Shown here in pieces: positions 1 through 64,000 of a stretch of DNA of 64,000 nt. Source of the stretch: an uncultured Actinomycetota bacterium (GTDB lineage Bacteria > Actinomycetota > Actinomycetes > JACCUZ01). The stretch is taken from positions 1,235,666 to 1,299,665 of the forward strand of contig CAWIXB010000001.1 in the NCBI GenBank assembly GCA_963839955.1, in the 5' to 3' direction. The notes beneath the pieces were generated by a model that had not been told where the DNA came from, ran no database searches, and saw nothing but the letters and a program-made list of their open reading frames with translations. Position numbers and translations under genes: made by a program. Positions within the stretch are counted from its first letter, which is position 1. The number at the start of each line of letters is the position of its first letter.

Positions 1-440
1 CACTCGAGGTCGTCGAGCTCACCGGCCGGCCGTTCGTCGCCTCGCTGCCCGAGTACCGCTACGCGGTGCCTGCGGTGCAGTTCGGGCTCGCCGCCCCGCG
101 CCCCGACCTGGACGCGCGCGTTGCCGACCGGGTCGACGCGATGTGGGCGGCTGGGCTGGTGGCCGAGGTCGCCGACCTGGACCGCGGCGGCCTGCGCTCC
201 GGACGGACGGCGTCGCGGGGGCTCGGCTACGCGCAGGTGCTGCGCCACCTCGCCGGCGAGTGGACCGAGGAGCAGGCGCGCGCCGAGACGGTGCGGGCGA
301 CCCGGCGCTTCGCCCGCCGCCAGGAGTCGTGGTTCCGCCGCGACCCCCGGGTCCGCTGGCTGAGCGCGACCGTGGTCGACGGTGGCACGCCGGCGCTGCT
401 CACCGAGGTGCTCGCCGCGTTGGGCAGTCCTCCGACTTGA
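1..440 (+). CDS. miaA: tRNA dimethylallyltransferase, C-terminal part (5'-partial at window edge)
   Basis: The frame is open from the window start. The translation (…ELTGRPFVASLPEYRYAVPAVQFGL…YAQVLRHLAGEWTEEQARAETVRATRRFARRQESWFRRDPRVRWL) matches the conserved MiaA C-terminus. Its position upstream of dapF fits the actinobacterial backbone. Confidence 0.8.
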   Translation, partial: LEVVELTGRPFVASLPEYRYAVPAVQFGLAAPRPDLDARVADRVDAMWAAGLVAEVADLDRGGLRSGRTASRGLGYAQVLRHLAGEWTEEQARAETVRATRRFARRQESWFRRDPRVRWLSATVVDGGTPALLTEVLAALGSPPT

Positions 441-512
441 GGAGGCCGGCGTGAGGTAGGAATGTCCGGGTAGGTCAATCGTCTGACGCTGGGCCAACCC
501 GGAGGTTTCACG

Positions 513-2345
513 ATGATGCGGCGACGTCCCACCCTCCTTCGCACCGCTCTCGGCGCCCTGGCGGCGCTGGCGTTGATCGCTCCGGTGGCGACGCCGGCCG
601 ACGCCAAGCCGAAACCACCAAAGCCGCCCGCCGGGGCCAAGACCCCCACCGCGGTGGGCAGCGGCGGTGCCGTCTCGTCGGTCGACGCGGACGCCACCCG
701 GGTGGGCCTCGACGTGCTGCGCAAGGGCGGCAACGCGGTCGACGCGGCGGTGGCCACGGCTGCCACGCTGGGCGTGACCGAGCCCTACTCCGCGGGCATC
801 GGTGGCGGCGGCTACTTCGTCTTCTACCAGGCCGACAGCGGCCAGGTGCGCACCATCGACGGTCGCGAGACCGCGCCGCAGCGGATGGGCCCGACCGCGT
901 TCGTGGACCCGGCGACCGGCCAGCCGATGCCCTTCAGCGACGCGGTCACCAGCGGCCTCTCCGTCGGCGTGCCCGGCACGCCGGCGACCTGGGACGAGGC
1001 CCTCGACCGGTGGGGCACGCTGTCCCTGCGTGCCGCGCTGCGCGGCGCCACCGACGTCGCGCACAAGGGATTCGTCGTCGACAAGACGTTCTTCGACCAG
1101 ACCGACGCCAACAAGGCGCGCTTCGCCGACTTCACCTCGACGAGCAAGCTCTTCCTGCCCGGCGGAGCGCCCCCGGCGGTGGGGTCCACCTTCAAGAACC
1201 GCGACCTGGCCGGCACCTACAAGCGGCTCGGCAAGGACGGCGTCGACTGGCTCTACCAAGGCCGCCTGGGTGACGAGGTCGTCGACACGGTCAAGAGCCC
1301 GCCACAGACACCGGGTTCGACGCGCAACGTGCGTCCCGGGCTGATGGAGACGGGCGACCTGGCGGCCTACGAGGAGCTGCGCCGGCCGCCCACCCGGGTC
1401 GGCTATCGCGGGCTCGACGTCTACGGCATGGCCCCGTCGTCGAGCGGCGGGTCGACGGTGGGGGAGGCGCTCAACATCCTGGAGAACGCCGACCTCGGGT
1501 CGATGTCGCGCACCCAGGCCATGCACCACTACCTCGAGGCGAGTGCGTTGGCGTTCGCCGACCGTGGCAGGTACGTCGGCGACCCGGCGTACGTCGACGT
1601 GCCGCTCCAGCAGCTGCTCTCGGACGGCTTCGCGGGCGAGCGGTTCTGCCAGATCGACCCTGCCCACGCGTTGGTCAAGCCGGTCCCGCCGGGTTCCCCC
1701 GACGGCAGCTACAGCGGCTGCGGCGCCGGCCCGGCCGCCGCCACCGGGAGTGACCGGGAAGGGCTGTCGACCACCCACCTGACGACCGCCGACAAATGGG
1801 GCAACGTCGTCTCCTACACGCTGACCATCGAGCAGACCGGAGGCAGCGGCATCGTGGTGCCCGGTCGTGGCTTCCTGCTCAACAACGAGCTGACCGACTT
1901 CAACTTCGTGCCCACCATCGCTAACGACCCCAACCTGCCCGCACCCGGGAAGCGGCCCCGCTCGTCGATGTCGCCGACGATCGTGCTCGACGGCGGCGAG
2001 CCGGTGCTCGCCGTGGGATCTCCGGGCGGTTCGACCATCATCACCACGGTCTTGCAGATCCTCGTCGACCGTCTCGACCGCGGCATGACCCTGCCCGAGG
2101 CCGTCGCCGACCCTCGCGCGAGCCAGCGCAACACTGCTGCCGTGCAAGCGGAGCCGGCCTTCGAGCGCGCCGGCTTGGCCGCGCTGGGGCACTCGTTCGT
2201 CGATCCGCCCGCGCCGGGTGAGATCGGCGCGGCCGCGGCCATCGAGCTGCTCGACGACGGCAGGTTCCTCGCCGCGGCGGAGCCGACCCGCCGTGGCGGC
2301 GGGAGCGCAGGCGTGGTGCGACCGGCACGTACGATCAACGAGTGA
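513..2345 (+). CDS. ggt: gamma-glutamyltransferase (secreted; Sec signal peptide MMRRRPTLLRTALGALAALALIAPVATPADA)
   Basis: The 610-aa ORF carries GGT hallmarks: GGGGYFVFYQ, and a T-rich autoprocessing region TTHLTTADKWGNVVSYTLTIEQTGGSGIVVPGRGFLLNNELTDF. Its stop overlaps the dapF start (GTGA). Confidence 0.9.
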   Translation: MMRRRPTLLRTALGALAALALIAPVATPADAKPKPPKPPAGAKTPTAVGSGGAVSSVDADATRVGLDVLRKGGNAVDAAVATAATLGVTEPYSAGIGGGGYFVFYQADSGQVRTIDGRETAPQRMGPTAFVDPATGQPMPFSDAVTSGLSVGVPGTPATWDEALDRWGTLSLRAALRGATDVAHKGFVVDKTFFDQTDANKARFADFTSTSKLFLPGGAPPAVGSTFKNRDLAGTYKRLGKDGVDWLYQGRLGDEVVDTVKSPPQTPGSTRNVRPGLMETGDLAAYEELRRPPTRVGYRGLDVYGMAPSSSGGSTVGEALNILENADLGSMSRTQAMHHYLEASALAFADRGRYVGDPAYVDVPLQQLLSDGFAGERFCQIDPAHALVKPVPPGSPDGSYSGCGAGPAAATGSDREGLSTTHLTTADKWGNVVSYTLTIEQTGGSGIVVPGRGFLLNNELTDFNFVPTIANDPNLPAPGKRPRSSMSPTIVLDGGEPVLAVGSPGGSTIITTVLQILVDRLDRGMTLPEAVADPRASQRNTAAVQAEPAFERAGLAALGHSFVDPPAPGEIGAAAAIELLDDGRFLAAAEPTRRGGGSAGVVRPARTINE

Positions 2346-3187
2346 GCGGTATCCGCTTCATCAAGGGTCACGGCACGGAGAACGACTTCGTCGTGCTGCC
2401 CGACCCCGAGCGCTCGCTCGACCTCACGCCCGCGCTGATCAGTGCGCTGTGCGACCGCAGGGCGGGCGTCGGCGGCGACGGCGTGCTCCGGGTCGTGCTC
2501 GCGAGCGCTGACCCCGAGGGCGCGCCGATGTCCCCCGAGTCCCGCTGGTTCATGGACTACCGCAACGCCGACGGGTCGGTCGCGGAGATGTGCGGCAACG
2601 GGATACGTGTCGTGGCGCGCTACCTCGTCGATGCGGGCCTCGAGCCGCCGGGGACGCTGCGCCTCGCGACGCGGGGCGGGGTCAAGACCGTTCGCCTCGA
2701 CGAGACCGGTGACGTGACCGTCGACATGGGCCCGCCGGGCTTCCCGAGCCCGGCCGAGGTGAAGGTGCGCGTCGACGACCGCGGGTGGTCGGGCGCCGTC
2801 GTCGACATGGGCAACCCGCATGTCGTCGCCTTTGTGGACGATCTTGCCGACGTCGGCCGGCTTCTCGACGCTCCGCAGCTCGACCCGCAGCTTCCTCACG
2901 GTGCCAATGTCGAGTTCGTCGTGGGCCGCGGGGAGCGCCACATCGCGATGCGGGTGCACGAGCGCGGTGTCGGCGAGACCCGGTCCTGCGGCACGGGAGC
3001 CTGCGCCGCGATGGTGGCGGCCGCGCGCCGCGACCAGGTCGCGGCGCCCTCGTCGTACGTCGTCGACGTCCCCGGCGGTCGGCTCACTGTCGCGCAGCGC
3101 GACGACGGCCACGTCGAGCTGACCGGGCCGGCTGTCCTCGTCGCCGAAGGCGAGCTCACCCTCGACTGGATCACCGCGCACCGCTGA
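2342..3187 (+). CDS. dapF: diaminopimelate epimerase
   Basis: The 281-aa ORF begins MSGIRFIKGHGTENDFVVLPD. It has the two catalytic Cys regions (…MCGNGIRVVARYL… and …SCGTGACAAMVAA…) typical of DapF. Confidence 0.9.
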   Translation: MSGIRFIKGHGTENDFVVLPDPERSLDLTPALISALCDRRAGVGGDGVLRVVLASADPEGAPMSPESRWFMDYRNADGSVAEMCGNGIRVVARYLVDAGLEPPGTLRLATRGGVKTVRLDETGDVTVDMGPPGFPSPAEVKVRVDDRGWSGAVVDMGNPHVVAFVDDLADVGRLLDAPQLDPQLPHGANVEFVVGRGERHIAMRVHERGVGETRSCGTGACAAMVAAARRDQVAAPSSYVVDVPGGRLTVAQRDDGHVELTGPAVLVAEGELTLDWITAHR

Positions 3188-3260
3188 GGGCTGTATCAGC
3201 GACGCGGTTCATGTATGAGCCACGCGGGTCATGTATGAGCTACGCGGGTCATGTATCAGC
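3185..3260. repeat. four tandem 20-bp direct repeats (consensus ACGCGGGTCATGTATGAGC) downstream of dapF and about 50 bp upstream of the 3310 gene
   Basis: Read directly: tgagggctgtatcagc | gacgcggttcatgtatgagc | cacgcgggtcatgtatgagc | tacgcgggtcatgtatcagc. The 20-bp period equals two helical turns, which is typical of response-regulator or iteron-like binding arrays. Confidence 0.7.
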
Positions 3261-3309
3261 GTCCGTGCGACGTGCTCTTCCTGGCACCACGAGTCCTAGG
3301 GAGACAGCC

Positions 3310-3849
3310 ATGCGCGTCCGACCTGTCCTGCTCGCCACCCTCATCGCCTTGGCCCCCATGGCGGTCCCCGTCCCGGCATCGGCCGCCTGCAGCACACCGT
3401 GGGGCTCGACCGCCGAGCGCGCGCCGGACCGGTCGGAGGCCAGCGTGACCGGCGTACGCGCCGGCAAACACACCTGCTTCGACCGTTTCGTGGTCGACCT
3501 CAACTGGCACCGGGACGGCTACCTCGTCCGCTACGTGCCCTCGGTCCACCAGGAGGGCTCGGGAGCGCTCGTGCCGCTGCGCGGTGGCGCCAAGCTCGAG
3601 GTCATCGTGCGCTCACCGGCGTACGACCACTTCGGCAACCCGACGTACGTGCCCAGGAACCCGCGGGAGGTCGTGCCGATCAGGTACAGGGGATACCGCA
3701 CGCTGCGCCAGGCCGCCTACGCCGGCTCGTTCGAGGGCCAGACGACCTTCGGTGTCGGCGTCCGCGCCCGGCTGCCGTTCCGCGTGTTCACCCTCGCAGG
3801 TGCACATGGCACGTCGATGGTCGTCGTCGACGTGGCGCACACCTGGTAG
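3310..3849 (+). CDS. secreted hypothetical protein (signal peptide; possible GerMN/AMIN-like fold)
   Basis: ATG at 3310 is preceded by a GGGAG ribosome-binding site (RBS). The N-terminus is MRVRPVLLATLIALAPMAVPVPASAA, followed by cleavage. No catalytic motif was recognised. Confidence 0.55.
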   Translation: MRVRPVLLATLIALAPMAVPVPASAACSTPWGSTAERAPDRSEASVTGVRAGKHTCFDRFVVDLNWHRDGYLVRYVPSVHQEGSGALVPLRGGAKLEVIVRSPAYDHFGNPTYVPRNPREVVPIRYRGYRTLRQAAYAGSFEGQTTFGVGVRARLPFRVFTLAGAHGTSMVVVDVAHTW

Positions 3850-3850
3850 C

Positions 3851-4546
3851 TCAGAGCCCGTTGGCCGAGAAGTGCATGTAGTCCTTGAGTGAGGACCACC
3901 CACCGCCCCATTTCCAGCTGATGTCGGTGAAGGCGCGGCGTACGCCCGTGGTCACCATCCCCTTGCGAAGAGGGGAGCGGTCGACGTACGCCGCGCCCGA
4001 GGCCGGTTCGACGACCCGGCCGCTGACATAGGGGTTCTGTACGGGGTTGATGTCGAGGGCGCGGCCGTAGGAGTGCTGGGACCAGGCTCGCCCGCTCGTC
4101 GTCTTACGGCAGTTGAACGCCGACGTGTTGTTGGCCCGCATCGACGCGCCGTCGCTGCCGCGGTAGTCGTCGACGAGGCGCATCCCCTGGATCGGGAACT
4201 CCTGCCGGTAGAGCGTGCGGAACACCGAGACGATGTTGGTGCCCTGTCCGTAGCGGACCACGAGCTCACCGGTGCGGAACCGGCCGGCGAACCCGACATA
4301 GCTGACGGTCACGTAGCGAAGCTGCGAGAGCGGCACGGGGCAGCCGGCGCGCCACGAGAAGCGCATCCGCTCGGCGAGCGCTGCGTCGATGGGACGGATC
4401 GACCAGCGAAATGCCGGGGCAGTCACCGCCGCGAGGTCGGCGGAGCGGGTCGGTGCCGCCGCCGGGGTCGCCGCGAGCATGACCGGCGCGCAGACCAGGG
4501 CAGCAACAGCGACCGCCAGACCGGGCAGAGCAGCGGAGAGGCGCAT
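3851..4546 (-). CDS. LAS/M15-family zinc metallopeptidase (D-Ala-D-Ala carboxypeptidase-like), secreted
   Basis: An internal ATG at 4546 gives MRLSAALPGLAVAVAALVCAPVMLAA (signal peptide). The SxHxxGxAxD motif (SQHSYGRALDINP) and a downstream D-x-M-H-F motif are diagnostic of M15/LAS peptidases. Confidence 0.7.
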   Translation of the reverse strand: MRLSAALPGLAVAVAALVCAPVMLAATPAAAPTRSADLAAVTAPAFRWSIRPIDAALAERMRFSWRAGCPVPLSQLRYVTVSYVGFAGRFRTGELVVRYGQGTNIVSVFRTLYRQEFPIQGMRLVDDYRGSDGASMRANNTSAFNCRKTTSGRAWSQHSYGRALDINPVQNPYVSGRVVEPASGAAYVDRSPLRKGMVTTGVRRAFTDISWKWGGGWSSLKDYMHFSANGL

Positions 4547-4643
4547 ACCTTCAGGACTCCCGTCTCGTGTCTGCAGTTGTCCTCGGCACAGATCGAGGTC
4601 GACACAAGACGGTTTCAGTGGGTTGTTCTTCGCAGGTGGGCCG

Positions 4644-7169
4644 TCAGGCGAGGGCAAGCGGTGCGGACCGAACCGCCGCGAGCGGGCGCGACTGCCAGGC
4701 CGCCAGCCAGCCGAGCAGGTCCTCAGCAGGCATCGGCCGGGACATCCAGAAGCCCTGCGCGGTGTCGCAGCCGAGCGTCTGGAGCAACCGCCAGGACGCC
4801 TCGTCCTCGACACCCTCGGCGACGACCTCCCGGCCGAGGCGGTGGCCCAGGTCGATGATCGCTCCAATGATCGCCACCGACTCGTCATGCGCGTCGAGGT
4901 CGGCGCGGCGAAGGAACGACCGGTCGACCTTGATCTCGTGCACCGGCAGGCGCTGCAAGTAGGCGAGCGAGGAGTAGCCCGTGCCCAGGTCGTCGATGGA
5001 CAGCCGGACGCCGAGTGCGCGGAGCCGCCCGAGCGCCTCGATCGCGCGCTCCGGGTCCGCCATCAGGCTCGACTCGGTGATCTCCAGGGTGAGCGCCGAG
5101 GCGGGTACCTCGACGGCGGCCAGCGCCCGAGCGACCTGGTCGACGAAGTCGGGATCGAGCAGGCTACGGGGGGAGATGTTCACCGCAATGCCGAGGGACT
5201 GGCCGGCCTTGCGCCACGCCTCGCACGCGAGCAGCGACTGCCTCAGCACGGACATGGTCAGCGGCGTGATGAGCCCGCTGTGCTCGGCCACCGGGATGAA
5301 CTCGTCGGGAGGGATGAGTCCGCGCTCGGGGTGCAGCCATCGCGCCAGCGCCTCGACTCCGACGACCGCGCCGTCGCGCAGCGACACCTTCGGCTGAACG
5401 TGCACGACAAGCGAACCGTCGGTGATGGCCTGCTTGAGATCGGTGAGGACGGTCAGCCGCTCGCGGCTGCTCGCGTCGAGTTCGGGTCGGTAGGCCTCGA
5501 CCGCCGTGTGGCGGCTCTTGGCGGCTGACATCGCGATGTCAGCTCGCCGCAGCACGTCGATGACATCCGATCCGCGGTCAGCGAAGGCAGTGCCGAAGGC
5601 GGCGCTCACCGTCACGTGGAGCTCGTCGAGCTCGAATGGACCCGACAACGACTGGCGCAGCAGCGTGACGACCGAGTCCGCCACCGCCGGCGCTGCCTGC
5701 GGGAGCAGAACGGCGAACTCGTCGCCGCCGACGCGGGCGAGCACGCCTCGCTGCGGCACCGTACTGGCCATCCGTTTCGCGACCTTCTGCAGCAGAGAGT
5801 CGCCAGCCGGATGCCCGAGCGTTTCGTTGATCTCCTTGAACCGGTCGAGGTTCAGCAGCACGACGCCGACGTCTTCACCGGCCGCCAGCCGGCGGGCCAG
5901 CAGCTCCTCGAGGTGGCGCCGGTTCGGCAGGCCCGTCAGCGAGTCGTGCATCGACTGCCTGAGCTGTTCGGCGACCTGCTCGGTGATGAGGTCGGCGCGG
6001 CGGGCGTTGCGCAGGGCGACGCTGAGATGGTTGCCGAGAGCGGTCAGCTCGCGCAGGTTGGCGGGGCCGAAGGTCTCAACGTCCCCGAGTCGGTCGCCGA
6101 CGACGAGCGTGCCGACGACCCCGTCGTCGCCGCGTAGTGGCATGGCGACGGCGTCGCGCAGCCCCGCCACGCGCAAGGCTCGGCCGAGGATGGCGTCGCG
6201 ACTCCCGCGGCGGGCGAGGACCGGACCGGCCGCGGTCCATGCGGCCAGGGCGCCCGCCTTGCTCGACCCGCTGAGTTCGCGCACTGAGCCGTCGATCCCG
6301 CCCTCCCAGTGCCGAGCCCGGCCGGCGAACGCTGCGTTGAGGGTGAGCTCGACAGTCTCTGCTCCCAGCGCCTGAGCAATCCAGACCACAGCCGTCGATG
6401 CGGCGGACTCGACGTCCGTACGCCCGCCGATCTCGCCGGTGAAGCGGCTGAGCTGTTCCAGGCTCTCGGTGCGCTGCCGCAACGAATGGTGGGCGCGCTG
6501 CGCGGAGAACAGCACAGCCAGGACGACACCAACCGTCCAGATGGCCCGCCAGTCGACGCTGAGCACGTAGACGAGAACGAGGCCGAGGCTCGCGTTCACC
6601 ATCGGCAGCAGCGGACCGAGCACGAGCAGGTTGATGGCGAACCTGGGTCGGGTGCCAGTGGTCACCGCGATCGCGAGCGAGATCAGCACCGTGCCGAGCA
6701 GGTCGGTGCTGACGATGGCAACGCCGATCGCGACCCAGCCCCACGGGCTGAGCTGCCCGGCATCGCCGAGCACGAGCCGCCACACGAGGACGACGGCGGC
6801 CGCTTCCAGCGCATAGTGCGCGACGTTGAACGCGAGCTTGTGCAGGCTGCGCCGGTTCCGCCAGGCGAGCGGCAGAACGGCACCGAGCAGGCGGGCAAGC
6901 ACGTAGTGGCTGGGCGGTAGCAGGAAGAGCCCGACGACGAGGGGGATCTCGTTGAGCGTGACGGAGTAGGCGTTGCGCCCGATCGGGAGGTAGACGACGG
7001 CGAGCTCCGCGGCGGCGAAGCCCGCCACGACGAGCGCCAGCATGAGCAGCGGATGTCCGGGCACGCCCTTCGGCGAGGGCAGGTCAGGCACGGCCAGGCT
7101 GATCAGCGCCACGGCCGAGAGGGTGATCGCGCCGACGAGCAGAAACAGCTGAAGGTCGGCCCGTCCCAC
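4644..7169 (-). CDS. membrane sensor diguanylate cyclase/phosphodiesterase (multi-TM N-terminal domain, GAF, GGDEF, EAL)
   Basis: It contains GGDEF (RVGGDEFAVLL) and EAL (GVEALARW…, ELTESSLM, DDFGTGYSSL-like) domains and about 8 predicted TM helices at the N-terminus. The start was moved to GTG at about 7169 because the track ORF overlaps the stop of the upstream S8 gene. Confidence 0.75.
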   Translation of the reverse strand: MGRADLQLFLLVGAITLSAVALISLAVPDLPSPKGVPGHPLLMLALVVAGFAAAELAVVYLPIGRNAYSVTLNEIPLVVGLFLLPPSHYVLARLLGAVLPLAWRNRRSLHKLAFNVAHYALEAAAVVLVWRLVLGDAGQLSPWGWVAIGVAIVSTDLLGTVLISLAIAVTTGTRPRFAINLLVLGPLLPMVNASLGLVLVYVLSVDWRAIWTVGVVLAVLFSAQRAHHSLRQRTESLEQLSRFTGEIGGRTDVESAASTAVVWIAQALGAETVELTLNAAFAGRARHWEGGIDGSVRELSGSSKAGALAAWTAAGPVLARRGSRDAILGRALRVAGLRDAVAMPLRGDDGVVGTLVVGDRLGDVETFGPANLRELTALGNHLSVALRNARRADLITEQVAEQLRQSMHDSLTGLPNRRHLEELLARRLAAGEDVGVVLLNLDRFKEINETLGHPAGDSLLQKVAKRMASTVPQRGVLARVGGDEFAVLLPQAAPAVADSVVTLLRQSLSGPFELDELHVTVSAAFGTAFADRGSDVIDVLRRADIAMSAAKSRHTAVEAYRPELDASSRERLTVLTDLKQAITDGSLVVHVQPKVSLRDGAVVGVEALARWLHPERGLIPPDEFIPVAEHSGLITPLTMSVLRQSLLACEAWRKAGQSLGIAVNISPRSLLDPDFVDQVARALAAVEVPASALTLEITESSLMADPERAIEALGRLRALGVRLSIDDLGTGYSSLAYLQRLPVHEIKVDRSFLRRADLDAHDESVAIIGAIIDLGHRLGREVVAEGVEDEASWRLLQTLGCDTAQGFWMSRPMPAEDLLGWLAAWQSRPLAAVRSAPLALA

Positions 7170-7207
7170 GACGGGGACAGACCGACCTCGCTGTGCTGCC
7201 GGACCGG

Positions 7208-8818
7208 TCACGGAGGTCCGCCCCACCCAGCCGACGCCCAGGACTTGCCCGCCCACGACTTGCCGAGCCAGGTCGCCCCGGCCCCTGCGTAGCCGCCCCA
7301 CGACGAGCCAGCCCATGACTTACCCGCCCAGGACTTGCCCGCCCAGCCGTTGCCGGCCCACGACTTGCCGGCCCACGACTTGCCGGCCCACGACTTGCCG
7401 GCCCACGACTTGCCGGCCCATGAGTCGCCGCACCAGCACGTACCGGTCCAGTCGACGTCGCCACCGAGCCAGCGGCCACCTTGCCAGCCGGCGAACGAGG
7501 CGCTGGCCGGAGCCCAGCGGGCTGCGTTGAAGGTGCCTAGCACATGACGCTCACCGGTGAGCTCGACGCCGTCGTCGCCCACGTGCTGCGTGCCTCGGGC
7601 CTGCTCGAGCGAGCCGAGGCCGGTCGATCGGGGCCAGCTCTGAGTGGCGTTCGGGGTCGCGGCCAAGAAGGCGCGGTACACGTCGAGCTCGCCTGTTCCC
7701 CTGCCCGCCGCGTCAGCGGTCGGCATCGGCTCGGCCGAGGACTTGAGCAGGGCCTTGACCTGGTCAGGCCTGAGGTTCGGCCTGGCCTGGAGGAGCAGCG
7801 CCACCGCACCCGAGACGACTGCCGCGGCCTGCGACGACCCGCTGCCCTTGAAATAGCGATCACCGACGCGGGCTCCCGGGTAGGCCTCGTCGAGGTAGGA
7901 ATCCGGGTCGCGAAGGGAGAGGAGCGACGTGCCCGGCGCGACCAGGTCGACGCGGCGGGCCGCGTCACCGCGGCTGCTGAAAGCGGGCACGACGTCGTCG
8001 TGCGCACTCACGGTGCCGCTGGTTGACGACGCGCCCACGGCAAGCACGTAGGGGTCGTACGCCGGGTTGTTGAGGCGCGAGGCGCCGCTGTTGCCGCCAG
8101 AGACGACGACGACGATGCCCGCCCGCCACGCGTTCTCCACGGCATGCGCGAGCGGGTCGGTGCGGTAGTCCTGCACACCGTCGGTCCCGTAGGCGAGGTT
8201 GAGGACCCGGATGGGGCGTTGCGGGTCGTCGCGGCGGTGGGCGACCACCCAGTCGACTGCGGCGATGACCTGTGAGACGTCGACGGCGCCCTCAGCGGTG
8301 CCGACCTTGACACTGGTCAGCCGGGCGCCGGGAGCCATGCCCTGGAAGCGGTCGGAGTCGAGCAGGCGGACGGGGTCGTTCCCGGCGATGATGCCGGCCA
8401 TGTGCGTGCCGTGGCCGAACGTGTCCAGGTGGCGCACGGCCGGGGTCTGGCTCTCGAACGACAGGTCCGGACCGTTGACCACGTTGCCGGTCAGCCCCTT
8501 GACGGGGACGACACCGGTGTCGATGAGCGCCACGCCGACTCCGCTGCCGGTGACCCCACGGGAGTACATCCGGTCGGCGCCGATGACGGCGGCGACATGG
8601 TCGAGGCTGGTGCTCTTGTCGTCATACATCCACCCGGTGGGGCCGAGCAGGCTGCCGACCGTGCCGGCGACGAGCGAGGTGGTGGTCGTCACCACGCCCC
8701 CGACAACCCCCGTGACCACACCCGTCAGATCGCCGATGAGCCCGGCCCGGGCCGGTGTCGTCGCGGGCCCGAGCCCGAGCAGGACGACTGCCGTCGTGGC
8801 CACCGCCACCCGTCGCAT
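7208..8818 (-). CDS. S8 (subtilisin-like) serine peptidase, secreted, with a C-terminal Trp-rich pentapeptide (SWAGK) repeat tail
   Basis: The catalytic triad regions are present: VALIDTGV (Asp), HGTHMAGII (His) and GTSLLS/GSGSSQAAAVVSG (Ser). The signal peptide is MRRVAVATTAVVLLGL (start at ATG 8818; an alternative ATG lies at 8842). The C-terminus reads CGDSWAGKSWAGKSWAGKSWAGKSWAGNGWAGKSWAGKSWAG…. Confidence 0.8.
   Translation of the reverse strand: MRRVAVATTAVVLLGLGPATTPARAGLIGDLTGVVTGVVGGVVTTTTSLVAGTVGSLLGPTGWMYDDKSTSLDHVAAVIGADRMYSRGVTGSGVGVALIDTGVVPVKGLTGNVVNGPDLSFESQTPAVRHLDTFGHGTHMAGIIAGNDPVRLLDSDRFQGMAPGARLTSVKVGTAEGAVDVSQVIAAVDWVVAHRRDDPQRPIRVLNLAYGTDGVQDYRTDPLAHAVENAWRAGIVVVVSGGNSGASRLNNPAYDPYVLAVGASSTSGTVSAHDDVVPAFSSRGDAARRVDLVAPGTSLLSLRDPDSYLDEAYPGARVGDRYFKGSGSSQAAAVVSGAVALLLQARPNLRPDQVKALLKSSAEPMPTADAAGRGTGELDVYRAFLAATPNATQSWPRSTGLGSLEQARGTQHVGDDGVELTGERHVLGTFNAARWAPASASFAGWQGGRWLGGDVDWTGTCWCGDSWAGKSWAGKSWAGKSWAGKSWAGNGWAGKSWAGKSWAGSSWGGYAGAGATWLGKSWAGKSWASAGWGGPP
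7216..7440. repeat. 15-bp tandem repeat array (GACTTGCCGGCCCAC-like) encoding the SWAGK pentapeptide repeats
   Basis: Read directly: gacttgccggcccac is repeated at least 5 times between about 7362 and 7436, with degenerate copies flanking it. Confidence 0.7.
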
Positions 8819-8993
8819 CCCGCGTCCCCCGCGTGACTGCATCGCAGACCCCACCCTGTCGCGACGCGAGAAGAAGGTACTCCCCGCCGTCTTACGGAGA
8901 GTGTCGGGCCGATGACAACCGGTAGGTAATGGGCAGGGCAAGAATTAGGCCGTTGGGGGAGCCGATGCCACTCGGGCGGCGTAGTCCTTTTGG

Positions 8994-10394
8994 TCAGGCA
9001 CCCTTCAGCCGAGAGCCGCGGACGAGGGCTTCGCGCCCGAGCCCGCGCAACGAGGCATCGAGCACCTCGATCGTGTGGGCGAGAGCCATCTGGCCGCCGA
9101 GGCGGTCGAACGAGGAGCTGACCTGCATGAGGCAGCCCGGGTTTGCTGTCACGAGCAGCTCGGCGCCGGTCTCGAGGACGGCGCGGGCCTTCCGGTCACC
9201 CAGCTCACGCGCGGGCTCCGGGTTGAGCACGTTGTAGATCCCGGCCGAGCCGCAGCAGATCTCGGGGTCGGCGATCTCGCGCAGCTCGACCCCCGGGATG
9301 CCATACAGCAGTGCGCGCGGCTGGCTGCGCACTCCCTGTGCATGCGCGAGGTGGCACGCGTCGTGATAGGCCACCGTCACGTCCAGGGGATGGCGCGTCG
9401 CGACGGGACCGAGGTCAGTCAGGATCTCGCTGATGTCGCGCACCCGACCGGCGAAGGCAGCCGCGCGGTCGGCGTACGCCGGCTCGTCGGCGAGCAGCTC
9501 GGCGTACTCCTTCATCGCCGAGCCGCAGCCGGCCGCGTTGACCACGACGTGCTCCACGCCGGCCCGCTCGAAGGCGTCGATGGTGCGCCGCGCGAAGCGG
9601 CGGGCCTCGCTCTCGCGGCCGTTGTGCACGCTGAGCGCGCCGCAGCAGCCCTGGTTGCGGGGGATGACGACGTCGCAGCCCTCCATGGCGAGCACCCGCG
9701 CCGTTGCCGCGTTGACACCGGGGAAGAACGTGCCCTGCACGCAGCCGGTGAGCATGCCGACGACCGCGCGTCTCGCCCCTCTTGCAGCGACCCGCTCGGG
9801 CAGTGGTCGCGACGACCGCAGCCGCGGCGCCAGGGACTCCATCGCCGCCAATGGCGGTGCGAAGCGGGTCAGCAGCCGGCTGCGCCGCACCAGCCGCTGC
9901 AGGCCGATGCGTTGGTAGGCGCGCAGCGGTCCGCGCACCAGACGCAGCCGGCGAGGGTAGGGGAACAGCGCGAAGATGGCGCCGCGCAGCATCCGTTCGC
10001 GCGGTGTGCGCGCGTGCCGCCGCTCGACCTGCGCGCGGGTGCTCTCGATGAGCTTGTCGTACTGCACGCCGGACGGGCACGCCGTCACGCACGCCATGCA
10101 GCCGAGGCAGGCGTCGAAGTGACCGACCATCGAGTCGGTCATGGGGTCGCCGTCGAGGCCGGACTTCATCAGGTAGATACGACCGCGGGGCGAGTCCATC
10201 TCCTCGCCCCACAGCACATAGGTCGGGCAGGTCGGCAGGCAGAAGCCGCAGTGCACGCAGTCGCCGACCAGCGCGGCATCCGGCGGCCGGTGGTCGTCGA
10301 ACGCCGGTTCGCCCGACGAGGTGGCCACGGCTTGCGGCCCCTCGCTGCCCTGCGTGCCCTTGGTGGCCTCCACCGGGGCGCTGTCGCTCGACAT
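8994..10394 (-). CDS. glcF: glycolate oxidase iron-sulfur subunit (CCG-domain Fe-S oxidoreductase)
   Basis: Two CxxCxxCxxxCP ferredoxin motifs are present (CVHCGFCLPTCPTY and CLGCMACVTACPSG), with Cys-rich CCG repeats downstream. The start was set at ATG 10394 (MSSDSAPVEATK…), which has a GGAGGGA RBS. The track ORF extends further upstream without support. Confidence 0.8.
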   Translation of the reverse strand: MSSDSAPVEATKGTQGSEGPQAVATSSGEPAFDDHRPPDAALVGDCVHCGFCLPTCPTYVLWGEEMDSPRGRIYLMKSGLDGDPMTDSMVGHFDACLGCMACVTACPSGVQYDKLIESTRAQVERRHARTPRERMLRGAIFALFPYPRRLRLVRGPLRAYQRIGLQRLVRRSRLLTRFAPPLAAMESLAPRLRSSRPLPERVAARGARRAVVGMLTGCVQGTFFPGVNAATARVLAMEGCDVVIPRNQGCCGALSVHNGRESEARRFARRTIDAFERAGVEHVVVNAAGCGSAMKEYAELLADEPAYADRAAAFAGRVRDISEILTDLGPVATRHPLDVTVAYHDACHLAHAQGVRSQPRALLYGIPGVELREIADPEICCGSAGIYNVLNPEPARELGDRKARAVLETGAELLVTANPGCLMQVSSSFDRLGGQMALAHTIEVLDASLRGLGREALVRGSRLKGA

Positions 10395-10407
10395 CCGGAT
10401 CCCTCCG

Positions 10408-11550
10408 CTAGATCCCGCCGACGAACCGGCCCGGTGCGAGCCGGTGGTGCGGGTCCATCTCGTCCTTGACCCTGCGCATGAGTGCGAGGCCCGGCACCGG
10501 GCCCCACATGTCGACTGCCTCTCTGACAGGTGGGGGAGCGGCGAGCACGACGACGTTCCCGTCGTACGCCGAGGCGCCCGTCCGCAGGTCGGTGACCAGC
10601 GCCTGTACCGCCTCGGGGTCCGACGAGCCCGGGACGCCGGCGTGCACCACACCAGCCGCGCTGCCGCGCAACGAGATCTCGGTGCCGTGGCGCGCCGCTG
10701 AGGCCCGGGCGATCTCGAGGACCCGGGACAAGCCGGTGATGCGCGTGGTGACCTTGAGCGCCACGTCGTCGCTGCCCCAGGGGTGGGTGTTCCACCAGGG
10801 CGGCGCCGCCGGGTCGCCGTCGGCGGTGCCGAGCAGGTCAGCGGTCGCGCGCACTCGCTGTGCCACGCCCTCGGCGGTGCCTTCGAGCAGCACGCCGACG
10901 CGAGGGCGGCCGTCGGCGGGCCAGTCGACCTCGACGGCGCTGGGCACGACCTGCGAGCCGAGCACCGCCGCCGTCGCGCGGCCCAACGAGGTGGCGTCGT
11001 CGACGTCGACCCCGACCACGTGGCGCACCGAGGGCAGCGGGTGGAGCCGGAAGATCGCCTCGCAGACCAGCCCGAGGGTGCCGTAGGAGCCCGCCAGCAG
11101 CTTGGCGAAGTCGTAGCCGGCGACGTTCTTCACGACCTTGCCGCCCGCCTTCGCGATCACCCCGTCGGCGCGCACGAAGGTGATGCCGATCAGAAGGTCG
11201 CGCACTGTTCCGCGCAACAGCCGTCGCGGCCCGCTCGGGCTGACCGCGATGGTGCCGCCTACCGTGGCGCCGCGCTCGCCGTCGTCGAGGGCGAGCTCCT
11301 GTGCTGCGCCGGCGAGCACCTGCTGGAGCTCGGCCACCGGTGTCCCGGCGCGGACGACGACGACGAGGTCGCCCGCCGCATGGTCGACGACGCCGGTCAG
11401 TCCGGTCGTGTCGACCACGAGGTCGACGGCGGTCGGCGGCGCGCCCCAGTCGATGCGGGTGCCGTTTCCGCGTGCGACCACGCTCAGGTCGTGGTGCGTC
11501 GCGGCGTGGAGCAGGTCGGCCACCTCGGCGGTGGAGTGCGGCGCGGCCAC
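10408..11550 (-). CDS. glcE: glycolate oxidase FAD-binding subunit
   Basis: It is an FAD-binding PCMH-type N-terminal region (…VVARGNGTRIDWGAPP…) placed between glcD and glcF, in the same order as the E. coli glcDEF genes. Confidence 0.7.
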   Translation of the reverse strand: MAAPHSTAEVADLLHAATHHDLSVVARGNGTRIDWGAPPTAVDLVVDTTGLTGVVDHAAGDLVVVVRAGTPVAELQQVLAGAAQELALDDGERGATVGGTIAVSPSGPRRLLRGTVRDLLIGITFVRADGVIAKAGGKVVKNVAGYDFAKLLAGSYGTLGLVCEAIFRLHPLPSVRHVVGVDVDDATSLGRATAAVLGSQVVPSAVEVDWPADGRPRVGVLLEGTAEGVAQRVRATADLLGTADGDPAAPPWWNTHPWGSDDVALKVTTRITGLSRVLEIARASAARHGTEISLRGSAAGVVHAGVPGSSDPEAVQALVTDLRTGASAYDGNVVVLAAPPPVREAVDMWGPVPGLALMRRVKDEMDPHHRLAPGRFVGGI

Positions 11551-11666
11551 GAAGCGCGCCTCGACGCCACCGACAGCGTCCGCGCTCTCGGCCGGGCGGA
11601 CCCGGTCGTCGCAGGTCTTGGCCAGCTCGGCGCGGACCTCGTCGTCGCTGCGTGCGGAGGGCAGGG

Positions 11667-13154
11667 TCAGAACACCTCCGCCAAGCCGGTCTCCTGCAGC
11701 GGGTGGACGCCCTTCTTGCGACCGGGCACCTCGCCGCAGAGGCGGGGGGTCGGGAAGACCTTGCCGGGGTTGGACAGGTGCTGGGGGTCGAAGGCGCAGC
11801 GCAGCATCTGCATGGTGTCCAGGTCGTCGTCGGTGAACATCCGCGGCATGTACTTCGCCTTGTCCATGCCGACACCGTGCTCGCCGGTGATCGAGCCGGC
11901 GTACTCGATGCAGAGATCGAGGATGGCGCCCGAGATCTCCTCGGCCTTCTCGCTCTGGCCCGGCACCGTGTCGTCGAACAGGACGAGCGGGTGCAGGTTG
12001 CCGTCGCCGGCGTGAAAGACGTTCGCGACCCGTACCCCGCCCGGCTCGTCGTCGGACATCGCGGCGATGCGACGCAGTACGTCAGGCAGCGCGGTGCGCG
12101 GGATAACGCCGTCCTGGACGATGTAGTCGGGACTGATGCGGCCCACAGCGGCGAACGCCGACTTGCGGCCCTTCCAGAACAGCGCGCGCTGGGCGTCGTC
12201 CTTCGCGATGCGGATCTCGAAGGCGTGGTTGTCCTGGCAGAGCTTCTCGACCTGGCCGAACTGCGCCGCCACCTCCGGCTCGGGCCCGTCGAGCTCGATG
12301 ACCAGCACGGCACCGGCGCCCTCGGGGTAGCCGCACTGCACCGCCTCCTCCGCGGCCTCGATGGCCAGCGCGTCCATCATCTCGATCGCGGCGGGGATGA
12401 CACCGGCACCGATGATGGCCGACGTCGCTGCGCCCGCCTCGTCGGTCGAGGGGAATGCCGCGAGCATCGTGCGGACCGCCTCGGGCGCCCGCAGCAGCCG
12501 GACGGTGACCTCGGTTGCGATGCCGAGCGTGCCCTCGGAGCCGACGAACGCACCGAGCAGGTCGTAGCCGGGCGGGTCGGGTGCACGACCGCCGAGGCGT
12601 ACGACGTCGCCGTCGGGCGTCACCAGCTCGACACCGACGACGTGGTTGGTCGTGAAGCCGTACTTGAGGCAGTGAGCGCCGCCGGAGTTCTCGGCCACGT
12701 TGCCGCCGATCGAGCAGATCTGCTGGCTCGACGGGTCGGGCGCGTAGTAGTAGCCGTGCGGTGCGGCGGCCCGCGTGACGTCCAGGTTGATGACACCGGG
12801 CTGCACGACCGCTCGTTCGTCCGCAGCATCGACCTGGAGGATCTCGCGGATCTGCGAGGTCACGATCAACACACCTTCGGCGTGCGGCAGTGCCCCACCG
12901 GAGAGCCCGGTGCCGGAGCCACGGGCGACGTAGGGGACTCCGGCGTCGACGCAGGCCCGGACCACCGCGGCCACCTGTCCGGTGTCGCGGGGGAGCACGA
13001 CGACCGCGGGTGTGACCTTGTAGTGCGCGAGCCCGTCGCACTCGTAGGTGCGCAGCTGGGCGTGGTCGGTGAGGACGGCGTCCGTGCCGAGCTCGGCGTG
13101 CAGCCGCGCGACCAGACTCTGCAGCGTCGGGGACGCCATGATCGAGGTGGCCAT
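11667..13154 (-). CDS. glcD: FAD-linked glycolate oxidase subunit GlcD
   Basis: The 495-aa ORF has the FAD-binding-4 pattern (VVLPRDTGQVAAVVRACVDAGVPYVARGSGTGLSGGALP) and a C-terminal FAD-oxidase domain. Confidence 0.85.
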   Translation of the reverse strand: MATSIMASPTLQSLVARLHAELGTDAVLTDHAQLRTYECDGLAHYKVTPAVVVLPRDTGQVAAVVRACVDAGVPYVARGSGTGLSGGALPHAEGVLIVTSQIREILQVDAADERAVVQPGVINLDVTRAAAPHGYYYAPDPSSQQICSIGGNVAENSGGAHCLKYGFTTNHVVGVELVTPDGDVVRLGGRAPDPPGYDLLGAFVGSEGTLGIATEVTVRLLRAPEAVRTMLAAFPSTDEAGAATSAIIGAGVIPAAIEMMDALAIEAAEEAVQCGYPEGAGAVLVIELDGPEPEVAAQFGQVEKLCQDNHAFEIRIAKDDAQRALFWKGRKSAFAAVGRISPDYIVQDGVIPRTALPDVLRRIAAMSDDEPGGVRVANVFHAGDGNLHPLVLFDDTVPGQSEKAEEISGAILDLCIEYAGSITGEHGVGMDKAKYMPRMFTDDDLDTMQMLRCAFDPQHLSNPGKVFPTPRLCGEVPGRKKGVHPLQETGLAEVF

Positions 13155-13178
13155 GTCAGTCCCTGTTCCCCAAGCCGC

Positions 13179-14786
<1,608 letters not shown>

Positions 14787-14975
14787 GGGCGTGGTCCTCC
14801 CAGATGAAGCTGGTTGCGGCCGCAAACTCTGACGCGGACGCTAGACCGCCGCTGACATGACGGTCAACGCGACCCTGTCCACGCCGTCGTCCGTGGCTCC
14901 GTGCCGTGCCCCTTACCCCGTGGCGGCGTGAAAACGCGGCTGCCGCATCCAACCGGGCGTGACACTCTGGACGGG

Positions 14976-16445
14976 ATGACCGAGCCAGCTAGAGGCGTTG
15001 AGACAGCACAGATGACTTCCGTTCCCTACCGGGCAGAGGCGCAGCCGCACGACGGCGAGCAGCGCGATCTGGCCGACCGCCAGGCGCTGCGACGCGTCGC
15101 CGGGCTCTCGACCGAGCTCCAGGACGTCACCGAGGTCGAGTACCGCCAGCTGCGCCTGGAGCGCGTCGTGCTCATCGGCGTCTGGACCGGGGGCTCCATC
15201 GAGGCGGCCCAGAACTCGCTGGCCGAGCTCGCGGCGCTCGCCGAGACCGCTGGTGCCGTGGTGCTCGACGGGCTCATCCAGCGCCGCGACCGGCCGGACA
15301 CGGCGACGTACGTCGGCTCCGGGAAGGCGCGCGAGCTGCGCGACATCATCGTCGCCGAGGGCGCCGACACGCTCGTGTGCGACGGCGAGCTGACCCCCGG
15401 CCAGCTGCGCCAGCTCGAGGAGGTCGTCAAGGTCAAGGTCATCGACCGGACCGCGCTGATCCTCGACATCTTCGCCCAGCACGCCAAGAGCCGTGAGGGC
15501 AAGGCGCAGGTGGAGCTGGCCCAGATGGAGTACATGCTCCCGAGGCTGCGCGGTTGGGGTGAGTCGATGTCCCGCCAGGCCGGCGGTGCCGGAGGCTCCG
15601 GCTCCGGGGGCGTGGGCACCCGCGGCCCGGGCGAGACCAAGATCGAGACCGACCGGCGTCGGATCCGGACCCGGATGGCCAAGCTGCGCCGTGAGATCGG
15701 CGGCATGAGGACGGCGCGCGACACCAAGCGTCAGGAGCGCCGCCGTCACGAGGTGCCCTCGGTCGCGATCGCGGGCTACACCAACGCCGGCAAGTCCTCG
15801 CTGCTCAACCGGCTCACCGACGCGGGCGTGCTGGTCGAGAACGCGCTCTTCGCCACCCTCGATCCGACGGTGCGCCGCGCGCAGACCCCGGACGGCCGCG
15901 ACTACACGCTCTCCGACACCGTCGGGTTCGTCCGCCACCTGCCCCACCAGCTCGTCGAGGCCTTCCGCTCCACGCTCGAGGAGGTCGGCGGCGCCGACCT
16001 GCTGCTGCACGTCGTCGATGCGTCCGACCCCGACCCCGAGGCGCAGCTCGCCGCGGTGCGCGAGGTGCTGGCCGACGTCGACGCCCACGACGTCCGCGAG
16101 GTCGTCGTCGTGAACAAGGCCGACGTCGCCGCACCCGAGGTCGTCGATCGGCTGCTGCTGCGCGAGCCGCACGCCGTCGTCGTGTCGGCGCGCACCGGCC
16201 AGGGTCTGGAAGGGCTGCGGGCGCTCATCGCCGACGAGCTGCCCAAGCCGTCCGTGCCGGTCGACGTCCTGGTGCCCTACGACAGGGGCGACCTCGTGTC
16301 ACGTGTGCACGACGAGGGCGACGGCATCGAGGCCGAGCACGTCGCCGAGGGGACGCGGCTGCGGGCGAGGGTCACCCACGCCTTGGCCGGCGAGCTCGCC
16401 GCCTTCAACGGCAACGGCAACGGCAACGGCAAGCCCAAGCCCTGA
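14976..16445 (+). CDS. hflX: GTPase HflX
   Basis: The HflX N-domain and G-domain are present (GYTNAGKSSLLNRLT, DTVGF). The C-terminus ends in an NGNGNGNGKPKP tail. The start is uncertain: ATG 14976 or ATG 15012. The track start at 14901 is probably too far upstream. Confidence 0.85.
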   Translation: MTEPARGVETAQMTSVPYRAEAQPHDGEQRDLADRQALRRVAGLSTELQDVTEVEYRQLRLERVVLIGVWTGGSIEAAQNSLAELAALAETAGAVVLDGLIQRRDRPDTATYVGSGKARELRDIIVAEGADTLVCDGELTPGQLRQLEEVVKVKVIDRTALILDIFAQHAKSREGKAQVELAQMEYMLPRLRGWGESMSRQAGGAGGSGSGGVGTRGPGETKIETDRRRIRTRMAKLRREIGGMRTARDTKRQERRRHEVPSVAIAGYTNAGKSSLLNRLTDAGVLVENALFATLDPTVRRAQTPDGRDYTLSDTVGFVRHLPHQLVEAFRSTLEEVGGADLLLHVVDASDPDPEAQLAAVREVLADVDAHDVREVVVVNKADVAAPEVVDRLLLREPHAVVVSARTGQGLEGLRALIADELPKPSVPVDVLVPYDRGDLVSRVHDEGDGIEAEHVAEGTRLRARVTHALAGELAAFNGNGNGNGKPKP

Positions 16446-16505
16446 CCCCCACCCCCACCCCCACCCCCACCCCCACCCCCACCCCCACCCCCACCCCCAC
16501 CCCCC
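16446..16505. repeat. (CCCCCA)~10 hexanucleotide microsatellite immediately 3' of the hflX stop
   Basis: Read directly: cccccacccccaccccc… runs for about 60 nt. The complementary strand is (TGGGGG)n, which is capable of forming a G-quadruplex. Confidence 0.9.
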
Positions 16506-16518
16506 GGCTCCCAACCCC

Positions 16519-16941
16519 GTGGTGATCATGCAGTTGTGCAGCTGCGCCTCTCTCACCTGCGCAAACTCCAGTGGTGATCATGCAGTTGTGCAGCACGCCC
16601 TGGACTGACCGCCGCACGCGTCGCTGGCGGACCGGGTCCCGAAGATCGCAACCAGGCCCCACAAAGGTGTCGGCATCGGGCCCGAGGCACGCTCACCGTG
16701 AACGACCGAGCGAGGTAAAGGCTCGCGTTGTGGGGGCTGTTGCGATCACCCAAGGAGCGGGCGGAGACAGACGGGACAGAACCGGCGAGATGACGCGGCC
16801 GGGCGAGCAGCGACCGATCAGGCGCCCCCGGCCCGTCGAGTACGCCGGAGCGTTGCCGACCAAGGGCTGCACAACTGCATGATCACCGCACGGGTTTGCG
16901 CAGGTCAGAGCGTTGGTCCGGCACAACTGCATGATCACCGG
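16519..16941. mobile_element. MITE-like inverted-repeat element of about 420 bp: four copies of the 21-mer GGTGATCATGCAGTTGTGCAG (two direct on the left, two inverted on the right) plus a shared CCTGCGCAAAC sub-motif
   Basis: Copies lie at 16521-16541 and 16573-16593 (forward), and at 16867-16887 and 16921-16939 (reverse complement). CCTGCGCAAAC at 16556-16566 matches GTTTGCGCAGG at 16894-16904. The interior (16594-16866) has no credible gene. Confidence 0.6.
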
Positions 16942-17126
16942 TGAAGGGTGGGGTGGCGGGTGGGTGAGAAGGCGGCAAGTAACAGAGAGTAACTGTGCGA
17001 TTACGGTGCCGGATTTGTCTGTAGGCCCGTTCTCGGGCTTCGCCAATCCGTCGATCCTCCCGTGGCCGAACGAGTGTCGCCACCGCTGTGACGCCGTCAC
17101 AGCCACTCACCCCTCGGGAGGGGACC

Positions 17127-18665
17127 ATGTCTCGATCGAGACAGCCCGCACGGGCACGCGCAGTCGCGCTGCTCGGCGTGGGCACACTGCTCGTCGGCGG
17201 CGGCCTCGCCGGCCTCGCGCCCGGCGGCGCCACCGCATCAAGTCACCGGGAGGCCCCGGCCATCTCGGGGATGCCGGAGTACGACAACACCGACACCTAC
17301 GCGTTCGTCAGCCCGGACAAGCCCGACACGGTCACCCTCGTGGGGTCCTGGATCCCGTTCGAGGAGCCGGCGGGCGGGCCGAACTTCTACCCGTGGGCAA
17401 CCGACGCCCGCTACAACATCAACATCGACAACGATGGCGATGCCAAGCCGGACATCACCTACCGGTGGAAGTTCAAGAACAAGCGCACACCCGGCCCGGC
17501 GGACAGCTTCACCGGCAACGGCACGTTCCTGCACAACAACGGGCCGGTGACGTCGCTCAACGACGCGAACCTGCTCTTCCGGCAGACCTACGACCTGCGC
17601 AAGGTCAGCTACAACAACGCCGGGTACGTCACCAGCCGCCGCACCTTGCTCGACGACGCGCCCGTGGTGCCGTCGCGTGTGGGGAATGCGTCGATGCCGA
17701 ACTACGACGCGCTGTTCAACGCGGGGATCAAGAGCGTCACCGGCGGGATCAAGTCCTTCGCCGGCCAGTCAGACGACCCGTTCTTCCTCGACCTGCGCGT
17801 CTTCGACCTCCTCTACGGCGGCAACCTGTCCGAGGTCGGTAACGACACCCTCGCGGGGTTCAACGTGAACACCCTCGCCCTGCAGGTCCCGAAGGCCAAG
17901 CTGACCGCCGGCGACCCGGTGATCGGCGTGTGGAGCACGACGGACCGCCGCAACGCGCACGGCGCCTACAGCCAGGTGTCGCGACTGGGCAACCCGTTGG
18001 TCAACGAGGTGGTCGTGCCCTACCGGGTCAAGGACGCGTTCAACGCCTCCAAGCCGACCGATGACGGTGCGGCTGCCCCGCTGGTCACCAACCCGGAGCT
18101 CGCGAAGATCATCCAGGCGGTCTACGGCATCCCGGCCCCCAAGACACCGCGCAACGACCTCGTGTCGGTGTTCCTCACCGGTGTCGCCGGGCTGAACAAG
18201 CCGGCCAGTGTCACGCCGAGCGAGCAGCTCCGGCTGAACACGTCGATCAAGCCGTCGACGTCAAAGAAGCGGCTCGGCGTCATTGACGGCGACAACGCCG
18301 GGTTCCCCAACGGCCGTCGCCTTTCCGACGACGTGGTCGACATCGCCCTGCAGGTGGTCGAGGGCGAGCTTGTCGGCTCGAAGAACGACCTGGGTGACGC
18401 GGTGAACCAGAACGACAAGGAGTTCCGGAGGAGCTTCCCGTACGTCGCCACGCCGCACTCCGGGTCGACCGTGAATCCGCACAAGGTCAACAAGGGCTTC
18501 ACGGCCCTGACCGGCGGCAAGGCGCCGGACACCCCGGCAGGGGGCGGGCTCACCGACAGCCCGGTCGCCCCTGTCGCGCTGATCGGAGTCGGCGCGCTGT
18601 TGCTGGCCGCTGGTGCATTCGCCACGACCAGGTGGACGCGACGCCCGCACGTCGCGACTGCCTGA
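17127..18665 (+). CDS. DUF4331-family secreted protein with a C-terminal membrane anchor
   Basis: The signal peptide is followed by the signature ATASSHREAPAISG motif of DUF4331. The C-terminus contains a hydrophobic helix, PVAPVALIGVGALLLAAGAFATTRW. ATG 17127 has a GGGAGGGG RBS. The track start at GTG 17088 is an alternative. Confidence 0.75.
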   Translation: MSRSRQPARARAVALLGVGTLLVGGGLAGLAPGGATASSHREAPAISGMPEYDNTDTYAFVSPDKPDTVTLVGSWIPFEEPAGGPNFYPWATDARYNINIDNDGDAKPDITYRWKFKNKRTPGPADSFTGNGTFLHNNGPVTSLNDANLLFRQTYDLRKVSYNNAGYVTSRRTLLDDAPVVPSRVGNASMPNYDALFNAGIKSVTGGIKSFAGQSDDPFFLDLRVFDLLYGGNLSEVGNDTLAGFNVNTLALQVPKAKLTAGDPVIGVWSTTDRRNAHGAYSQVSRLGNPLVNEVVVPYRVKDAFNASKPTDDGAAAPLVTNPELAKIIQAVYGIPAPKTPRNDLVSVFLTGVAGLNKPASVTPSEQLRLNTSIKPSTSKKRLGVIDGDNAGFPNGRRLSDDVVDIALQVVEGELVGSKNDLGDAVNQNDKEFRRSFPYVATPHSGSTVNPHKVNKGFTALTGGKAPDTPAGGGLTDSPVAPVALIGVGALLLAAGAFATTRWTRRPHVATA

Positions 18666-18675
18666 CCAGATGAGT

Positions 18676-18712
18676 CGCCCGCCCGGCTGCGGCACTCCGC
18701 AGCCGGGCGGGA
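18676..18712 (+). terminator. strong GC hairpin (about 15-bp stem, 5-nt loop) between the DUF4331 gene and the TPR gene: an intra-operon attenuator or partial terminator
   Basis: Read directly: cgcccgcccggctgcgg-cactc-cgcagccgggcggga. There is no U-tract. The downstream gene starts 24 nt later with its own RBS (GAAGGAAA). Confidence 0.4.
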
Positions 18713-18735
18713 GACCGGGAAGCGAAGGAAACCGC

Positions 18736-20064
18736 ATGACGCCTCTGCTGAGGACGATCCGCGTGGCACTCGTCGTCGTCACGCTCAGCGCGATCATCAC
18801 GCTCGCCGCCACCATCTCTCTGGGTGGCGCGGCCGACGACCGTCGCGGTGCCGTGCCACAGGAGCCGGTCGCGTTGCAGCGGCTGGGCTCCTCCGACCTC
18901 TCCGCCGTCGTTGCCGGGCTGCAGCAAGGGCTGCGCGCGCAGCCCGAGGACGAGCGCGCGTGGTCCACGCTCGCCCTCGCCTACGTCGAGCAGGCCCGGG
19001 TCACCGCGGACCCCAGCTACTACCCGAAGGCCGAGCGCGCTCTTGACCGGGCCGCCCGGCTGTCGTCCGGCGACGACCTGATGCTCACCGGTCGCGCCAC
19101 CCTCGCCGGGGCTCGCCATGACTTCACCGCCGCACGCGCGTTCGCTGACCGCGCGCTGCGAACCAACCCCTACAACGCGCAGGCGCACGCCGTACGGTCG
19201 GACGCGCTCACCGAGCTCGGCCGCTACGCTGCCGCGTCCGCGGCCGCAACACGCGCCGACCAGCTGCGGCCCGGCGACGGCACATTCGCACGGCTGTCCT
19301 ATCAGGCGGAGCTGCGCGGCGACCTGGCCGGCGCGATGCGGCTGATGCGTGCCGCACAGACAGCGGCGGCCAGGCCGGAGTCCTTCGCGTTCGCGGCCGC
19401 CCACCTCGGCGAGCTGGCCCGCGCGTCCGGAAGCACGCGCGCCGCCGCGCGGCACTTCGCCGCTGCCCTCGACGCCGACCCCGACAGTGGTGCGGCGCGA
19501 GTCGGCCGGGCCCGGCTCGCCGTCGCCCGCGGCAACATCGCTCGCGCCGAGCGCGACTACCTCGCCGTCGTACGCCGGCTGCCTCTGCCCGAGTACGTCG
19601 TGGAGCTGGGCGAGCTCTACCAGGCGAGCGGTCGGCCCGAGCAGGCCCGGCGGCAGTACGCCGTGGCCGCCGCCTCGGCCGCGTTGGCCCGGTCCAACGG
19701 CGTCGGCACCGACCTCGAGACGGCACTCTTCGAGGCCGACCACGGCATCGCGAGCGAGGCGCTTCGCGCGGCGCGCGACGAGTGGGGTCGCCGGCACAGC
19801 GTGCACACCGCCGACGCACTGGCCTGGGCCCTGCACACGTCCGGCCAGTCCGCGCAGGCCCTTCCGTATGCCCGCCGGGCAACCTCGCAGGGCAGCCAGG
19901 ACGCGCGGGTCCTGTTCCACCGCGGTGTGATCGAGGCCGCCGCCGGTGACGCGGCGCTCGCGCGCCGGTTGCTGACCCGTGCAGTCGAGGTCGACGGCGG
20001 CAGCCACCCGCTACGCGCCCAGCAGGCCCGCACGCTGCTCGCCGGCCTGGGAGAGAACCGATGA
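18736..20064 (+). CDS. tetratricopeptide-repeat protein with an N-terminal TM anchor
   Basis: ATG 18736 gives MTPLLRTIRVALVVVTLSAIITLAATISLG (TM). The remainder is Ala/Leu/Arg-rich TPR-like helical repeats. The stop overlaps the next start (ATGA). Confidence 0.7.
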   Translation: MTPLLRTIRVALVVVTLSAIITLAATISLGGAADDRRGAVPQEPVALQRLGSSDLSAVVAGLQQGLRAQPEDERAWSTLALAYVEQARVTADPSYYPKAERALDRAARLSSGDDLMLTGRATLAGARHDFTAARAFADRALRTNPYNAQAHAVRSDALTELGRYAAASAAATRADQLRPGDGTFARLSYQAELRGDLAGAMRLMRAAQTAAARPESFAFAAAHLGELARASGSTRAAARHFAAALDADPDSGAARVGRARLAVARGNIARAERDYLAVVRRLPLPEYVVELGELYQASGRPEQARRQYAVAAASAALARSNGVGTDLETALFEADHGIASEALRAARDEWGRRHSVHTADALAWALHTSGQSAQALPYARRATSQGSQDARVLFHRGVIEAAAGDAALARRLLTRAVEVDGGSHPLRAQQARTLLAGLGENR

Positions 20065-21659
20065 CGCGTCGCATGCTTCTGCGGGCTGCCGTGTTCGGCG
20101 CTGTCGCCAGCGTCGTCGTGCTGCTCGTTCCGGGCACGGCGTCCGCCCATCCGCTGGGCAACTTCACCGTGAACCGCTTCAGTGAGCTCGTCGTCGGCGT
20201 CGAGTCCGTGCGCGTCGACCACGTGCTCGACCTGGCGGAGATTCCTACCGCGCAGCGGACGCCGGCGATCGACAGCGACGGCGACAGGGCGCTGTCCCGG
20301 GCCGAGCTCGCGACCTACGCACGTGACGCGTGCGCGGACTCGGCCGACACGCTGTCGTTGACCGTGGCGGGCAGGCCGGTCGCGCTCGACGTGCGCCGGT
20401 CGACAGCCCGCACCGTGGCCGGACAGGCCGGACTGCCGACGATGCGGGTGCACTGTGCTCTGTCGGCATCGACGCCGACCCTGGCCGGCCCGCGCGGCGT
20501 TTCCCTCGTGGACACCGCCGCCGACGCGGAGATCGGCTGGCGCGAGATCATCGCCGTCGGCGACCGGACGACGGTTGTCGAGTCGGACGTGTCGGCCCGC
20601 AGCACGAGCCGGCGGCTGACCCGCTACCCGGCAGACCTCTTGTCCAGTCCGCTCGATGTGCGCGCGGCGAACGTGCGCGTGACGCCGGGCGGTCCGGCCC
20701 TCGGTGACAACGCAGACGTGGGGGGCACTGGACTGCCCACCAAGCGCCTGACGGGGGCGTTCGAAGGTCTGGTGACCACCTACGACGGAAATCCGTTGGT
20801 CGTCCTCGGCGGCCTGCTGGCGGCGCTCGCCCTGGGCGCGGCGCACGCCCTCGCGCCGGGGCACGGCAAGACCGTGATGGCCTTCTACCTGAGTGGTCCG
20901 CGCCAGGGCGGCGTCCGCGCCGCCGGCACGGTGGCGGCAACCGTGACCGTGACGCACACGGCCGGTGTGCTGCTGCTCGGCGTGCTGGTGAGCGCCGGCA
21001 CCGGCTTCGTGCCCGCCCGGCTCTATCCGTGGCTCACGGTCGCGAGCGGGCTGCTCGTCGCCGCGGTCGGCGTCACCCTCCTTCGCGCTGCGCGCCACCC
21101 GCACACCCACGAGCATCCGCACCCGCACGCGCACGCACAGGCGCACCGCGATGTCGTGCCCGATCACGCGCGCCTGCCGGTGCTGGTCGGTGCAGCGACG
21201 CAGGAGCACGCCGAGACCGCGCACGGGCACCGCGACGACGGGCATCGTCACGACCACGGCCGTCACCACGACGCCCGCCACCACAGCGGCCATGACCACG
21301 ACGGCGGTCATCACCAGCACCGGCCCGCCTCGCGCCGCTCGCTGATCGCGATCGGGATGGCCGGCGGTCTGGTCCCGAGCCCGTCCGCGCTGGTCGTCTT
21401 CCTGGCCGCACTAGCCGTCGGGCACGCCTGGTTCGGCGTACTCCTCGTCGTCGCGTTCGGCCTCGGCATGGCGGTGACGCTCTCCGCCGTCGGGCTGCTC
21501 GTGATGCGGCTCCGGACCAGGTTCGATGGCCGGCTCGCCAGCCGGGCCGGGTCGCGCGGCGCCCGCGTGTTGCGAGCCCTGCCGCTCGTCACCGCATGCT
21601 CGGTGCTGGTTCTCGGCCTCGGGATCGCGGCACGAGGAGTCGGCGTCATCGGCGGCTGA
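20061..21659 (+). CDS. RcnA/NicO-family nickel/cobalt-type permease fused to an N-terminal periplasmic domain with an EF-hand-like loop
   Basis: The N-terminus has a signal peptide plus DSDGDRALSRAEL (a canonical DxDxDG EF-hand loop). The C-terminal half has 6 TM helices with the NicO motifs HALAPGHGKT and GLVPSPSA. A His-rich loop (HPHTHEHPHPHAHAQAH…HGHRDDGHRHDHGRHHDARHHSGHDHDGGHHQH) lies between TM3 and TM4. Confidence 0.7.
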   Translation: MTRRMLLRAAVFGAVASVVVLLVPGTASAHPLGNFTVNRFSELVVGVESVRVDHVLDLAEIPTAQRTPAIDSDGDRALSRAELATYARDACADSADTLSLTVAGRPVALDVRRSTARTVAGQAGLPTMRVHCALSASTPTLAGPRGVSLVDTAADAEIGWREIIAVGDRTTVVESDVSARSTSRRLTRYPADLLSSPLDVRAANVRVTPGGPALGDNADVGGTGLPTKRLTGAFEGLVTTYDGNPLVVLGGLLAALALGAAHALAPGHGKTVMAFYLSGPRQGGVRAAGTVAATVTVTHTAGVLLLGVLVSAGTGFVPARLYPWLTVASGLLVAAVGVTLLRAARHPHTHEHPHPHAHAQAHRDVVPDHARLPVLVGAATQEHAETAHGHRDDGHRHDHGRHHDARHHSGHDHDGGHHQHRPASRRSLIAIGMAGGLVPSPSALVVFLAALAVGHAWFGVLLVVAFGLGMAVTLSAVGLLVMRLRTRFDGRLASRAGSRGARVLRALPLVTACSVLVLGLGIAARGVGVIGG

Positions 21660-21670
21660 GCGTGCCAGCA

Positions 21671-23539
21671 CTACCCGTCAGTGCTCTCCTCAGCGCGGCT
21701 CTCCTGCGCCCGGCCACCGAGGTGCTGGGCGAGGAAGCTCTCCGCGGCGGCGTAGAACGTCTCGCGGTTCTCCGGCTTCGCCAGTCCGTGCCCCTCGTCG
21801 GGGAAGAGCAGGTAGTCGTGCGGCAGGCCCTTCTCGACGAGCGCTGCGACGATCTGCTCCGCCTCGGCCTGCTTGACCCGCGGGTCGTTGGCGCCCTGCG
21901 CGATCAGGACGGGGATGCGGATCGCGTCGACGTGCGCGAGCGGCGAGCGGTCCCAGAGCATCTCGCGTTCGTCGTCGGGGTGACCGATCCGTTGGTAGAG
22001 CATGGCTCGCATCGGCGCCCAGTAGTCGGGGATCGACGACAGCAGCGTCAGCAGGTTGGACGGACCGACCAGGTCGATCGCGCAGCGGAACACGTCAGGT
22101 GTGAAGGCGGCGCCGGCGAGGGCGGCGTACCCGCCGTACGACCCACCCATGACGGCGACCCGGTCACGGTCGACCCAGCCCTGCGCGACGACGTGGTCCA
22201 CCGCGTCGACGAGGTCGTCCTGCATCGCGCGCCCCCACTGCTTGTCGCCCGCGCCGAGGAAGGCCTTGCCGTAGCCCGTCGAGCCTCGGTAGTTGACCTG
22301 TACCGACACGTAGCCGCGGTTCGCGAGCCACTGGGCGTCGGGCGAGTAGCCCCACCGGTCGCGCACCCACGGCCCACCGTGAACATCGAGCACCGCGGGC
22401 AGCGCGGACCTGTCCACGCCGCGGGGGAAGGACAGGTAGCCGTGCACCGTGAGCCCGTCGCGTGCCCTGAAGGAGAACGGCTCCATCGGCGCGAGCTCGT
22501 GCTCCTCGAGTTCTTCGCGGTGCGCGAAGAGGTACGTCGTCGCGCCCGACGCGCGGTCGTAGACGTAGAACCTGGTCGGCCCGTCGGAGACCGACAGCGA
22601 GACCAGCCACCGCGTGTCGGAACGCTCCTGCCGGTCCACCCCGAGCTCACCGTCGCCGAGTGCGTCCAGACGGGCGAGGTCGGCGTCGAGAGACGCGTCG
22701 AGCGGGACGACGCGGGCGCGTTCCTCGTCGTAGACCACGGCCTGGGGCAGCCGGGTCTTCGGGTCGCGCCACACCTCCGCCACGTCGTAGACCGGGTCCC
22801 CGGCGACGACGGTGCGACTCCCGTCGCGGAGGTCGACGCGCACGAGCCGCGTCGCGTTCGCGTCCATCGAGGTGAGGACGTACAGCTCCTTGTTGTCGCG
22901 GTCGAAGCCGATGACGTCCGTCGTGGTCGCGTCGTCGGCGGGCACCTCGAGGAACGGCTGGTAGTCGTCGTCGCCGGACCCGGTGCGCCGCAGGAACGTC
23001 ACGCCGCCGTCCGGCTGCATGGTCATCCCGCCGCGCATCCACAGGTCGGTGTCGACCAGCCACGACACGAACCCCGGGTTGGTGGCCTCCTTGATGAGCG
23101 TGCCGCTCGTGAGGTCGAGCCGGTAGAGGTCGTGCAGCTGCGGGTTGTCCTGGTTGAGCCCGATCAGCATCGTCGTGGGGTGCCACCTGTTGTGGGCGAG
23201 GATCTGCGCGGTGACCTTGCGTTCCGGGGTGAGCAGACGTACGTCGCCGGTGGTGAGGTCGAGCGCATAGAGCCGCCAGTCCTCGTCGCCGTCGGTGTCC
23301 TGCAGGTAGACGAGGTGCCGGTCGTCGTGGCAGAAGAGAAACGTGCGGATGCCGCGGTCGCGGTCGTGGGTGACGGGTTGCGGCGGCCGGCTGCCGTCGG
23401 CAGGGCCCACCCAGACGTTGAGCACGCCGTTCTCCGGGGCTATGAAGCCGAGCAGGCTGCCGTCGGGGGACAGGCAGGGCGACATCCGGTCGGGGTTGCC
23501 GAACAGCACCGAGCGCGGGATCAACGGGGGAAGCGGCAT
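21671..23539 (-). CDS. S9 family peptidase (prolyl oligopeptidase/acylaminoacyl-peptidase-like)
   Basis: It has an N-terminal beta-propeller region and a C-terminal alpha/beta-hydrolase domain with the nucleophile motif GGSYGGY and a downstream Asp/His. Confidence 0.85.
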   Translation of the reverse strand: MPLPPLIPRSVLFGNPDRMSPCLSPDGSLLGFIAPENGVLNVWVGPADGSRPPQPVTHDRDRGIRTFLFCHDDRHLVYLQDTDGDEDWRLYALDLTTGDVRLLTPERKVTAQILAHNRWHPTTMLIGLNQDNPQLHDLYRLDLTSGTLIKEATNPGFVSWLVDTDLWMRGGMTMQPDGGVTFLRRTGSGDDDYQPFLEVPADDATTTDVIGFDRDNKELYVLTSMDANATRLVRVDLRDGSRTVVAGDPVYDVAEVWRDPKTRLPQAVVYDEERARVVPLDASLDADLARLDALGDGELGVDRQERSDTRWLVSLSVSDGPTRFYVYDRASGATTYLFAHREELEEHELAPMEPFSFRARDGLTVHGYLSFPRGVDRSALPAVLDVHGGPWVRDRWGYSPDAQWLANRGYVSVQVNYRGSTGYGKAFLGAGDKQWGRAMQDDLVDAVDHVVAQGWVDRDRVAVMGGSYGGYAALAGAAFTPDVFRCAIDLVGPSNLLTLLSSIPDYWAPMRAMLYQRIGHPDDEREMLWDRSPLAHVDAIRIPVLIAQGANDPRVKQAEAEQIVAALVEKGLPHDYLLFPDEGHGLAKPENRETFYAAAESFLAQHLGGRAQESRAEESTDG

Positions 23540-23632
23540 GGTCGAAACGATATGTCCGAGCTTCGACGCGCAAGTGGCGCGGCCCGCCCCGGAAGGGCCG
23601 GCCGCGCCACGAGCACGGTTGGGCTGCTCCGG

Positions 23633-24178
23633 CTATCCGAGGATCGCCAGGATCTGATTGAGCAGCGAGGCAAGCTGACCGAGCAGACCGTTCAGCCCGG
23701 TGCCGTCCAACAGGCCGGCCACGGCGCAGAGCAGGTTGCCGAGCAGGTTGCCCGGGCCCGGTTCCGCGGTGATGTTCAGGTGCACGGTGTCCAGGTGCAC
23801 GACGAGGCCGAGCAGGTCGAGGTCCAGCGGGCCGAGCACCAGGTCGAGGATCTGGCACGAGCCGGTGCTGGCTGCCGTGTTCACCGGCAGGGTCACTGTC
23901 TCGTCGACGGCCCGGGTGCCGCCCGCCGCGCTGGTCAACGTGCCGGTCAGCTCACCGACGGCCACCAGGTCGCCGTCCTGCACCGCAAACCGGCTCGGGT
24001 CGAACGTGCCCTTGAACGTCCCGCCGTCACTGGTGCTCCCCGTCACCGGGGCGGTCGCGGGGGCGGCCGTCGCCGCACTCGTGGCCGCGTTCGAGCTGGT
24101 CGCGGCCGCTGCGCCGACGAAGAGCAGGGTCGACAGGCTCACCACGACGGCGAGCAGCCGGATCAGTCGTCCGGTCAT
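23633..24178 (-). CDS. secreted hypothetical protein (Ala/Thr-rich N-terminal linker, Leu-rich C-terminus)
   Basis: The 181-aa ORF has the signal peptide MTGRLIRLLAVVVSLSTLLFVGAAAA. No recognisable domain was found. Confidence 0.45.
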   Translation of the reverse strand: MTGRLIRLLAVVVSLSTLLFVGAAAATSSNAATSAATAAPATAPVTGSTSDGGTFKGTFDPSRFAVQDGDLVAVGELTGTLTSAAGGTRAVDETVTLPVNTAASTGSCQILDLVLGPLDLDLLGLVVHLDTVHLNITAEPGPGNLLGNLLCAVAGLLDGTGLNGLLGQLASLLNQILAILG

Positions 24179-24318
24179 GTGGATTCCTTTCTTCGGGGCG
24201 GGGACACCTTGGCCAACGAGGCGCTTCGGCAGCCGCTACGGCCTACTGGCGAGTAATTACGCAACATCCGTGTGACGTATTTCACGACCGCCCCGGCACG
24301 CTCAGTAGCCGGAGGCTT

Positions 24319-26277
24319 GTGCCTCGCGGGGCAGTAGCCTCCGACCTCGTGCCCCCAACGACTGCGGACCTGCTCGCCTCCGTGGTGGCGGCGATCGCCG
24401 GCAGCGAGCGTCCTGGTCAGCTGCAGATGGCCGAGGCCGTCGCGGCCGCGATGGCCGAGGGCACGCATCTGCTGGTGCAGGCCGGAACCGGCACCGGAAA
24501 GTCGCTCGGCTACCTGGTACCGGCGCTGCTGCACGACGGGCCGGTGGTCGTGGCGACCGCCACCCTCGCGCTGCAGAGCCAGATCGTCGACCGCGACCTG
24601 CCCGCGCTCGTCGACGCCGCGGAGCCGCTGCTCGGCCGCCGGCCGTCCTTCGCCATCCTCAAGGGCCGCTCGCACTACGTGTGCCGCAACAAGGTGCACG
24701 GCGGCATGCCCGACGAGGGCGAGGACGTGCTTTTCGACGCATCGCCGACCACCGCGCTGGGCCGCGACATCGTGCGGGTGCGCGGTTGGACCGACGACAC
24801 GACCACGGGTGACCGCGACGAGCTCGAGCCGGGAGTCTCCGACCGGGCCTGGCGCCAGGTCAGTGTCACTGCCACCGAGTGTCTCGGCGCGGCCCGCTGC
24901 CCGTTCGGCAGCGACTGCTTCGCCGAGCTCGCACGGGACCGGGCGGCGCAGGCCGACGTCGTCGTCACCAACCACGCGTTGCTCGCCATCGATGCCCTGG
25001 AGAGCTTCGACGTGCTGCCGGAGCACGACGTGGTCGTCGTCGACGAGGCGCACGACCTGGTGGACCGCGTGACAGGGGTGGCGACCGACGAGCTCACGCC
25101 CGCGCTGGTCGAACGTGCGGCGAGCCGGGCCCGTCGACTCGTGGACGACCCCGACGACGCTGAGCGCCTCGCCGAGAGCGCCGAAGGGCTGGCGCTGGCG
25201 CTGGCCGCGACCGACGAGGGCCGGGTGGTGGACTTGCCCGAGCAGCTCACCGAGGCCGTCGCCGTCGTCCGTGACTCGGCGCGGGCGGTGCAGTCGGGAC
25301 TTGGCGCCGTGCGCGGTGGCGAGGACGGTGCCAAGAAGATCGCGCAGGCGGCGGTGTGGGACGTGCACGCCACTGCCGAGAGGGTGGCGGGCCACTCGCC
25401 GTACGACGTCACGTGGGTGGCCCGCGACGGGCGGCGCGGCTCGGTTCTGCGCGTCGCCCCGCTCTCGGTGAACGGTCTCCTGCGCGAGGCGCTCTTCGGG
25501 ACGCGGACGGTCGTGCTGACGAGTGCGACGCTCGAGCTCGGCGGCAGCTTCGACCCGATCGCCCGGCAGGTGGGGCTGACCGGCGAGGACGCGCCCGCGT
25601 GGGAGGGCCTCGACGTCGGATCGCCCTTCGACTACCAGCGCCAGGCCATCCTCTACGTCGCTCGCCGGCTGCCGCCGCCCGGCCGGGGCGCGGCGTCTGA
25701 TGCCTCGCTGGACGAGCTGGCCGCTCTCGTCGAGGCGGCCGGAGGTCGCACGCTCGGGTTGTTCTCGTCGATGCGCGCGGCCCAGGCTGCTGCCGAGGCG
25801 ATGCGTGACCGGCTCGACGTGCCGGTGCTCTGCCAGGGCGAGGACCGCACGGCGGCCCTGGTGCGGGCGTTCGCCGACGACCCGGCGACCTGCCTGTTCG
25901 GCACGCTGTCGCTGTGGCAGGGCGTCGACGTGCCCGGGGACTCGTGCCGGCTGGTGGTGATCGACCGTGTCCCGTTTCCCCGCCCGGACGACCCGTTGAT
26001 GTCCGCACGCGCGCAGGCGGTGAGCGACGCAGGAGGCAACGGCTTCATGTCGGTGTCGGCGACGCACGCGGCCCTGAAGCTGGCGCAGGGGTCCGGGAGG
26101 CTCATCCGTTCCGGGACCGACCGCGGGGTGGTGGCCGTGCTCGACTCCCGGGTCGTGACGGCTCGGTACGGCGAGTTCCTCCGCTCGTCGTTGCCGCCGT
26201 TCTGGCTGACCACCGAGCGCGAGGTCGCGGTGGGGGCGTTGCGCCGGCTGACTGCGGACGCCGGAGCTCGGGTCTGA
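24319..26277 (+). CDS. dinG: ATP-dependent DNA helicase, DinG/Rad3-like (SF2, Fe-S cluster type)
   Basis: The Walker A motif is LVQAGTGTGKSLGYLVPAL and the DEAH box is VVVDEAHDL. There is a 4-Cys cluster, CRNK…C…C…C (CLGAARCPFGSDC), and a C-terminal helicase domain (LSLWQGVDVPG). Confidence 0.85.
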   Translation: MPRGAVASDLVPPTTADLLASVVAAIAGSERPGQLQMAEAVAAAMAEGTHLLVQAGTGTGKSLGYLVPALLHDGPVVVATATLALQSQIVDRDLPALVDAAEPLLGRRPSFAILKGRSHYVCRNKVHGGMPDEGEDVLFDASPTTALGRDIVRVRGWTDDTTTGDRDELEPGVSDRAWRQVSVTATECLGAARCPFGSDCFAELARDRAAQADVVVTNHALLAIDALESFDVLPEHDVVVVDEAHDLVDRVTGVATDELTPALVERAASRARRLVDDPDDAERLAESAEGLALALAATDEGRVVDLPEQLTEAVAVVRDSARAVQSGLGAVRGGEDGAKKIAQAAVWDVHATAERVAGHSPYDVTWVARDGRRGSVLRVAPLSVNGLLREALFGTRTVVLTSATLELGGSFDPIARQVGLTGEDAPAWEGLDVGSPFDYQRQAILYVARRLPPPGRGAASDASLDELAALVEAAGGRTLGLFSSMRAAQAAAEAMRDRLDVPVLCQGEDRTAALVRAFADDPATCLFGTLSLWQGVDVPGDSCRLVVIDRVPFPRPDDPLMSARAQAVSDAGGNGFMSVSATHAALKLAQGSGRLIRSGTDRGVVAVLDSRVVTARYGEFLRSSLPPFWLTTEREVAVGALRRLTADAGARV

Positions 26278-26382
26278 GCCACGTTCTTGCTGGTCAACAG
26301 TATTTACGCGCTTTTGTCCCGCCTCGCAGCTTCGTCGGCCTAGGGTGCCCCTGACCCCGTCTTCTTTCGAAGGGCCACACCC

Positions 26383-29030
26383 GTGCCTCGATCTCCCTCA
26401 CGCGCCTCAGCGGCCGTCTGCGTCACCCTCGCAGTCGTCGCCGGCGCGCTCGTCACCACGCCTGCTCAGGCGGCCGAGCCGACCGTCCCGTTCATCTCCG
26501 AGCTCCACTACGACAGCAGCGTCGCCAACGACGCCGGCGAGTTCGTCGAGGTGCAGGTGCCGCCAGGTGCCACCGTCGAAGGCTGGACGGTCGTGCTCTA
26601 CAACGGCAATGGTGGTGGGCTCTACGGCGGTCCCCGCACCCTCCCTGCGGTGAGCGCACCTGCCGGCGGGCCGGCTGCCGTCGCGGTGATCGACTACCCC
26701 ACCGTGACCAACGGGGCGGTGCAGAACGGCGCGCCCGACGGGCTCGCCCTGGTCGACGCCGCAGGCAGCGTGGTGGAGTTCCTCTCCTACGAGGGCGGGT
26801 TCACCGCGGTCGGCGGGCCGGCCGATGGTCGGCCAAGCGTCGACATCGGCGTCGCGGAGTCCAACGGCACGCCGGGCGGGTCGTCGCTGTCGAAGCGATT
26901 GGTCGAGGCCACCGGCAACTACGCGTGGCAGCCTGAGGGCGCGAACAGCAAGGGTCAGGTCAACCCGGTCGTCGAGGACGCCTGAGGTCCAGCCGTGCGA
27001 GGTCGCCGTCACGCATGACATCGGCGACGTCCAGGGCAGCGGCGCCAGCAGCCCGCTTGCCGGCGAGCAGGTGAGCGTCCGCGGCGTTGTCGTCGCCGAC
27101 GTCCCCGGCCTCGACGGCTTCTACCTGCAGGACGCGGGCGACGGCGATCCCGACGACCTCGGACGGCATCTTCATCGACAGCCCGGTAGCCGTGGGGCTC
27201 GGCGACACGGTGGCGGTCCAGGGCGGGGCCCAGGAGGACTTCGGCCAGACCGAGATCGTCTCCAACGTGGACACCCAGGTCTGCACACCAGGGTCCGCCG
27301 CGGCGCTGCCGACGCCCGCACCCCTGGACCTGCCGGCCGACAACGCGACGCGGGAGCCGCTCGAGGGCATGCTGGTTGCCCCGGCCGACACGCTGACCGT
27401 CAGCGAGGTCTTCGCGCTCACCCGTTTCGGTGAGCTGACGCTGTCCGAGGGCGGCCTGCTCGTGCAGCCGACCGAGCTGGAGCGGCCCGGCCCGGCCGCG
27501 CAGGCGATCGCTGCGCAGAACGAGCGCCGTCGCGTCCTGCTCGACGACGGGAGCAACGCGTCGCTCAGCGCCACGAACCGGCCCTACCTGAGCCCGACCA
27601 CCCCGGTGCGCGTGGGTGACGAGCTCGAGTTCACGTCACCGGTGGCGCTCGGCTTCGGCTTCGGCTCGTGGCGCCTCCAGCCCTCCGACGGAACGCCCGA
27701 GGGGACGTTCGCGCCGCAGAACACCCGGACCGGCGTGGCCGCTCCCGACGCCGTCGGCGGCGACGTGCAGGTGGGCGCGTTCAACGTGCTGAACTACTTC
27801 CTCACCTTCGGTGGCGTCGGCCGCGGCGCCGCGAACGCGGCTCAGTTCGAGAAGCAGGCCGCCAAGATCGTCACCGCGATCGAGGTGCTGGACACCGACG
27901 TCGTCACGCTGATGGAGATCGAGGACACCGCCTCGACCAACTACGGCGCAGGCACGCCCCAGGAAGGCAACCCCGACCAGGCGCTCGCCGACCTGGTGCG
28001 GCGCCTGAACCTTGCTGCCGGGTTCGACAAGTGGGACTACTCGCCGCTGCCCGACGAGCTTCTCGCGGTCGATCGCGACGTGATCCGCAACGGGATCATC
28101 TACCAGAAGGGCGTCGTGCAGCCGGTCGGCGAGCCGGTCGGTCTCGTGGACGAAACCATCTGGGGCAACGCCCGCGAGCCTCTCGCGCAGACCTTCGCGA
28201 AGGACGGCGACCGGTTCACCGTTATCGCGAACCATTTCAAGTCCAAGAGTCCGTCCGACCCTCCGCAGGAGGGCAACGACAACGAGGACATCGGCGACGG
28301 CCAGGGTGAGTTCAACGGCGACCGCGTCCGCCAGGCCGGTTCGCTGGCAGCGTTCGCTGAAGAGCAGCGGGCGCGGACCAGCGACGCCGACGTGCTGCTG
28401 ATGGGTGACCTCAACGCCTACTCCGAGGAGGACCCGATCGAGCGGCTGCGCCAGGAAGGCTTCAACGACCTAGGCGCGCAGTTCGACGAGGGTCGCTACA
28501 GCTACGTCTTCGACGAGCTCTCCGGCTCGCTCGACCACGCGATGGCTACCGACGCGCTGACCGCAAAGGTCACCGACGTCGCCCACTGGAACATCAACGC
28601 GGGCGAGTCCTTCGCCTACCAGTACGTCGGCGACCCCGCGCTCTACGCCACCCACCAGTTCCGGTCGAGCGACCACGACCCGCTGGTCCTCGGCATCGAT
28701 CTGGAGGAGCGCTGCGACGGCCTGCTTCCGACGATCCGGGGCACGGCCGGAAACGACGTGATCAACGGCACGAACAAGCGTGACGTGATCATGGGCCTCG
28801 GCGGCAACGACGTCCTGAACGGTGCCAACGCCGAGGACGTCGTCTGTGGTGGCGCCGGTGACGACGTCATCAACGGCGGGAACAGCGACGACGTCCTGCT
28901 CGGCGGCTTCGGCAACGACCGCGTCTCGGGCGCCAACGGCAACGACCGTCTCGTCGGTGGACCCGGCGTCGACGTTCTCGACGGCGGCGGCGGGTCGAAC
29001 ACCGTGATCCAGGACGGTCCCGAGTCCTGA
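26383..29030 (+). pseudogene. ExeM/NucH-family extracellular endonuclease (LTD, OB-like linker, EEP nuclease and RTX Ca-binding repeats) split by two +1 frameshifts
   Basis: The gene is read in three frames. Frame 1 (26383-26985) is a signal peptide plus a lamin-tail domain (FISELHYD…GEFVEV…). Frame 2 (about 26985-27160) reads …CEVAVTHDIGDVQGSGASSPLAGEQVSVRGVVVADVPGLDGFYLQDAGDGDPDD. Frame 0 (27087-29030) reads TSDGIFIDSPVAVGLGDTVAV…, followed by an EEP domain and the GGAGNDVINGTNKRDVIMGLGGNDVLNGANAEDVVCGGAGDDVINGGNSDDVLLGGFGNDRV repeats. The breakpoints lie near 26980 and near 27150. Confidence 0.6.
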
Positions 29031-29047
29031 CCGGAGGAACGGACGTG

Positions 29048-29081
29048 GACGGGGACGGGTGCGTTCGCACCCGTCCCCGTC
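29048..29081 (+). terminator. GC-rich hairpin terminator after the nuclease gene
   Basis: Read directly: gacggggacgggtgc-gttc-gcacccgtccccgtc. It forms a perfect 15-bp stem 18 nt after the stop. Confidence 0.5.
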
Positions 29082-29102
29082 GCGCCGCCGAGCGGGAACG
29101 CC

Positions 29103-30074
29103 GTGCCCGCTGAGCACATCAAGCCCATGCTCGCGACCACCGGTGCGCTGCCGACGACCGACGAGGCTCGGTGGGCGTTCGAGATGAAGTGGGACGGGGT
29201 GCGCGCTGTCATCTACGTCACGGAGGGTGACACGGATGCGGTACGTCTCCTCACCCGCAACGACCGTGAGGTCTCGGCGAGCTATCCGGAGCTGCACGGG
29301 ATCGCTGCCGCGATGGGCGGGCGCGATGTCGTGCTCGACGGGGAGATCGTCGCGCTCGACGCGGCCGGGCGGCCGAGCTTCGGGAAGCTGCAGGCCCGGA
29401 TGCACGTGCGGCGCCCGGGCGGCGACCTGATCGCGAAGGTGCCTGTCTCCTTCCTGGCCTTCGACCTGCTAGCGCTGGACGGCGCCCCGCTGGTGCGGCT
29501 GCCCTACGACGAGCGGCGGGCCCGGCTCGAGTCGCTGGACCTGGACGGACCTCGCTGGGCCACCCCGCCGGCGTTCGAGGGCGACGGCGCCGCGGCGCTG
29601 GCCGCCTCACTCTCCCAGGGCCTGGAGGGAGTCGTCGCCAAGCGCCGCGACTCGACGTACGAGCCGGGACGCCGCTCTCGCGTGTGGGTGAAGGTCAAGC
29701 ACTTCCGCACCCAGGAGGTGGTGATCTGCGGCTGGCGGGCGGGGCAGGGGCGACGGGCGGGTGGCATCGGCTCGCTGCTGGTGGCCGTGCACAACGACGA
29801 CGGTGACCTGGTCTACGCCGGTCACGTGGGCACCGGCTTCACCGCCGCGGCGCTCGACGACCTGGCCAGGAGGCTGCGGCCCCTGGAGCGACGGACGCCG
29901 CCGGTGGCGAACGAGGTGCCGCGGCCGCACGCCCGCGACGCCCGGTGGGTCACTGCCCGGTTGGTCGGCGAGGTGTCGTTCGGCGAGTGGACCTCGGACG
30001 GCCTGCTGCGTCACCCGGTCTGGCGAGGGCTTCGGCCGGACAAGTCCGCCGACGAGGTCGTGCCGGAGAGCTGA
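29103..30074 (+). CDS. ligC: ATP-dependent DNA ligase (LigC-like stand-alone ligase domain)
   Basis: The 323-aa ORF has a GTG start. The adenylation motif I is KxDG (EMKWDGVRAV). Ligase motifs III, IV and V and an OB-fold follow downstream. Confidence 0.8.
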   Translation: MPAEHIKPMLATTGALPTTDEARWAFEMKWDGVRAVIYVTEGDTDAVRLLTRNDREVSASYPELHGIAAAMGGRDVVLDGEIVALDAAGRPSFGKLQARMHVRRPGGDLIAKVPVSFLAFDLLALDGAPLVRLPYDERRARLESLDLDGPRWATPPAFEGDGAAALAASLSQGLEGVVAKRRDSTYEPGRRSRVWVKVKHFRTQEVVICGWRAGQGRRAGGIGSLLVAVHNDDGDLVYAGHVGTGFTAAALDDLARRLRPLERRTPPVANEVPRPHARDARWVTARLVGEVSFGEWTSDGLLRHPVWRGLRPDKSADEVVPES

Positions 30075-30083
30075 GGGCCGGGC

Positions 30084-30875
30084 TCAGACCCGGCGCAGCA
30101 CCGCGGTGACCCGCCCGAGGATGGTCGCGTCGTCGCCCGGGATCGGCTCGTACGCCGGGTTGTGCGGCACCAGCGACACGTGGCCCCCGCGGCGCTGGAA
30201 CGTCTTGACCGTCGCCTCGCCGTCGATCATGGCCGCCACGATCTCGCCGCTCTCGGCGACGGGCTGCTGGCGCACGACGACCCAGTCGCCGTCGCAGATC
30301 GCGGCGTCGACCATCGAGTCACCACGCACCTGGAGCAGGAACAGGGTGCCGTCGCCGACCACCTGCTTGGGCAGCGGGAAGACGTCCTCGACGGCCTCCT
30401 CGGCGAGGATCGGGCCGCCGGCCGCGATGCGGCCGACGAGCGGGACGTAGGCCGCCGCGGGCCGTGCGTCACCGCTGCCGGTCTCGTCGTAGGCCTCAGG
30501 CTCCGGCGCGGGAGGGGCGGGCGCGTCGGCCGCGTCGAGCGGCATGACCTCGATGGCGCGGGGCCGGTTGGCGTCGCGGCGCAGGAAGCCCTTGCGCTCG
30601 AGCGTGGCGAGCTGGTGGGAGACGCTCGACGAGCTGGTCAGGCCGACGGCCTCGCCGATCTCACGCATGCTCGGGGGATAGCCGCGGCGCTCGACGGAGC
30701 TGCGGATGACCTCCAGCACCTTGCGCTGCCGGGGCGTCAGCCCGTTGCTGTCGGGCGGGCCGTCCGCGATCTCGGTGACCGTGGCGCCGTCGCTGGCCTG
30801 GCGCCCTCCGGTGGCCCGCGTGCCACGCCGACGGGTGGTGCTGCCGCCTGTTCCGCTGTCCTCACGCCTGACCAC
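30084..30875 (-). CDS. lexA: LexA repressor (SOS regulator) with an actinobacterial N-terminal extension
   Basis: The HTH region is [34 protein letters not shown]. The Ala-Gly cleavage site and the S24 peptidase Ser and Lys motifs are present ([13 protein letters not shown]…, …VKTFQRR). Confidence 0.9.
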
Positions 30876-30953
30876 GTGGTGCCTCCCTTGCCTGCCGGCC
30901 CACGCTCGGCCGGTTCTCCGTCGGGGCTGACGCTAGCGATCCGCGGGCTCGGA

Positions 30954-30971
30954 TTCAAACATTTGTTCGAA
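30954..30971. promoter_or_regulatory. SOS box (LexA operator), 1 mismatch to TCGAAC-N4-GTTCGA, upstream of lexA
   Basis: Read directly: ttCAAACatttGTTCGAa. It lies about 80 bp upstream of the lexA start. Confidence 0.65.
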
Positions 30972-31023
30972 CGAGTCTGGATTTTGTCGGTGGCGTCGGG
31001 TAGAACTTCGTACAGACGTTCGA

Positions 31024-31039
31024 TCGAACACCCGTTCGA
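31024..31039. promoter_or_regulatory. perfect SOS box TCGAACacccGTTCGA, 40 bp upstream of the divergent LysM gene
   Basis: Read directly. It exactly matches the actinobacterial LexA consensus. Overlapping GTTCGATCGAAC and GTTCGATGAAC palindromes flank it. Confidence 0.8.
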
Positions 31040-31078
31040 TGAACAGGTGTCGCTGAACCTATCGCAAGGGAGGACGCG

Positions 31079-31465
31079 ATGAGCTCGCTGACCGCCATCC
31101 GGGTGGGCCACGTGGCGGCGCGGCCCAGGCTGGCGCTGGTCCCGCCGTGCCCGCCCGCTCCGCCGCGGCCCGCGCCGGCGCTGCGCCTGACCCGGCGCGG
31201 CCGGCTGGTGGTCGCCCTGGCGCTGGTCGCGCTCGCGGTGCTCACCGGGATGCTGGCGGGCGCGCCGGCCGCTGCCGGGGGGTCCGGGCGCGCTGCGGTG
31301 GCCGAGCGGGTCACTGTGGCACCGGGCGAGACGCTGTGGCAGATCGCCGAGCGGGTCAGCCCGTCGGCCGACCCGCGTGACACGGTCGCGCGCATCCAGG
31401 AGCTCAACGGTCTCGACTCCAGCACCGTCGCGGCGGGCAGAGCGCTGCTCGTTCCGACGGGCTGA
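31079..31465 (+). CDS. chiZ: LysM-domain membrane protein, ChiZ-like (counterpart of the SOS-induced cell-wall hydrolase Rv2719c), divergent from lexA
   Basis: The 128-aa ORF has a GGGAGGA RBS, a TM segment (LVVALALVALAVLTGMLAG) and a C-terminal LysM motif (VAPGETLWQIAERV…ARIQELNGLDSSTVAAGRALLVP). Confidence 0.7.
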   Translation: MSSLTAIRVGHVAARPRLALVPPCPPAPPRPAPALRLTRRGRLVVALALVALAVLTGMLAGAPAAAGGSGRAAVAERVTVAPGETLWQIAERVSPSADPRDTVARIQELNGLDSSTVAAGRALLVPTG

Positions 31466-31526
31466 CCGGCCGACACGCCGGGAGCCCCGGCGAGCGGTCA
31501 GTACGAGAGGTCGGGCGGCACGGCCG

Positions 31527-32252
31527 TCAGTGACAGCCGTCGGGTGCCGCGGGGCACGAGCTGCCGAGAGCGAGGTCGGCCAGCGCGGCCCAGGTGTTCT
31601 CCTCGGCGGCCGACCCGCTGCCGACCTGGGTGATGCTGACGCCCTCCAGGGCGAGCACGATCGCGGTCTCGCGACCCGAGGGACCGCTGCGGGTCAGGCT
31701 TGCGCCCACCTCGCCGAGCATCAGGTCCTCGGCGCTCGCCCAGCCGCACGCCTTCAGTCGGCTGGCCAGTCGCGGCACGGCCCGCTGGGCGGCCGCGGCA
31801 TCGTGGTGCGTGGCAACCGTCTGCACCAGCCGTCCGCCTGCGCTGTCGAGCACCGACGAGCGAACGGCGAGCGCGCCGCGCGGCGCGGGGGCTGCGCAGC
31901 GGTCGGGCTCGCCGCCCGCTGTCCAGGCGCCACCGGCGACGCTGGCCACGGTCTCCGCGTCCAGCAGGGCGCGTCGCGGCACCACGGTCTTGGGGGCGAG
32001 CCGTTCCTCGGCGACGGGGGGCGCCGACGGGTCGTCGGGCTCCTCGGTCGGCAGGCCCAGGTCGGCCGCAGCGGAGGGGTCGGCGGGCGCGTCTGCGCCC
32101 ATCGAGGCGTCGTCGGCCTCGGTGGACGGTGCGGCCGTCGACTCCGCCGCAGCCGCTGCGACCGGCTTGACCGGCTCGGTGCCCGCCGCGCAACCCGTCA
32201 GCAGCAGGGCCACGGCGCAACCGCCGGCCGCGAGCGCTCTCGTCCCACGCAT
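31527..32252 (-). CDS. lipoprotein of unknown function (lipobox LLTGC; Ala/Pro/Asp/Glu-rich linker, then a roughly 150-aa globular domain)
   Basis: ATG 32252 gives MRGTRALAAGGCAVALLLTGCAAG. The gene lies 8 bp downstream of the M15-repeat gene on the same strand and is probably co-transcribed with it. Confidence 0.6.
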   Translation of the reverse strand: MRGTRALAAGGCAVALLLTGCAAGTEPVKPVAAAAAESTAAPSTEADDASMGADAPADPSAAADLGLPTEEPDDPSAPPVAEERLAPKTVVPRRALLDAETVASVAGGAWTAGGEPDRCAAPAPRGALAVRSSVLDSAGGRLVQTVATHHDAAAAQRAVPRLASRLKACGWASAEDLMLGEVGASLTRSGPSGRETAIVLALEGVSITQVGSGSAAEENTWAALADLALGSSCPAAPDGCH

Positions 32253-32260
32253 GCCCGAGC

Positions 32261-34213
32261 TCAGCTCCCGTTCACCGGCGTGACCGTCAGGGCCACCGTG
32301 CCAGCGTTGTCCCAGAAGCGCGTGTCGGCCAGGGTCAGGCGGACGGGACCGGTCTGTGACTGCGTGAGCTCCAGTGCGTACCGGTGCCCGGCCGCGTCGC
32401 AGCTGCCGCTCCCGCTGACCGGGCGCCAGTCGAGCACCCGGTTGTTGACCTTGACGTCGCCCAGCGCGTTGCCCCGGTCGTCGACGAGACTGTCCCGGAA
32501 GTTGCGCCACGTGGGGTCGGTCGAGGTGACCGAGCATTCGGCGTCCGCGGTGACGCCTGACCGGAACGTGTACGTCCCGGTCGCTGTCACGCGAAGCCGC
32601 TGACCGGCCTGGTAGACGCGCGCCGAGCTGACGCCGTCCTCCTCGGTGGCATCGAGTGTGACCGACTCGGTGCCGGTCGGCGCCTTGACGCGGACCAGCG
32701 AGACGGCGAGGGCGCCCTTGTTGTCGGTGGGGCTCGGGTCGTCGACGCGCAGGTTCACCGGCCGGGTCTGCTGCGGGCGCAGCGTCATCCGGTAGCTGTG
32801 CCCGGTCGTGTCGCACTGGGTGCTGCCATCCGGCACGACGGGGTCGAGGCCGACGTCGTTGCGGTCGAGCAGCAGATCGAGGTCGTCCCGGTCCGTTGCT
32901 CCAGGAGTGACCGAGCGGTTCCGGCGCCACGTCGTGTCCGAGGCAGTCGCCGAGCACTCGGCATCGGCGTTGACGCCGTTGCCCGCGTTGACGGCGCCGG
33001 TCACGGTGGCGACATACGTCGCACCGGCGACCAGGGAGCCGGGGCTGAGCACGCCGGCACCGGCGTTGGCCGGCACCGAGAAGTGCAGCTCGTCCTTGGG
33101 CGTCGGGCGCAGCACGCGGATCACAAGCGACCCGGAGTTGTCCGAGTAGTAGCCGGGCTCCCACACCTTGAACGTCACCCGGCCGGTGCGGCTCGGGGTG
33201 AAGGTCTGACGGTACGTGTGAGTGGCGGTGTCGCAGCCGTCGCCTGCGTCGCGGTCGGCACTCGAGCCGAGGTCGACGCCGTCGACGTACAGGTCGAGGT
33301 GGTCAGCGTTCGGCGACTTCTTGTGCACCGAGCGGTTGCGCTGCCATGTGCTCGCAGCCGTGGAGCGCGAGCACTCCGCGTCGGCGTTCGCATAGGTGCC
33401 GGTGCCGTACTTGTACTTTCCCGCGACCTCGAGCACGTAGTTCTCGCCCTTGGTCAGGGAGCCGGTGGTCGTGACGCCGGTGGACTTGTTGGCGAGCAGG
33501 CGAACGGTCTCGTCCTGCAGGACCGGGCCGGCGGGCAACGAGGTCGCCGGGCGTGGCTCGGCCTTCGGCGTCGCCGGTCCCGTCGGCGGGACAGTCGGCT
33601 TGGGGGCGGGCTTGGCCGGGGGCGGGGTCACGACGCCGCCCTTGCCGGTCCAGAACGATGTGTTCTTGCGCGCGCCCTTCCAGCCGAAGGAGATGTGCAC
33701 GTGGTCGGTGTGCGGGTTCGAACCGGTGTACGTGCGCCAGACCGTCGGGCGCGAGGCGCTCCAGATGCGCTTGTTCCAGATCACGTACATGATCCCGGTG
33801 CGGCGGGCCATGGCGTACTTGTTCCCGTACTTGTCCGTCTTGAGGAGCCAGGTCTTGAAGCTCTCGACCTTGGCGCGCCCGGACGCGGTCTTGGCGTTGA
33901 CGCCCCAGTCGAAGGCGCGGCCTTCCTTGTGCTCCGACTTGCCGCCGATCCGGCAGGCCCGGACGATTCCCAGGCTGCGGGTGCCCGGGTAGGCGCGCAG
34001 CAGCCGCTTCGAGAAGTCCGCGACACCCGGCTTGGCCGCCGGCGAGCAGGTGGACTGCGAGGCGTAGCCGGTCAGCCCCTCGATCGCGCGCGGGTAGCTC
34101 GAGCGCGCCGCCGTGATCCCGGCGTCGGCAGGGCCCACGACGCTGAAGGCGGTCAGGGTGGCGAGGAGGACAGCGAGAACGCGGCTGCCGGTCCGGCGGT
34201 GACTCTCGGGCAC
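32261..34213 (-). CDS. secreted multidomain protein: an N-terminal LAS/M15-like zinc peptidase domain, a Pro-rich linker and three copies of an uncharacterised Cys-containing repeat domain of about 110 aa
   Basis: A GTG start at 34213 has a GGAG RBS and a signal peptide. The SxHxxGxAxD motif is SEHKEGRAFDW and the HxH motif is HTDHVHISF. The linker is PPPAKPAPKPTVPPTGPATPKAEPRPATS. The repeats carry …NADAECS…TW(Q/R)RNRSV…G(D/S)x(Q/G)CDTxxHxYR… three times. Confidence 0.65.
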   Translation of the reverse strand: MPESHRRTGSRVLAVLLATLTAFSVVGPADAGITAARSSYPRAIEGLTGYASQSTCSPAAKPGVADFSKRLLRAYPGTRSLGIVRACRIGGKSEHKEGRAFDWGVNAKTASGRAKVESFKTWLLKTDKYGNKYAMARRTGIMYVIWNKRIWSASRPTVWRTYTGSNPHTDHVHISFGWKGARKNTSFWTGKGGVVTPPPAKPAPKPTVPPTGPATPKAEPRPATSLPAGPVLQDETVRLLANKSTGVTTTGSLTKGENYVLEVAGKYKYGTGTYANADAECSRSTAASTWQRNRSVHKKSPNADHLDLYVDGVDLGSSADRDAGDGCDTATHTYRQTFTPSRTGRVTFKVWEPGYYSDNSGSLVIRVLRPTPKDELHFSVPANAGAGVLSPGSLVAGATYVATVTGAVNAGNGVNADAECSATASDTTWRRNRSVTPGATDRDDLDLLLDRNDVGLDPVVPDGSTQCDTTGHSYRMTLRPQQTRPVNLRVDDPSPTDNKGALAVSLVRVKAPTGTESVTLDATEEDGVSSARVYQAGQRLRVTATGTYTFRSGVTADAECSVTSTDPTWRNFRDSLVDDRGNALGDVKVNNRVLDWRPVSGSGSCDAAGHRYALELTQSQTGPVRLTLADTRFWDNAGTVALTVTPVNGS

Positions 34214-34588
34214 GGCGATTACTCCGGGTTCTTCGAGTGGAGAGAAGGCCCACGGTTCGCGGTCGCCCTCTTGCTGTCTCCAGAGCCTTCGGGGCCTCCC
34301 CGCGGGTACATGCACCACGAACGGGCAAAGGCGGCCGCTCTCCGCGTGGGCGTCGTCCGGGGACCACCTGATCGGCGGTCAACCTTTCGGTCAGCCAAGG
34401 CGTCGTCGCGCCGTGGGCACCTCGGATCCAGGCGGGATGTGCGCGACACGCCGGGCCCCCAGGACCCCCGATGATCGTCCGCAGGGCGCTGACCTGCAGC
34501 GATGCGGTGCCGCCCGTGCCGGGGGCGGAGATCCCGCAGATGGAGGGCCCGAACCACTTGCACATCTGGTGGTGAGAGGCCTACCGTT

Positions 34589-34634
34589 CCACTACATCTT
34601 GTGAATGACAGCGATGTAGTTATCCACATGTGGT
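34589..34634. promoter_or_regulatory. candidate NrdR boxes upstream of nrdR-nrdJ
   Basis: cCACTACATCTTGTGa (34589-34604) gives a 12/14 match to the consensus acaCwAtATaTwGtgt. A second site, ATGTAGTtatCCACATGTGG, has a palindromic core. They lie 95-140 bp upstream of the nrdR ATG. Confidence 0.45.
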
Positions 34635-34729
34635 CCCCAGGCATTCGGGGGTTGTGCACCGCTCGTGCACACCGTCCCGCACAGGCGGGTCCACAGGTGG
34701 ACCGCACGGAGACCTGAGGGGAGGCCGCG

Positions 34730-35263
34730 ATGCACTGCCCGTTCTGCCGCCACACCGACAGTCGCGTCGTCGACTCCCGGGCCACCGACGACGGCACCGC
34801 GATCCGCCGCCGCCGCCAGTGCCCCGAGTGCGCCCGGCGGTTCACCACGGTCGAGACCGCGAGCCTGTCGGTGACCAAGCGCTCCGGTGCGAGCGAGCCG
34901 TTCAGCCGCGACAAGGTGCTGGCCGGCGTCCGCAAGGCGTGCCAGGGCCGCCCGGTCACCGAGGACGACCTGGCGCTGCTCGCCCAGCGGGTCGAGGAGG
35001 CCGTGCGGGCCAGCGGGGTCGCCGAGATCGAGGCCCACGAGGTCGGCATGGCGGTCCTGGCGCCGCTGCGTGAGCTCGACGAGGTCGCCTACCTCCGGTT
35101 CGCCTCGGTCTACCGCGCCTTCGACGACCTGGAGGCGTTCGAGTCGGAGATCGCGCTTCTCCGTGCGGAGCACGAATTGGGGGACAGTGCGGAGAACGAC
35201 CTGGGGGCGGAGCACGAGCTGGGGGCAGAGACGGCGGGCCCGCCGCCGTACGAGAAAACCTGA
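34730..35263 (+). CDS. nrdR: transcriptional repressor NrdR (zinc ribbon plus ATP-cone)
   Basis: [17 protein letters not shown]…[10 protein letters not shown] is the zinc ribbon. An ATP-cone follows it. Confidence 0.95.
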
Positions 35264-35347
35264 GAAGTACGCCGGACAGGGCCGCTCGGGCGGCATGACT
35301 GTCGGTGCCGGACTGTTGAATCTAGAGCAGGTTGTGGGAGGAGCGAG

Positions 35348-38300
35348 ATGACGGAGACGTCGCACGACAAGCCGCAGGTCGTCCAGGGGGGCGCCGGCGG
35401 GCGCAAGGCTGCCAAGAAGCTCACGGTCGAACGCATCTACACGACCGAGGGCGTGCACCCCTATGACGAGGTGACCTGGGAGCGCCGCGACGTCGTCCAG
35501 CAGAACTGGAAGACCGGCGAGACGATCTTCGAGCAGCGCGGGGTCGAGTTCCCCGACTTCTGGTCGCTCAACGCGTCCACGATCGTCACGACCAAGTACT
35601 TCCGCGGCGCGGTCAACACCGAGGCCCGCGAGACCAGCCTGCGCCAGCTCATCGACCGCGTCGTGAAGACCTACCGCGCGGCCGGCGAGGAGCACCACTA
35701 CTTCGCGACTCCTGACGACGCCGAGGTGTTCGAGCACGAGCTCACCTGGGCGCTGCTCCACCAGGTCTTCTCGTTCAACTCACCGGTGTGGTTCAACGTC
35801 GGGACCTCGAGCCCGCAGCAGGTCTCGGCGTGTCAGCCCTACGACGCCCTCGTCTCGACGCCGGCCGGGCTCGTGCCCATCGGCAAACTTGTCGAGGACG
35901 ATGCCGTGGGCGCGAAGGTCTACGACGCCCATGGCCTCACACGCATCGTTGCCACCAAAGACAACGGTGTGAAGGATGTGCTGCGCCTGCACACGAAGGC
36001 CGGTTACGCACTCGATGTCACGGCCGACCACCTGGTCTGGAAGTCGAGCGGCGACGGCACAGGTGCCTTCGTGCCGGCAGGCACGCTGGCAGCCGGCGAC
36101 AAGCTTGAATGGCACCGCCGCGACGCCTATGGCGAGTCCGAGATCGACCTGCGCGAGATTTACGAGGCGGCCCTCGCGGGCTGGATGCAGTCGGACGGGT
36201 TCGTCGGGCAGTACTCCGGCACGAACCGTTCTCTCACACTCGAGGCGATGACGGTTACGGCCGCTGAACTGGCCTGGGTGACCGAAGCAATCGACGGCGT
36301 GTTCCCCGGCGCACATCGACACGAGCGACCGGTCGTCACGCAGAGCGAGACATTGGACTGCCGGCGGACTCGGCTTTATGGCAACCACCTCAAGCCATTC
36401 GTCAGGCGATGGGGGCTGCTCGACCGTGGCGTGGACATGGTGGTGCCGCCGCAGCTCTTTCAAGCGCCGCTGCCAGTCGTTGCTGCTTACCTGCGCAGCG
36501 TCTTCCAAGCGGAAGGGTTCGTGTCTCCCCGATCGGCGTCGACCGTCGTCGAGGTCGACATGATCTCGGAGCAGCTCATCCGAGGCATGCAGTCGCTGCT
36601 CCTTCGATTCGGCATCTTCGCGTGCGTGGGTTTCAAGAAGGATCCGCGTGAGGACCGCAAGGGCTGCTGGTCACTGCGGATCCAAAACGAGGGCGATCGC
36701 AAGGCGTTCCAGACCGAGATCGGTTTCATCGACCCGGAGAAGGCCGACAAGCTGACTCGTAGCTTTGACATGCCGGGTCGGGCCTCGCAGCCCACGAAGC
36801 GGCTGGAGGTCGCCCAAATCGAGTCGCTCGGGGCGATGAATGTCTACGACATCCAAACCGAGTCCGGTGAGTACCTCTCCGGCAACCTTCGGGTGCACAA
36901 CTGTTTCATCCTGGCCGTCGATGACACGATGGACTCGATCCTGAACTGGTACCGCGAGGAGGGCCTGATCTTCAAGGGCGGCTCCGGCGCCGGCCTCAAC
37001 CTCTCGCGCATCCGCTCGTCCAAGGAGCTTCTGTCCTCCGGCGGCACCGCCTCCGGCCCGGTCTCGTTCATGCGCGGTGCCGACGCGAGCGCGGGCACGA
37101 TCAAGTCGGGCGGCGCGACCCGGCGTGCGGCGAAGATGGTCGTCCTTGACGTCGACCACCCCGACATCGAGGAGTTCGTCGAGACGAAGGCGCGCGAGGA
37201 GAACAAGATCCGGGCGCTGCGTGACGCCGGGTTCGACATGGACCTCGGTGGCAAGGACATCCACTCCGTGCAGTACCAGAACGCCAACAACTCGGTGCGG
37301 GTCACCGACGAGTTCATGCGGGCGGTCGAGCAGGGCGAGGATTTCGGCCTGCGCGCGCGTGGCTCCGGCGACGTCGTCGAGACCGTCGACGCGCGCGAGC
37401 TGTGGAAGAAGATCGCCATGGCGGCGTGGGAGTGCGCCGACCCCGGCATCCAGTACGACGACACGATCAACGACTGGCACACCAACCCCGAGACCGGTCG
37501 CATCACCGCGAGCAACCCGTGCTTCCCGGCCGACCAGCGCGTCGTCACGGACAAGGGTCTCGTCCCGATCGGGGAGCTCGTCCAGCGGGCGGCGACCGGT
37601 GAGGCCTTCGAGGTCTACACGAACGACGTCACATCCCAGGACGACGCTGTTTCTCGGGTTGTCGCGAGTCGCCCGGTCCGCTACATGGTCACGGGCACGA
37701 ACGAGATCCTCGAGTTGCGCTTCTCCGACGGTTCTCGCCTGCGCTGCACGCCCGGTCACCGGCTGTGGACGCGTAACCGGGGATGGGTGCACGCCGAGGA
37801 CCTCGACGCCGCGGACGAGCTCGTCCGCTCCTTCGAATACGCAGGGCGTTCCATGGCCTCCCTCGCCCTTCCCCTCGCAGCGCGGGACGTGGCGCGTCGG
37901 GCGGCGAGGCTGTCCCTTCCGGTGAAGTGGGATGAGGACATCGCTCACTACCTCGGCTGGATCACCGGGGACGGATGCCTCACGGCGACGACGGCCACCA
38001 CCGTCTACGGGAATAAGCAAGAGCAGCGTGACGTACTGCCGCGTCATTCGAAGTTGCTCGCTGGGTGGACCGGGTTCGACGCCAAGCCGAGCCTGCAGGC
38101 CAATTCTACCCAGCAGTTGAGGTCGGCCAAGAAGGATGTCGTGTCCTTCTTGCAGGGCCTCGGCATCACGTCCGGCAGAGCTGGGGACAAGAGGGTGCCG
38201 ACCTCGATCTACGAGGCGCCTGAGGATGCACTCGTGGCCTTCCTGCAGGGACTGTTCGACGCCGACGGCTGCGTCGTCGACCAGGCGGCCAACGGTACCC

Positions 38301-40450
38301 GCTACGTCGGCCTCGGCAGTCGCTCCGAGGAGTTGCTCCTCGGCGTACAGGAGCTGTTGGCCTCGCTGGGGATTGCAGGCCGGATCTACCAGGGGGGCAC
38401 CAAGTCCGCCTCATTCAGGCATACCCGCAAGGACGGCAGCGAAGCGGTTTACGGCTCCGACGGGCCGTCGTTCGATCTCCGCATCACGGGACGCTCACTG
38501 CGCGAGTTCGCCGCCCAGGTGGGCTTCACACTCGCTGCGAAGCAGAACAAGCTCACGACGGTGATCGATGACTACAAGTTCTATGGCACCGATGAGACGG
38601 TTCGTCTGATCTCGCGGGAGTCGCAAGGCTTCGAGACGACCTACAACCTCACTGAGCCGCGCAACCACTCCTACATTGTCAGTGGAATGGTTGTTGCGAA
38701 CTGCAGTGAGTACATGTCGCTCGACAACTCGTCGTGCAACCTCGCCTCGCTGAACCTGATGAAGTTCCTGCGCGACGACGACACGTTCGACGCGCCGAAG
38801 TTCGCGAAGGTCGTCGAGCTGGTCATCACCGCGATGGACATCTCGATCTGCTTCGCCGACTTCCCGACCGAGGCGATCGGCGAGACCACCCGCGCCTACC
38901 GCCAGCTCGGCATCGGCTACGCCAACCTCGGCGCGCTGCTGATGGCGACCGGCCACGGCTACGACAGCGAGGGCGGCCGGGCACTGGCGGCTTCGATCAC
39001 CTCCCTGATGACCGGCACGTCCTACAAGCGGTCGGCCGAGCTGGCCGCCGTGGTCGGCCCCTACGAGGGCTACGCGCGCAACGCCGACGCGCACCGCCGG
39101 GTGATGCGCAAGCATGCGGCGGCCAACGACGCCGTCCGCGCGCTCGACGCGATGGGCCGCGAGGTGCAGCACGAGGCCACCAAGGCGTGGGAGGCATGCC
39201 TGAAGTACGGCGAGAAGGCCGGCTGGCGCAACGCGCAGGCCAGTGTCCTCGCGCCCACCGGGACGATCAGCTTCATGATGGACACCGACACGACCGGCAT
39301 CGAGCCCGACTTCTCGCTGGTCAAGTTCAAGAAGCTGGTCGGCGGCGGGTCGATGCAGATCGTCAACCAGACCGTCCCGCGGGCGCTGCGCAAGATGGGC
39401 TACGCCGAGGAGACGATCGAGGCGATCATCGAGTACATCGCCGAGCACGGTCATGTCATCGACGCGCCCGGTCTGCGCACCGAGCACTACGAGGTGTTCG
39501 ACTGCGCGATGGGCGAGCGGGCGCTGGCACCGATGGGTCATGTGCGGATGATGGCGGCCGTGCAGCCGTTCCTGTCCGGCGCGATCTCGAAGACGGTCAA
39601 CCTGCCCGAGACGGCGACGGTCGAAGAGATCGAGGACGTCCACTTCCAGGGCTGGAAGCTCGGCCTCAAGGCGCTGGCTGTCTACCGCGACAACTGCAAG
39701 GTCGGCCAGCCGCTGTCCGACGGCAGGGGCAAGTCGGCTGAGAAGGCGGTCGAGAAGGTCGTCGAGTACCGCCCGACCCGCAAGCGGCTGCCGAAGAAGC
39801 GCCCGGCGCAGATGACGTCGTTCGCGGTCGGCGGTGCCGAGGGCTACATGACTGCGTCGTCCTACCCCGACGACGGGCTCGGCGAGATCTTCCTGAAGAT
39901 GTCGAAGCAGGGCTCGACGCTGGCCGGCGTGATGGACGCGTTCTCGATCGCGATCTCGATCGGCCTGCAGTACGGCGTGCCGCTGGAGACGTTCGTGTCG
40001 AAGTTCGTCAACATGCGCTTCGACCCGGCCGGTCTCACCGACGACCCGGACGTGCGGATGGCGCAGTCGATGATGGACTACATCTTCCGCCGGCTGGCGC
40101 TCGACTACCTCGACTTCGAGACCCGGTCGGCCTACGGCATCTACACCGCCGACGAGCGGGCCCGCCAGCTCGAGACCGGCTCCTACCAGTCGACCGAGTC
40201 CGGCGAGGACATCGAGGAGGAGCTCGAGTCGTTGGCGCAGTCGGCGCCCGTCACCGAGCACCCGGCCCCGAGCGAGTCGCCGGCGGTCAAGGAGGCGCCG
40301 CCCCAGGTGCAGTCCTCGGCCGAGCTGCTCGAGGCCATCACCGGTCAGGCATCCGACGCGCCGCTGTGCATGTCATGTGGGACGAAGATGCGCCCGGCCG
40401 GATCCTGCTACGTCTGCGAAGGGTGCGGCAGCACGAGCGGCTGCAGCTGA
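35348..40450 (+). CDS. nrdJ: adenosylcobalamin-dependent class II ribonucleotide reductase NrdJ precursor containing two inteins (mature extein about 949 aa)
   Basis: NrdJ extein blocks are present: FNSPVWFNVG…PQQVSA | CFILAVDDTMDSILNWYREEGLIFKGGSGAGLNLSRIRSSKELL…ITASNP | CSEYMSLDNSSCNLASLNL… They are followed by the C-terminal half and a Cys-rich C-terminal tail (CMSCGTKMRPAGSCYVCEGCGSTSGC). Confidence 0.9.
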   Translation: MTETSHDKPQVVQGGAGGRKAAKKLTVERIYTTEGVHPYDEVTWERRDVVQQNWKTGETIFEQRGVEFPDFWSLNASTIVTTKYFRGAVNTEARETSLRQLIDRVVKTYRAAGEEHHYFATPDDAEVFEHELTWALLHQVFSFNSPVWFNVGTSSPQQVSACQPYDALVSTPAGLVPIGKLVEDDAVGAKVYDAHGLTRIVATKDNGVKDVLRLHTKAGYALDVTADHLVWKSSGDGTGAFVPAGTLAAGDKLEWHRRDAYGESEIDLREIYEAALAGWMQSDGFVGQYSGTNRSLTLEAMTVTAAELAWVTEAIDGVFPGAHRHERPVVTQSETLDCRRTRLYGNHLKPFVRRWGLLDRGVDMVVPPQLFQAPLPVVAAYLRSVFQAEGFVSPRSASTVVEVDMISEQLIRGMQSLLLRFGIFACVGFKKDPREDRKGCWSLRIQNEGDRKAFQTEIGFIDPEKADKLTRSFDMPGRASQPTKRLEVAQIESLGAMNVYDIQTESGEYLSGNLRVHNCFILAVDDTMDSILNWYREEGLIFKGGSGAGLNLSRIRSSKELLSSGGTASGPVSFMRGADASAGTIKSGGATRRAAKMVVLDVDHPDIEEFVETKAREENKIRALRDAGFDMDLGGKDIHSVQYQNANNSVRVTDEFMRAVEQGEDFGLRARGSGDVVETVDARELWKKIAMAAWECADPGIQYDDTINDWHTNPETGRITASNPCFPADQRVVTDKGLVPIGELVQRAATGEAFEVYTNDVTSQDDAVSRVVASRPVRYMVTGTNEILELRFSDGSRLRCTPGHRLWTRNRGWVHAEDLDAADELVRSFEYAGRSMASLALPLAARDVARRAARLSLPVKWDEDIAHYLGWITGDGCLTATTATTVYGNKQEQRDVLPRHSKLLAGWTGFDAKPSLQANSTQQLRSAKKDVVSFLQGLGITSGRAGDKRVPTSIYEAPEDALVAFLQGLFDADGCVVDQAANGTRYVGLGSRSEELLLGVQELLASLGIAGRIYQGGTKSASFRHTRKDGSEAVYGSDGPSFDLRITGRSLREFAAQVGFTLAAKQNKLTTVIDDYKFYGTDETVRLISRESQGFETTYNLTEPRNHSYIVSGMVVANCSEYMSLDNSSCNLASLNLMKFLRDDDTFDAPKFAKVVELVITAMDISICFADFPTEAIGETTRAYRQLGIGYANLGALLMATGHGYDSEGGRALAASITSLMTGTSYKRSAELAAVVGPYEGYARNADAHRRVMRKHAAANDAVRALDAMGREVQHEATKAWEACLKYGEKAGWRNAQASVLAPTGTISFMMDTDTTGIEPDFSLVKFKKLVGGGSMQIVNQTVPRALRKMGYAEETIEAIIEYIAEHGHVIDAPGLRTEHYEVFDCAMGERALAPMGHVRMMAAVQPFLSGAISKTVNLPETATVEEIEDVHFQGWKLGLKALAVYRDNCKVGQPLSDGRGKSAEKAVEKVVEYRPTRKRLPKKRPAQMTSFAVGGAEGYMTASSYPDDGLGEIFLKMSKQGSTLAGVMDAFSIAISIGLQYGVPLETFVSKFVNMRFDPAGLTDDPDVRMAQSMMDYIFRRLALDYLDFETRSAYGIYTADERARQLETGSYQSTESGEDIEEELESLAQSAPVTEHPAPSESPAVKEAPPQVQSSAELLEAITGQASDAPLCMSCGTKMRPAGSCYVCEGCGSTSGCS
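35831..36901 (+). mobile_element. intein 1 in NrdJ (357 aa) with a LAGLIDADG homing-endonuclease domain
   Basis: It starts Cys (CQPYDALVSTPAGLVPIGKL) and ends …GNLRVHN, followed by +1 Cys. The dodecapeptide motifs are LAGWMQSDGFVG and AAYLRSVFQAEGFV. It sits within the conserved VSAC|FIL active-site region. Confidence 0.85.
37520..38701 (+). mobile_element. intein 2 in NrdJ (394 aa) with a LAGLIDADG homing-endonuclease domain
   Basis: It starts Cys (CFPADQRVVTDKGLVPIGEL) and ends …YIVSGMVVAN, followed by +1 Cys. The motifs are HYLGWITGDGCL and LVAFLQGLFDADGCV. It interrupts the conserved TASNPC|SEY region. The penultimate residue is Ala rather than His. Confidence 0.8.
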
Positions 40451-40461
40451 CATCGTCGCGC

Positions 40462-40493
40462 CGCCCCGGTCGCGTGCACTGGCGACCGGGGCG
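40462..40493 (+). terminator. GC hairpin terminator after nrdJ
   Basis: Read directly: cgccccggtcgc-gtgcactg-gcgaccggggcg. It forms a perfect 12-bp stem 12 nt after the stop. Confidence 0.5.
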
Positions 40494-40528
40494 GCGTGCC
40501 GTCCGCAGGTCACTGGTGCTTGCGGCAT

Positions 40529-40636
40529 CTAGCGCTTGCGCTTGAGGGCCACCATGACCATCGCTACGACTAGCACGATGCCGATGGCGAGTCCACCGCC
40601 GAGAGCCGGAGGCCGGTCGATGGCAGCTCGTCGCAT
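40529..40636 (-). CDS. possible 35-aa small membrane protein (MRRAAIDRPPALGGGLAIGIVLVVAMVMVALKRKR)
   Basis: It has an ATG start, a single hydrophobic helix and a KRKR tail. It is short, and in GC-rich DNA this is weak evidence. Confidence 0.25.
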   Translation of the reverse strand: MRRAAIDRPPALGGGLAIGIVLVVAMVMVALKRKR

Positions 40637-40767
40637 CACTCCGATGACGGCGGCGCTGCGCCGCATTCTCGTCGCGCACGGGGTGGCCCAGCGCACCGGG
40701 ATCCCGGTAACGGAGGTTCTCGCCCGGGGGTACGGCGTCCGCGACGGCCCACCCGTCCCGGCGCGAC

Positions 40768-41067
40768 GTGCTCAAGGCCGCCGGAGCCGTTGTCGCCGGC
40801 GCCACCCTCGGCGGCATACTGCCGGCCCGCCGCGCGAACGCGGCGACCAACCCGAGCGCCATTGTGGTCGGCGCGGGGCTGGCCGGGCTGCGCGCCGCGC
40901 ACTACCTGTGGCGGGTGAAGGGCATCTCCGCCGCCGTCTACGCGGGCAATACCCGGGCCGGTGGGCGCTGCTGTTCCCTGCGGGACTACTTCCCCGGGCT
41001 GGTCGCTCACGTGTCCGAGACGGGCGCACGCCGCTGCGGGCCGCGATCACTCCGGGCTGGTCAGTGA
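40768..41067 (+). pseudogene. N-terminal fragment (about 100 aa) of a Tat-secreted flavin amine-oxidase-family gene
   Basis: The twin-arginine-like leader is RRDVLKAAGAVVAGATLGG. The FAD-binding GxGxxG region is IVVGAGLAGLRAAHYL, with …GGRC… after it. The ORF then terminates, whereas normal length is 450 aa or more. Confidence 0.45.
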
Positions 41068-41099
41068 CGACGAGGCGAGCGCCCAGTTCCTCGACAGCT

Positions 41100-41867
41100 T
41101 CACCAGGCGTCATCGGCCCGAGGACGTCTTCAGCGCGGCGCGCACGAGGCAGTGGCGGACGGTGTGGACCTACCAGGAGGGGCTGCACGAGCTGCGCCAC
41201 CTGATCGAGGAGGTGAGCGACGAGGACCTGCTCGCACGTGTCCCGGCTTGCCCGGACTGGAACGTAGCGGAGCTCGCGGCCCACCTGGCTGGTGTCGCCG
41301 CCGACTCGGCCCGAGGTGCGTACTTCGGCGGCGCTGCAGGCCTGGCAGGACCCGGTGATCGCCGGCGCACGTGACGAGTGGACGGCGGGGCCACCTCGAG
41401 AGCCACTCCGGCCGGACGCGCGCTCTGCTGCTGCGCGACCTCGAGGTCCATGGCAGCAACCTTGTGGCGGCCATGCGTCGGGGCGACCAGGTGTCCGCGG
41501 ACGGGTCGCCCGCGATGGCTCTCGCGCCACTCGGAGATCTCGCGGTCCACCTGGCCGACCTGCGCGAGGCACTGGGCCTCCCGGCCGACAAGACGGTCCG
41601 GTCGCCGGGTCGGGGTTCGCGCTCTACCGCGACTGGCTGGCCGAGCGGCTCCGGCACTGCGGGCTGCCGGCGCTGCGGCTCGACACGGGCCAGAAGGAGT
41701 GGGTCGTCGGCGAGGGTGAGCCCGCCGCGACCGTCACCGCGTCCGGCTACGAGCTGTTCCGCATGATCAGTGGGCGACGGAGCGCGCGGGACATCGTCTT
41801 CCGCACGTGGACGGGCGACCCCACGCCGTACCTGCCGGTCATCGCGCCGTACCCACTGCCCGCCTGA
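41100..41867 (+). pseudogene. TIGR03083-like (mycothiol-dependent maleylpyruvate-isomerase N-terminal domain / DinB-fold) gene disrupted by two frameshifts
   Basis: Three consecutive frames carry plausible protein. They read …LLARVPACPDWNVAELAAHLAG…, then …RALLLRDLEVHGSNLVAAMRRGDQVS…LAVHLADLREALGLPADKTV…, then …LYRDWLAERLRHCGLPALRLDTG…ELFRMISGRRSARDIVFRTWTGDPTPYLPVIAPY. Confidence 0.5.
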
Positions 41868-41876
41868 GCGGCTCTG

Positions 41877-44093
41877 TCAGAGCTTGGACTCGGATGGCAC
41901 GTCCGACGGCGTCCGCTGGCGGCCGATGGCGTCGCGGAGGTCGAACTCGTCGTCAGTGATCTCGTGACCTTCGACGTGGACGTTCGGGAGCAGCCGGTCG
42001 AGCCAGCCCGGGAGCCACCAGTTGCGGTCGCCGAGGAGCTCCATGGTGGCCGGCACCAGCACCATGCGGACAAGAGTGGCGTCGACGAGGACGGCGGTGG
42101 CCAACCCGATGCCGAACATCTTGCCGAGCACGGCGTCGCCGAGCGCGAACGAGATGAAGACGGTGACCATGACGGCGGCGCCGGCAGTGATGACCCTGGC
42201 GGACTTGGCCAGGCCGTCGGCGACCGCGAGCGCGTTGTCGCCGGTCCGGTCGTACTCCTCCTTGATGCGTGACAGCAGGAAGACCTCGTAGTCCATCGAC
42301 AGCCCGAACAGGACCGCGAAGATGCCGATCGGCAGCTGAATGGGTATCGGTGTCTCCTCCGGGATGCCCACCAATTCGCCGAGCGGGCCGCCGCTGACAG
42401 CGAGGGCCAGCACGCCGAAGGCCACCGAGGTCGCCAACAGGTTCATGACCACGGCCTTGATCGGTACGACGACCGAGCGGAACACGATCAGCAGCAGCAC
42501 GAACGACATCAACAGCACGCCGCCGAAGAAGTAGAGCAGCCGGTCGATCGTGCCGCGGGTCGTGTCGAGGTTGGCAGCCACCGACCCGCCGACGTCCACG
42601 GTGAGGCCGGTGCCCGCGACAGCGGCCGGGATGCTCTGGTCACGCAGCCGATCGACCAGGTCATTGGTGGCCTCGTCCTGCGGCGACGTGGTGGGCACGA
42701 CGCGCAGCAGCGCGACGTCACCCGCCGGGTTGAGGACGGCGGGCTCGACCAGGGCCACGCCGTCGACCGCGCGCAACTGGTCGCCGACTGTGTCGGTGGC
42801 AGTCTGCAGCACGTCGTCCGACTGTCCCTGGACGGTGAGGAGCAACGGCGCCGAGTAGCCCGGGCCGAACCCGTCGGCGAGCAGGTCGTACGCCTGGCGG
42901 GTGGTGAAGCTGGGTGGGTCGCTCTTGGCGTCGGGGAAGCCGAAGCGGATGCCCAGGAAGGGCGCAGCCAGCGCCAGCATGACAACGAGTGCACCGATCG
43001 CGGCAACCCAGGGCCGGCGCTGGATGAACCGGCTCCAGCGGTACCAGCGCGTTGTGTCGTAGGCCTGCGGTTCCTTGCTCACGAACGGCACGTGGAGGCG
43101 CTCGATGTTGCGACCGGCGAACCCGAGCATGGCCGGCAGCAGGGTCACCGAGACGGCCATGACGATGAGCACGGCCGGGATCACGGCGAAGGCGAACCCG
43201 GTCATCGACGGCTGGCCCATGAGCAGGATGCCGAGCATCGAGATGACGACGGTGAGCCCGGCGAACAGGGCGGCACGGCCTGCCGTCGCGATCGCCGTCA
43301 GGGTGGCGCGATGTGGGTCCTGCCCTTGGGCGAGGCTGCTGCGGAACCTGGTGACGATGAGCAGCGCGTAGTCGATGCCGATCCCGATGCCGATCATCGC
43401 GGCCGTGGGGGGAGCCCAGTCCGGAACGTCGACAACGCGCATCACGAGCGCACCGAGGGCAGTGGCGATGCCGAGGCCGAACAGCGCGGTGAGCAGCGGC
43501 AGCCCCATCGCGACCGCGGAGCCGAAGGTGAACAGCAAGATGATCGCCGCGGCGAGGAACCCGATGCCTTCGGAGCCGACCGGTGCGACTTGGGACAGGG
43601 CAGCGACCGGGCCGCCTGCCTCGACCTGCAGGGTGCCGTTGCCGGCGGCAAGGACCGGCTCGACCAGGGCCTTGGCCTCGTCGACCGTGAACTCGTTGTC
43701 CTTCTTGTCGAGTGCGATGTCGGCGTACGCGGTCGTTCCGTCCTCGGAGATCTGGCCGGAGCCGGCGTCCGTGAACGGGCTGGTGACGCCGACGACGTGC
43801 GGCTCGTCAGCCACGTCGGCGAAGACCTTCTCCGCCTGCGCCTGTACGTCGGGTGTGGTGACGCCGGCTGCCGAGTGGACCACGATCTGCATGGTGTCGC
43901 CGGCTCGCTGCGGGAAGCTCTCGGTGAGGGTGTCCGAAGCGACCTTCGACTCAGACCCGGGCTGGAGGTAGTTCTGCCGGAGCTCCCCACCGAACGCGCC
44001 CGCCAGCGCGAACGACCCCACCAGGGCGACGATCCACGCGAAGACGACCAGGCGACGCCGTCGGTAGCAGAGGTCAGCAAGGCGTACCAACAT
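41877..44093 (-). CDS. MMPL-family (RND superfamily) membrane transporter
   Basis: There are about 12 TM helices and two periplasmic loops, in a pattern typical of MmpL. ATG 44093 has a GAGGAG RBS. Confidence 0.85.
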   Translation of the reverse strand: MLVRLADLCYRRRRLVVFAWIVALVGSFALAGAFGGELRQNYLQPGSESKVASDTLTESFPQRAGDTMQIVVHSAAGVTTPDVQAQAEKVFADVADEPHVVGVTSPFTDAGSGQISEDGTTAYADIALDKKDNEFTVDEAKALVEPVLAAGNGTLQVEAGGPVAALSQVAPVGSEGIGFLAAAIILLFTFGSAVAMGLPLLTALFGLGIATALGALVMRVVDVPDWAPPTAAMIGIGIGIDYALLIVTRFRSSLAQGQDPHRATLTAIATAGRAALFAGLTVVISMLGILLMGQPSMTGFAFAVIPAVLIVMAVSVTLLPAMLGFAGRNIERLHVPFVSKEPQAYDTTRWYRWSRFIQRRPWVAAIGALVVMLALAAPFLGIRFGFPDAKSDPPSFTTRQAYDLLADGFGPGYSAPLLLTVQGQSDDVLQTATDTVGDQLRAVDGVALVEPAVLNPAGDVALLRVVPTTSPQDEATNDLVDRLRDQSIPAAVAGTGLTVDVGGSVAANLDTTRGTIDRLLYFFGGVLLMSFVLLLIVFRSVVVPIKAVVMNLLATSVAFGVLALAVSGGPLGELVGIPEETPIPIQLPIGIFAVLFGLSMDYEVFLLSRIKEEYDRTGDNALAVADGLAKSARVITAGAAVMVTVFISFALGDAVLGKMFGIGLATAVLVDATLVRMVLVPATMELLGDRNWWLPGWLDRLLPNVHVEGHEITDDEFDLRDAIGRQRTPSDVPSESKL

Positions 44094-44378
44094 CCGGTGC
44101 TCCTCAAGTCGGTGAGGACGTCTAGTGACGCCGGCGCGTAGCACGCGATCGAGAGTCGCAAGGGCGCGGTGCGCTTGGCCTACCCGTGATCACCAACGTA
44201 CGCGGATTGACCGAGGGTGTCGGGTATTCGCCGCTGATCACTTCTGCAGGCTTTGTGTACGTCGTCTGAACGGTCTTGACAGCGATCTGCGCGCTGCAGG
44301 AGTGTGACAGACGTGACAATCCGGACATACGGGGTAACTCGCCGCATCCGGGCACACCGAGTCGAGGGGATCGCGCTC

Positions 44379-46469
44379 ATGCCCGTCAACCGCCCGCATC
44401 GTCCCGCGCCCGTCATCGGGCGTACCGGCAGCATCGGCAGCCTGTTTGCCGCCGTGGCTCTGGCCCTGGCGACCGTCGTCGTCCCGCCGGGCGGCGCCGT
44501 TCCGGCGCGCGCGCTCGACGACGGCCTGGCCCGGACCCCGCCGATGGGCTTCAACGACTGGAACGCGTTCGGCTGCGACGTCACCGAGCAGCTCATCAAG
44601 GACACCGCGGACCTGTTCGTCTCGACGGGTCTGAAGGACGCGGGCTACGAGTACGTCAACATCGACGACTGCTGGATGACTCACGAGCGAGACCCAGAGA
44701 CCGGCCGCCTGGTGCCCGACCCGGTCAAGTTCCCCTCCGGCATCGACGGCACCGCCGACTACGTCCACGCCAAGGGACTCAAGCTAGGCATCTACGAGGA
44801 CGCCGGCACCGAGACGTGTGCGGGCTACCCGGGCAGCCTCGGCCACGAGGAGATCGACGCGCAGACCTTCGCCGACTGGGGCGTCGACTACCTCAAGTAC
44901 GACAACTGCAACAACGCCGGTAGCAGCACGCAGGAGGAGTACATCGAGCGCTACACCGCGATGCGCGACGCCCTCAAGGCGACCGGTCGCGACATCGTCT
45001 ACAGCATCTGCGAGTGGGGGACGAGCCGGCCGTGGGAGTGGGCCGACAAGGTCGGTCACCTGTGGCGGACCACCGGCGACATCAGCGACAACTGGTCGAG
45101 CATGCTCTCGCTCTTCAAGCAGAACGCACCGCTCGCGCAGTACGCCAAGCCCGGCGCCTGGAACGACCCCGACATGCTCGAGGTCGGCAACGGCGGCATG
45201 ACCGACACCGAGTACCGCAGCCACTTCTCGCTGTGGGCGATCATGGCCGCGCCGCTGCTCATCGGCACCGACCTGCGCGAGGCGACGCCGGAGACGATGG
45301 AAATCTACCTGAACAAGGACGTCATCGCGGTCGACCAGGACCCGCTGGGCAAGCAGGGTGTCGAGATCGTCAACTCCGGCGGGCGGCACGTCCTGGCCAA
45401 GCCGCTCGCCAATGGCGACGTCGCGGTGGCGCTGTTCAACGAGACCAGCTCGCCGACGACGATCACCACGACGGCCGCTGCCGCTGGGGCACGCAAGGCG
45501 CCGGCGTACGTGCTGCAGGACCTCTGGAGCAAGAAGAAGACCGAGACGGCGGGCACCATCACCGCCAACGTCCCAGCGCACGGCACCGTGATGTACCGCG
45601 TCTCGCAGCCGCGGGACTGGGACCAGAACGCCCCGTCCACGTCCCTGTCGGTGGACAAGGCAGCCGCCTACGACGGCGGCCCGGTCGTCGTGCACCCGGG
45701 CCGTGACGAGCAGGTCGGCACGACGCTGACCAATTCCGGTCGCGCGCCGGTCAGCGACGCGGCCGTCACCCTCACCGCCCCGGACGGGTGGGCGGTGCGT
45801 GCGACGTCACCGAGGACTCGCAAGGAAATACCGACCGACAAGGCGCTGTCGACGCAGTGGTCGGTAGCGGTGCCGGCCGACGCCGAGCCGGGGTCGTACA
45901 CGCTGTCGGCCACCGCGGCGTACAGCTGGAAGAAGCCGAGCAAGCCACCGAAGCCAGGTGCGCCGGGCATCAGCGAGACCGTGCACGGCGCGCTGCAGGT
46001 GCTGGTGCCCGAGGCCCCGCCGTCCGGCTCGCCATGGCTGTCCGACCTCACGTGGACCTCGGTCAGCAATGGCTGGGGCCCGGCCGAGCTCGACACGAGC
46101 AACGGCGAGCAGCCGGCGGGTGACGGGAATCCGATCACCATCGGCGGGGTGACCTACGAGAAGGGCCTGGGCGTGCACGCTGCGAGCGAGGTCGTCTACT
46201 ACCTCGGTGGGAACTGCTCGTCGTTCACCAGCGATGTCGGACTCGACGACGAGAAGGACAGCAACCGGGCCGGCCTGGTGTCCTTCCAGGTGTACGCCGA
46301 CGGTGACCTGGTGGCCGACAGCGGGGAGATGACGTGGGAGGACGCCGCGAAGACCCTCACCGCGTCGACGCTGGGAGCAGACTTCCTACGGCTCGTGGTC
46401 GACACGGAGGGCAGCACCAACTCCGACCATGCCGACTGGGCGGGCGCGAAGCTCGCCTGCGACGTGTAG
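44379..46469 (+). CDS. secreted alpha-galactosidase (GH27) with a C-terminal NPCBM carbohydrate-binding module
   Basis: The signal peptide is followed by a GH27 catalytic core (DDCW, KYDNC, CEWG). The C-terminus carries …SNGWGPAELDTSNGE…ITIGGVTYEKGLGVHAASEVVYYLGGNCSSFTSDVGLDDE (NPCBM). Confidence 0.85.
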   Translation: MPVNRPHRPAPVIGRTGSIGSLFAAVALALATVVVPPGGAVPARALDDGLARTPPMGFNDWNAFGCDVTEQLIKDTADLFVSTGLKDAGYEYVNIDDCWMTHERDPETGRLVPDPVKFPSGIDGTADYVHAKGLKLGIYEDAGTETCAGYPGSLGHEEIDAQTFADWGVDYLKYDNCNNAGSSTQEEYIERYTAMRDALKATGRDIVYSICEWGTSRPWEWADKVGHLWRTTGDISDNWSSMLSLFKQNAPLAQYAKPGAWNDPDMLEVGNGGMTDTEYRSHFSLWAIMAAPLLIGTDLREATPETMEIYLNKDVIAVDQDPLGKQGVEIVNSGGRHVLAKPLANGDVAVALFNETSSPTTITTTAAAAGARKAPAYVLQDLWSKKKTETAGTITANVPAHGTVMYRVSQPRDWDQNAPSTSLSVDKAAAYDGGPVVVHPGRDEQVGTTLTNSGRAPVSDAAVTLTAPDGWAVRATSPRTRKEIPTDKALSTQWSVAVPADAEPGSYTLSATAAYSWKKPSKPPKPGAPGISETVHGALQVLVPEAPPSGSPWLSDLTWTSVSNGWGPAELDTSNGEQPAGDGNPITIGGVTYEKGLGVHAASEVVYYLGGNCSSFTSDVGLDDEKDSNRAGLVSFQVYADGDLVADSGEMTWEDAAKTLTASTLGADFLRLVVDTEGSTNSDHADWAGAKLACDV

Positions 46470-46481
46470 TCGGCCGCGGGC

Positions 46482-47708
46482 CTACTGGTCCTCGAGGGCA
46501 ACGTCGGTGTCGGCTAGCCGCGTCACGTCTACCGTGCGGCCGGACGTGATGAGGTCCTCGATGGGCTTGGTGACGTCCCAGACGTTGACGTTCATGCCGG
46601 CGAGCACTCGACCGTCGGCCAACCAGAACGACACGAACTCGCGCTTGGCGACGTCGCCGCGGAACACCACCTGGTCGAAGCCGTCAGGGTCGACGTAGCC
46701 GGTGTACTCCATCCCGAGGTCGTACTGGTCGGTGAAGAAGTAGGGGAGACGCTCGTAGGCCGCGTCCTTGCCGAGCATCGACTTGGCCGCGGCCGCGCCC
46801 TGTCGTCGAGCATTGGCCCAGTGCTCGACGCGCACGTGCCGGTCGAGCAGCGGATGGTAGGCGTTGGCGACGTCGCCCGCCGCGAAGATGGCGGCGTCTG
46901 CCGTACGCAGGTGCTGGTCGACCGTGATGCCGTTGTCGACGTCGAGGCCGGCGTCCGCAGCGAGGCCGACGTTGGGGGTGATGCCGATTCCGACGAGCAC
47001 GAGGTCCGCGTCCACCTGCGTCTCGTCGCCGAGGCGTACGCCGGTCACCCGGCCGTCCGTCCCCGTCACCGCATCGACCTGGACGCCGAAACGCAGGTCG
47101 ACGTCGTGGTCGCGGTGCAGGTCCGCGAAAACCTGGGCGACCTCCGCGCCAAGGACGCGTAGCAGCGGCAGCTCGGCCATCTCGAGCACGGTGACGTCGA
47201 GCCCGGACGCGCGTGCTGCCGATGCCGTCTCCAGCCCGATCCAGCCCGCCCCGATGATGACGACGCGCGGTGAACGCGCGTAGGTCGCCTTGATCTGCTC
47301 GGAGTCCTCGAGCCGGCGCAGGTACTGCACACCGTCGAGGTCCGCGCCGGGGACGGACAGCATGCGGGGGGAGGACCCGGTGGTGAGCAACAACCGGTCG
47401 TAGCCGACCGAGGCACCGTCCGAGAGCGTCACCTGGCGCGCGTCTCTGTCGATCCGGGTGACCGTGGTGTTCAGCCGCAGGTCGACGTCGTGCTCGGCGT
47501 ACCAGCCCTCGGGATGGACGAACACCTTCTCCCGCTCGGACTTGCCCAGCAGGAACTCCTTGGACAATGGCGGGCGCTCGTAGGGCCGCTGCGACTCATC
47601 GCCGACGAGTGTGATCGGACCCGTGAAGCCCTCGTCCCGCAACGTCTGCGCGGCAGTGGCGCCGGCGAGGCTGGCGCCGACGATGACGAAACCGGGGCTC
47701 TGGTTCAT
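46482..47708 (-). CDS. FAD-dependent ferredoxin--NAD(P)+ reductase (putidaredoxin-reductase-like)
   Basis: The N-terminus is VIVGASLAGATAAQTLR. A second dinucleotide-binding motif and the C-terminal reductase domain are present. The RBS is GAAGGAG. Confidence 0.85.
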   Translation of the reverse strand: MNQSPGFVIVGASLAGATAAQTLRDEGFTGPITLVGDESQRPYERPPLSKEFLLGKSEREKVFVHPEGWYAEHDVDLRLNTTVTRIDRDARQVTLSDGASVGYDRLLLTTGSSPRMLSVPGADLDGVQYLRRLEDSEQIKATYARSPRVVIIGAGWIGLETASAARASGLDVTVLEMAELPLLRVLGAEVAQVFADLHRDHDVDLRFGVQVDAVTGTDGRVTGVRLGDETQVDADLVLVGIGITPNVGLAADAGLDVDNGITVDQHLRTADAAIFAAGDVANAYHPLLDRHVRVEHWANARRQGAAAAKSMLGKDAAYERLPYFFTDQYDLGMEYTGYVDPDGFDQVVFRGDVAKREFVSFWLADGRVLAGMNVNVWDVTKPIEDLITSGRTVDVTRLADTDVALEDQ

Positions 47709-47765
47709 CTGGTCTGGGCTCCTTCGGAACGGGACTCTCGGTCATGCGGTCGGTCAGCTGCTCGG

Positions 47766-47975
47766 TCACGGTGGCCACGCCGCCTCGAACTTCTCGACGC
47801 CCTCGTCCTCAAGCACCGCGACCACGTCGTCGTAGTCGACACCGACAGCGGCCAGGTCGGCAAGCACCTGCTGCGCGTCCGCGTAGCGCGGCCGGATGGT
47901 GTCATTGAGGATTACGCCGTGGTCGGCGACGGCGTTCAACGTCGCCTCGGGCATCTCGGTCAGCGGGTCAGCCAT
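47766..47975 (-). CDS. small hypothetical protein (about 69 aa) lying between folE and the ferredoxin reductase
   Basis: The translation is [69 protein letters not shown]. The C-terminal part resembles the LE.EGV.KF..SW tail of actinobacterial transaldolases. Its function is unknown. Confidence 0.35.
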
Positions 47976-48645
47976 GGTGCACGCTCCCGGTGCCATGACC
48001 CTGGCTTCGGGTGAGGGCGAAGAACTCGGCGCGGGAGCGCGCGTCGTCGCGCAGCTGTCCGTGCACCGCCGACGTCACGGTGCTGACACCGTCGGCACGG
48101 ACTCCGCGCAGCGTCATGCAGAAGTGCTCGGCCTCCAGGACGACACCGACGCCGCGCGGCGCCAGGTTGGTCTGCAGCCAGTCGGCGATCTGCTTGGTGA
48201 GGCGCTCCTGCACCTGCGGACGGCGCGCGAACATCTCGACCACGCGCGCGAACTTCGACAGGCCGAGGATGCGCTCGCCGGGGAGGTAGCCGATGTGCGC
48301 GACGCCCACGAACGGCAGCATGTGGTGCTCGCAGATCGACTGCACCGGGATGTCCCGAGCGAGGACCAGCTCGTCGTACGCCTCGTCGTTGGGGAACGTG
48401 GTCAGCTCGAACGGCCGTGGGGCGAACAGCTCGGCGTAGGCGCGGGCCATCCTCCCTGGGGTCGCCCGCAGGCCCTCGGTGTCCAGGGGCTGGCCGAGCG
48501 CTGCCAGGAACGCGGCGGCCGCTCGCTCGGCGGCGGCCAGATCGACGGGCGAGGGGTCATGGAGGACGTGCAGCGCAACGGGCCTCGAGGTCGGCGTCGA
48601 CCGGGGTACGCCGGCCCGCTCAGCGGCTTGCGCTGCGGTCATCAT
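47968..48645 (-). CDS. folE: GTP cyclohydrolase I (FolE1 type)
   Basis: The Zn-binding and active-site regions, …[22 protein letters not shown]… and …HFCMTLRGV…, are present. Confidence 0.9.
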
Positions 48646-48652
48646 TGCCTCC

Positions 48653-48686
48653 AGGTCTAAGGGACATTATGCTGGACGTTAGACCT
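48653..48686. promoter_or_regulatory. 8-bp perfect inverted repeat AGGTCTAA-N18-TTAGACCT in the folE/regulator divergent intergenic region (candidate operator)
   Basis: Read directly. It lies between the divergent starts at 48645 and 48734. Confidence 0.35.
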
Positions 48687-48733
48687 CAGGAGAGGTTTCC
48701 GTCAACCGGTCTGTCTCTTAGAAGGGCCCAGCC

Positions 48734-49426
48734 ATGGCGTCTGACGACTTCGCGGCCCGCGTCGCCGTGGTCGCGACCCTGGCCGAGCCCGTGCGCCGCG
48801 ACCTCTACCTCTTCGTCGCGGGCCAGGCCGAGCCGGTCGGGCGCGACCTGGCCGCCGCCGGGGTCGGGGTGGCGCGCCACGTCGCCAAGTTCCACCTCGA
48901 CCGGCTGGTCGAGGAAGGGCTGCTGGAGACCGAGTTCAAGCGGCTCTCGGGCCGGACCGGACCGGGCGCCGGACGTCCGGCGAAGCTCTACCGGCGCGCG
49001 GCCGGAGAGGTGTCCGTCTCGCTGCCCGACCGCAGGTACGACCTCGCCGGGCGGCTCATGGCGCGGGCCATCAAGGACTCCGTGCGCGACGGGAGCTCGG
49101 TGGTCGACGCCCTCAGCAGCGCCGCGTCAGAGTTCGGCGCGACGATCGGCGAGGAGGCGCGCGAGACCGCAGGCGGCCGGTCGACGCCGCAGGCTGCCCG
49201 GACCGCTGCATGCGCGGCGCTGGCCGAACACGGCTACGAACCTGACGTGGACGGCGACACGATCACGATGCACAACTGTCCGTTCCACGCGCTGGCCCAG
49301 GAGTACCCCGCCCTGGTGTGCGACATGAACCTGGCGCTCATCAGCGCGTTCACCGGCCGCCTCGGGGGGAGCCTCACCCCGAGGCTCGATCCCGGCGACG
49401 ACCGCTGCTGCGTCGTCGTAACCTGA
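48734..49426 (+). CDS. winged-helix transcriptional regulator (ArsR/SmtB-like N-terminus with a C-terminal extension)
   Basis: The N-terminal HTH region is …LAEPVRRDLYLFVA…VGVARHVAKFHLDRLVEEGLLE…. It is divergent from folE. Confidence 0.65.
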   Translation: MASDDFAARVAVVATLAEPVRRDLYLFVAGQAEPVGRDLAAAGVGVARHVAKFHLDRLVEEGLLETEFKRLSGRTGPGAGRPAKLYRRAAGEVSVSLPDRRYDLAGRLMARAIKDSVRDGSSVVDALSSAASEFGATIGEEARETAGGRSTPQAARTAACAALAEHGYEPDVDGDTITMHNCPFHALAQEYPALVCDMNLALISAFTGRLGGSLTPRLDPGDDRCCVVVT

Positions 49427-49491
49427 CGCCTGCGTGGTCCGCCGACCACTCACCACCGCGCCGAGCGGGTCGGCGCTGAAGGGAGCAGGCG

Positions 49492-49863
49492 ATGGGTCAG
49501 CCGGTTGTCCACTTCGAGGTCATCGGAGTCGACGGTAAGAAGCTGCAGTCCTACTACGCCGACCTGTTCGGCTGGGACATCGACGCCAACAACCCGATGG
49601 GCTACGGCACCGTCCTGCGAGAGGGCAACCTCAACCCGGACGGCATCGGGATCGGTGGCGGAGTCGGCGTGGGCCCGGAGGGCTACACCGGGCACGTCAC
49701 GTTCTACGTCGAGGTGCCCGACGTCGAGGCCGCCCTGCAGAACGCCGAGAAGCTCGGCGGTACCCGGATCATGGGCCCGCACGAGGTCGCGGAGGGCGTC
49801 TCGATCGGCCAGTTCGCCGACCCTGAGGGCCACGTGATCGGGCTGACCCAGGCCTCCGCCTAG
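49492..49863 (+). CDS. VOC-family (glyoxalase/bleomycin-resistance fold) protein
   Basis: The 123-aa ORF has the MGQPVVHFEVIGVDGKKLQSYYADLFGW… pattern. Confidence 0.85.
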   Translation: MGQPVVHFEVIGVDGKKLQSYYADLFGWDIDANNPMGYGTVLREGNLNPDGIGIGGGVGVGPEGYTGHVTFYVEVPDVEAALQNAEKLGGTRIMGPHEVAEGVSIGQFADPEGHVIGLTQASA

Positions 49864-49876
49864 GCGTCCGTCTAGG

Positions 49877-50386
49877 GTGCGGCGTGTGCCCGACGATGAC
49901 GCCTTCGCAGATGTGCTCGCCGCCAACGAGGCCTACGCCGCTCGCTTCCGCCTCGCCGAGCTCGAGGCGCGCGCGGCCCGAGGGCTCGGCGTGCTCACCT
50001 GCATGGACTCGCGCATCGACCCGCTGGCGATGCTGGGGCTGGCACCAGGCGACGCGAAGATCCTGCGCAACGCGGGCGCACGTGTCACCGACGACGTGCT
50101 GCGCACGCTCGTCCTCGCGGACCACCTCCTCGGCGTCGACCGCGTCATGGTCGTCGCCCACACCAAGTGCCGGATGGCCGGCGGCCACGAGGAGGACGTC
50201 CACGAGGAGATCCGCGCCGCGGGCGGCCCCGACACGCGCAGCATCGCGTTCCTGACCACCGACGATCAGGAGCGCGCACTGCGCGACGACCTGCAGCGGC
50301 TGCGGTCGTGGCCCTATCTCGACAACGTCGTCGTCGGCGGGTTCCTCTACGACCTGGACACCGGCCGGCTGAGGAGAGTCTGCTGA
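49877..50386 (+). CDS. beta-class carbonic anhydrase
   Basis: The zinc ligands lie in CMDSR…HTKCRMAGG, a small-type beta-CA pattern. Confidence 0.85.
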   Translation: MRRVPDDDAFADVLAANEAYAARFRLAELEARAARGLGVLTCMDSRIDPLAMLGLAPGDAKILRNAGARVTDDVLRTLVLADHLLGVDRVMVVAHTKCRMAGGHEEDVHEEIRAAGGPDTRSIAFLTTDDQERALRDDLQRLRSWPYLDNVVVGGFLYDLDTGRLRRVC

Positions 50387-50396
50387 CGGCCATCGA

Positions 50397-50447
50397 CTGA
50401 AACGTTCGGCACCGTCAGCAACGTGATCGGGGTGCCGAACGTTTCAG
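50397..50447 (+). terminator. intrinsic terminator: 17-bp perfect stem with a 17-nt loop, then TCGGTCTTCGG
   Basis: Read directly: ctgaaacgttcggcacc…ggtgccgaacgtttcag. It begins 11 nt after the carbonic anhydrase stop. Confidence 0.6.
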
Positions 50448-50554
50448 TCGGTCTTCGGACGGCCGGAGGAAAACCTGGCCGGATGTCACATCTCGGCCGC
50501 GGCCGGTGACTCATGGGGTGACCGATGGTCAACCGACGCAACCAGGAGGACGAG

Positions 50555-51157
50555 ATGTCCGAGACCAGGATTCCCAAGACCGAGATCACCGGCGTCTACG
50601 GCGTAGTGGCCAAGAGGTTCAGCACGAAAATGCTGGGCGAGGTACCCGAGCAGCTGGATGTGATGTGGCACAACAAGTCGGTCCTGATGGGCATGATGGG
50701 CCTGTCGAAAAGGGCGAAGAAGTGGAATGAGTGCGACGAGAACCTCAAGGCCTTCGCACACATGGCGACCATGGCGATGATCGGCTGCCGGTTCTGCCTC
50801 GACCTCGGCTATTTCATGGCCCACCACGACGGTCTCGATGTAGAGAAGGCCCGCGACGTGCCACGCTGGCGCGAGTCCGACATCTTCACACCTCTCGAGC
50901 GTGACGTGATGGATTACGCCGAGGCGATGAGCCAGACGCCGCCTACGGTGACAGACGAACTCTCGGCCAGGTTGTTGAAGAGTCTCGGTGCGCCGGCTCT
51001 GCTGGAGCTGACCGCCTACGTCACGCTGGCGAACATGGCTGCTCGGATGAACATCGCGATCGGCCCCTTCGAGTCTCAGGGGTTCGCGACAGCGTGCGGC
51101 CTCCGCCCGCTGGCCGAGCCATCCACGTCGGTGGGCGTCGTAGCCTCGCGGTCGTGA
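50555..51157 (+). CDS. carboxymuconolactone decarboxylase (CMD/AhpD-like) family protein
   Basis: ATG 50555 has a perfect AGGAGG RBS. The AhpD-like core has Cys residues (…MAMIGCRFCLDLGYFMAHHDG…). The stop overlaps the sigma-factor start (GTGA). Confidence 0.8.
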   Translation: MSETRIPKTEITGVYGVVAKRFSTKMLGEVPEQLDVMWHNKSVLMGMMGLSKRAKKWNECDENLKAFAHMATMAMIGCRFCLDLGYFMAHHDGLDVEKARDVPRWRESDIFTPLERDVMDYAEAMSQTPPTVTDELSARLLKSLGAPALLELTAYVTLANMAARMNIAIGPFESQGFATACGLRPLAEPSTSVGVVASRS

Positions 51158-52032
51158 GCACGCCGAGTGGCACCGATGAGTTCGAGGCCCATCGCAGCCT
51201 GCTCTTCACCGTCGCCTACGAGATGCTCTCCTCGGCGGCCGACGCCGAGGACGTCGTCCAGGAGAGCTGGCTGCAGTGGGCCGACGTCGACCATGGGCAG
51301 GTGCGCGACCCCCGGGCGTTCCTGATCCGGATCGTCACCCGGCAGGCGCTCAACCGGATGCGGACGCTCTCGCGCCGTCGCGAGAAGTATTTCGGCGAGT
51401 GGCTGCCCGAGCCGCTGCTGACCACCCCTGACGTCGCCGATGATGTCGCGTTCGCGGAGAGCATCTCGATAGCCATGCTCACCGTGTTGGAGACGCTCGG
51501 CCCGACCGAGCGGGCGGTGTTCGTGCTGCGCGAGGTCTTCGCTGTGCCGTACGACGAGATCGGGGAGGCGCTCGACAAGACGCCGGCGGCCGTCCGACAG
51601 ATCGCCCACCGGGCGCGCCACCACGTGGCGGCCCGACGCCCCCGGACCCGGGTCACCCGCGCGGAGCAGGAGGAAGTGGTCGAGCGGTTCCTGGTCGCAA
51701 TCCGGACGGGGGACGTCGACGGGCTCCTGAGGGTGCTGTCCCCGGACGTGGTGGCAGTGGGCGACGGCGGCGGGCTGGCGCCTGCGGCTCGATGGCCGAT
51801 CCAGGGGGCGAAGCGGGTGGCGAACGCCCTGGCCGTAGTGGGCAGGACCGACGGCCTCGTCGTTCATGCCACGTGGGTCAACGGCGCGCCAGCGGTAAGG
51901 ATCGACCTCGACGGCGAACCCGTCGGTGTGGCCAGCGTGCAGGTCGAGGACGGCCGCATCATCGGGATCTACGGGATCGCCAACCCGGAGAAGCTGACCC
52001 GTCTCGATCGGGAAACGCTGCTGGCCACGTGA
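51154..52032 (+). CDS. sigJ: ECF41-group (SigJ-like) RNA polymerase sigma factor with a SnoaL-like C-terminal extension
   Basis: The sigma-2 and sigma-4 regions are present. The ECF41 signatures are YFGEWLPEP (the YVGPWLPEP motif) and a C-terminal …IANPEKL… (the NPDKV motif). It shares the typical COE genomic context with the CMD gene. Confidence 0.85.
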   Translation: MSTPSGTDEFEAHRSLLFTVAYEMLSSAADAEDVVQESWLQWADVDHGQVRDPRAFLIRIVTRQALNRMRTLSRRREKYFGEWLPEPLLTTPDVADDVAFAESISIAMLTVLETLGPTERAVFVLREVFAVPYDEIGEALDKTPAAVRQIAHRARHHVAARRPRTRVTRAEQEEVVERFLVAIRTGDVDGLLRVLSPDVVAVGDGGGLAPAARWPIQGAKRVANALAVVGRTDGLVVHATWVNGAPAVRIDLDGEPVGVASVQVEDGRIIGIYGIANPEKLTRLDRETLLAT

Positions 52033-52092
52033 CTGGGCGCTTCGGGCATGGCGCGGTCGACCGGATGACTGCGCTCCTGACAGGGTGGATGC

Positions 52093-53463
52093 ATGCTTCG
52101 CGTGGTGGTGGTGGGTTCCGGCCCTGCCGGTGCGTACGCCGTCGAGGCGCTCACCCGTGTCGGTGACGTTGCCGTCGACGTGCTCGACCGGCTGCCGACT
52201 CCCTTCGGTCTGGTGCGGTACGGCGTCGCGCCGGACCACCCGGTGACGCAGTCGATCAGCAAGGCCCTCACCAAGGTGCTCGAGCACCCGGACGTGCGTT
52301 TCCTCGGGAACGTCGAGGTCGGGAAGGACCTGACCCTCGCTGAGATGCACGAGCACTACGACGCCGTCGTCTTCGCCACCGGTGCGGCCGTCGACCGTCG
52401 GATGGACATCCCGGGGGAGGACCTGCCGGGCAGCTTCTCGGCCACCGAGTTCGTCGCGTGGTACACCGGCCACCCGAGCTCGTCCGTCGGCCGCTTCCTG
52501 CTGGACGCGCGCTGCGCCGCGGTGGTGGGCATGGGCAACGTCGCGGGTGACGTCGCCCGGATGCTCGCGAGCAGCTACGACGAGCTGCGGGTGACCGACG
52601 TGCCCGACCACGTGCTGGAGACGTTCCGGGGCAGCAGCATCGAGGACGTGCACATCCTCGGCCGTCGCGGCCCGGCCCAGTCGAAGTTCACCACCAAGGA
52701 GCTGCGCGAGCTCGGACAGATGGCCGACGCCGACGTGCTCGTCGACCCGGCCGACCTCGCGCTCAGCGACGCCGACCGCGCGGCCATCGCCACCGACGCC
52801 CGCGCCCGGCGCAACGTCGAGGTGCTGCGGCTGTGGGCCGAGCGCCCGCCGGCCGGCCGCTCGCGTCGCATCCACGTCCGGTTCTTCATCCGGCCTGTCG
52901 CGGTGCTTGGGGATTCGCAGGTGACCGGGCTCCAGCTGGAGCGCACCCGGCTCGACGACGCCGGCGTGCTGACGGCGACCGGGGAGACCAGCACGCTCGA
53001 CACGCAGATGGTGCTGCGGTCGGTGGGCTACCGCGGCCTGCCCGTGCCCGGGCTGCCGTTCGACGAGCGGGGTGGTGTGATCCCCAACGAGGGTGGCCGC
53101 GTGGTGCGCGACGGCGTTGCCGTGCCGGGGGACTACGTCGCGGGCTGGATGAAGCGAGGTCCGACCGGGGTGATCGGCACCAACAAGCACGACGCGCGCG
53201 AGAGCATCCGGTGTCTCCTCGAGGATGCGCCGTCGCTGCCGCCTGCTCCGCAGCGTGACCCCGATGCTCTGCTCCGACTGCTGACCGACCGGGGTGTCGA
53301 CGTGGTTACGTGGCAGGGCTGGGGCCACATCGAGCGGGCCGAGATGGAGCGCGGCAAGGCTCAGGGTCGCGACCGGGCGAAGATCAACGAGCTCGCCACG
53401 TTGCTGGGGGTCGCCCGCGCTGAACCCGCTCGCGACCCAGGCGAGCAGGAACCCTCGCGGTGA
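52093..53463 (+). CDS. fprA: NADPH-ferredoxin reductase FprA (adrenodoxin-reductase-like)
   Basis: The N-terminus is MLRVVVVGSGPAGAYA. A second NADP-binding GxGxxA motif (AAVVGMGNVAGDVARML) is present. Confidence 0.85.
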   Translation: MLRVVVVGSGPAGAYAVEALTRVGDVAVDVLDRLPTPFGLVRYGVAPDHPVTQSISKALTKVLEHPDVRFLGNVEVGKDLTLAEMHEHYDAVVFATGAAVDRRMDIPGEDLPGSFSATEFVAWYTGHPSSSVGRFLLDARCAAVVGMGNVAGDVARMLASSYDELRVTDVPDHVLETFRGSSIEDVHILGRRGPAQSKFTTKELRELGQMADADVLVDPADLALSDADRAAIATDARARRNVEVLRLWAERPPAGRSRRIHVRFFIRPVAVLGDSQVTGLQLERTRLDDAGVLTATGETSTLDTQMVLRSVGYRGLPVPGLPFDERGGVIPNEGGRVVRDGVAVPGDYVAGWMKRGPTGVIGTNKHDARESIRCLLEDAPSLPPAPQRDPDALLRLLTDRGVDVVTWQGWGHIERAEMERGKAQGRDRAKINELATLLGVARAEPARDPGEQEPSR

Positions 53464-53506
53464 TGGAGTCGTGGCGGGTCTGGCGCACGTCCTGGTGAGC
53501 GCCGAG

Positions 53507-54301
53507 ATGGAGCTGGTGGCAGACACCGACCGGCCGGGGTCCTGGATCCTGATGGTCGACGGGGTCGCGCAGTCCTACGTCGACCTCGAGGACCCGACGT
53601 ACCTCGCCTTCGACTACGTGCGGCGCATCGGTGACGTGCTCGACGGCCTCGGCGAGCCGGGTGCACCGTTGCGGTTCGTGCATGTGGGTGGCGCCGGTAT
53701 GACGTTGCCGCGCTACGTCGTGGCGACCCGGCCGCGCTCCCGCCAGCTCGTAGTCGAGCCGGACGAGGCCATCGTGGCGACAGTGCGCAAGCGGCTGCCG
53801 TGGCCGCGCCGGGCCGGCATCCGGGTACGTACGGCGGAGGGTCGCGCGGCGCTCACGACGATGACCGACGGCTGCGCCGATGTGGTCGTCACGGACGCCT
53901 TCACCGGCGGGACGGCTCCGGAGCACCTCACGACGACCGAGGCGTTCGCCGACGTGGCGCGGGTGCTCGGCGACGCGGGCACCTACCTGCTCAACGTCGC
54001 CGACGGGCCGCCGCTGAGTTACGGCCGAAGGGTGGTTGCGGCCGCGCTAGCCACCTGGCCCCACGTGCTCCTGCTGGCCGACGCGTCGGTCATCCGCGGC
54101 CGCCGGTTCGGCAACCTCGTGCTGGCCGCATCGGCTGCCCCGTTGCCGGAGGCCGACGTGACGCGGCAGGCAGCGGGCTCGGCGTTCCCCGCACGTGTGC
54201 TCGGTCGCGAGGGACTCGTGCGGCTCGCCGCCGGTGCGGCGCCGTCGACCGACGCCGACCCGGCCTTCTCGCCGCAGGTCCCGCGCGACCTGTGGCCCTG
54301 A
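53507..54301 (+). CDS. spermidine-synthase-like (polyamine aminopropyltransferase fold) protein
   Basis: …MVDGVAQSYVDLEDPTYLAFDYVR…VHVGGAGMTLPRYV…VVEPDEAIV… is a SAM-dependent methyltransferase-like core. The start is uncertain: ATG 53507 or an upstream GTG. Confidence 0.6.
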   Translation: MELVADTDRPGSWILMVDGVAQSYVDLEDPTYLAFDYVRRIGDVLDGLGEPGAPLRFVHVGGAGMTLPRYVVATRPRSRQLVVEPDEAIVATVRKRLPWPRRAGIRVRTAEGRAALTTMTDGCADVVVTDAFTGGTAPEHLTTTEAFADVARVLGDAGTYLLNVADGPPLSYGRRVVAAALATWPHVLLLADASVIRGRRFGNLVLAASAAPLPEADVTRQAAGSAFPARVLGREGLVRLAAGAAPSTDADPAFSPQVPRDLWP

Positions 54302-54379
54302 GTAGGTCTCAAGACCGACCTCTCGCCTGCCGATGCTGTGACGCCGGGGTTGTGCGACACGCGAACACGGAGGGCGGCC

Positions 54380-55621
54380 ATGGCCAGGCAGCGTTCGGAG
54401 GCCGACCGTCAGATCGGCGAACTCCTTCGCACCGCCAAGGACGCCCTCCATCTCAGCGTCGCGTTCCTCACCCGGATGGATGGCATCACGCAGTACCTCG
54501 AGGTGGTCGAGTCGTCGGTGCCGTTCCTGTTCAGGGAGGGCGTGACGCAGCGACAGGACACCACGTTCTGTCAGGCGATCCTGGACAAGAAGCTGCCGCC
54601 GGTCATCCCCGACGTCCGCACGTTCCCTGAGGCCATGAAGCTGCCGGCAGCCCGGATCCCCCGCATTCGCAGCTACGTCTCCGTCCCCGTCGTGCTGAGC
54701 GACGGCGCGATGTACGGCACGTTCTGCGCCGCCGGACTCACCTCCGACAAGGAGCTGACGAAACGGGACCAGGCGCTCATGCAGGTGCTCGCGCACGCGG
54801 CGTCGGTCGTCATCGAGCCTGGAGTGCGCGAACGTGCTCGCGACCGGGAGATCAGGAGTCGGCTGGACCCGGTCGTTGCCAGCGGAGGCCCGGTCGTGGT
54901 GCTGCAGGCCATCGTCGACATGCGCACCGGTCACCGCCTCGGCGCTGAGGCCCTCAGCCGCTTCCCGAGCGCGTGGCACAAGCCGCCCGACGTCTGCTTT
55001 GGGGAGGCGCACAGTGTCGGCCTCGGCGACCAGCTGGAACTGCTCGCCCTGGAGCGCGCCGCGCAGCACCTCAGCCGCATCTCCGGCTACCTGTCGATGA
55101 ACGTCTCGCCGGGCACGTTGCTCAAGCCCGAGTGTGCACGGCTGCTCGGGCGGCTCCCGCTCGAGCGCATCGTGCTCGAGCTCTCCGAGCATGATGCCGT
55201 CGACGACTACGACGCCCTTTCCGCGGTGCTCGGACCCCTGCGGGCCCGCGGCATGCAGCTGGCGATCGACGACGTCGGCGCCGGCTTCTCGTCGCTGCGT
55301 CACATCGTGCTCACGTCGCCGGACGTACTCAAGGTCGACCGAAGCATCATCAGCGGGGTGAGCACGGATCCCGTGCTGACGACCCTGGTGCGCTCGCTCG
55401 TCACCTTCGCTCACGACTGCGATGCTCGCGTCGTTGCCGAGGGGATCGAGACAGCAGCCGACGCCGCCACGCTGCGCGCCCTCGATGTCGATTTCGGCCA
55501 GGGCTGGCACTACGGCCGGGCCGGCCGGCCCGAGGACCTCGCGGACGTGCCTCCTCCTCCGGTGGCGATGCCGCCGATTCCGGCTGCCCGCACGAGGAGG
55601 GGTGTCACTCCTGTCGGCTAG
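54380..55621 (+). CDS. GAF-EAL domain protein (putative c-di-GMP phosphodiesterase)
   Basis: ATG 54380 has a GGAGGG RBS. The N-terminal region is GAF-like. The C-terminal EAL domain reads (ELSEHDAV…LAIDDVGAGFSSLRHI…DVLKVDRSI…). Confidence 0.8.
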   Translation: MARQRSEADRQIGELLRTAKDALHLSVAFLTRMDGITQYLEVVESSVPFLFREGVTQRQDTTFCQAILDKKLPPVIPDVRTFPEAMKLPAARIPRIRSYVSVPVVLSDGAMYGTFCAAGLTSDKELTKRDQALMQVLAHAASVVIEPGVRERARDREIRSRLDPVVASGGPVVVLQAIVDMRTGHRLGAEALSRFPSAWHKPPDVCFGEAHSVGLGDQLELLALERAAQHLSRISGYLSMNVSPGTLLKPECARLLGRLPLERIVLELSEHDAVDDYDALSAVLGPLRARGMQLAIDDVGAGFSSLRHIVLTSPDVLKVDRSIISGVSTDPVLTTLVRSLVTFAHDCDARVVAEGIETAADAATLRALDVDFGQGWHYGRAGRPEDLADVPPPPVAMPPIPAARTRRGVTPVG

Positions 55622-55633
55622 GCCGCGGCAGGA

Positions 55634-56884
55634 CTAGGACAGCCACCGGTCGAGCAGGTCGTTGCCGAACACGCCGTCGGGGTCGTAGCGGCGGACGAGT
55701 GCACGGAAGTCGGGCAGGCGCTCGTAGAGCCGCGCGAGCGTCGTGGCGTCGGTGCCGAACACCTTGCCCCAATGCGGCCGCGCGTCGTACGGCGCGAGGG
55801 CGTCCTCGATGGCGGCCACCGCGTCGCGCACCCGTGGCGGGTCCTTGACCCAGGTGCAGTGCACGGCCAGCGAGTCACGCAGGTAGCTCGGGCTCAGCCA
55901 CAGGTTGTCGGCGGCCACGGTGCGCAGCTCTGAGACCATCAGGACCGCGGTGAACTGGTCGCGCACCCGGTCGAGCGCGGCCAGCGCCTCGACCGCGTCA
56001 GCTCGGGACACGAGGTACTCCGACTGCAGCTCGTCACCCGCGCTGGGGGTGAATGCCAGCCGGAAGTGCGGCAGCCGCTCGTGCCACGGCCCCGGCGCGC
56101 CTTGCTGCGGGGTGCAGTTCTCGGTCGCCATCCCGGCGATGGGATGACGCGGCCCCTCGGCGGGAGTCGCGCCCCAGCGCGAGAGGTGCGGCTCGCCGTC
56201 CTCGAGACGGTGCTTGCGCCACACCTGCGCGATGTGCGACTGCCAGTGCGTGAACAGGCTGACGCTGTAGGCGCTGGCGAAGATGTCGCCGAGGTGCTCG
56301 TCGAGTGCCTCCCGCGGAAGGTCGTCGTCGACGAGCTGCACCACGTCGTACGACGGCACCATGTCCAGGGTCAGCCGGGTGACGACACCCAGCGCCCCCA
56401 GCGCGACGATCGCGCCGTCGAACTTGTCGCCGTCATCGTCCCGGCTCAGCGTCACGACGTCGCCGGTGGCCGTCACCATCTCCAGCTCGGCCACCGCGCT
56501 CGACAGGCTGCCGTTGCGGTCGCCGGAGCCGTGGGTGCCGGTCGCGCAGGCCCCCGCGACCGAGAGGTGCGGGAGCGAACCGAGGTTGGCCAGCGCATGA
56601 CCCTCGCGCTGCAGGAGCACGGCGAGCTCGCCGTAGCGCATGCCGGCGCTCGCCGTGACGGTGCCGCGATCGAGGTCGATGTCGGTCGTGGCCGGCAGGC
56701 CGGCGACGCTGACCTGGTCACCTGCCGAGTCCGCGAGGGTGCTGAACGAGTGAGCGGTGCCGAGCGCGCGGATGCGACTGCTGCCGGCGACGAGGCGGCG
56801 CAGCTCGTCGAGCGTCGACGGTCGGTGCAGCCGGGCGGCTCCGAACCTCACATTGCCGGCCCAGTTCGTGCGAGCAGCCGTCAT
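55634..56884 (-). CDS. FAD-linked oxidoreductase of the L-gulono-1,4-lactone / D-arabinono-1,4-lactone oxidase family
   Basis: The FAD-binding-4 N-terminus is …TNWAGNVRFGAARLHRPSTLDELRRLVAGSSRIRALGTAHSF…. An ALO-type C-terminal domain follows. Confidence 0.8.
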   Translation of the reverse strand: MTAARTNWAGNVRFGAARLHRPSTLDELRRLVAGSSRIRALGTAHSFSTLADSAGDQVSVAGLPATTDIDLDRGTVTASAGMRYGELAVLLQREGHALANLGSLPHLSVAGACATGTHGSGDRNGSLSSAVAELEMVTATGDVVTLSRDDDGDKFDGAIVALGALGVVTRLTLDMVPSYDVVQLVDDDLPREALDEHLGDIFASAYSVSLFTHWQSHIAQVWRKHRLEDGEPHLSRWGATPAEGPRHPIAGMATENCTPQQGAPGPWHERLPHFRLAFTPSAGDELQSEYLVSRADAVEALAALDRVRDQFTAVLMVSELRTVAADNLWLSPSYLRDSLAVHCTWVKDPPRVRDAVAAIEDALAPYDARPHWGKVFGTDATTLARLYERLPDFRALVRRYDPDGVFGNDLLDRWLS

Positions 56885-56964
56885 GCCTCCCTTTCCTACC
56901 CCCGGTGTCGAGGTGCAGCATCTCAGCACGGTTTGCCGGGAGCTCCGGCGCGGCAAGGGATCTG

Positions 56965-58383
56965 ATGATGAACACTGCGGCGACCCATACGTTCGAGCCG
57001 TGGCAGCTGCGCGCTGCGTTCGCCGCGCGCCTGTCCGAGCTGTACGGCCGGGAGGTGCCGGCGTACACCACGCTCGTCGAGGTCGCGCACGAGGTGAACC
57101 AGGACGTCGTCCGCGCGATGGGGCCGGCGGCGCAGCGGCTGGGCAACATCGGCCGGGTGACGGCGGAGCGGCACGGTGCCATACGCGTGGGCACGCCGGC
57201 CGAGCTCGCCCAGGTGGCCCGCATCTTCGCCGCGATGGGCATGCAGCCGGTGGGGTTCTACGACCTGCGCGACGCGTCCGCCAGCTCGGTGCCCGTCGTC
57301 TCCACAGCCTTCCGGCCCGTGGCCGCGGATGAGCTGGCGCGCAACCCGTTCCGGGTGTTCACCTCGCTGCTGGCGTCGTCGGACCGCCGCTTCTTCTCCG
57401 CCGACCTGACGGCACGCCTCGAGGCATTTCTCGAGAGACGTGAGCTCTTCCCGCCCCGGCTGCTGCACCTGGCCGACCGGGCACTGGTCGACCACGGCCT
57501 GGTCGAGCAGGACGCCGACGAGTTCCTCGAGCGGGCGACGCAGGCGTTCGCGCTGTCGCCGGAGCCCGTCGACCGGGCGTGGTACGCCGAGCTGGAGGCA
57601 GTCTCGGCGGTCGCCGCCGACATCGGCGGCGTGACGTCGACGCACATCAACCACCTGACCCCGCGCGTGCTCGACATCGACGCGCTGTACGCACGGATGG
57701 GCGAGCGCGGCATCGAGATGATCGACGAGATCCAGGGACCGCCGCGGTGGGACGGCCCGGACGTGCTACTGCGTCAGACGTCTTTCCGCGCACTATCCGA
57801 GCCGCGTCGCTTCGTCGAGGCAGACGGCACGACGAGCACGGGGTCGTTGCGGGTGCGCTTCGGCGAGGTCGAGGCGCGCGGCATCGCCCTGACCAGGCAC
57901 GGGCGCGAGGTCTACGACCGGCTCGTCGCCGACGTCGACCGCCGGCTGGCCGACGACCCGTCGGCGGTGCGCGCCGAGGTCGCGGCGCAGGTCTGGGCCG
58001 GGGGGCTGCCGGCCACGGAGCAGGGACTCGCGGCGGACGGCCTCGGCGTCTTCACCGTCGTTCCCGTCACCGACCGCCCACCCGACGGCCGCCGGCCCAC
58101 CGGTGACCTCGCGGAGCTGCTCGCTGACGGCTGGGTCGAGGCGACGCCGGTCGTCTACGAGGACTTCCTGCCGCGCTCGGCTGCCGGCATCTTCGCGTCG
58201 AACCTGTCGGACGAGGGGTCAAAGGACGCGCACCAGTCCGGCGCCGAGCTCGACGCCGACTGGCTCGCCGGCGTGCTCGGGCGCCCGCTGCTCGACCCCA
58301 CAGACCGCTACGAGCAGCAGCGTGACGATTCCGTCCGCGCGGCGCTCGAGCACCTCGGCGTTCGTCCTCTCGCGTCACGCTGA
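56965..58383 (+). CDS. DUF1338 / HglS-family Fe(II)-dependent 2-oxoadipate dioxygenase-decarboxylase-like protein
   Basis: A VOC-like fold with the conserved …STHINHLTPRVLDID… His cluster is present. The length (about 470 aa) fits HglS/YdcJ. Confidence 0.7.
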   Translation: MMNTAATHTFEPWQLRAAFAARLSELYGREVPAYTTLVEVAHEVNQDVVRAMGPAAQRLGNIGRVTAERHGAIRVGTPAELAQVARIFAAMGMQPVGFYDLRDASASSVPVVSTAFRPVAADELARNPFRVFTSLLASSDRRFFSADLTARLEAFLERRELFPPRLLHLADRALVDHGLVEQDADEFLERATQAFALSPEPVDRAWYAELEAVSAVAADIGGVTSTHINHLTPRVLDIDALYARMGERGIEMIDEIQGPPRWDGPDVLLRQTSFRALSEPRRFVEADGTTSTGSLRVRFGEVEARGIALTRHGREVYDRLVADVDRRLADDPSAVRAEVAAQVWAGGLPATEQGLAADGLGVFTVVPVTDRPPDGRRPTGDLAELLADGWVEATPVVYEDFLPRSAAGIFASNLSDEGSKDAHQSGAELDADWLAGVLGRPLLDPTDRYEQQRDDSVRAALEHLGVRPLASR

Positions 58384-58398
58384 CCGACGCAGCAGGTC

Positions 58399-59526
58399 TC
58401 AGGTCGGTGCGACGACCCGCACATCCTCGTACGTGGCCTCGGGCGCCAGGAAACCCGCCAGCGCGGCCGCCTCTGCCGTCACCTCGGTGGTGACCTTCTT
58501 CGACCACCGGCCGAAGGGACGCAGGGTGACGGTCGCCGTGTCGCCTTCGACCGCCGACGTCCACGTGCCGCCGGTCATGCCGTCGACCAGCACGAGTCGC
58601 GGCATGGGGCCGTTGATGTCGAAACTCGCCTGGCGGTAGGCGTCGGTGACGACGCGGCTGCGGTCGTCGTGGGAGAGCAACAGGTTGTCGTAGTCGTAGA
58701 GCAGCCGCACGGGCGCAGGGGTGTCCGCGTCGGGACGCGGCGCGTCCGGCAGGTCGAACAGCTCGCGCCCCGCCTCGTCGCGGAACGTCATCAGGTCGGG
58801 CCGCAGCCGGTCGAACACCTCGGCCAGTCGCGTGAGCCCGGACCAGACCTGTGCGTCCTTGACACTGGCGGGGCCGAAGGCCGCAAGGTAGCGACGCACC
58901 AGGTCGTCGACGGTGAGGTCGTGCGACTGCGGCCTTCCCAGCCAGGACTCGGCGGTGGTGTGCGCCGCCTTGCCGCTGCGGCCCCAGACGCCGCGCGGCG
59001 TGACCTGCACCAGCGCCTCCGACGCGCGGATGGCCTGCGCGAGCGACGCCGGGTCGCGGTCGGGCCATTGCTCGGCGAGCGCCCGGCCGAGCTCGCTGAA
59101 CATGCGCGGCTCCTGCTCGAGCAGCTCGCGACCCGCGGCGGCCAGCTCGGCGCGGTCGAGCCCGACGAGGTGTTTGCCGAAGTTGCCCGACATGCTCCGC
59201 TCGAGCACGGGTCCGACGAGGGGCCGGACTGCGAGGCAGTCGCGCGCGGTGACGAGGTGGATGGTCGAGCGCATCAAGGCGATCCGCACGACCGAACGGT
59301 CCTCGAGGAGACGCGCGGCCTCCTCGGGCCGGAACGACGCGAGCCGGCACCACAGCCCGACGTACCACGTGTGCGGCGTCTGGGCCTGCAGGCCCACCAG
59401 ATGCTCGAGCACGTCGGTGACACCCATCTCGACGCGTTCGAGCAGCAGCTGGCGGGCCAGTGTCGCCCGGCCGATCGCGCGCTGTCCGAGCAGCGGAGCG
59501 GCGGCATCGCCGCGTCGAACCGTCAA
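58399..59526 (-). CDS. winged-helix AlkZ/YcaQ-family DNA glycosylase (interstrand-crosslink repair)
   Basis: The family motif is …HLVGLQAQTPHTWYVGLW…, carrying the catalytic QxQ. Its overall length fits the family. Confidence 0.75.
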   Translation of the reverse strand: MTVRRGDAAAPLLGQRAIGRATLARQLLLERVEMGVTDVLEHLVGLQAQTPHTWYVGLWCRLASFRPEEAARLLEDRSVVRIALMRSTIHLVTARDCLAVRPLVGPVLERSMSGNFGKHLVGLDRAELAAAGRELLEQEPRMFSELGRALAEQWPDRDPASLAQAIRASEALVQVTPRGVWGRSGKAAHTTAESWLGRPQSHDLTVDDLVRRYLAAFGPASVKDAQVWSGLTRLAEVFDRLRPDLMTFRDEAGRELFDLPDAPRPDADTPAPVRLLYDYDNLLLSHDDRSRVVTDAYRQASFDINGPMPRLVLVDGMTGGTWTSAVEGDTATVTLRPFGRWSKKVTTEVTAEAAALAGFLAPEATYEDVRVVAPT

Positions 59527-60308
59527 GGCAGCCGAGCCAGCCAGGCGCGCACGAGGTCGTGCAGCACGTCAGGCGTTTCGAAGGGCAGGTAGTGGCCGGC
59601 GTCGCCGACCACCGCGAAGCTCGCGCGCGGGTAGTGCACGAGCGCGCGGTACTGGTCGGCGAAGCCCGCCACGCGGTCGGCACGGCCGGTGACGACTGCC
59701 GTCGGCCCCGCGAACGACGCGGTCGAGTCCTGGTCGGCAAGCCGGAAGCCGTCGCCGTGCAGCCGGTCGAGGTAGGGGTCGTCGCGCGGGCCGCCGGACT
59801 CCACGACGTCGGCAACCAGGCGCGCGACCGCGCGAGTGCGGCGCCCGATCGCCTGCGTGAGATGGGCCTTCAGGTCCTCGGGCGCGTCGTCGAGCCAGTT
59901 GTCGTCGGGGGCAGGCTCGCCGTCGTCATCCGGGACGTCGCGCTCGTCGACGCCGACGCGAACGCCCGGGCAGACCAGGAGGAGACCGGTCACCTGTTCG
60001 GGGAAGCGGCGTGCCAGGGCTGCGGCGAGGTAGCCGCCGTAGGACCACCCGGCCAGCGCGTACGGCGATGCGCCGACGTGCTGCTCGATCGTCTCGCGCA
60101 CCGACGCGAGCACTGCCTCGGAGTCCTCACCCTCCGATGGCGAACGACCGACGCCGGGCAGGTCGACGTAGAGCCGCTGCCGGCCGCACGCGTCGCCGTC
60201 CAGCGCCGGTTCGAGAGCTCTCGCCATCGCAGCGCCGCTGAGCGCGAACGCGGGCAGGCACACGATCGGCGGGCCGTCACCACGGACGTCGACGGACAGG
60301 CTGGTCAT
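59523..60308 (-). CDS. alpha/beta-hydrolase fold protein
   Basis: The nucleophile elbow is GWSYGG. The stop overlaps the downstream AlkZ start (ATGA). Confidence 0.8.
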   Translation of the reverse strand: MTSLSVDVRGDGPPIVCLPAFALSGAAMARALEPALDGDACGRQRLYVDLPGVGRSPSEGEDSEAVLASVRETIEQHVGASPYALAGWSYGGYLAAALARRFPEQVTGLLLVCPGVRVGVDERDVPDDDGEPAPDDNWLDDAPEDLKAHLTQAIGRRTRAVARLVADVVESGGPRDDPYLDRLHGDGFRLADQDSTASFAGPTAVVTGRADRVAGFADQYRALVHYPRASFAVVGDAGHYLPFETPDVLHDLVRAWLARLP

Positions 60309-61036
60309 CTGCCGAGGTTAGGTGGGGACACCGGCGCCAGCAGACACCGAGACGCCATCCCGACCGTGCGCGCCAGCGCGGCGCGGTGACGCTCGGCCAG
60401 TCTGTTGAACCGGCGCAGGGCCCACATCGCCTCGACGCTGACCCAGGCGATGTCGCGGGCCTTGTCGATGCTCCACGAGCTGACCAGGTGTGTCACCGGA
60501 CCGACGTGCTCGTCAGCAGCCTGCCCGACGTCGGTGAGGAAGGACCGGCGTATCCGCGCCTCCTCCTCGGCGAGCAGGGCGTTGACCGCCTCGAAGTCGG
60601 CATGGACGCCGTCGTCCTCGGGCTCCCTGTCCCGGGACCGGCACGTCGCCACCACCGCGACCGCCAGGTCGTACTCGATGTGCGCGTTCATCCCGGCGAG
60701 CGCGAACTGGATGGGCAGCACGCGGTTGCGGTCCCGGCTCTCGAACAGCGGCGCCCACGCCTTCGGCAGCTTGTGTCCCGCCTCGGCCGCGTCATAGGCA
60801 TCGAGCCAGAGTCCGGCGAAGCGCACGTCGAGCTCGGCCATGAACGCGTCGTCGCGGAACGAGCCTTCCTCCAGCCCGGCAGCCACCCGCTCGGTCACGG
60901 TGAGATAGACCCGGTTGAAGACCACCGCCCCGTCAACGCCCTGGCCGGCCGGGGCCAGCCCGGCGTGGCCTGCGGCGTCGATGGCGCGGAGGCGGTCGAT
61001 GACGTCCTGCACGGTCGTCGGGGAGTCGGTTGCCAT
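60305..61036 (-). CDS. hypothetical protein (243 aa), co-transcribed with the alpha/beta-hydrolase and AlkZ-like genes
   Basis: An ATG start at 61036 was chosen. The upstream part of the track ORF has junk composition. The stop overlaps the next start (ATGA). Confidence 0.5.
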   Translation of the reverse strand: MATDSPTTVQDVIDRLRAIDAAGHAGLAPAGQGVDGAVVFNRVYLTVTERVAAGLEEGSFRDDAFMAELDVRFAGLWLDAYDAAEAGHKLPKAWAPLFESRDRNRVLPIQFALAGMNAHIEYDLAVAVVATCRSRDREPEDDGVHADFEAVNALLAEEEARIRRSFLTDVGQAADEHVGPVTHLVSSWSIDKARDIAWVSVEAMWALRRFNRLAERHRAALARTVGMASRCLLAPVSPPNLGR

Positions 61037-61065
61037 GCGGTGACCGTAGTGGTTCGCGCCCTGTG

Positions 61066-62301
61066 TCAGTCGCCCTTCACGTTGACGACCTGCCGCAGGG
61101 TGTGGCGGACCTCGACGAGATCGGCCGCGTCGGCCATCACCTGGTCGATGTCCTTGTAGGCGGCCGGGATCTCGTCCAGGAACGCGTCGGTGTCGCGATA
61201 CTCGATCCCCTTCATCGACGCGCGAAGGTCGTCGGCGGTGAAGGCGCGGCGCGCAGCCGAGCGGGAGTATGCCCGACCGGCGCCGTGCGGCGACGAGTTC
61301 AGCGACAGCCGGTCGCCCTTGCCGACCACGACATAGCTCGCCGTGCCCATCGACCCCGGGATGAGGCCGGGCTGGCCCGCCTTCGCCTCGATGGCGCCCT
61401 TGCGCGAGACCCACACCTGCCTGCCGAAGTGCTTCTCCTGCTGGGTGAAGTTGTGGTGGCAGTTTATGCGCCCGTCCGCCGTCACGTCCTCGCCCAGCCA
61501 CTGCGCGAAGCAGCCCAGGACACGGTCCATCATCTCCTCGCGGTTGAGCAGCGCGAACCGCTGCGCCCAGCGCAGGTCGCGGAGATAGGCCCAGAACTCG
61601 TCGGTGCCCTCGACGAGGTAGGCGAGGTCGCGATCGGGCAGCGCGATCCACCAGCGCTCGCACAGCCTCTGTGCGACGCCGATGTGATGCTGGGCGATCT
61701 TGTTGCCCACACCACGCGAGCCCGAGTGCAGGAACAGCCAGACCCGGTCGGTCTCGTCGACCGTGACCTCGATGAAGTGGTTGCCGGACCCGAGCGTGCC
61801 GAGCTGGAGCCGCCAGTTGCCGGCGTACCGCTCGTAGTCGACCTCCGCCTTGTCCTCGAGCTCGGCGATGCGCAGGACCGCCGTGTCGACCACCGCGTGG
61901 TTGTAGCGCCCGGCTGACAGCGGCACGGCGTCCTCGATCGCGACGCGGAGCTCTCGCAGGTCTCGGCCTTCGAGGTCGGCGCGGGTGAACTGCGAGCGAA
62001 CGGCGATCATGCCGCAGCCGATGTCCACACCGACCGCTGCCGGGATGATGGCGCGCAGCGTGGGGATCACCGAGCCGACCGTCGCGCCCTTGCCGAGGTG
62101 CGCATCAGGCATCAGCGCGAGGTGCGGGAACACGAACGGCATCGACGCGGTCTGCTCGGCCTGCTTGCGGGTGTTCGGCTCCAGCACGGACGCCCAGCTG
62201 ATGAGCTGCTCGCCCAGGTGCTCGCGCATGACTGTCCAGACTCCTGTCGGGTTTTGGGTGGCCGGCTCTGGAATATCGCGGGCGGCACCGGTTGTCGTCA
62301 A
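61066..62301 (-). CDS. rtcB: RNA-splicing ligase RtcB
   Basis: …MPFVFPHLALMPDAHLGKGATVGSVIPT…, together with downstream GNHF and HSGSRG motifs, is an RtcB signature. Confidence 0.9.
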   Translation of the reverse strand: MTTTGAARDIPEPATQNPTGVWTVMREHLGEQLISWASVLEPNTRKQAEQTASMPFVFPHLALMPDAHLGKGATVGSVIPTLRAIIPAAVGVDIGCGMIAVRSQFTRADLEGRDLRELRVAIEDAVPLSAGRYNHAVVDTAVLRIAELEDKAEVDYERYAGNWRLQLGTLGSGNHFIEVTVDETDRVWLFLHSGSRGVGNKIAQHHIGVAQRLCERWWIALPDRDLAYLVEGTDEFWAYLRDLRWAQRFALLNREEMMDRVLGCFAQWLGEDVTADGRINCHHNFTQQEKHFGRQVWVSRKGAIEAKAGQPGLIPGSMGTASYVVVGKGDRLSLNSSPHGAGRAYSRSAARRAFTADDLRASMKGIEYRDTDAFLDEIPAAYKDIDQVMADAADLVEVRHTLRQVVNVKGD

Positions 62302-62333
62302 CGGGATACGATCCCGACCGAGGAGTGACGCCC

Positions 62334-62759
62334 ATGCCCAAGCCGCCGTTGCCCGAACCGGTTCGCCGGCTGCTAGCCGAGCCGAACCCCGCCGTGATCG
62401 CGACGGTCCGCCCCGACGGGCAGCCGGTGTCGGTCGCCACGTGGTACCTGTTGGACGGCGACCGGGTCCTGGTCAACATGGACCAGGGCCGCAAGCGCCT
62501 CGACTACCTGCGCGAGAACCCGGAGGTCAGCCTGACGGTGCTCAAGGCCGACGACTGGTACGCCCACGTCAGCCTCCAGGGACGCGTCGTCGAGATGGCC
62601 GACGACGAGGGCCTCGGGGGCATCGACCGCCTCTCGAACCACTATCGGGGCCGGCGCTACACCAACCGTGAGCGAGGCCGGGTCAACGCGTGGATCGAGA
62701 TCGACTGGTGGCACGGCTGGGGTGCGGCCTTCGCCGACAGGGGAGCAGCCGCGAGCTGA
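62334..62759 (+). CDS. PPOX-class (pyridoxamine-5'-phosphate-oxidase-like) probable F420-dependent enzyme
   Basis: ATG 62334 has a GAGGAG RBS. The split-barrel pattern is …NPAVIATVRPDGQPVSVATWYLLDGDRVLVNMDQGRKRLDYLRENPEVSLTVL…. Confidence 0.7.
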   Translation: MPKPPLPEPVRRLLAEPNPAVIATVRPDGQPVSVATWYLLDGDRVLVNMDQGRKRLDYLRENPEVSLTVLKADDWYAHVSLQGRVVEMADDEGLGGIDRLSNHYRGRRYTNRERGRVNAWIEIDWWHGWGAAFADRGAAAS

Positions 62760-62827
62760 CAGGTCTTCCCTCCGGGCGCGGTCTTTGGTCAGATATGGTC
62801 GCCGATCCCGAGCCGAGGAGACCGATG

Positions 62828-64000
62828 TGAGCACCATTCGTCGTTGCGCAGTGGCCCTGGCGGCCGGAGTGACTCTCTCGTCGGTGGTGATGGCGTCGCC
62901 GGCGGAGGGCAAGCCGGGGCCCGGCAAGCACGACGAGGTCCGCTTCGCCACGTTCAACGCGTCACTCAACCGTGCCGTCGACGGCGAGCTCGTCGCCGAC
63001 CTGTCCACCCGCGACGACGAGCAGGCCGCCACGGTGGCCGAGATCATCCAGCGCAACCGGCCGGACGTGCTGTTGATCAACGAGTTCGACTTCGACGCCA
63101 AGAAGCGCGCCCTTCGGCTCTTCCAGGACAACTACCTGTCCGTGGGTCAGGGTGGCGCAGCGCCGATCCGCTACCCCCACCGCTACACCGCCCCGTCGAA
63201 CACGGGCATCGCCTCAGGGTTCGACCTGAACAACAACGGCGCGATCGTGACCCAGCCCGGCGCATTCGGCTACGGCGACGACGCCCTCGGCTTCGGTGCG
63301 TTCCCGGGCCAGTTCGGCATGGCCGTCTACTCGCGCTACCCGATCGACAAGCGCGACGTCCGGACCTTCCAGAACTTCCTCTGGAAGGACATGCCCGGCG
63401 CTCTGCTGCCCGACGACAGCACGACGCCTGCACCGAACGACTGGTACTCGCCGGCGGAGCAAGCCGTGTTCCCGCTCTCGTCCAAGAGCCACTGGGACCT
63501 GCCGGTGAGGATCGGCAAGGACACCGTGCACTTCCTGGTCAGCCACCCGACGCCGCCGGTCTTCGATGGAGCCGAGGACCGCAACGGACGCCGCAACTTC
63601 GACGAGATCCGGTTCTGGGCCGACTACCTCACGCCGGGGGCGAGCAGCTACATCTACGACGACAAGGGCCGCCGCGGCGGGCTGGCCGAGAATGCCCACT
63701 TCGTCATCGCGGGCGACCAGAACTCCGACCCTCTCGACGGAGACAGCATCCCGGGCGCCGTCCAGCAGCTGATCGAGCACCCGCGGGTGAACACCAGCCT
63801 CACACCGACGAGCGCCGGGGCCGTCGAGGCCAGCGCCCTGCAGGGTGGCGCCAACGCCAGCCACGAGTCGCCGCCACAGTTCGACACGGCGGACTTCTCC
63901 GACTCTGCTCCCGGCAACCTGCGCGCCGACTACGTGCTGCCCGACACCGGGTTGCGGATGATCGACGCGCGGGTGTTCTGGCCGGTGCGCTCCGACCCCC
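62828..64000 (+). CDS. secreted endonuclease/exonuclease/phosphatase (EEP) family protein, 3'-partial at the window edge
   Basis: A GTG start has GAGGAG 6 nt upstream, followed by a signal peptide. The open frame runs to the end of the window. EEP motifs are present (VRFATFNASLNR…, LINEFDF…, FVIAGDQNSDP). The ORF track missed it because there is no in-window stop. Confidence 0.7.

Follow-up and report, generated by a model that had tools for sequence, protein, structure and literature searches.

Intergenic variable-number tandem repeats (VNTRs) of the MIRU/ETR type are used for typing Mycobacterium tuberculosis, and strain-to-strain polymorphism in copy number is the defining behaviour of a VNTR. 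Direct repeats also serve as binding sites for proteins, and regulators of the OmpR/PhoB type recognise half-sites repeated every 10-11 bp, in operators located at or beside the -35 region of a promoter. In Streptomyces, PhoP recognises an 11-nt direct repeat unit (DRu) with the consensus G(G/T)TCAYYYR(G/C)G; binding takes two or more contiguous DRus and is drastically reduced when a DRu is cut to 10 nt by the loss of 1 nt (PMC2275107). The MtrA site of actinobacteria consists of two direct repeats of 5-6 nt placed 5 nt apart, (G/T)T(G/A)ACC-N5-GT(G/T)AC (PMC5650626).

The repeat considered here lies in a 64-kb stretch of DNA from an uncultured actinobacterium (the window), between dapF and a gene encoding an AMIN-like domain protein. 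The features of the locus are the following.

2342-3187, plus strand: dapF, encoding diaminopimelate epimerase (PF01678, E = 4.6e-57), with its stop codon TGA at 3185-3187
3188-15047, no strand assigned: lineage-specific block of about 11.7 kb, delimited by Pfam domains, synteny and blastn against relatives
3192-3261, no strand assigned: tandem repeat of 3.5 x 20 bp, the first and last 10-mers of which are both TGTATCAGCG
3192-3211, no strand assigned: unit 1, TGTATCAGCGACGCGGTTCA, with 2 mismatches to the pattern TGTATGAGCNACGCGGGTCA
3212-3231, no strand assigned: unit 2, TGTATGAGCCACGCGGGTCA, with 0 mismatches to the pattern TGTATGAGCNACGCGGGTCA
3232-3251, no strand assigned: unit 3, TGTATGAGCTACGCGGGTCA, with 0 mismatches to TGTATGAGCNACGCGGGTCA and one base different from unit 2
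3252-3261, no strand assigned: terminal half unit, TGTATCAGCG, the same as positions 1-10 of unit 1
3262-3298, plus strand: unique sequence separating the array from the ribosome-binding site, with no recognisable -10 or -35 element
3299-3304, plus strand: Shine-Dalgarno-like GGGAGA, 5 nt ahead of the ATG, read directly
3310-3849, plus strand: gene for the AMIN-like domain protein of 179 aa (PF24837, E = 3.4e-41)

Read directly, positions 3192-3261 form a head-to-tail repeat with a 20-bp unit present in 3.5 copies, and Tandem Repeats Finder (TRF) delimits 3192-3260 (period 20, 3.5 copies, 89% matches, 0% indels, score 103). Start-to-start spacings of the units are exactly 20 and 20 in the repeat search. 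Self-similarity of the segment 3188-3265 reaches 0.78 at a lag of 20 and 0.71 at a lag of 40, and at the remaining lags from 5 to 44 it stays between 0.13 and 0.38 (0.18 and 0.22 at lags 10 and 11). The edges of the array are sharp, since on direct reading about 2 of 10 positions match the unit beyond 3192-3261, including past 3261. Allowing up to three mismatches, the 20-mer occurs three times in the window, each time in the array, against 0.01 expected, and none of 100 shuffles reaches three.

The repeats reported in the preliminary description are therefore real and spaced exactly 20 bp apart, and the string quoted for them is 19 nt long rather than 20. Its three near-identical copies comprise one exact match (3222-3240) and two that are one base off each (3202-3220 and 3242-3260). 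The degenerate fourth copy (3182-3200) has only the TGTATCAGC half in common with the others, so that 3.5 units is the more accurate count. As for placement, the array had been said to start at the dapF stop codon and to end about 50 bp ahead of the ATG at 3310. The latter distance measures 49 nt; the array does adjoin the stop codon, with its first unit beginning 4 nt past the TGA.

A reading frame runs through the array, with a GC content at third codon positions (GC3) of about 0.52 by our own count versus 0.91 in the neighbouring genes, so that the array is non-coding. An N-terminal extension of the AMIN-like protein, or an upstream ORF, starting from the ATG at 3211 was considered and rejected: the frame is open through the array, but its GC3 and the lengths of the homologs favour the start at 3310. 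This start is supported by homologs of 180-182 aa that cover 99-100% of the protein. The AMIN-like gene itself has a native GC3 (0.91), and the N-terminus of its product, MRVRPVLLATLIALAPMAVPVPASAAC, reads by eye as a signal- or lipoprotein-like peptide.

The array thus presents a constant period with no spacer between units, a non-coding location and a period that is not a multiple of three, all of which a VNTR may show. Its inner units are nearly identical and its outer 10-mers are identical to each other, which also supports a minisatellite. As detailed below, a regulator-binding array is not borne out, and the best reading is therefore an ordinary bacterial minisatellite: a lineage-private, intergenic array produced by VNTR-type tandem duplication, to which we assign a probability of roughly 0.6. 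Such an array may have originated from a 20-bp stretch flanked by a 10-bp direct repeat (TGTATCAGCG...TGTATCAGCG) and been amplified to 3.5 units, presumably through slippage during replication or through unequal exchange. The latest step would have been a doubling of the inner unit, as units 2 and 3 are alike but for one base. The array is probably devoid of a sequence-specific function of its own, and changes in its copy number would at most alter the length of the spacer.

MIRU/ETR-type loci of M. tuberculosis share with the array the head-to-tail arrangement, a unit length in the tens of bp, the high identity between units, the partial terminal unit and the intergenic position between co-oriented genes of a high-GC actinobacterium, and they too require no protein partner. 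The unit of 20 bp is however shorter than that of classical MIRUs (about 40-100 bp), and the array is a single locus in everything searched, unlike the MIRUs, which form a dispersed family. The array would serve as a strain-typing marker if more genomes of the lineage appear. In itself it matters little, as it only adds to the short tandem repeats that lie between genes of high-GC actinobacteria.

In order to assess how common such arrays are, 565 kb of prokaryotic DNA, a small and non-random sample, were scanned with TRF. Nine arrays with a period of at least 10, at least 3 copies and a score of at least 80 were recovered, three of them with a non-triplet period, so that the occurrence of one in a 64-kb window is unremarkable.

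Searches for the motif elsewhere point to an array that is, as far as the data go, private to this genome. Within the window, neither the 12-mer core (up to 2 mismatches), nor the 16-bp palindrome (up to 3), nor any of the 8- to 12-mers of the unit retrieved a site outside the array; a dispersed motif of a regulon may yet occur in the genome beyond these 64 kb. The 18-mer CGCGGKTCATGTATSAGC has 27 matches in 185,579 species genomes (one genome per species), where about 70 are expected by chance according to our own estimate, which assumes uniform base composition, and 49 matches in JGI metagenomes. All of these are single matches in unrelated taxa or phyla, mostly coding by the look of their flanks, and in neither collection is a match accompanied by a second core within 45 bp. 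A literature search with the core strings returned unrelated primer sequences only, and one with "AMIN-like domain" returned nothing useful.

Comparison with relatives is constrained by their distance. The nearest DapF proteins are 73-76% identical and belong to Kineosporiaceae and "Actinomycetes" MAGs, the closest being at 76%, and neither the AMIN-like gene nor the array is present at dapF in the five nearest relatives. The AMIN-like homologs fetched are 56-64% identical (nearest, 64%) and occur in other contexts, where the preceding gene is RNase J, purA or one without similarity to dapF. No upstream repeats are present at the retrieved homologs, and the sole resemblance there is one 9-mer with one mismatch, in locus L081, inside a hairpin loop. 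Absence from orthologous loci had been named at the outset as evidence against a regulatory array. The array is indeed absent from them, which counts weakly, since the relatives lack the whole block in which it lies. With relatives no closer than 76% in DapF, non-conservation is uninformative for or against function.

The intergenic spacer between dapF and the AMIN-like gene measures 122 bp, and the array fills most of what is the only non-coding DNA upstream of the latter gene. A sigma-70-type scan, the reach of which does not extend to alternative-sigma promoters, found 0 promoter-like sites in 2800-4200. The hexamer TANNNT is absent from both strands of the 700 bp from 2900 to 3600, a stretch that runs from the 3' end of dapF across the spacer into the first part of the AMIN-like gene, suggesting that this gene is expressed by read-through from dapF or from a non-housekeeping sigma factor. 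Likewise, there are 0 terminator-like sites near the array, and no U-run follows the predicted hairpin at 3203-3246. As the 122-bp spacer contains neither a recognisable promoter nor a terminator, the array is probably co-transcribed with dapF as part of a dapF to AMIN-like intercistronic region.

If the array is transcribed, it could act as RNA. The string UCAUGUAUGA is self-complementary when G.U pairs are counted, and adjacent units are predicted to pair on the plus strand. They might thereby form an 18-bp hairpin in the dapF to AMIN-like transcript, which would stabilise the 3' end of dapF or attenuate read-through, with a second hairpin masking the Shine-Dalgarno sequence of the AMIN-like gene. 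The predicted hairpin at 3203-3246 has a minimum free energy (MFE) of -21 kcal/mol (z = -3.7), equalled by 0 of 200 plain shuffles, and the effect is confined to the plus strand, the minus strand of the region being no better than shuffles (z = +0.85). Plain shuffles however destroy the repeat itself, and the proper null therefore applies one and the same permutation of the 20 columns to all units, so that the repeat is kept. Measured in this way the array (MFE -23.0) is ordinary, since column-permuted arrays reach -22.2 +/- 4.6 and 39% of them are as good; the hairpin was accordingly rejected as a feature specific to this sequence. The whole spacer has a z of -0.59, the missing U-tract makes the hairpin unlike a terminator, and no Rfam match was obtained, either at the gathering score in the window or at E <= 1 in 3000-3500. 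The hairpin that pairs the Shine-Dalgarno sequence (3276-3305, CUCUUCCUGG...CCUAGGGAGA) appears in both the MFE and the centroid structures, yet it is only weakly above shuffles (z = -1.2). An RNA-level role for the array is on this evidence distinctly improbable.

Binding of a regulator to the DNA was among the interpretations first put forward, on the grounds that a period of two helical turns is typical of cooperative binding by OmpR/PhoB or other winged-helix regulators. In such an arrangement three to four sites, with centres 20 bp apart on one face of the helix, would be occupied by a cooperative factor that controls the AMIN-like gene. This could be an atypical response regulator that contacts a single GKTCA half-site in each unit; alternatively, it could be a dimeric HTH protein on the near-palindrome GGnTCATGTATGAnCC. 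Several features are compatible with it. The array lies directly upstream of the AMIN-like gene, ending 49 nt ahead of its ATG, in a spacer with 61% GC versus 71% in the genome. Each unit contains a GKTCA-like half-site and a core, TCATGTATGA, that is a short near-palindrome (6 of 8 pairs in its extended form, GGnTCATGTATGAnCC), so that a DNA-binding protein could use the array upstream of this gene for a secreted protein. Finally, GTTCATGTATG and GGTCATGTATG fit the PhoP DRu consensus at 9 of 11 positions (PMC2275107), and TCATNNATGA occurs twice in the array versus 0.13 times expected in the window.

The array and the PHO boxes bound by PhoP in Streptomyces are both direct repeats upstream of a gene, and G(G/T)TCAT in the unit equals the first six positions of the DRu consensus (PMC2275107). 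PHO boxes consist however of contiguous 11-nt DRus, whereas the good DRu-like matches of the array (3207, 3227 and 3247) are 20 nt apart, not 22, with a poor intervening slot and no promoter context; in the adjacent 11-nt slot, at 3218, no more than 4 of the first 6 positions agree with the consensus. Self-similarity at lags 10 and 11 is at background, and the half-site of each unit is without a partner. In the case of MtrA, the reverse strand of each unit has ATGACC, which is near one MtrA half-site (PMC5650626), but a second half-site at the 11-bp position is lacking, and the best full site on either strand of 3180-3310 agrees with 8 of the 11 specified positions.

Other evidence also disfavours an operator. 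There is no visible -10/-35 element on which an activator or a repressor could act, and no further site in the 64-kb window, and the block genes that were scanned include no regulator. The surplus of TCATNNATGA comes from counting the repeat twice, and a 16-bp palindrome with 6 of 8 pairs has a chance of about 0.2-0.5 in a random 20-mer, by a rough binomial estimate. The positions that should act as spacers are as conserved as the rest of the unit, which fits recent duplication and not site-specific selection. The period of two helical turns is by itself no evidence for a response-regulator operator, given that any 20-bp tandem duplication yields it. With no 10-11 bp sub-period, partner half-site, promoter or second site in 64 kb, the assignment to an OmpR/PhoB or other winged-helix operator is not supported, and an operator array of any kind is rather unlikely.

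An improbable reading is a functional, recently amplified operator, each 20-bp unit of which would bind one protein molecule or one dimer, all on one face of the double helix, and in which the gain or loss of units would act as a heritable rheostat. The locus would then be a promoter-proximal minisatellite exerting copy-number-dependent control over a secreted AMIN-like cell-wall protein in an uncultured actinobacterium. On this minority reading it would be a minor case in which the number of repeats controls a gene for a cell-wall protein.

The private minisatellite favoured here occupies a breakpoint in gene order. In agreement with the preliminary description, which had placed it at the boundary of an inserted block, homology to relatives breaks at the dapF stop codon (3187). 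When three related loci (L028, L031 and L084) were compared with the 64-kb window by blastn, miaA, ggt (encoding gamma-glutamyltranspeptidase) and dapF aligned in all of them, and the alignment ended exactly at 3187. In the window this conserved run comprises the end of miaA followed by ggt, and dapF is its last gene. In L028 and L031 the alignment picks up again inside hflX, at 15048-15050, and once more near 21700, within a gene for an S9 peptidase; the contig of L084 stops a short way past dapF, with no reach to hflX. The array, 4 nt past the dapF stop, sits at the left edge of the intervening block and precisely marks the synteny breakpoint between dapF, the 11.7-kb block and hflX. At its right end the block includes an intergenic region and the non-aligning 5' end of hflX (14901-16445).

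The block contains genes for the AMIN-like protein (+), an M15_4 peptidase (-), a GAF-GGDEF-EAL protein (-), an S8 subtilase (-), glcF/E/D-like proteins (-) and malate synthase (-). In L028-L030, hflX follows dapF after 52 bp. In L031 and L084 a single HTH_67 gene stands in the place of the block after dapF (7115-7603 and 3226-3966 of the respective loci), which indicates that the dapF-hflX junction is a recurrent site of gene gain or loss in the group. The possibility that the GGDEF-EAL gene of the block is an inverted ortholog of the gene located after hflX in L028 was rejected, since the two are only 40% identical over their catalytic domains and are thus paralogs.

The coincidence of repeats of iteron-like length and phase with the left end of a block missing from relatives could suggest an iteron array, an origin, or the end or att site of a mobile element by which the 11.7 kb were introduced. 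Iterons of plasmids and phages are likewise direct repeats of 17-22 bp in helical phase. The array differs from them in its chromosomal housekeeping context and in the lack of a rep gene, of DnaA boxes and of an AT-rich unwinding element, so that the iteron-like character proposed for it initially could not be sustained. No rep, integrase or transposase domain was detected by Pfam among the scanned block proteins, which have cell-wall, c-di-GMP, glycolate oxidase and malate synthase functions. No DnaA box (up to 1 mismatch) occurs in 2900-3600, and the most AT-rich 30 bp of the spacer are only 53% AT. Sequence resembling the spacer is present neither at the right edge of the block nor elsewhere in the 64-kb window, and the spacer was rejected as the end of a mobile element for want of such a counterpart. 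The GC3 is also native. The iteron and mobile-element reading is therefore largely refuted, and we consider it extremely improbable. With native codon usage and no mobile-element genes among those scanned, the block looks like a chromosomal rearrangement and not a recent foreign or element insertion.

A mis-assembled copy number is conceivable in what looks like a metagenome-assembled contig of 3.75 Mb, and the exact proteins are found on only two contigs (one NCBI and one ENA record), with no cluster mates. Particular positions however distinguish the units from one another, and clean coding sequence flanks the array; an error would at worst affect the number of copies and leave the repeat itself real. 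Nor, to our knowledge, do assemblers typically err by producing 20-bp tandem arrays. An assembly artefact is thus very improbable, and together with the iteron or mobile-element end it accounts for a few percent in total.

Further observations were made in and around the block. The longest ORF of the M15_4 (VanY-like) peptidase gene (3851-4888, minus strand) is convergent with the AMIN-like gene, ending 1 nt from its stop codon, and overlaps the 3' end of the GAF-GGDEF-EAL gene (4644-7316, minus strand) by 245 nt, so that its true start is probably internal. The GC3 of this peptidase gene (0.81) is below that of its neighbours. To the right of the block, the C-terminus of hflX ends in (CAACGG)x4.5, encoding a NGNGNGNG tail, and a perfect (ACCCCC)x10 microsatellite runs from its stop codon (16443-16445), within 16406-16504. 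Like the 20-bp array, this second tandem repeat is placed at a point where gene order departs from that of relatives, and it too speaks for the minisatellite reading. An exact 24-bp direct repeat, GTGGTGATCATGCAGTTGTGCAGC, occurs at 16520-16543 and 16572-16595, its intergenic copies 52 bp apart, upstream of a DUF4331 - TPR - NicO-like transporter cluster (17025-21659). This could be a paired regulator site for the cluster, which is metal-related. The strongest tandem repeat in the window (TRF score 186) is found inside the block, in the S8 subtilase gene (7208-8941, minus strand), where a period of 15 bp at 7236-7420 encodes about 12 tandem SWAGK pentapeptides at the C-terminus of the protein.

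What the first reader, a model, noticed from the sequence alone, without database searches (positions are those of the whole stretch)
16519..16941. MITE-like element of about 420 bp: four copies of a 21-bp motif arranged as two inverted direct-repeat pairs
GGTGATCATGCAGTTGTGCAG occurs twice on the + strand (16521 and 16573) and twice as its reverse complement (16867 and 16921). One copy on each side is extended by the same CCTGCGCAAAC motif, so the outer roughly 40 bp form imperfect terminal inverted repeats around a 270-bp non-coding core. This is the architecture of a miniature inverted-repeat transposable element or an IS remnant. Alternatively it could be a large structured RNA, or a cluster of four sites for a regulator. 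It lies exactly at the junction where the DUF4331 island meets the conserved hflX gene, next to a microsatellite, which suggests a recombination hotspot.
Basis: seen in the sequence. Interest (0 to 1): 0.6.

Follow-up and report, generated by a model that had tools for sequence, protein, structure and literature searches.

The report
Hairpin repeat of a dispersed actinobacterial family
The 420-bp inverted-repeat element after hflX is real and is one copy of a widespread, apparently undescribed family of hairpin repeats that sit just after gene ends in high-GC actinobacteria, and the only gene type found bracketed by such repeats encodes a DNA-binding nuclease-like protein that may be what spreads them.

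Summary
The 21-mer occurs four times (one copy has one mismatch), where chance predicts none. It forms 74-nt inverted arms, 84% complementary, around a 271-nt centre.

The element is not a one-off. A metagenome scan returned at least 78 high-GC loci that share the core C(G/C)GTGATCATGCA. In those loci:
- the core occurs in tandem direct arrays and in inverted arrays;
- each lineage has its own arm extension, and the two arms stay complementary;
- a C-rich tract lies 5' of the arrays and a G-rich tract 3';
- the arrays usually start 5-90 nt after a stop codon.

The neighbouring genes are unrelated housekeeping genes. Near-identical copies lie on different contigs of one metagenome.

I found no target-site duplication, no transposase partner, no Rfam family and no paper that mentions the motif. 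The centre is non-coding filler. Homologues of the DUF4331 gene lack the motif upstream.

New lead: every AbiEi-wHTH plus DUF559/Vsr-like nuclease gene that I found in actinobacterial loci, except one, is bracketed by hairpin repeats. Three carry this core and one carries a variant core in a relative of the window organism. In Tsukamurella the bracketing hairpin also occurs at about 8 other sites.

Best reading: a non-autonomous, REPIN/MITE-like copy. The classical MITE reading is only partly supported. The way the family spreads is inferred, not shown.

The parts
16445..16520 (+). C-rich 5' tract: (ACCCCC)x10 microsatellite plus CCGGCTCCCAACCCCGT. It starts at the last base of the hflX stop codon (TGA, 16443-16445).
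   Evidence: tandem repeat finder; 79% C and 4% G. Family-wide C-rich tract upstream of + arrays.
16521..16541 (+). Repeat copy 1 (outer left): core GGTGATCATGCA plus extension GTTGTGCAG.
16553..16566 (+). Block B (TCACCTGCGCAAAC) inside the left spacer. It is the second conserved block of this subfamily.
   Evidence: Related GCAGGTCA / CCTGCGGAAAC blocks occur in L099, L050, L025 and L004.
16573..16593 (+). Repeat copy 2 (inner left).
16521..16594 (+). Left 74-nt arm of the inverted repeat.
   Evidence: I1, 84% complementary.
16595..16865 (.). Central 271 nt: non-coding, non-conserved filler that contains its own local hairpin.
   Evidence: GC3 is 0.68-0.73 in all six frames, against 0.92-0.95 in the flanking genes; z = -1.25; no homologue in any locus.
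16866..16939 (-). Right 74-nt arm of the inverted repeat.
16867..16887 (-). Repeat copy 3 (inner right).
16894..16907 (-). Block B' (reverse complement: TGACCTGCGCAAAC) in the right spacer.
16919..16939 (-). Repeat copy 4 (outer right), with one mismatch.
16940..16967 (+). G-rich 3' tract that mirrors the C tract. It contains the G-quadruplex-type motif GGGTGGGGTGGCGGGTGGG at 16946-16964.
   Evidence: 65% G and 3% C.. Family-wide G-run enrichment.

Best explanation
What it is. The element spans about 16445-16967. Its parts, in order, are a C tract, two direct 21-mers, a 271-nt filler, two inverted 21-mers and a G tract. I read it as a non-autonomous copy of a dispersed family of extragenic hairpin repeats in high-GC Actinomycetes. 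The family is defined by the near-invariant core C(G/C)GTGATCATGCA.

Shown for the family:
- It is multi-copy, next to unrelated housekeeping genes.
- Near-identical copies lie at different loci of one metagenome.
- The arm extensions differ between lineages but stay complementary within an element.
- Half-arms form tandem arrays.
- C-rich and G-rich flanks are present.
- Arrays are placed a few to tens of bases after stop codons.

Shown as an association. Genes for a protein with an AbiEi-type winged-helix domain and a DUF559/Vsr-like nuclease-type domain are bracketed by such hairpins. Three cases carry exactly this core. One carries a variant core in a relative of the window organism. Six carry other hairpin sequences in Tsukamurella and Arthrobacter.

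Inferred mechanism. By analogy with RAYT genes flanked by REP sequences, this protein recognises the core through its DNA-binding domain and cuts with its nuclease domain. Gene-less hairpin copies like the one in the window would then be copied or maintained in trans. They persist where they do little harm, right after genes.

Inferred local effect. The 74-bp stem between a C-rich and a G-rich tract would act as a barrier or 3'-end structure that separates hflX transcription from the DUF4331 operon.

My probabilities: member of this repeat family 0.9; the family spreads as non-autonomous mobile DNA 0.55; the AbiEi-DUF559 protein is the cognate factor 0.4; terminator or barrier effect at this locus 0.4.
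For: Family membership and dispersal.
- 78 of them are high-GC, with 91 clusters and 300 copies. Both orientations occur in 45 of 91 clusters, against 2 of 47 in the unrelated low-GC hits. The base before the core is C in 82%, against 18%.
- When copies are found through their extension rather than the core, core positions 1-11 are 96-100% conserved in 285 copies.
- In 43 inner arm pairs the extensions match 10.1 of 14 positions, against 5.3 of 14 for arms taken from different loci. There are 32 distinct extensions.
- About ten copies of one variant from one metagenome align with unrelated flanks.
- The 124 neighbouring ORFs hit 155 Pfam families, and none occurs in more than 3.
- 40 high-confidence genes end 90 nt or less before a co-oriented array.
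- G-rich outward flanks: 2.45 against 0.75 G3 runs per 45 nt, and a G4 motif in 15 of 118 against 0 of 474.
- The same subfamily, including block B, occurs in L099, L050, L025, L003 and Microbispora L004, which matches at 80% over 70 nt.

Block conservation in the window. The four 21-mers are identical at 83 of 84 positions, while the spacers match at only about 61%.

Candidate partner gene.
- L033, L081 and L116 are bracketed by this core.
- L137 was fetched through HflX only, and it shows the variant core.
- Of 8 genes found by protein homology alone, 7 have matching flanks, against 4 of 80 control genes. Fisher's exact p = 4e-7.
- The Tsukamurella hairpin is found on 7 further records of the same genome.
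- Domains: AbiEi_1, MTES_1575 and DUF559; conserved ES..E, D and E.DG..H columns; weak profile hits to Vsr-like nucleases.
Against: - No AbiEi/DUF559 gene lies in the 64-kb window.
- There is only one element in the window, and none in about 21 kb around hflX in each of five loci from four related genomes. Multi-copy status in this genome is therefore untested.
- No target-site duplication, and the element ends are fuzzy.
- No empty site was found, so mobility is inferred from dispersal only.
- About half of the clusters have one orientation only, so a hairpin is not obligatory.
- Pfam hits for the nuclease domain are below the curated cut-offs, and the PDB hits are weak.
- The three gene-bracketing cases with this exact core come from loci selected for containing the repeat.
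- Repeats flanking a gene could be its own operators rather than transposon ends.
- The Nonomuraea homologue shows no flanking repeat.
Confidence: 0.55

Rival explanations
1. Host-function array. The repeated core is a binding site for a conserved host DNA-binding protein, for example the actinobacterial GATC(A/T)T-binding nucleoid protein Gbn, or is part of a terminator. Under this reading, arrays at gene ends are kept by selection as transcription or replication barriers, or as anchors for nucleoid organisation. They arise by local duplication rather than by transposition.
For: - The core contains GATCAT, and the Microbispora variant has GATCTT. Both fit the Gbn motif GATCWT (PMC9239103).
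- The element is the densest GATCWT cluster in the window: 5 in 450 bp, against 42 in 64 kb.
- Arrays are oriented relative to the upstream gene and begin just after stop codons.
- One-orientation arrays exist without a hairpin partner.
- C-rich RNA upstream would suit Rho loading (own knowledge, untested).
Against: - Conservation spans 11-12 nt, far more than the Gbn 6-mer.
- The lineage-specific extension is conserved among all four copies in the window, which a shared host factor does not explain.
- Close relatives lack the motif entirely in about 21 kb each, which is odd for a housekeeping signal.
- Near-identical copies, loops included, at unrelated loci point to copying.
Confidence: 0.2
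2. Classical MITE. A deletion derivative of a DDE-type insertion sequence, whose terminal inverted repeats carry two transposase-binding sites per end.
For: Size, non-coding content, inverted ends with internal direct repeats, and family dispersal.
Against: - No target-site duplication.
- No insertion sequence with these ends among the 124 neighbouring ORFs.
- The one IS30-like element sits inside a repeat and has different ends.
- Variable periods, variable arm sequences and one-sided arrays are atypical.
Confidence: 0.07
3. Operator cluster. Four sites for a regulator of the downstream DUF4331/TPR/NicO operon.
For: The element lies 186 nt upstream of the DUF4331 start codon. It has four identical sites with 52-nt spacing.
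Against: - DUF4331 homologues at 79%, 75% and 66% identity have no core copy upstream.
- Two of them (L138, L140) share with the window a different pattern: a CCAATCC box (CGCCAATCC in the window and L138) and a TGTGAC-N-GTCAC(A) palindrome, at window 17041-17101. L139 shares only the CGCCAATCC box.
- The same core follows unrelated genes elsewhere.
Confidence: 0.03
4. Structured non-coding RNA gene, or an invertible promoter segment flanked by recombinase sites.
For: Fold z about -9.8 on both strands. A 271-bp segment lies between long inverted repeats.
Against: - No Rfam match in the window or in 15 family loci.
- The centre is not conserved and not unusually structured.
- Two independent assemblies show the same orientation.
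- No recombinase gene was called within about 7-10 kb on either side of the element.
- No sigma-70-like promoter.
Confidence: 0.05

Closest known systems
REP / REPIN elements with their RAYT genes (Proteobacteria)
   Same: Short extragenic repeats that pair in inverted orientation into hairpins, occur in many copies after genes, and attract insertion sequences. A single protein-coding gene is bracketed by the same repeats.
   Different: - No GTAG or CGTC tag.
- The single units are not palindromes.
- An 11-12-nt invariant core lies at the stem base, with variable inner arms.
- Half-arms form tandem arrays.
- C/G-tract flanks are present.
- The bracketed gene is an AbiEi-wHTH plus Vsr-like nuclease-type protein, not a Y1 (HUH) transposase.
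- A survey of tagged REPs lists no Actinobacteria (PMC3733652).
Bacterial MITEs (Correia, ERIC, RUP and similar)
   Same: Size of 100-450 bp, non-coding, inverted ends, dispersed in intergenic DNA, and possible effects on transcription.
   Different: No target-site duplication and no parent insertion sequence. The ends are arrays of a core motif rather than one terminal inverted repeat. Copy number could not be established in this genome.
E. coli BIME-1 / RIP elements that carry an IHF site
   Same: A repeat cluster that includes a site for a nucleoid-associated protein. Here the core contains the Gbn motif GATCAT.
   Different: Binding was not tested. The conserved core is longer than the Gbn motif.
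Vsr-like (PD-(D/E)xK-type) selfish nucleases such as the homing endonuclease I-Bth0305I, and TnsA of Tn7
   Same: A nuclease fold of this class is used by mobile DNA. The candidate partner protein gives weak profile matches to PvuRts1I, the DUF559 structure 3HRL and I-Bth0305I.
   Different: The matches are weak (E 0.003-0.3). There is no intron or intein context and no Tn7-like gene set. Activity is unknown.
AbiEi antitoxins (type IV toxin-antitoxin systems)
   Same: The same N-terminal DNA-binding domain family, which is known to bind inverted repeats.
   Different: There is no AbiEii toxin partner. The repeats lie on both sides of the gene and also elsewhere in the genome.

Membership tests
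MITE | Small, non-coding element with terminal inverted repeats | tested here: met
   74-nt arms, 84% complementary. No coding frame.
MITE | Target-site duplications flanking the element | tested here: not met
   No direct repeat of 5 nt or more at any boundary between 16446-16525 and 16935-16975. None in ten aligned family copies.
MITE | Many copies in the same genome | tested here: inconclusive
   One copy in 64 kb. Multi-copy status is shown only for other carriers.
MITE | Parent insertion sequence with the same ends and a transposase | tested here: not met
   Pfam scan of 124 neighbouring ORFs found none. The IS30-like element in L015 has other ends.
REP / REPIN-RAYT | Units are short imperfect palindromes tagged by GTAG or CGTC | tested here: not met
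   The unit GGTGATCATGCAGTTGTGCAG is not a palindrome and has no tag.
REP / REPIN-RAYT | Two inverted units form a hairpin; extragenic; high copy number | tested here: met
   At family level.
REP / REPIN-RAYT | A Y1 (RAYT) transposase gene flanked by the repeats | tested here: not met
   No Y1_Tnp among the neighbouring ORFs. The bracketed genes are AbiEi/DUF559-type.
Gbn (GATCWT) binding-site cluster | Presence of GATC followed by (A/T)T, clustered | tested here: met
   5 sites in 450 bp, the densest cluster in the window. Motif taken from PMC9239103.
Gbn (GATCWT) binding-site cluster | Actual binding by Gbn, and a gbn gene in this genome | not testable with these tools
   No ChIP or EMSA.
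Known structured RNA (Rfam) | Match to a curated covariance model | tested here: not met
   Only chance-level miRNA hits in the window. Only tRNA-related hits in 15 family loci: two tRNA genes and an overlapping sub-threshold Plastid-ycf2 match in L114.
Invertible promoter switch | Both orientations in populations, and an adjacent recombinase | tested here: not met
   Same orientation in two assemblies. No recombinase among the genes called within about 7-10 kb on either side of the element. Two assemblies are too few to exclude it.

The most novel reading that the evidence does not exclude
Actinobacteria harbour a REPIN/RAYT-like system of a new type. In it, genes for a winged-helix (AbiEi-type) plus Vsr-like nuclease protein are bracketed by lineage-specific hairpin repeats and seed families of gene-less hairpin copies after gene ends. 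The GTGATCATGCA-core family, which includes the window's element, would be one such family shared across several actinomycete lineages.
Probability: 0.35. Interest if true: 0.8.

Novelty: new variant of a known kind. Interest (0 to 1): 0.6.

Why it matters
Interspersed hairpin repeats are well studied in Proteobacteria, where REP, BIME and REPIN elements go with RAYT genes. The surveys I could read report none for Actinobacteria.

This family has several unusual features:
- a 12-nt core conserved across lineages;
- a fixed position after stop codons;
- flanks prone to G-quadruplex formation;
- a candidate partner nuclease.

If confirmed, three things follow. The large orphan AbiEi/DUF559 gene family would gain a testable role. 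There would be a second, independent case of a domesticated or selfish nuclease paired with its own repeats. Annotators would gain a marker for 3' ends and for variable spots in high-GC genomes. A cultured carrier, Microbispora sp. H11081, makes experiments possible.

Tried and rejected
- Genome-collection scan with the 19-mer. Only single hits. Those I read in coding sequence (L006) or in low-GC or non-actinobacterial contigs I took as chance; I did not read all of them. L003 and L004 proved related. The window's species is absent.
- Viral contig scan: 0 hits.
- Plasmid collection with the element, and with a 1.8-kb concatenate of variants: no match.
- Rfam: nothing.
- Literature searches for the 11-mers and 12-mers: only primer coincidences. 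A 2024 MITE review mentions no actinobacteria.
- Small ORF or peptide reading of the repeats: rejected, because the periods 19, 22, 25 and 52 are not multiples of 3.
- CRISPR-like mini-array: rejected, because the two spacers are homologous and the arrays are inverted.
- Homology of the central 271 nt to anything fetched: none.
- A repeat at the far end of the DUF4331 block: none.
- Enrichment of a neighbouring gene family by all-against-all BLAST: none.
- Orthologous empty-site test through P0241: no DNA was available.
- Stop-codon context TGACC: only mildly enriched, 32% against 15%.
- IS30 as the mobilising element: rejected, because it interrupts a repeat unit.

Full report
**Observation.** The 21-mer GGTGATCATGCAGTTGTGCAG is present at 16521 and 16573 on the + strand and at 16867 on the - strand, all exact. 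A fourth copy at 16919 (-) has one mismatch. Shuffles expect none. The repeat finder shows that the inverted arms are 74 nt long (16521-16594 and 16866-16939), 84% complementary and 271 nt apart.

Each arm holds two 21-mers 52 nt apart and a second shared block, TCACCTGCGCAAAC (16553-16566 and its complement at 16894-16907). The four 21-mers are identical at 83 of 84 positions. The remaining spacer sequence matches at only about 61%. So conserved blocks sit in non-conserved filler.

The hflX stop codon (16443-16445) is followed at once by (ACCCCC)x10. This left flank is 79% C. It is mirrored by a right flank that is 65% G and contains GGGTGGGGTGGCGGGTGGG. Both strands fold with z about -9.8. 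The centre alone does not (z = -1.25) and has no coding signature.

**Source and relatives.** The window's HflX equals P0001, from a 3.75-Mb contig. A second assembly (L011) of a near-identical strain carries the element unchanged.

In relatives with 81-84% HflX identity, the interval between hflX and a DinG-like helicase differs each time. It holds nothing, a GGDEF-EAL gene, a 919-aa gene, GGDEF-EAL plus an AbiEi_4 gene, or, in the window, the DUF4331/TPR/NicO/peptidase block. None of these relatives has the core motif in about 21 kb.

**The family.** The 19-mer scan of species-representative genomes gave only single hits. Two of them proved related:
- L003, an Actinomycetales MAG, has two + copies before and two degenerate - copies after a DUF349 gene, next to C- and G-runs.
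- L004, Microbispora sp. H11081, has a roughly 300-nt nested element with GTGATC(A/T)TGCA arms, the block CCTGCGGAAAC and C/G tracts. It matches the window at 80% over 70 nt.

The 42 low-GC hits are unrelated tandem repeats. The 78 high-GC loci (306 kb) share features that the search pattern did not require:
- The base before the core is C in 82%.
- Ten upstream bases are 49% C and 15% G.
- Both orientations occur in 45 of 91 clusters, against 2 of 47 in the low-GC hits.
- The outward flanks are G-rich. G3 runs number 2.45 against 0.75 per 45 nt. A G4 motif occurs in 15 of 118 flanks, against 0 of 474 controls.

When copies are found through their extension rather than the core, positions 1-11 of the core are 96-100% conserved in 285 copies. 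The arm extension differs between lineages, with 32 types, but remains complementary within an element: 10.1 of 14 positions, against 5.3 of 14 for arms from different loci.

Arrays have 1-6 direct copies with periods of 19 to 63 nt. Loops are mostly 20-80 nt, but 170-650 nt in L055, L087, L114, L099 and the window. The window's subfamily (extension CAGTTGTG, block B) recurs in L099, L050, L025, L003 and L004.

**Dispersal and position.** About ten copies of one variant from metagenome Ga0081539 align over roughly 150 nt, including the loop, with unrelated flanks. Extra copies on the long contigs suggest roughly one per 15-20 kb in such genomes. That estimate is my own and is rough.

The 124 ORFs next to elements hit 155 Pfam families. 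None occurs in more than three ORFs, and all are ordinary metabolism or housekeeping genes. All-against-all BLAST likewise finds no recurrent neighbour. Elements mostly face 3' ends of genes. Forty high-confidence genes stop 90 nt or less before a co-oriented array, often with genes converging on both sides.

An IS30-like element (rve + HTH_38) in L015 interrupts a repeat unit. The repeats therefore attract insertion sequences, as REPs do. L029 shows a local rearrangement that duplicated 21 nt of a gene end next to a truncated unit.

**What it is not.**
- No Rfam family matches.
- No target-site duplication.
- No hits in viral contigs or plasmids.
- The motif is absent from searchable literature. 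A MITE review and a REP survey list no actinobacterial families.
- DUF4331 homologues (79%, 75% and 66% identity; the nearest is a Sporichthyaceae MAG) have no core copies upstream. Two of them (L138, L140) share with the window a CCAATCC box (CGCCAATCC in the window and L138) and a TGTGAC-N-GTCAC(A) palindrome at 17041-17101, outside the element. L139 shares only the box. The element is therefore not that operon's conserved control region.

**A candidate partner.** Every AbiEi-type winged-helix plus DUF559/REase_MTES_1575 gene in the fetched loci is bracketed by these hairpins:
- L033: + + + gene -.
- L081: + + gene -.
- L116: + + + - gene + -.
- L003: a partial case.

These loci were selected for the repeat. 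L137 was not: it was fetched through HflX. There, an AbiEi_4 gene in the same hflX-to-helicase interval is flanked on both sides by hairpins with a variant core, (C/G)GTGATCCAGGCG, preceded by C-rich repeats.

Homologues found only by tblastn in the plasmid collection are in fact chromosome pieces. They show the same layout with unrelated hairpin sequences: three in Tsukamurella tyrosinosolvens, three in Arthrobacter and none in Nonomuraea. Overall, 7 of 8 homology-selected genes have matching flanks of 13-65 nt. Among 80 ordinary genes, 4 have weak 12-16-nt matches. Fisher's exact p = 4e-7.

The 65-nt Tsukamurella hairpin recurs at about eight other, mostly unannotated sites of that genome. 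The proteins align end to end and share ES..E, D and E.DG..H columns. A profile gives weak matches to Vsr-like nucleases, including a DUF559 structure and the homing endonuclease I-Bth0305I. None of the 26 listed papers (of 29) that mention DUF559 or MTES_1575 appears, from its title or abstract, to describe such an arrangement; I did not read their full text. No such gene lies in the window.

**Interpretation.** I consider it shown that the window's element is a member of a dispersed, core-defined hairpin repeat family placed after gene ends. It is inferred that the family is non-autonomous mobile DNA. It is more tentatively inferred that the AbiEi-DUF559 protein is its cognate binding and cutting factor, in analogy to RAYT and REP.

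A host-function reading remains open. The core contains the Gbn site GATC(A/T)T, and the C tract, hairpin and G tract could serve termination. However, that reading does not explain the 12-nt conservation, the lineage-specific extensions or the absence from close relatives.

Noticed in passing
window 16406-16432: A (CAACGG)x4.5 microsatellite encodes the NGNGNG tail of HflX. The two near-identical assemblies differ there by one residue, G469D.
   Followed up: partly
window 17041-17049 and 17087-17101; L138, L139 and L140 upstream regions: A CCAATCC box (CGCCAATCC in the window, L138 and L139) and a CRP-like palindrome TGTGAC-N-GTCAC(A) lie just before the DUF4331 ribosome-binding site. Both are shared with L138 and L140; L139 has only the box. 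This is probably the operon's real promoter and operator.
   Followed up: partly
window 16979-16993: The direct repeat GTAAC-AGAGA-GTAAC lies between the element and the DUF4331 promoter region. It resembles response-regulator half-sites, but the spacing is one base short of the usual 11-nt register (the comparison is from my own knowledge).
   Followed up: no
window 16446-24318, compared with L012, L133, L135 and L137: The interval between hflX and the DinG-like helicase carries different cargo in each related genome. It is a variable spot. Upstream of hflX, the window also lacks the dapF/miaA neighbours seen in relatives.
   Followed up: partly
L137 14468-14522 and 15535-15594: In a relative of the window organism, an AbiEi_4 gene is flanked on both sides by hairpins with the variant core (C/G)GTGATCCAGGCG.
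   Followed up: yes
L142 2224-2288 and 3176-3240 (Tsukamurella tyrosinosolvens NZ_LR134454.1): A DUF559 gene is bracketed by two copies of a 65-nt hairpin. The same hairpin also occurs on seven other records of the same genome.
   Followed up: yes
L015 about 420-1540: An IS30-like insertion sequence (rve + HTH_38) is inserted inside a unit of the repeat family.
   Followed up: yes
L029 1597-1617 and 1795-1815: A 21-nt copy of the upstream gene's last codons is joined to a truncated repeat unit between two elements. This indicates local rearrangement at the repeats.
   Followed up: partly
L012 11440-11465: Right at the hflX stop codon of a relative, the sequence ATGATCACGCGGGCGTGATCG loosely resembles a - copy and a + copy of the core. 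It could be a relic or chance.
   Followed up: no
core of every copy, e.g. window 16521-16530: GGTGATC is complementary to the GAUCACC part of the 16S rRNA 3' tail and is followed directly by ATG. The core therefore looks like a ribosome-binding site. The array periods are not in frame, so no peptide reading fits (own knowledge).
   Followed up: partly
PLSDB records NZ_LT559118.1 and NZ_LR1344xx: Records labelled as plasmids are really chromosomes or chromosome pieces: an 11.85-Mb Nonomuraea record and many Tsukamurella NCTC13231 fragments.
   Followed up: no

Follow-up and report, generated by a model that had tools for sequence, protein, structure and literature searches.

A conserved DUF4331–TPR–permease operon of Actinomycetota as a candidate envelope module for transition-metal capture and uptake

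Introduction

What joint task might be served by three adjacent genes for envelope proteins found in the genome of an uncultured Actinomycetota bacterium? The genes lie in a stretch of 64,000 nucleotides that was analysed as a whole (the 64-kb window). A preliminary description of the locus had proposed a divalent-metal module of the cell envelope, possibly with calcium sensing; it made no mention of the X-X-His motif of the DUF4331 protein, the ECF-sigma promoter, the hairpin after gene 1, or the His1 and the Ang-1 likeness of the gene 3 product. We give an even chance to the reading developed here, in which the genes would constitute an ECF-sigma-controlled envelope module for the capture and uptake of a transition metal, with Ni(II) the likeliest substrate and Cu(II) or Co(II) possible.

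Results

The three genes form a conserved envelope unit

All three open reading frames lie on the forward strand, and the gene calls of the source contig agree with them (512, 442 and 532 aa). Gene 1 (17127..18665, +) encodes a DUF4331 protein with a predicted signal peptide and C-terminal membrane anchor, gene 2 (18736..20064, +) encodes a TPR protein with an N-terminal membrane helix, and gene 3 (20061..21659, +) encodes a protein in which a signal peptide is followed by an outer domain beginning at His1 and by a six-helix permease of RcnA/NicO-like type. Profile matches to PF14224, TPR and PF03824 were all above cut-off, and the cluster originally described is real. The start of gene 1 was placed at ATG 17127, which is supported by all homologues and by the ribosome-binding site GGGAGGGG; GTG 17088 was rejected on the same two grounds, and the likely start codon lies 40 nt downstream of the start first proposed, 17087. 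The genes had been called tightly coupled. This holds for genes 2 and 3, whose ATGA overlap at 20061-20064 was confirmed and indicates translational coupling, but not for genes 1 and 2, since the ATG of gene 2 (18736) is 70 nt past the gene 1 stop and a 15-bp GC-rich hairpin (18678..18711, +) lies between them. The folding energy of this hairpin is -47.6 kcal/mol over an 81-nt stretch (z -5.7), and comparable hairpins follow gene 1 in 68/68 syntenic loci, with a mean of -34.9 kcal/mol versus -19.5 kcal/mol for coding controls. It may act as a partial terminator or as an mRNA-stabilising element.

The order gene 1–gene 2–gene 3 was found in 65 of the 68 actinobacterial loci with enough downstream sequence to be informative, which span Streptomyces, Actinomadura, Nocardioides, Amycolatopsis, Kibdelosporangium and metagenome-assembled genomes, and a reciprocal search from gene 3 homologues returned the same synteny. 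The DUF4331, TPR and permease genes are therefore a conserved envelope unit of three genes. Insertion between hflX and lexA is true only loosely, as five other genes separate the cluster from lexA (30084-30875, minus strand) and hflX adjoins it in 0/80 related loci. Outside the Actinomycetota, a Nostoc punctiforme plasmid carries the complete triad, with a gene 3 homologue that is 32% identical (E 3e-72), and a TPR gene follows the DUF4331 gene in Actinomycetota, Cyanobacteria, Proteobacteria and Bacteroidota. In Proteobacteria the DUF4331–TPR pair is retained and the permease is swapped for HupE/UreJ-2; Marinobacter, Pseudoalteromonas and Lichenicola have DUF4331, TPR and then a HupE_UreJ_2 permease, which itself has His1 after the signal peptide and a DxDxNGD loop. 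Moreover, the gene 3 outer domain matched only plasmid records that also encode DUF4331 (10/10 in the plasmid collection). In Adhaeribacter, DUF4331–TPR has only a TonB-dependent receptor nearby, and some DUF4331 genes are solitary, as amid type II secretion genes in Sulfitobacter. Finally, four Nocardioides-type loci have cbiM-N-Q-O next to the cluster, arranged in one of two ways.

The DUF4331 protein has a predicted ATCUN-type N-terminus

Gene 1 matched PF14224 (DUF4331) over profile positions 1-421 of 421 with 513.9 bits (cut-off 27; E 5e-154). The family comprises 5663 representatives at 50% clustering. The AF2 model of the protein (pLDDT 68) is beta-rich, and no convincing fold relative of it was found in the PDB. 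The predicted signal peptide (17127..17237, +) is 37 aa long and ends A-T-A, directly before the SSHREAP motif (residues 38-44; 17238..17258, +), which had been noted earlier and at which the Pfam DUF4331 model exactly begins. The predicted mature N-terminus is thus Ser-Ser-His, which fits an ATCUN-type X-X-His. A small-x-small cleavage motif stands right before (S/A)SH in 120/120 close homologues and in 103/149 diverse representatives, those without it being mostly fragments, or variants that are still X-X-His. With cleavage sites as predicted, X-X-His comes straight after the signal peptide in all 120 close homologues, and a reading of the 149 representatives found it in ~118 of ~120 full-length sequences. 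Proteobacterial homologues maintain it, as does Nostoc with SDH; in the homologue from Adhaeribacter, ~8 residues of the predicted mature protein precede SSHREAP. His40 is the sole invariant histidine of the family, and Cys is absent; the N-terminal segment of the model has a pLDDT below 50. From its sequence, the DUF4331 protein is predicted to be exported, and its mature X-X-His N-terminus to be an ATCUN motif for Cu(II)/Ni(II).

The C-terminal anchor already assigned to gene 1 was recovered as a hydrophobic helix (residues 480-501; 18564..18629, +) with the basic tail RWTRR, and an AF2 helix at residues 480-503 coincides with this predicted membrane anchor. The helix is found in nearly all full-length close actinobacterial DUF4331 proteins (3/120 stop short of it) and is absent from Gram-negative homologues. 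The ~420-residue domain has ~100 invariant positions, many of them Asp, Arg or Asn.

The TPR protein and the permease

Gene 2 matched TPR_19, TPR_14, TPR_16, TPR_17, TPR_2 and TPR_8 above cut-off and, weakly, TPR_CcmH_CycH. Its TPR domain is predicted to lie outside the cell membrane, anchored by the N-terminal membrane helix (18757-18828).

Gene 3 matched NicO (PF03824) with 36.2 bits (cut-off 27.7) and DsbD_2 with 35.8 bits; the NCBIfam RcnA model aligned to residues 254-480 with 65 bits, under its cut-off of 195. A DsbD/CcdA-type redox role was excluded for gene 3, whose membrane domain has no Cys pair. Both membrane motifs of RcnA type that had been recognised are present: HALAPGHGKT (residues 262-271; 20844..20873, +), within the region aligned to the RcnA model, and GLVPSPSA (residues 436-443; 21366..21389, +). 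HAxAPGHGK is invariant across 120 homologues and GLxPSPS occurs in 118/120 homologues scanned. Between helices 3 and 4, the extreme His-rich loop that had also been pointed out (residues 345-422; 21093..21326, +) holds 24 His in 78 residues and is disordered in the model; 118 homologues scored have 10-38 His in this loop. Since an outer N-terminal domain and three helices precede it, the loop is predicted to be cytoplasmic. By these motifs the membrane part is RcnA/NicO-like.

The outer domain (residues 30-232; 20148..20756, +) starts at His1 (HPLGNF) and is a modelled beta-sandwich of ~200 residues. Two methods gave the Ang-1 "anglerase" domain (PDB 9GCE) as its top structural match, a likeness confined to structure (TM-score 0.48, with 13-15% identity). 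Profile comparisons gave no sequence match to 9GCE or to outer domains fused to HupE. The model thus suggests an Ig-like beta-sandwich resembling the Cu/Ni-binding Ang-1 rather than the EF-hand domain proposed before. The 12-residue DxDxDG, EF-hand-like loop on which that proposal drew, DSDGDRALSRAE (residues 71-82; 20271..20306, +), is present between modelled helices 60-70 and 80-97, and its first Asp and last Glu are conserved among homologues. However, it is a single, unpaired insert with Arg at the canonical Gly position, it has no Pfam EF-hand match, and its profile matches to EF-hand proteins are weak (E 0.03); calcium sensing is not supported.

A shared ECF-sigma-type promoter motif

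An ECF-sigma-type promoter motif, CAATCC-N16-CCGAAC, lies at 17044..17071 (+), 56 nt before the ATG of gene 1, and is the one match in the 64-kb window (0.09 expected). Allowing at most one mismatch, CAATCC-N15/16-CCGAAT occurs at the same relative position in 57/86 related loci versus 3/430 shuffles. The motif also precedes an adjacent or divergent ECF sigma gene in several Streptomyces loci, and cbiM in three of the four cbiMNQO-adjacent Nocardioides-type loci (L009, L011 and L017; spacers vary, hexamers are constant), which are thus predicted to be co-regulated. We therefore propose that this shared motif drives the operon. A perfect palindrome, GCTGTGAC-GCC-GTCACAGC (17085..17103, +), read from the predicted 5' leader, could serve as an operator or form a hairpin in the leader.

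The regulators next to the operon in relatives (Streptomyces, Pseudoalteromonas) pair an ECF sigma factor with an anti-sigma factor that carries RskA_N and RskA_C domains, as in SigK/RskA-type systems (ECF18/ECF19); sigma and anti-sigma genes were not found in this 64-kb window. The operon motif resembles the mycobacterial SigK consensus, CCATCC-N16-CCGAAT. The known M. tuberculosis SigK regulon (mpt70, mpt83, dipZ), in contrast, contains no DUF4331.

Discussion

Parts of this operon resemble known metal systems. RcnA (YohM), the Ni/Co efflux permease of E. coli, presumably shares with gene 3 its six helices, HxxxPGHxKT, GGLxP(C/S)Pxx and a His-rich helix 3-4 loop, and each permease has an accessory extracytoplasmic protein, RcnB being the periplasmic partner of RcnA. 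Unlike RcnA, gene 3 has an extra 200-residue His1 outer domain and other operon partners, scores 65 bits against a cut-off of 195, and likely transports in the opposite direction. HupE/UreJ proteins are Ni importers, and HupE/UreJ-2 fills the permease slot of the DUF4331–TPR operon in Proteobacteria, while cbiMNQO adjoins it in four loci. N-terminal His chemistry is common to gene 3, HupE/UreJ and CbiM, which starts MHVPDG; however, gene 3 contains neither a HupE_UreJ nor a CbiM domain, and the HupE/UreJ and CbiMNQO/NikMNQO systems have no DUF4331 or TPR component. Like serum albumin, histatin-5 and the hCtr1 ectodomain, DUF4331 would offer a free N-terminal X-X-His with a non-Pro residue at position 2, and hCtr1 is a metal importer whose ATCUN motif faces outward. 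The DUF4331 motif differs in being predicted from signal peptide cleavage and in belonging to a large bacterial domain that is conserved but has no known fold.

The closest functional analogue, published in 2025, qualifies the earlier statement that the function had not been characterised. In anglerase-permeases, Ang-1 or Ang-2 is fused to HupE/UreJ-2, and the Ang-1 domain of 9GCE binds copper/nickel (Franco Cairo et al., Nat Commun 2025, PMC12537917; PDB 9GCE). As there, signal peptide cleavage in gene 3 would expose His1 on a non-cytoplasmic domain of 170-200 residues, an Ig-like beta-sandwich in which helices are inserted after strand 2. In both cases this domain is joined to a metal permease with several helices, and the proposed logic is capture outside followed by feeding to a channel. 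The differences are that gene 3 has, in place of HupE_UreJ_2 (PF13795), an RcnA/NicO-like membrane domain (PF03824) that includes a His-rich loop, and that sequence-level similarity of the outer domain to Ang-1 was not found. The main text of that paper has no DUF4331, TPR or ECF-sigma partners, and DUF4331 appears just twice in its supplementary neighbour list (PMC12537917).

Ni/Cu/Co is indicated by five independent features, namely the His1 domain and its fold match, the conserved X-X-His, the His-rich loop, the HupE/UreJ-2 substitution and the cbiMNQO adjacency. The original idea of a transition-metal envelope module is strengthened by the RcnA/NicO motifs, the HupE/UreJ-2 substitution, the cbiMNQO adjacency and the structural match to a Cu/Ni-binding domain. 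Characterised RcnA proteins are Ni/Co exporters, which counts against uptake, and gene 3 could instead pump Ni/Co (or Cu) from the cytoplasm, with DUF4331 and TPR proteins as extracytoplasmic sinks or modulators, as RcnB is for RcnA, and an ECF pair that senses envelope metal excess, as CnrYXH does. The RcnA model is indeed the best match of the membrane domain, with the RcnA-type motifs and the His-rich loop between helices 3 and 4, and heavy-metal resistance genes have been linked to some ECF groups whose anti-sigma factors are RskA-like (PMC7826278). However, the model score is far under cut-off, and the motif also precedes the Co/Ni importer cbiMNQO in three loci, where co-inducing importer and exporter would make little sense. 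Moreover, an importer-type permease, HupE/UreJ-2, takes the equivalent operon position in Proteobacteria, and an outward-facing His1 capture domain suits uptake, as proposed for anglerases; we consider efflux quite unlikely.

That the invariant positions of DUF4331 exceed the needs of a metal hook suggests that it may have another activity. It might be an extracytoplasmic Ni- or Cu-dependent enzyme or redox protein, to which the permease supplies metal and for which the TPR protein is an assembly chaperone, as CcmI/CycH is for apocytochrome c. The weak TPR_CcmH_CycH match, the stand-alone DUF4331 genes and the constancy of the DUF4331–TPR core beside a varying transporter (NicO-like, HupE/UreJ-2, or the nearby receptor in Adhaeribacter) favour such a maturation role, which we rate as unlikely on the whole. 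A role apart from transition metals, with DUF4331 as a Ca-stabilised surface protein (an adhesin or envelope-stress effector) in a SigK/RskA-type envelope regulon and the permease moving another solute, seems to us very improbable. It would accommodate the DxDxDG loops in genes 1 and 3, which suggest Ca sites, the annotation of gene 3 relatives as TauE/SafE ('TauE/SafE sulfite exporter') or DsbD_2, and the lack of a known signal for SigK/RskA-type systems (PMC7509140); against it stand the five features above and, for a DsbD-type role, the missing Cys pair.

For metal capture and uptake, nickel is the best candidate substrate and copper the second. An ECF sigma factor paired with an anti-sigma factor of RskA type, the genes for both lying elsewhere in the genome, would turn on expression, and the hairpin would cause DUF4331 to be produced in excess. 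Anchored in the membrane through its C-terminal helix, DUF4331 would bind metal via its N-terminal ATCUN hook, and the membrane-anchored TPR protein would keep it beside the permease. The His1 'angler' domain would then accept the metal and pass it to the six-helix channel, and the cytoplasmic His-rich loop would receive or buffer it. We infer import only from the equivalence of operon position with HupE/UreJ-2 and the co-regulation with cbiMNQO. Since the affinity of ATCUN motifs for Cu(II) exceeds that reported for Ang by about a thousand-fold or more, it is not obvious that metal could simply pass downhill from DUF4331 to the permease. The proposal is computational for all three proteins, and it would give the large uncharacterised DUF4331 family a testable function.

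Gene content and genomic setting of the cluster

The three genes lie on the plus strand and encode proteins of 512, 442 and 532 amino acids, in concordance with the gene calls of the source contig. Gene 1 (17127-18665, +) matched the DUF4331 family PF14224 over the whole profile, gene 2 (18736-20064, +) encodes an N-terminal membrane helix and matched several TPR families above cut-off in addition to a weak match to the CcmH/CycH TPR domain, and gene 3 (20061-21659, +) matched NicO (PF03824). The DUF4331, TPR and NicO assignments of the preliminary description were all recovered above cut-off, and the motifs it had quoted (SSHREAP, DSDGDRALSRAE, HALAPGHGKT, GLVPSPSA and the His-rich loop) are present in the sequence. 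We placed the start of gene 1 at the ATG at 17127 and not at the GTG at 17088, a choice backed by all homologues and by the ribosome-binding site GGGAGGGG. The tight coupling that had been claimed for all three genes holds for genes 2 and 3, which share the described ATGA overlap at the gene 3 start and are translationally coupled, but not for genes 1 and 2, which are separated by a 70-nt spacer containing a 15-bp GC hairpin.

The cluster had also been placed between hflX and lexA. While hflX is directly upstream, lexA (30084-30875, minus strand) is not adjacent and is separated from the cluster by five genes, encoding an S9 peptidase, a small secreted protein, a DinG-like helicase, an RTX/endonuclease-exonuclease-phosphatase protein and an ATP-dependent DNA ligase. 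A scan with one genome per species yielded 80 loci encoding close DUF4331 relatives. Since hflX adjoins the cluster in none of these 80 loci, the chromosomal position is not conserved; a conserved position was rejected, with hflX, the S9 peptidase gene and the DinG-like gene missing from 80/80. The small secreted protein (23633-24178, minus strand), located between the S9 peptidase and DinG-like genes, has 181 residues, a predicted secreted character and an Ala/Thr/Leu/Gly-rich composition, and belongs to no Pfam family. The DinG-like helicase (24319-26277), an 881-residue protein combining an endonuclease/exonuclease/phosphatase domain with RTX calcium-binding repeats (approximately 26383-29030) and the ATP-dependent DNA ligase (29103-30074) stand in a row beside lexA, and the stretch 24319-30875 may be a damage-response neighbourhood.

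The spacer between hflX and gene 1 (16440-16985) carries a (CCCCCA)x10 run straight after the hflX stop codon. Just ahead of this microsatellite, a (CAACGG)n repeat (16404-16445) encodes the low-complexity C-terminal tail of HflX, GNGNGNGKPKP; slippage could change the length of either repeat. Beyond the CCCCCA run lies a 419-bp element (16521-16939), whose 74-nt inverted arms show 84% complementarity and contain two exact copies of GGTGATCATGCAGTTGTGC each, 52 nt apart. After the element comes a G-rich complement of the C-run, and a folding energy of -292 kcal/mol (z -8.1) was computed for the whole stretch. The 19-mer of the element has no other copy in the window and gave only nine single exact matches in metagenome contigs, which chance could explain. 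We rejected the inverted repeat as a conserved regulatory site of the operon, as the element is missing from the closest relatives (loci L005, L006 and L010); a MITE-like insertion and a structured element peculiar to this strain are both conceivable.

The operon is conserved and its transporter is exchanged between phyla

The order of the three genes was kept across Actinobacteria. Among the 68 loci having at least 3.5 kb of downstream sequence, 65 have gene 2 and then gene 3 co-directionally after the DUF4331 gene, and one further locus has genes 2 and 3 adjacent but inverted. The loci cover Streptomyces, Actinomadura, Nocardioides, Amycolatopsis, Kibdelosporangium, Virgisporangium and many metagenome-assembled genomes, and a reciprocal search starting from gene 3 homologues gave the same picture. 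The DUF4331 family itself comprises 5663 representatives at 50% clustering (E up to 1e-3) and occurs in at least four phyla. On a Nostoc punctiforme plasmid, DUF4331 and TPR genes precede a 488-residue homologue of gene 3 (32% identity over the full length, E 3e-72) that shares the HPLGNF start, the membrane motifs and the His-rich loop. On Marinobacter, Pseudoalteromonas and Lichenicola plasmids, the DUF4331 and TPR genes are followed by a gene for a 365-381-residue HupE_UreJ_2 (PF13795) protein, and two of these cases have an extra small gene between DUF4331 and TPR. The Proteobacterial permease bears an extra N-terminal 160-175 residues, with a His right after the signal peptide and a DxDxNGD loop. 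The DUF4331 protein of Adhaeribacter (Bacteroidota) carries a C-terminal domain for type IX secretion; its gene precedes a TPR gene and has TonB-dependent receptor genes as neighbours. Because NicO-like and HupE_UreJ_2 proteins alternate across phyla, we regard DUF4331 and TPR as the constant core of the operon and the transporter as interchangeable. Both transporter superfamilies have already been linked to nickel and cobalt.

Several loci showed further features in their surroundings. Sulfitobacter pontiacus has a solitary DUF4331 gene, lacking TPR and permease partners, among type II secretion genes (locus L090, 6923-8548), a hint that this system secretes some DUF4331 members. In Tenggerimyces flavus (locus L001), a classical SigK-regulon-like set lies near the cluster (1-4577), encoding a fasciclin protein, RskA, an ECF sigma factor, thioredoxin and a DsbD-AhpC/TSA fusion, and the cluster is followed by genes for a MauE-like 122-residue membrane protein and a DUF4394 protein (12630-13927). 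In a metagenome-assembled genome of the Sporichthyaceae (locus L010), a c-di-AMP riboswitch (RF00379, 70 bits; 1413-1580, minus strand) precedes the DUF4331 gene by about 2.3 kb and is probably unrelated to the cluster.

Almost all DUF4331 proteins have a predicted X-X-His N-terminus

Gene 1 matched PF14224 with 513.9 bits (cut-off 27) over profile positions 1-421 of 421, and the SSHREAP motif was found at residues 38-44, in agreement with the preliminary description. The motif (S38-P44) is invariant in 43 aligned homologues, and the profile starts exactly at its first Ser. All of 120 close homologues have a signal peptide with a small-x-small end directly before (S/A)SHREAP. For gene 1, predicted cleavage at ATA/SSH would yield a mature X-X-His N-terminus in which residue 2 is not Pro, a pattern that fits an ATCUN site. 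A free N-terminus followed by X-X-His constitutes the ATCUN Cu(II)/Ni(II) motif known from albumin, histatin and the hCtr1 ectodomain.

The arrangement extends well beyond the close relatives. A signal peptide ahead of (S/A)SHREAP, arranged as in the close homologues, occurs in 103 of 149 diverse representatives, and a reading of the listed sequences indicated that about 15 more keep X-X-His in variant form (SSHSEAP, SNHRSAP, GGH, SQH), so that X-X-His is present in about 118 of about 120 full-length sequences by the same reading. Only two full-length sequences among the 149 are without the His, the remainder being fragments. Four Proteobacterial examples and the Nostoc protein (ALA/SDH) match the predicted N-terminus; one Bacteroidota homologue, from Adhaeribacter, does not fit the pattern. 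His40 is the sole invariant His of the family, and the gene 1 protein has no Cys.

Beyond the N-terminus, the DUF4331 domain is beta-rich, with numerous invariant Asp, Arg and Asn positions and a DxDxDG-type loop, NIDNDGD. The strong conservation of these 420 residues suggests that the body may have an additional, perhaps enzymatic, activity. Structure comparison gave no convincing PDB relative for DUF4331, and a PDB sequence search with gene 1 retrieved nothing significant. Almost all close actinobacterial homologues end in a membrane helix and a basic tail.

Gene 3 joins an NicO/RcnA-like permease to a predicted His1 outer domain

The preliminary description of gene 3 as a NicO/RcnA-type permease with six transmembrane helices and a His-rich loop was upheld. 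The match to NicO is weak (36.2 bits, cut-off 27.7, residues 253-485), and gene 3 also matched DsbD_2 with 35.8 bits; the NCBIfam RcnA model (PRK10019) reached 65 bits, below its cut-off of 195. An AF2 model predicts six helices (245-264, 284-312, 321-345, 425-452, 456-493 and 499-531), and the loop between helices 3 and 4 (residues 345-422) contains 24 His in 78 residues. The membrane motif positions read APGHG and PSPS. Gene 3 has no match to PF13795 (HupE/UreJ-2), whereas its Proteobacterial operon counterparts do, and a PDB sequence search gave nothing significant for either gene 3 or the HupE-type counterpart. We rejected membership in the NiCoT family (HoxN/NixA), the single HX4DH match being located at residue 407, in the His-rich loop and not in a helix, and also a DsbD/CcdA redox role, as the protein has no membrane Cys pair (Cys at 91, 132 and 513 only).

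The N-terminal extracytoplasmic part (residues 30-232), referred to here as the outer domain, has a pLDDT near 95 over residues 40-190 in the AF2 model, which was built from 44 sequences. The model predicts a non-cytoplasmic Ig-like beta-sandwich that resembles the solved Ang-1 domain. Predicted cleavage at TASA/HPLGNF would make His the first residue of the mature protein, and a His right after a small-x-small site (TASA/HPLGNF or a close variant) was found in 116 of 116 gene 3 homologues with the N-terminus present. Ang-1 and Ang-2, the metal-binding domains of the anglerases, are Ig-like domains in which signal peptidase exposes His1, forming a mono-histidine brace (Franco Cairo et al. 2025, PMC12537917; PDB 9GCE). 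Ang-1 is reported to bind Cu2+ with an affinity of 74 nM and Ni2+ with 220 nM, and Ang-2 to bind Cu2+ with 62 nM; both are fused to HupE/UreJ-2 permeases, for which they have been proposed to fish metal ions and pass them on (PMC12537917). Gene 3 likewise has a predicted His1 and an Ig-like outer domain, but its membrane domain is NicO/RcnA-like and not HupE/UreJ-2 (PF13795). The main text of the anglerase paper does not mention DUF4331, TPR or NicO, and DUF4331 appears twice in its supplementary neighbour count (PMC12537917).

Sequence comparison did not join the two kinds of outer domain. The outer-domain profile did not retrieve 9GCE from the PDB sequences, the outer domains had no Pfam match even at E up to 10, and hhalign of the outer domain against three HupE-fused outer domains aligned the DxDxDG loop alone, without significance. 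No sequence-level resemblance of the gene 3 outer domain to Ang-1 or to the HupE-fused outer domains emerged from these comparisons. In a plasmid collection, the outer domain matched ten records, all with DUF4331 nearby; the annotation at the matching site reads nickel transporter or TauE/SafE, or is missing. On the modelled fold and predicted His1, we view gene 3 as a variant on the anglerase-permease principle.

The outer domain had also been said to hold a canonical EF-hand loop, with calcium sensing suggested as a possibility. In an EF-hand loop, which helices flank on both sides, positions 1, 3 and 5 are Asp or Asn, position 6 is Gly, position 8 is hydrophobic and position 12 is Glu. The 12-residue loop DSDGDRALSRAE fits positions 1, 3, 5, 8 and 12, but Arg takes the place of the canonical Gly at position 6, which most gene 3 homologues keep (DxDxDG). 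Two helices are predicted to flank it in the AF2 model, and a profile search gave weak matches of the outer domain to EF-hand proteins (E 0.03). EF-hand HMMs found no match on the outer domain at E up to 10, and the loop is single and unpaired. A structural calcium site at this EF-hand-like loop is plausible, but calcium sensing is not supported.

A shared ECF-type promoter motif precedes the operon

A promoter-like sequence, CAATCC-N16-CCGAAC, lies at 17044-17071, 56 nt ahead of the gene 1 start codon, and is the sole match in the 64-kb window (0.09 expected). With up to one mismatch, the motif was found at the equivalent position in 57 of 86 loci versus 3 of 430 shuffled controls; the hexamers are fixed across loci and the spacers vary. 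It resembles what we take to be the mycobacterial SigK consensus. In about 50 of the 80 related loci, the operon is adjoined by genes for an ECF sigma factor and its anti-sigma factor, the latter with RskA_N and RskA_C domains. These genes are divergently upstream of gene 1 in most Streptomyces loci and downstream in Actinomadura, and they are directly upstream in Pseudoalteromonas; tblastn found neither gene in the 64-kb window. The motif also occurs on the opposite strand before the divergent sigma gene in five loci (L024, L026, L037, L043 and L058) and before a co-directional sigma gene in another (L032). Such a pattern would be expected of an autoregulated ECF sigma factor together with the operon that it targets. 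In three Streptomyces loci, an extra copy, CCATCCC(T/A)C(G/T)TTGACTACTCTCCGAAT, was seen on the plus strand just past the 3' end of the anti-sigma gene (L025 at 6311, L035 at 6272, L048 at 6231); it may serve as a further promoter of the regulon or drive antisense transcription.

In three Nocardioides-type loci, cbiM-cbiN-cbiQ-cbiO directly follows the cluster, and the 70-nt gap before cbiM holds CCATCC-N15/16-CCGAAC (L009 at 12413, L011 at 12458, L017 at 12451) with differing spacers. Because the same motif precedes cbiM, the cobalt/nickel importer cbiMNQO appears to belong to the same putative regulon as the cluster in these loci. No cobalamin or NiCo riboswitch was found in eight related loci, those with cbiM included, and the motif suggests control of cbiMNQO by an ECF sigma factor rather than by a B12 riboswitch or NikR. 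A fourth locus (L033) has cbi genes adjacent to the cluster in divergent orientation. Rfam detected no riboswitch or other RNA family in window positions 14000-25000, and a scan for sigma-70 promoter and terminator consensus was uninformative.

An 81-nt stretch containing the hairpin between genes 1 and 2 folds at -47.6 kcal/mol (z -5.7), and each of the 68 syntenic loci tested has a stable GC hairpin after the stop codon of gene 1. There, the best 50-nt window averaged -34.9 kcal/mol, versus -19.5 for coding controls. By analogy with operons of binding-protein-dependent transporters, the hairpin suggests that DUF4331 may be made in excess over its two membrane partners.

Metal, direction of transport and novelty

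The cluster had been interpreted as a divalent-metal envelope module, possibly with calcium sensing. The conserved unit was upheld, five features agree on a transition metal, and calcium sensing was not supported. ATCUN sites bind copper and nickel, RcnA/NicO proteins handle nickel and cobalt, HupE/UreJ proteins nickel, and CbiMNQO/NikMNQO cobalt and nickel. Ang-1 binds copper and nickel (PMC12537917). A transition-metal system is thus the likely reading, and since Ni(II) alone is compatible with all five features, nickel is our tentative candidate, although at somewhat less than even chances. Whether the system imports its metal we consider evenly balanced. Uptake is favoured over efflux because Proteobacteria have an importer-type permease at the equivalent operon position, because the promoter motif in three loci also precedes an importer, and because both predicted metal sites face outward; against it, the characterised RcnA proteins are exporters. 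In the uptake route that we propose, the N-terminal hook of DUF4331 would capture the metal and the TPR protein would dock DUF4331 to the permease. The His1 domain would then hand the ion on to the RcnA-like channel, with the His-rich loop as its recipient on the cytoplasmic side.

Because the affinity of ATCUN sites for Cu(II) far exceeds the values reported for Ang, a simple downhill relay from DUF4331 to the permease is not obvious. Should the strongly conserved 420-residue body indeed have an additional activity, the permease and TPR protein might instead work in the reverse direction and load DUF4331 with metal. More speculatively, and in our estimate with less than even probability, DUF4331 would found a hitherto unrecognised class of bacterial extracytoplasmic metalloproteins whose working site is the N-terminal hook exposed by signal peptidase. 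ATCUN hook, dedicated TPR adaptor and interchangeable His1 "angler" permeases (NicO-like or HupE/UreJ-2) would then form a new protein-based nickel (or copper) acquisition pathway under an ECF sigma factor and an RskA-type anti-sigma factor.

The three families are already annotated individually, and the anglerase-permease principle was published in 2025. We found no earlier description of a His1 domain fused to an RcnA/NicO-like permease, of the cross-phylum DUF4331-TPR-permease operon, of the near-universal predicted X-X-His N-terminus of DUF4331, or of the shared ECF promoter motif that also precedes cbiMNQO in three loci. DUF4331, PF14224 and SSHREAP had no main-text occurrence in the full-text library that was searched. 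The permease link, the predicted N-terminus and the shared promoter motif make the function of DUF4331 testable. If the uptake reading is true, the anglerase concept of 2025 would come to cover a second permease superfamily as well as a machine of three components. Soil actinomycetes need nickel for Ni-SOD, urease and hydrogenases, and the cluster would represent a new route of nickel or copper acquisition in these organisms and in cyanobacteria. It would also be a pointer to what SigK/RskA-type sigma systems sense; should DUF4331 indeed found a metalloprotein class of its own, envelope metal limitation would be the first defined physiological input for that sigma family.

Follow-up and report, generated by a model that had tools for sequence, protein, structure and literature searches.

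Does the locus at 26383-29030 hold an extracellular nuclease gene that was broken by real and recent mutations, or one that is broken only in the assembly? The 64,000-nucleotide stretch of DNA that we analyzed (hereafter, the window) comes from an uncultured Actinomycetota bacterium and carries, on the forward strand, three open reading frames (ORFs) at 26383-26985 (frame 1), 26825-27433 (frame 2) and 27087-29030 (frame 0) that the ORF listing and six-frame translation reveal to be one nuclease gene of the ExeM/NucH family. ORF1 starts at a GTG (26383) and runs into a premature TGA (26983-26985) after 200 residues, which comprise a predicted Sec signal peptide and an all-beta Ig-like (lamin-tail-like) domain. 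Frame 2 encodes ...PEVQPCEVAVTHDIGDVQGSGASSPLAGEQVSVRGVVVADVPGLDGFYLQDAGDGDP... and supplies, between 26981 and 27151, residues 200-256 of the intact protein, a Cys-containing linker together with the opening strands of the ExeM/NucH domain's OB-like (YhcR-like) part. Frame 0 encodes TTSDGIFIDSPVAVGLGDTVAV... and is open to the stop at 29028-29030; its share of the gene (27153-29030, 625 aa) supplies what remains of the ExeM/NucH domain, along with the EEP catalytic domain and an RTX block at the C-terminus, whose repeats end in ...VIQDGPES. The initial annotation had described the frame-2 stretch as a conserved linker; conserved it is, but it is actually the start of the OB-like part.

The position of each lesion was established against an intact allele from the same species. 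Conspecific contigs were found via the protein cluster members P0122, P0125 and P0127; the first of these is an intact 881-aa protein that shares a 90% cluster with the window's own fragments and is encoded on a metagenomic contig (L017; ENA ERZ25039516 contig_3613). Pairwise alignment with this contig identified an extra C at 26979 (GAGGA[C]GCC) and an extra G at 27152 (CCC[G]ACG); the first moves the gene from frame 1 to frame 2 and the second from frame 2 to frame 0. Both lesions are +1, neither lies in a homopolymer, and they are 173 bp apart, in agreement with the two +1 frameshifts about 170 bp apart that had been proposed and inside both intervals named for them. The conspecific contig reads GAGGAGCCTGAG (..VVEEPEV..) at the first lesion and GATCCCACGACC (..DPTT..) at the second. 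The uninterrupted 881-aa ORF, whose length had been correctly anticipated as about 880 aa, corresponds to GAGGAGCC at the first site and CCCACG at the second, and the frameshifted allele to GAGGACGCC and CCCGACG. One SNP accompanies the insertions: position 27143 is G (Gly) in the window and A (Ser) in the conspecific, and the distribution of residues among orthologues (Gly in 9 of 13, Ser in none) suggests that the window state is probably ancestral. Beyond these three changes the two proteins are identical and the gene shows no other decay, with the frame-0 segment (27153-29030) matching the intact allele at 100% identity.

Comparison with more distant relatives leads to the same gene model. 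A homologue search returned 1768 matches at E<=1e-10, the best from other species having 852-886 aa and 70-73% identity, and more than 100 intact orthologues (about 870 aa) run colinear with the gene. The conceptually repaired 882-aa protein gave an unbroken alignment over both junctions with 13 intact orthologues, as expected of a single gene split over frames 1, 2 and 0. When the fetched loci were searched with tblastn, the nuclease was one unbroken match in most of them, and the breaks in three loci (L012, L013 and L014) fell elsewhere in the gene. By cluster membership, the frameshifted allele was seen in one assembly only, a point against real mutations. A gapped pattern across the first junction found no third copy of either allele in JGI metagenomes (0 matches), and a scan of species-representative genome contigs returned other species only, at no more than 73% identity.

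The family to which the gene belongs is clear from profile searches. ORF3 scored 504.2 bits against the NCBIfam model of ExeM/NucH family extracellular endonucleases (NF033681; cutoff 300) and covered profile positions 29-546, whereas the intact conspecific allele scored 526.2 bits and matched the 546-position model end to end (1-546) from its residue 232 onward; the 28 positions absent from ORF3 fall in the frame-2 segment of the window. ORF2 matched positions 157-251 of the ExeM profile. The EEP domain (PF03372; about 27780-28676, ORF3 residues 232-530) exceeded its cutoff (33.7 versus 24.5 bits) and was also recovered in 13 of 13 orthologues. At the C-terminus, the RTX block (28740-29009; PF00353, 65.9 bits versus a cutoff of 23) contains nine nonapeptides of the form G-x4-D-x-[VIL]-x in perfect 9-residue register and a degenerate tenth, rather than the six repeats counted initially, and has the RTX blocks of CyaA and of lipases as its best sequence matches in the PDB.

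The N-terminal domain is harder to place. The initial annotation named it a lamin-tail domain, and the three best PDB fold matches of the ORF1 AF2 model (pLDDT 85.9, all-beta, eight strands) are indeed lamin A/C and B1 tails (probability 0.85-0.96, E 0.02-0.08, TM 0.43-0.49). The Pfam LTD profile (PF00932), on the other hand, matched this part of the protein over positions 8-107 of 109 at E=0.025 and 15.4 bits, under its cutoff of 34.3, and matched none of the 13 orthologues at E<=0.1. A lamin-tail identity has only weak support, and we call the domain Ig-like (lamin-tail-like). Ahead of the domain, a putative signal peptide (residues 1-30) was recognized by eye from its basic n-region, hydrophobic core and AQA-A motif at residues 28-31, where A28 and A30 are invariant in 14 aligned sequences. 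The layout of the intact gene is a predicted signal peptide, the Ig-like (lamin-tail-like) domain, an OB-like nucleic-acid-binding region, an EEP two-metal catalytic domain and the RTX block.

Set against this layout, C 26979 and G 27152 would turn the gene of a predicted Sec-exported nuclease into a strain-specific pseudogene. Translation from the native GTG would stop after 200 residues and yield at most a secreted Ig-like fragment, and the catalytic part would be left without a signal peptide and without half of the OB-like region. As written, the signal peptide and the Ig-like domain (in ORF1) are cut off from the catalytic part (in frame 0), which the initial annotation had stated for the signal peptide. 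Because the catalytic part would lack both elements, the allele is predicted to be null for extracellular DNase, with no active truncated product. One could argue instead for a functional split, in which two products each acquired a new role, one a secreted Ig-like protein of 200 aa and the other a cytoplasmic nuclease of 612-647 aa with its own start of translation, given that gene callers report both products and that the EEP and RTX domains are intact in ORF3. Yet no Shine-Dalgarno-like sequence was seen upstream of the GTG and TTG starts of ORF3, and the nuclease product would have no export signal and no first half of the OB-like region, a region that, like the EEP part, is essential in Shewanella oneidensis ExeM, where the LTD is dispensable (PMC6085458). 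Further, one genome alone has the arrangement, whose age is about that of the 0.06% divergence between the strains, too young for selection to have acted. We regard such a split as very improbable.

Recoding could in principle restore the full-length nuclease through two programmed +1 ribosomal frameshifts or transcriptional slippage. The TGA stop follows immediately after the first shift site (GCC TGA G) and the second junction lies at CCC-G, a codon context prone to +1 slippage by tRNA-Pro. Against this, the re-pairing from GCC to CCU is poor, two sequential low-efficiency events would leave a negligible product, and the locus has no slippery homopolymer for the transcriptional variant. More importantly, the shifts lack conservation, with a single ORF in the conspecific allele and in every orthologue inspected; on this ground we exclude programmed frameshifting for practical purposes and give recoding the smallest chance of all the readings. 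A phase-variable (contingency) locus was also considered and rejected, since neither GAGGA[C]GCC nor CCC[G]ACG forms a repeat tract.

Once the gene is taken as disrupted in the sequence as deposited, its frame being broken relative to the orthologues and intact in a conspecific contig 99.94% identical over 47 kb, the choice posed initially (recent pseudogene or two sequencing indels) narrows to a disruption that is very recent or not real. To weigh the two we used the differences between the strains over window positions 16383-63463, in alignment with the three conspecific contigs (L017, L018 and L019). This 47-kb range contains 27 SNPs and three single-base indels. Two of the indels are the nuclease frameshifts and the third (GGG/GGGG at 47730) is intergenic. 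The fact that 15 of the 26 genic SNPs are synonymous indicates that the two sequences represent truly diverged strains and that the assemblies are accurate at the base level. Similarly, with just one further indel in 47 kb, and that one intergenic, the assembly is not generally indel-prone. Residual errors of long-read and 454/Ion platforms concentrate in homopolymers, and neither insertion extends one, which makes both atypical for platform indel errors. An assembly that is indel-clean elsewhere, insertions outside homopolymers and SNPs with a signature of purifying selection together favor real mutations, and we infer that the DNA itself, and not just its assembly, carries the insertions. 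Thus, we consider a real, strain-level and very recent pseudogenization of the nuclease gene to be the probable explanation, if by no means an assured one.

We favor this reading over a local assembly or polishing artifact, in which the organism would carry the intact 881-aa gene and the extra bases would come from a short, poorly resolved stretch, for example one of low coverage or one where mixed strains were merged in the consensus. Such an artifact has a substantial chance of being the answer, albeit a lesser one. No biological purpose is served by two uncompensated +1 insertions 173 bp apart; as the sole genic indels in 47 kb they fit one bad patch, and the rest of the gene is the same as the intact allele. 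The strain-variable SNP at 27143 is only 9 bp from the second insertion, and mixed haplotypes can confuse polishing. Frame breaks also occur in related long-read metagenome-assembled genomes, affecting the helicase and nuclease genes in one (L012) and the helicase, nuclease, ligase and LexA genes in another (L013), and the submitter's annotation lists proteins of 200 and 612 aa with no pseudogene flag. What speaks against the artifact is that in the window, unlike in these noisy relatives, the nuclease alone is broken, that outside the gene the same 47 kb hold a single intergenic homopolymer difference and SNPs under purifying selection, and that both insertions sit outside homopolymers.

The proximity of the two lesions needs an explanation under either reading. 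If three indels fell at random in 47 kb, two would lie within 173 bp with a probability of about 0.02 by our arithmetic, which makes this pairing the only significant clustering. For all 30 differences the expectation is about 0.17 triplets within 174 bp, so their clustering is not significant, and other clusters are present in the comparison (four SNPs in 48155-48602 and three in 61237-61495), making the clustering of differences as such unexceptional. A second independent indel 173 bp from the first, at 0.06% divergence and under neutrality, is nonetheless improbable. As one lesion already kills the gene and a second so close is improbable, something local must have caused the pair, and a local assembly problem would qualify.

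A different local cause is hinted at by an imperfect inverted repeat whose left arm (26967-26982) holds the inserted C26979 and whose right arm (27143-27158) holds G27143 and the inserted G27152. The arms are complementary at 13 of 16 positions (pair I8 of the repeat search), all the changed bases are Watson-Crick paired, and the pairing of the arms appears in the minimum free energy DNA fold of the window allele only. In post hoc simulations, 231 of 20000 random pairs of insertions with the same geometry attained the repeat score (p about 0.01), as did 79 of 20000 random triples of insertions plus SNP; among 636 random triples, the ensemble folding gain of -3.4 kcal/mol ranked in the lowest 4%, again post hoc. 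No known technical cause would drive errors toward better pairing of arms 160 nt apart, a point against the artifact. Template-switch mutations associated with quasipalindromes have been described in E. coli and yeast (PMC7202029, PMC3820800), and the changes reported here resemble them in being clustered, in including frameshifts and in extending the complementarity of the arms. They differ in the length of the spacer (160 nt versus a few nt), in affecting both arms, in leaving three arm mismatches uncorrected (26975/27150, 26977/27148 and 26978/27147) and in the modest, post hoc nature of their statistical support. Nor are they an exact reverse-complement copy confined to one arm, as the insertions are in opposite arms. 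A single classical template switch predicts neither the mismatches left nor changes in both arms. We also searched the whole window, on both strands and with up to 2 mismatches, for 14-15-mers spanning each change and found no meaningful donor for templating or gene conversion; short direct repeats such as AGGACGC were at chance level. The improved inverted repeat gives no more than a hint of templated mutagenesis, and we judge it unlikely that both insertions were one event, whether reciprocal correction in a transient hairpin or cruciform of the repeat 26967-26982/27143-27158 or a single error-prone synthesis patch. Were it so, the locus would be a natural and polarized case of a gene lost to multi-site templated mutation in a wild population of actinobacteria, caught at 0.06% divergence and with the ancestral allele in hand.

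The gene order helicase, nuclease, ligase and LexA is kept in the nearest uncultured relatives (L004, L012 and L013) and is not kept in Geodermatophilaceae. The neighbor labeled ligC in the initial annotation is a ligase, more precisely a stand-alone one that passes the model of the NHEJ LigD ligase domain. Between the nuclease stop and the ligase start, a perfect, GC-rich hairpin without a T tract (29048-29081, forward strand) folds as RNA at -53.3 kcal/mol (z -4.4; none of 200 shuffles was equally stable) and is probably a terminator, in which case the nuclease gene would be monocistronic. Lacking a T run, it escaped the consensus terminator scan, and consensus scans for promoters and terminators were uninformative in this GC-rich DNA. 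Control of the nuclease by LexA was considered and rejected: GAAC-N4-GTTC occurs only at 31026, in the lexA/LysM intergenic region, and at 10299, with none upstream of 26383.

The gene family is ordinary and well known and raises no new question of mechanism or family; the value of the locus lies in its annotation and in the strain pair. Its present entry in public protein sets, as two products (a hypothetical protein of 200 aa and a nuclease of 612 aa), should be replaced by a single frameshifted ExeM/NucH nuclease gene, labeled either as a pseudogene or as 'frameshifted, needs verification'. Real lesions would mean that an extracellular DNase retained by a 99.94%-identical relative has been lost in this strain. 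In other bacteria, ExeM-type enzymes influence how extracellular DNA is turned over, how biofilms are structured and how DNA is used as a nutrient (PMC6085458). With such roles, and provided that the lesions are real, the two strains could be compared as a natural knockout and its intact counterpart.

Among solved structures, the closest relatives of the nuclease core are distant ones, two entries of 562-563 aa (PDB 9sf9 and 9sf8, 'Endonuclease/exonuclease/phosphatase domain-containing protein') that, from their length and match positions, apparently have neither the Ig-like N-terminal domain nor the RTX tail. Residues 3-81 of 9sf9 align to nuclease residues 213-289 (E 7e-14), the very stretch that both frameshifts cut into. 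The best characterized relative is ExeM of S. oneidensis MR-1, an 871-aa endonuclease dependent on Ca2+ plus Mg2+/Mn2+ (PMC6085458), of which Xds of Vibrio cholerae is the orthologue (PMC6746945). This metal-dependent secreted activity is known for S. oneidensis ExeM only (PMC6085458), and by analogy we infer a comparable function for the nuclease parts described here. The intact protein shares with ExeM and Xds a similar length and the same order of parts, with a putative signal sequence, a tentative lamin-tail-type domain, the OB-like (YhcR-like) region and the EEP domain, and is 32-33% identical to gammaproteobacterial relatives (L015 and L016). ORF2 and ORF3 match the ExeM model (NF033680, exonuc_ExeM-GG); the score on this model is 195.8 bits, far below the cutoff of 1300, and the protein is not an ExeM in the strict sense. 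Its C-terminus consists of RTX nonapeptides rather than the GlyGly-CTERM anchor for rhombosortase found in ExeM. Unlike ExeM and Xds, its host is a Gram-positive-type actinobacterium and this copy is frameshifted. Closer to it are the members of NF033681 that are annotated in Jiangellaceae, Geodermatophilaceae (Blastococcus, Modestobacter and Geodermatophilus), Kineococcus, Naasia and Cellulomonas. They have 62-73% full-length identity to it, its orthologues carry the same RTX tail, and the difference from these members lies in the two insertions only.

The nuclease gene is split over three forward frames by two +1 frameshifts, a reading of the initial annotation on which the ORF listing, the three forward translations and a GC3 phase plot agree, the coding phase shifting from 0 to 2 across 26880-27180. 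ORF1 (frame 1, 200 aa) runs from a GTG at 26383 to a TGA at 26983-26985; a frame-2 stretch reading ...PEVQPCEVAVTHDIGDVQGSGASSPLAGEQVSVRGVVVADVPGLDGFYLQDAGDGDP follows, and a frame-0 ORF (ORF3) carries TTSDGIFIDSPVAVGLGDTVAV... and all downstream sequence to its end at 29030. The three pieces were joined into an 882-aa conceptual protein that, used as query against a collection of 5.8 billion proteins, returned 1768 matches at E ≤ 1e-10. The best matches from other organisms were 852-886 aa long and 70-73% identical over 96-100% of the query. The orthologue comparison proposed by the same annotation was also informative: the joined protein aligned colinearly with 13 orthologues over both junctions.

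An intact allele is carried by a conspecific 1.24-Mb ENA metagenome contig, whose 881-aa protein (P0122) bears out the predicted length of about 880 aa. By exact look-up, P0122 belongs to the 90% cluster that also contains the 200-aa and 612-aa fragments, and the 612-aa protein (P0001, from a 3,749,070-bp contig) is identical to the C-terminal part of the joined protein. We compared the conspecific contig with the window around the gene and via two neighbouring proteins (loci L017, L018 and L019; window positions 16383-63463) and found 27 substitutions and three single-base indels over 47,081 bp. Two of the indels are the nuclease frameshifts, at each of which the window has one base more: a C at 26979 (GAGGA[C]GCC versus GAGGAGCC) and a G at 27152 (CCC[G]ACG versus CCCACG), 173 bp apart where about 170 had been estimated. 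The only other indel (47730, GGG versus GGGG) is intergenic, upstream of the minus-strand gene at 46482-47708. Apart from the insertions, the two nuclease proteins differ solely at 27143, 9 bp before the second insertion, where the window has G (Gly) and the conspecific A (Ser). The window state is probably ancestral, because 9 of the 13 orthologues have Gly at this position and none has Ser. Synonymous changes make up 15 of the 26 genic substitutions, whereas random errors would be mostly non-synonymous, which argues for genuinely diverged strains, ~0.06% apart, and for base-level accuracy in both assemblies.

The conspecific allele upholds the choice originally offered between a recent pseudogene and sequencing indels. 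Programmed frameshifting is excluded by the single ORFs of the conspecific and the orthologues, and phase variation by the sequence at the insertion sites, which are not repeat tracts. The idea that the gene has split into two functional proteins is unsupported, and there was no time for such a split to be selected. We consider it fairly likely that the two frameshifts are real and represent strain-level pseudogenisation. The 47-kb comparison contains no genic indel outside the nuclease gene, and neither insertion extends a homopolymer, where platform indel errors concentrate. In contrast, tblastn revealed frame breaks over several genes (about 3200-12800) in two related long-read MAG loci from uncultured Actinomycetota, affecting the helicase and nuclease in L012 and the helicase, nuclease, ligase and LexA in L013, assemblies that seem indel-rich. 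These observations lean towards real mutations and weigh against an assembly artefact, such as a badly resolved patch close to a strain-variable site; we regard an artefact as the less likely reading. However, no model of independent events would lead one to expect two +1 insertions, neither compensating the other, at a distance of 173 bp (with three indels random in 47 kb, two would fall within 173 bp at p about 0.02), so some local cause is needed, and such a patch is one candidate. A search of JGI metagenomes turned up no further copy of either allele.

The gene is a member of a large family that already has a name, and its sole unusual feature is the very recent double frameshift. The intact allele matches the ExeM/NucH family extracellular endonuclease model NF033681 end to end (526 bits; cutoff 300), and ORF3 covers profile positions 29-546 (504 bits). 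Strict ExeM identity was rejected: the protein scores 196 versus 1300 bits on NF033680 and lacks the GlyGly-CTERM. The EEP domain and RTX repeats exceed Pfam thresholds, the RTX block comprising nine nonapeptides in exact register and a degenerate tenth rather than the six repeats first counted. The lamin-tail assignment of ORF1 stood only in part. Its Pfam match is weak and under the cutoff (E=0.025), and the orthologues have no such match, but the three best PDB matches of its AlphaFold model (pLDDT 85.9, eight strands) are, with weak scores, tail domains of human lamins A/C and B1; the N-terminal domain can fairly be called Ig-like and probably of lamin-tail type. The frame-2 segment is conserved, as noted initially, yet is more than a linker, because it covers ExeM profile positions 157-251, the NF033681 match begins at residue 232 and residues 3-81 of PDB 9sf9 align to residues 213-289, marking the start of an OB-like region. 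A second EEP (Exo_endo_phos) gene at 62827-64000 (+) runs off the window and encodes 422 aa in the conspecific contig.

By analogy, the putative signal peptide of the intact enzyme would direct export, the nuclease would degrade extracellular nucleic acid and the RTX block would bind calcium. ExeM of Shewanella oneidensis is an endonuclease without sugar specificity that depends on Ca2+ together with Mg2+ or Mn2+. Its activity is lost when the OB-like or EEP part is deleted, and the LTD is dispensable (PMC6085458). The window allele is predicted to be null, since translation would end after residue 200 and the downstream ORF has neither an export signal nor an evident ribosome-binding site and begins only halfway through the OB-like region, separating signal peptide from catalytic domain as first described. 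Polar effects on the downstream ligase are unlikely because a strong hairpin (29048-29081; 34 nt, perfect, GC-rich, no T tract; -53 kcal/mol, z -4.4) separates the nuclease stop from the ligase start; a consensus terminator scan did not call it.

Neighbouring genes encode a YoaA/DinG-like helicase, a ligase, LexA and a LysM/YneA-like protein. The annotated ligC and lexA SOS region is present, with the ligase being a stand-alone protein of the LigD-ligase-domain type (NHEJ model TIGR02779, 283 bits versus 228). The divergent lexA (30084-30875, -) and LysM/YneA-like (31079-31465, +) genes are separated by a region with a perfect actinobacterial SOS box at 31024-31039, TCGAACACCCGTTCGA; the window scan found one other, at 10299, and the nuclease has no such box upstream. 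The nearest uncultured relatives (L004, L012, L013) share the order helicase, nuclease, ligase, LexA, which is absent around the nuclease in Geodermatophilaceae genomes (L005, L007-L011). Further along, NrdR (34730-35263) lies just upstream of a 1700-aa ribonucleotide reductase ORF (35348-40450, +) that seems to hold two intein/homing-endonuclease insertions, as Pfam lists Intein_splicing and two LAGLIDADG_3 matches. ORF fragments at 40500-41900 (MDMPI_N, 70 aa; NAD_binding_8, 99 aa), with GC3 phases 0, 1 and 2 within 1.3 kb, are common to the conspecific contig and look like older gene remnants. At 47766-48642 (-), a GTP cyclohydrolase I gene overlaps at its end with a transaldolase (TAL_FSA) fragment of 69 aa; the four SNPs in that gene relative to the conspecific are all non-synonymous and could reflect relaxed selection or recombination import.

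The insertions fall in an imperfect inverted repeat (26967-26982/27143-27158) in which 13 of the 16 positions are complementary. The inserted bases C26979 and G27152 pair with G27146 and C26973, respectively, and G27143 with C26982; in the conspecific allele pairing is limited to one 6-bp and one 2-bp block. When random changes of the same geometry were simulated across the window, 231 of 20,000 trials reached the observed score for the two insertions, and 79 of 20,000 did so for all three sites. The arms pair in the minimum-energy DNA fold of the window allele and not in that of the conspecific. Against 636 random triples, the ensemble energy gain (-3.4 kcal/mol) was in the lowest 4% and the MFE gain (-2.5) only at 15%. 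Separately, each window-specific state at 26979, 27143 and 27152 makes GACG (GGA[C]GCC, GAC[G]GC and CC[G]ACG), a tetranucleotide common anyway in this codon usage. A search of the rest of the window for a templating donor was negative. The pairing pattern, found post hoc, is no more than a hint that the inverted repeat may have templated the insertions. Unlike quasipalindrome-associated template switching (PMC7202029, PMC3820800), the repeat has a 160-nt spacer, the changes sit in opposite arms and three arm mismatches persist in the window allele; as in those systems, the changes raise inverted-repeat pairing.
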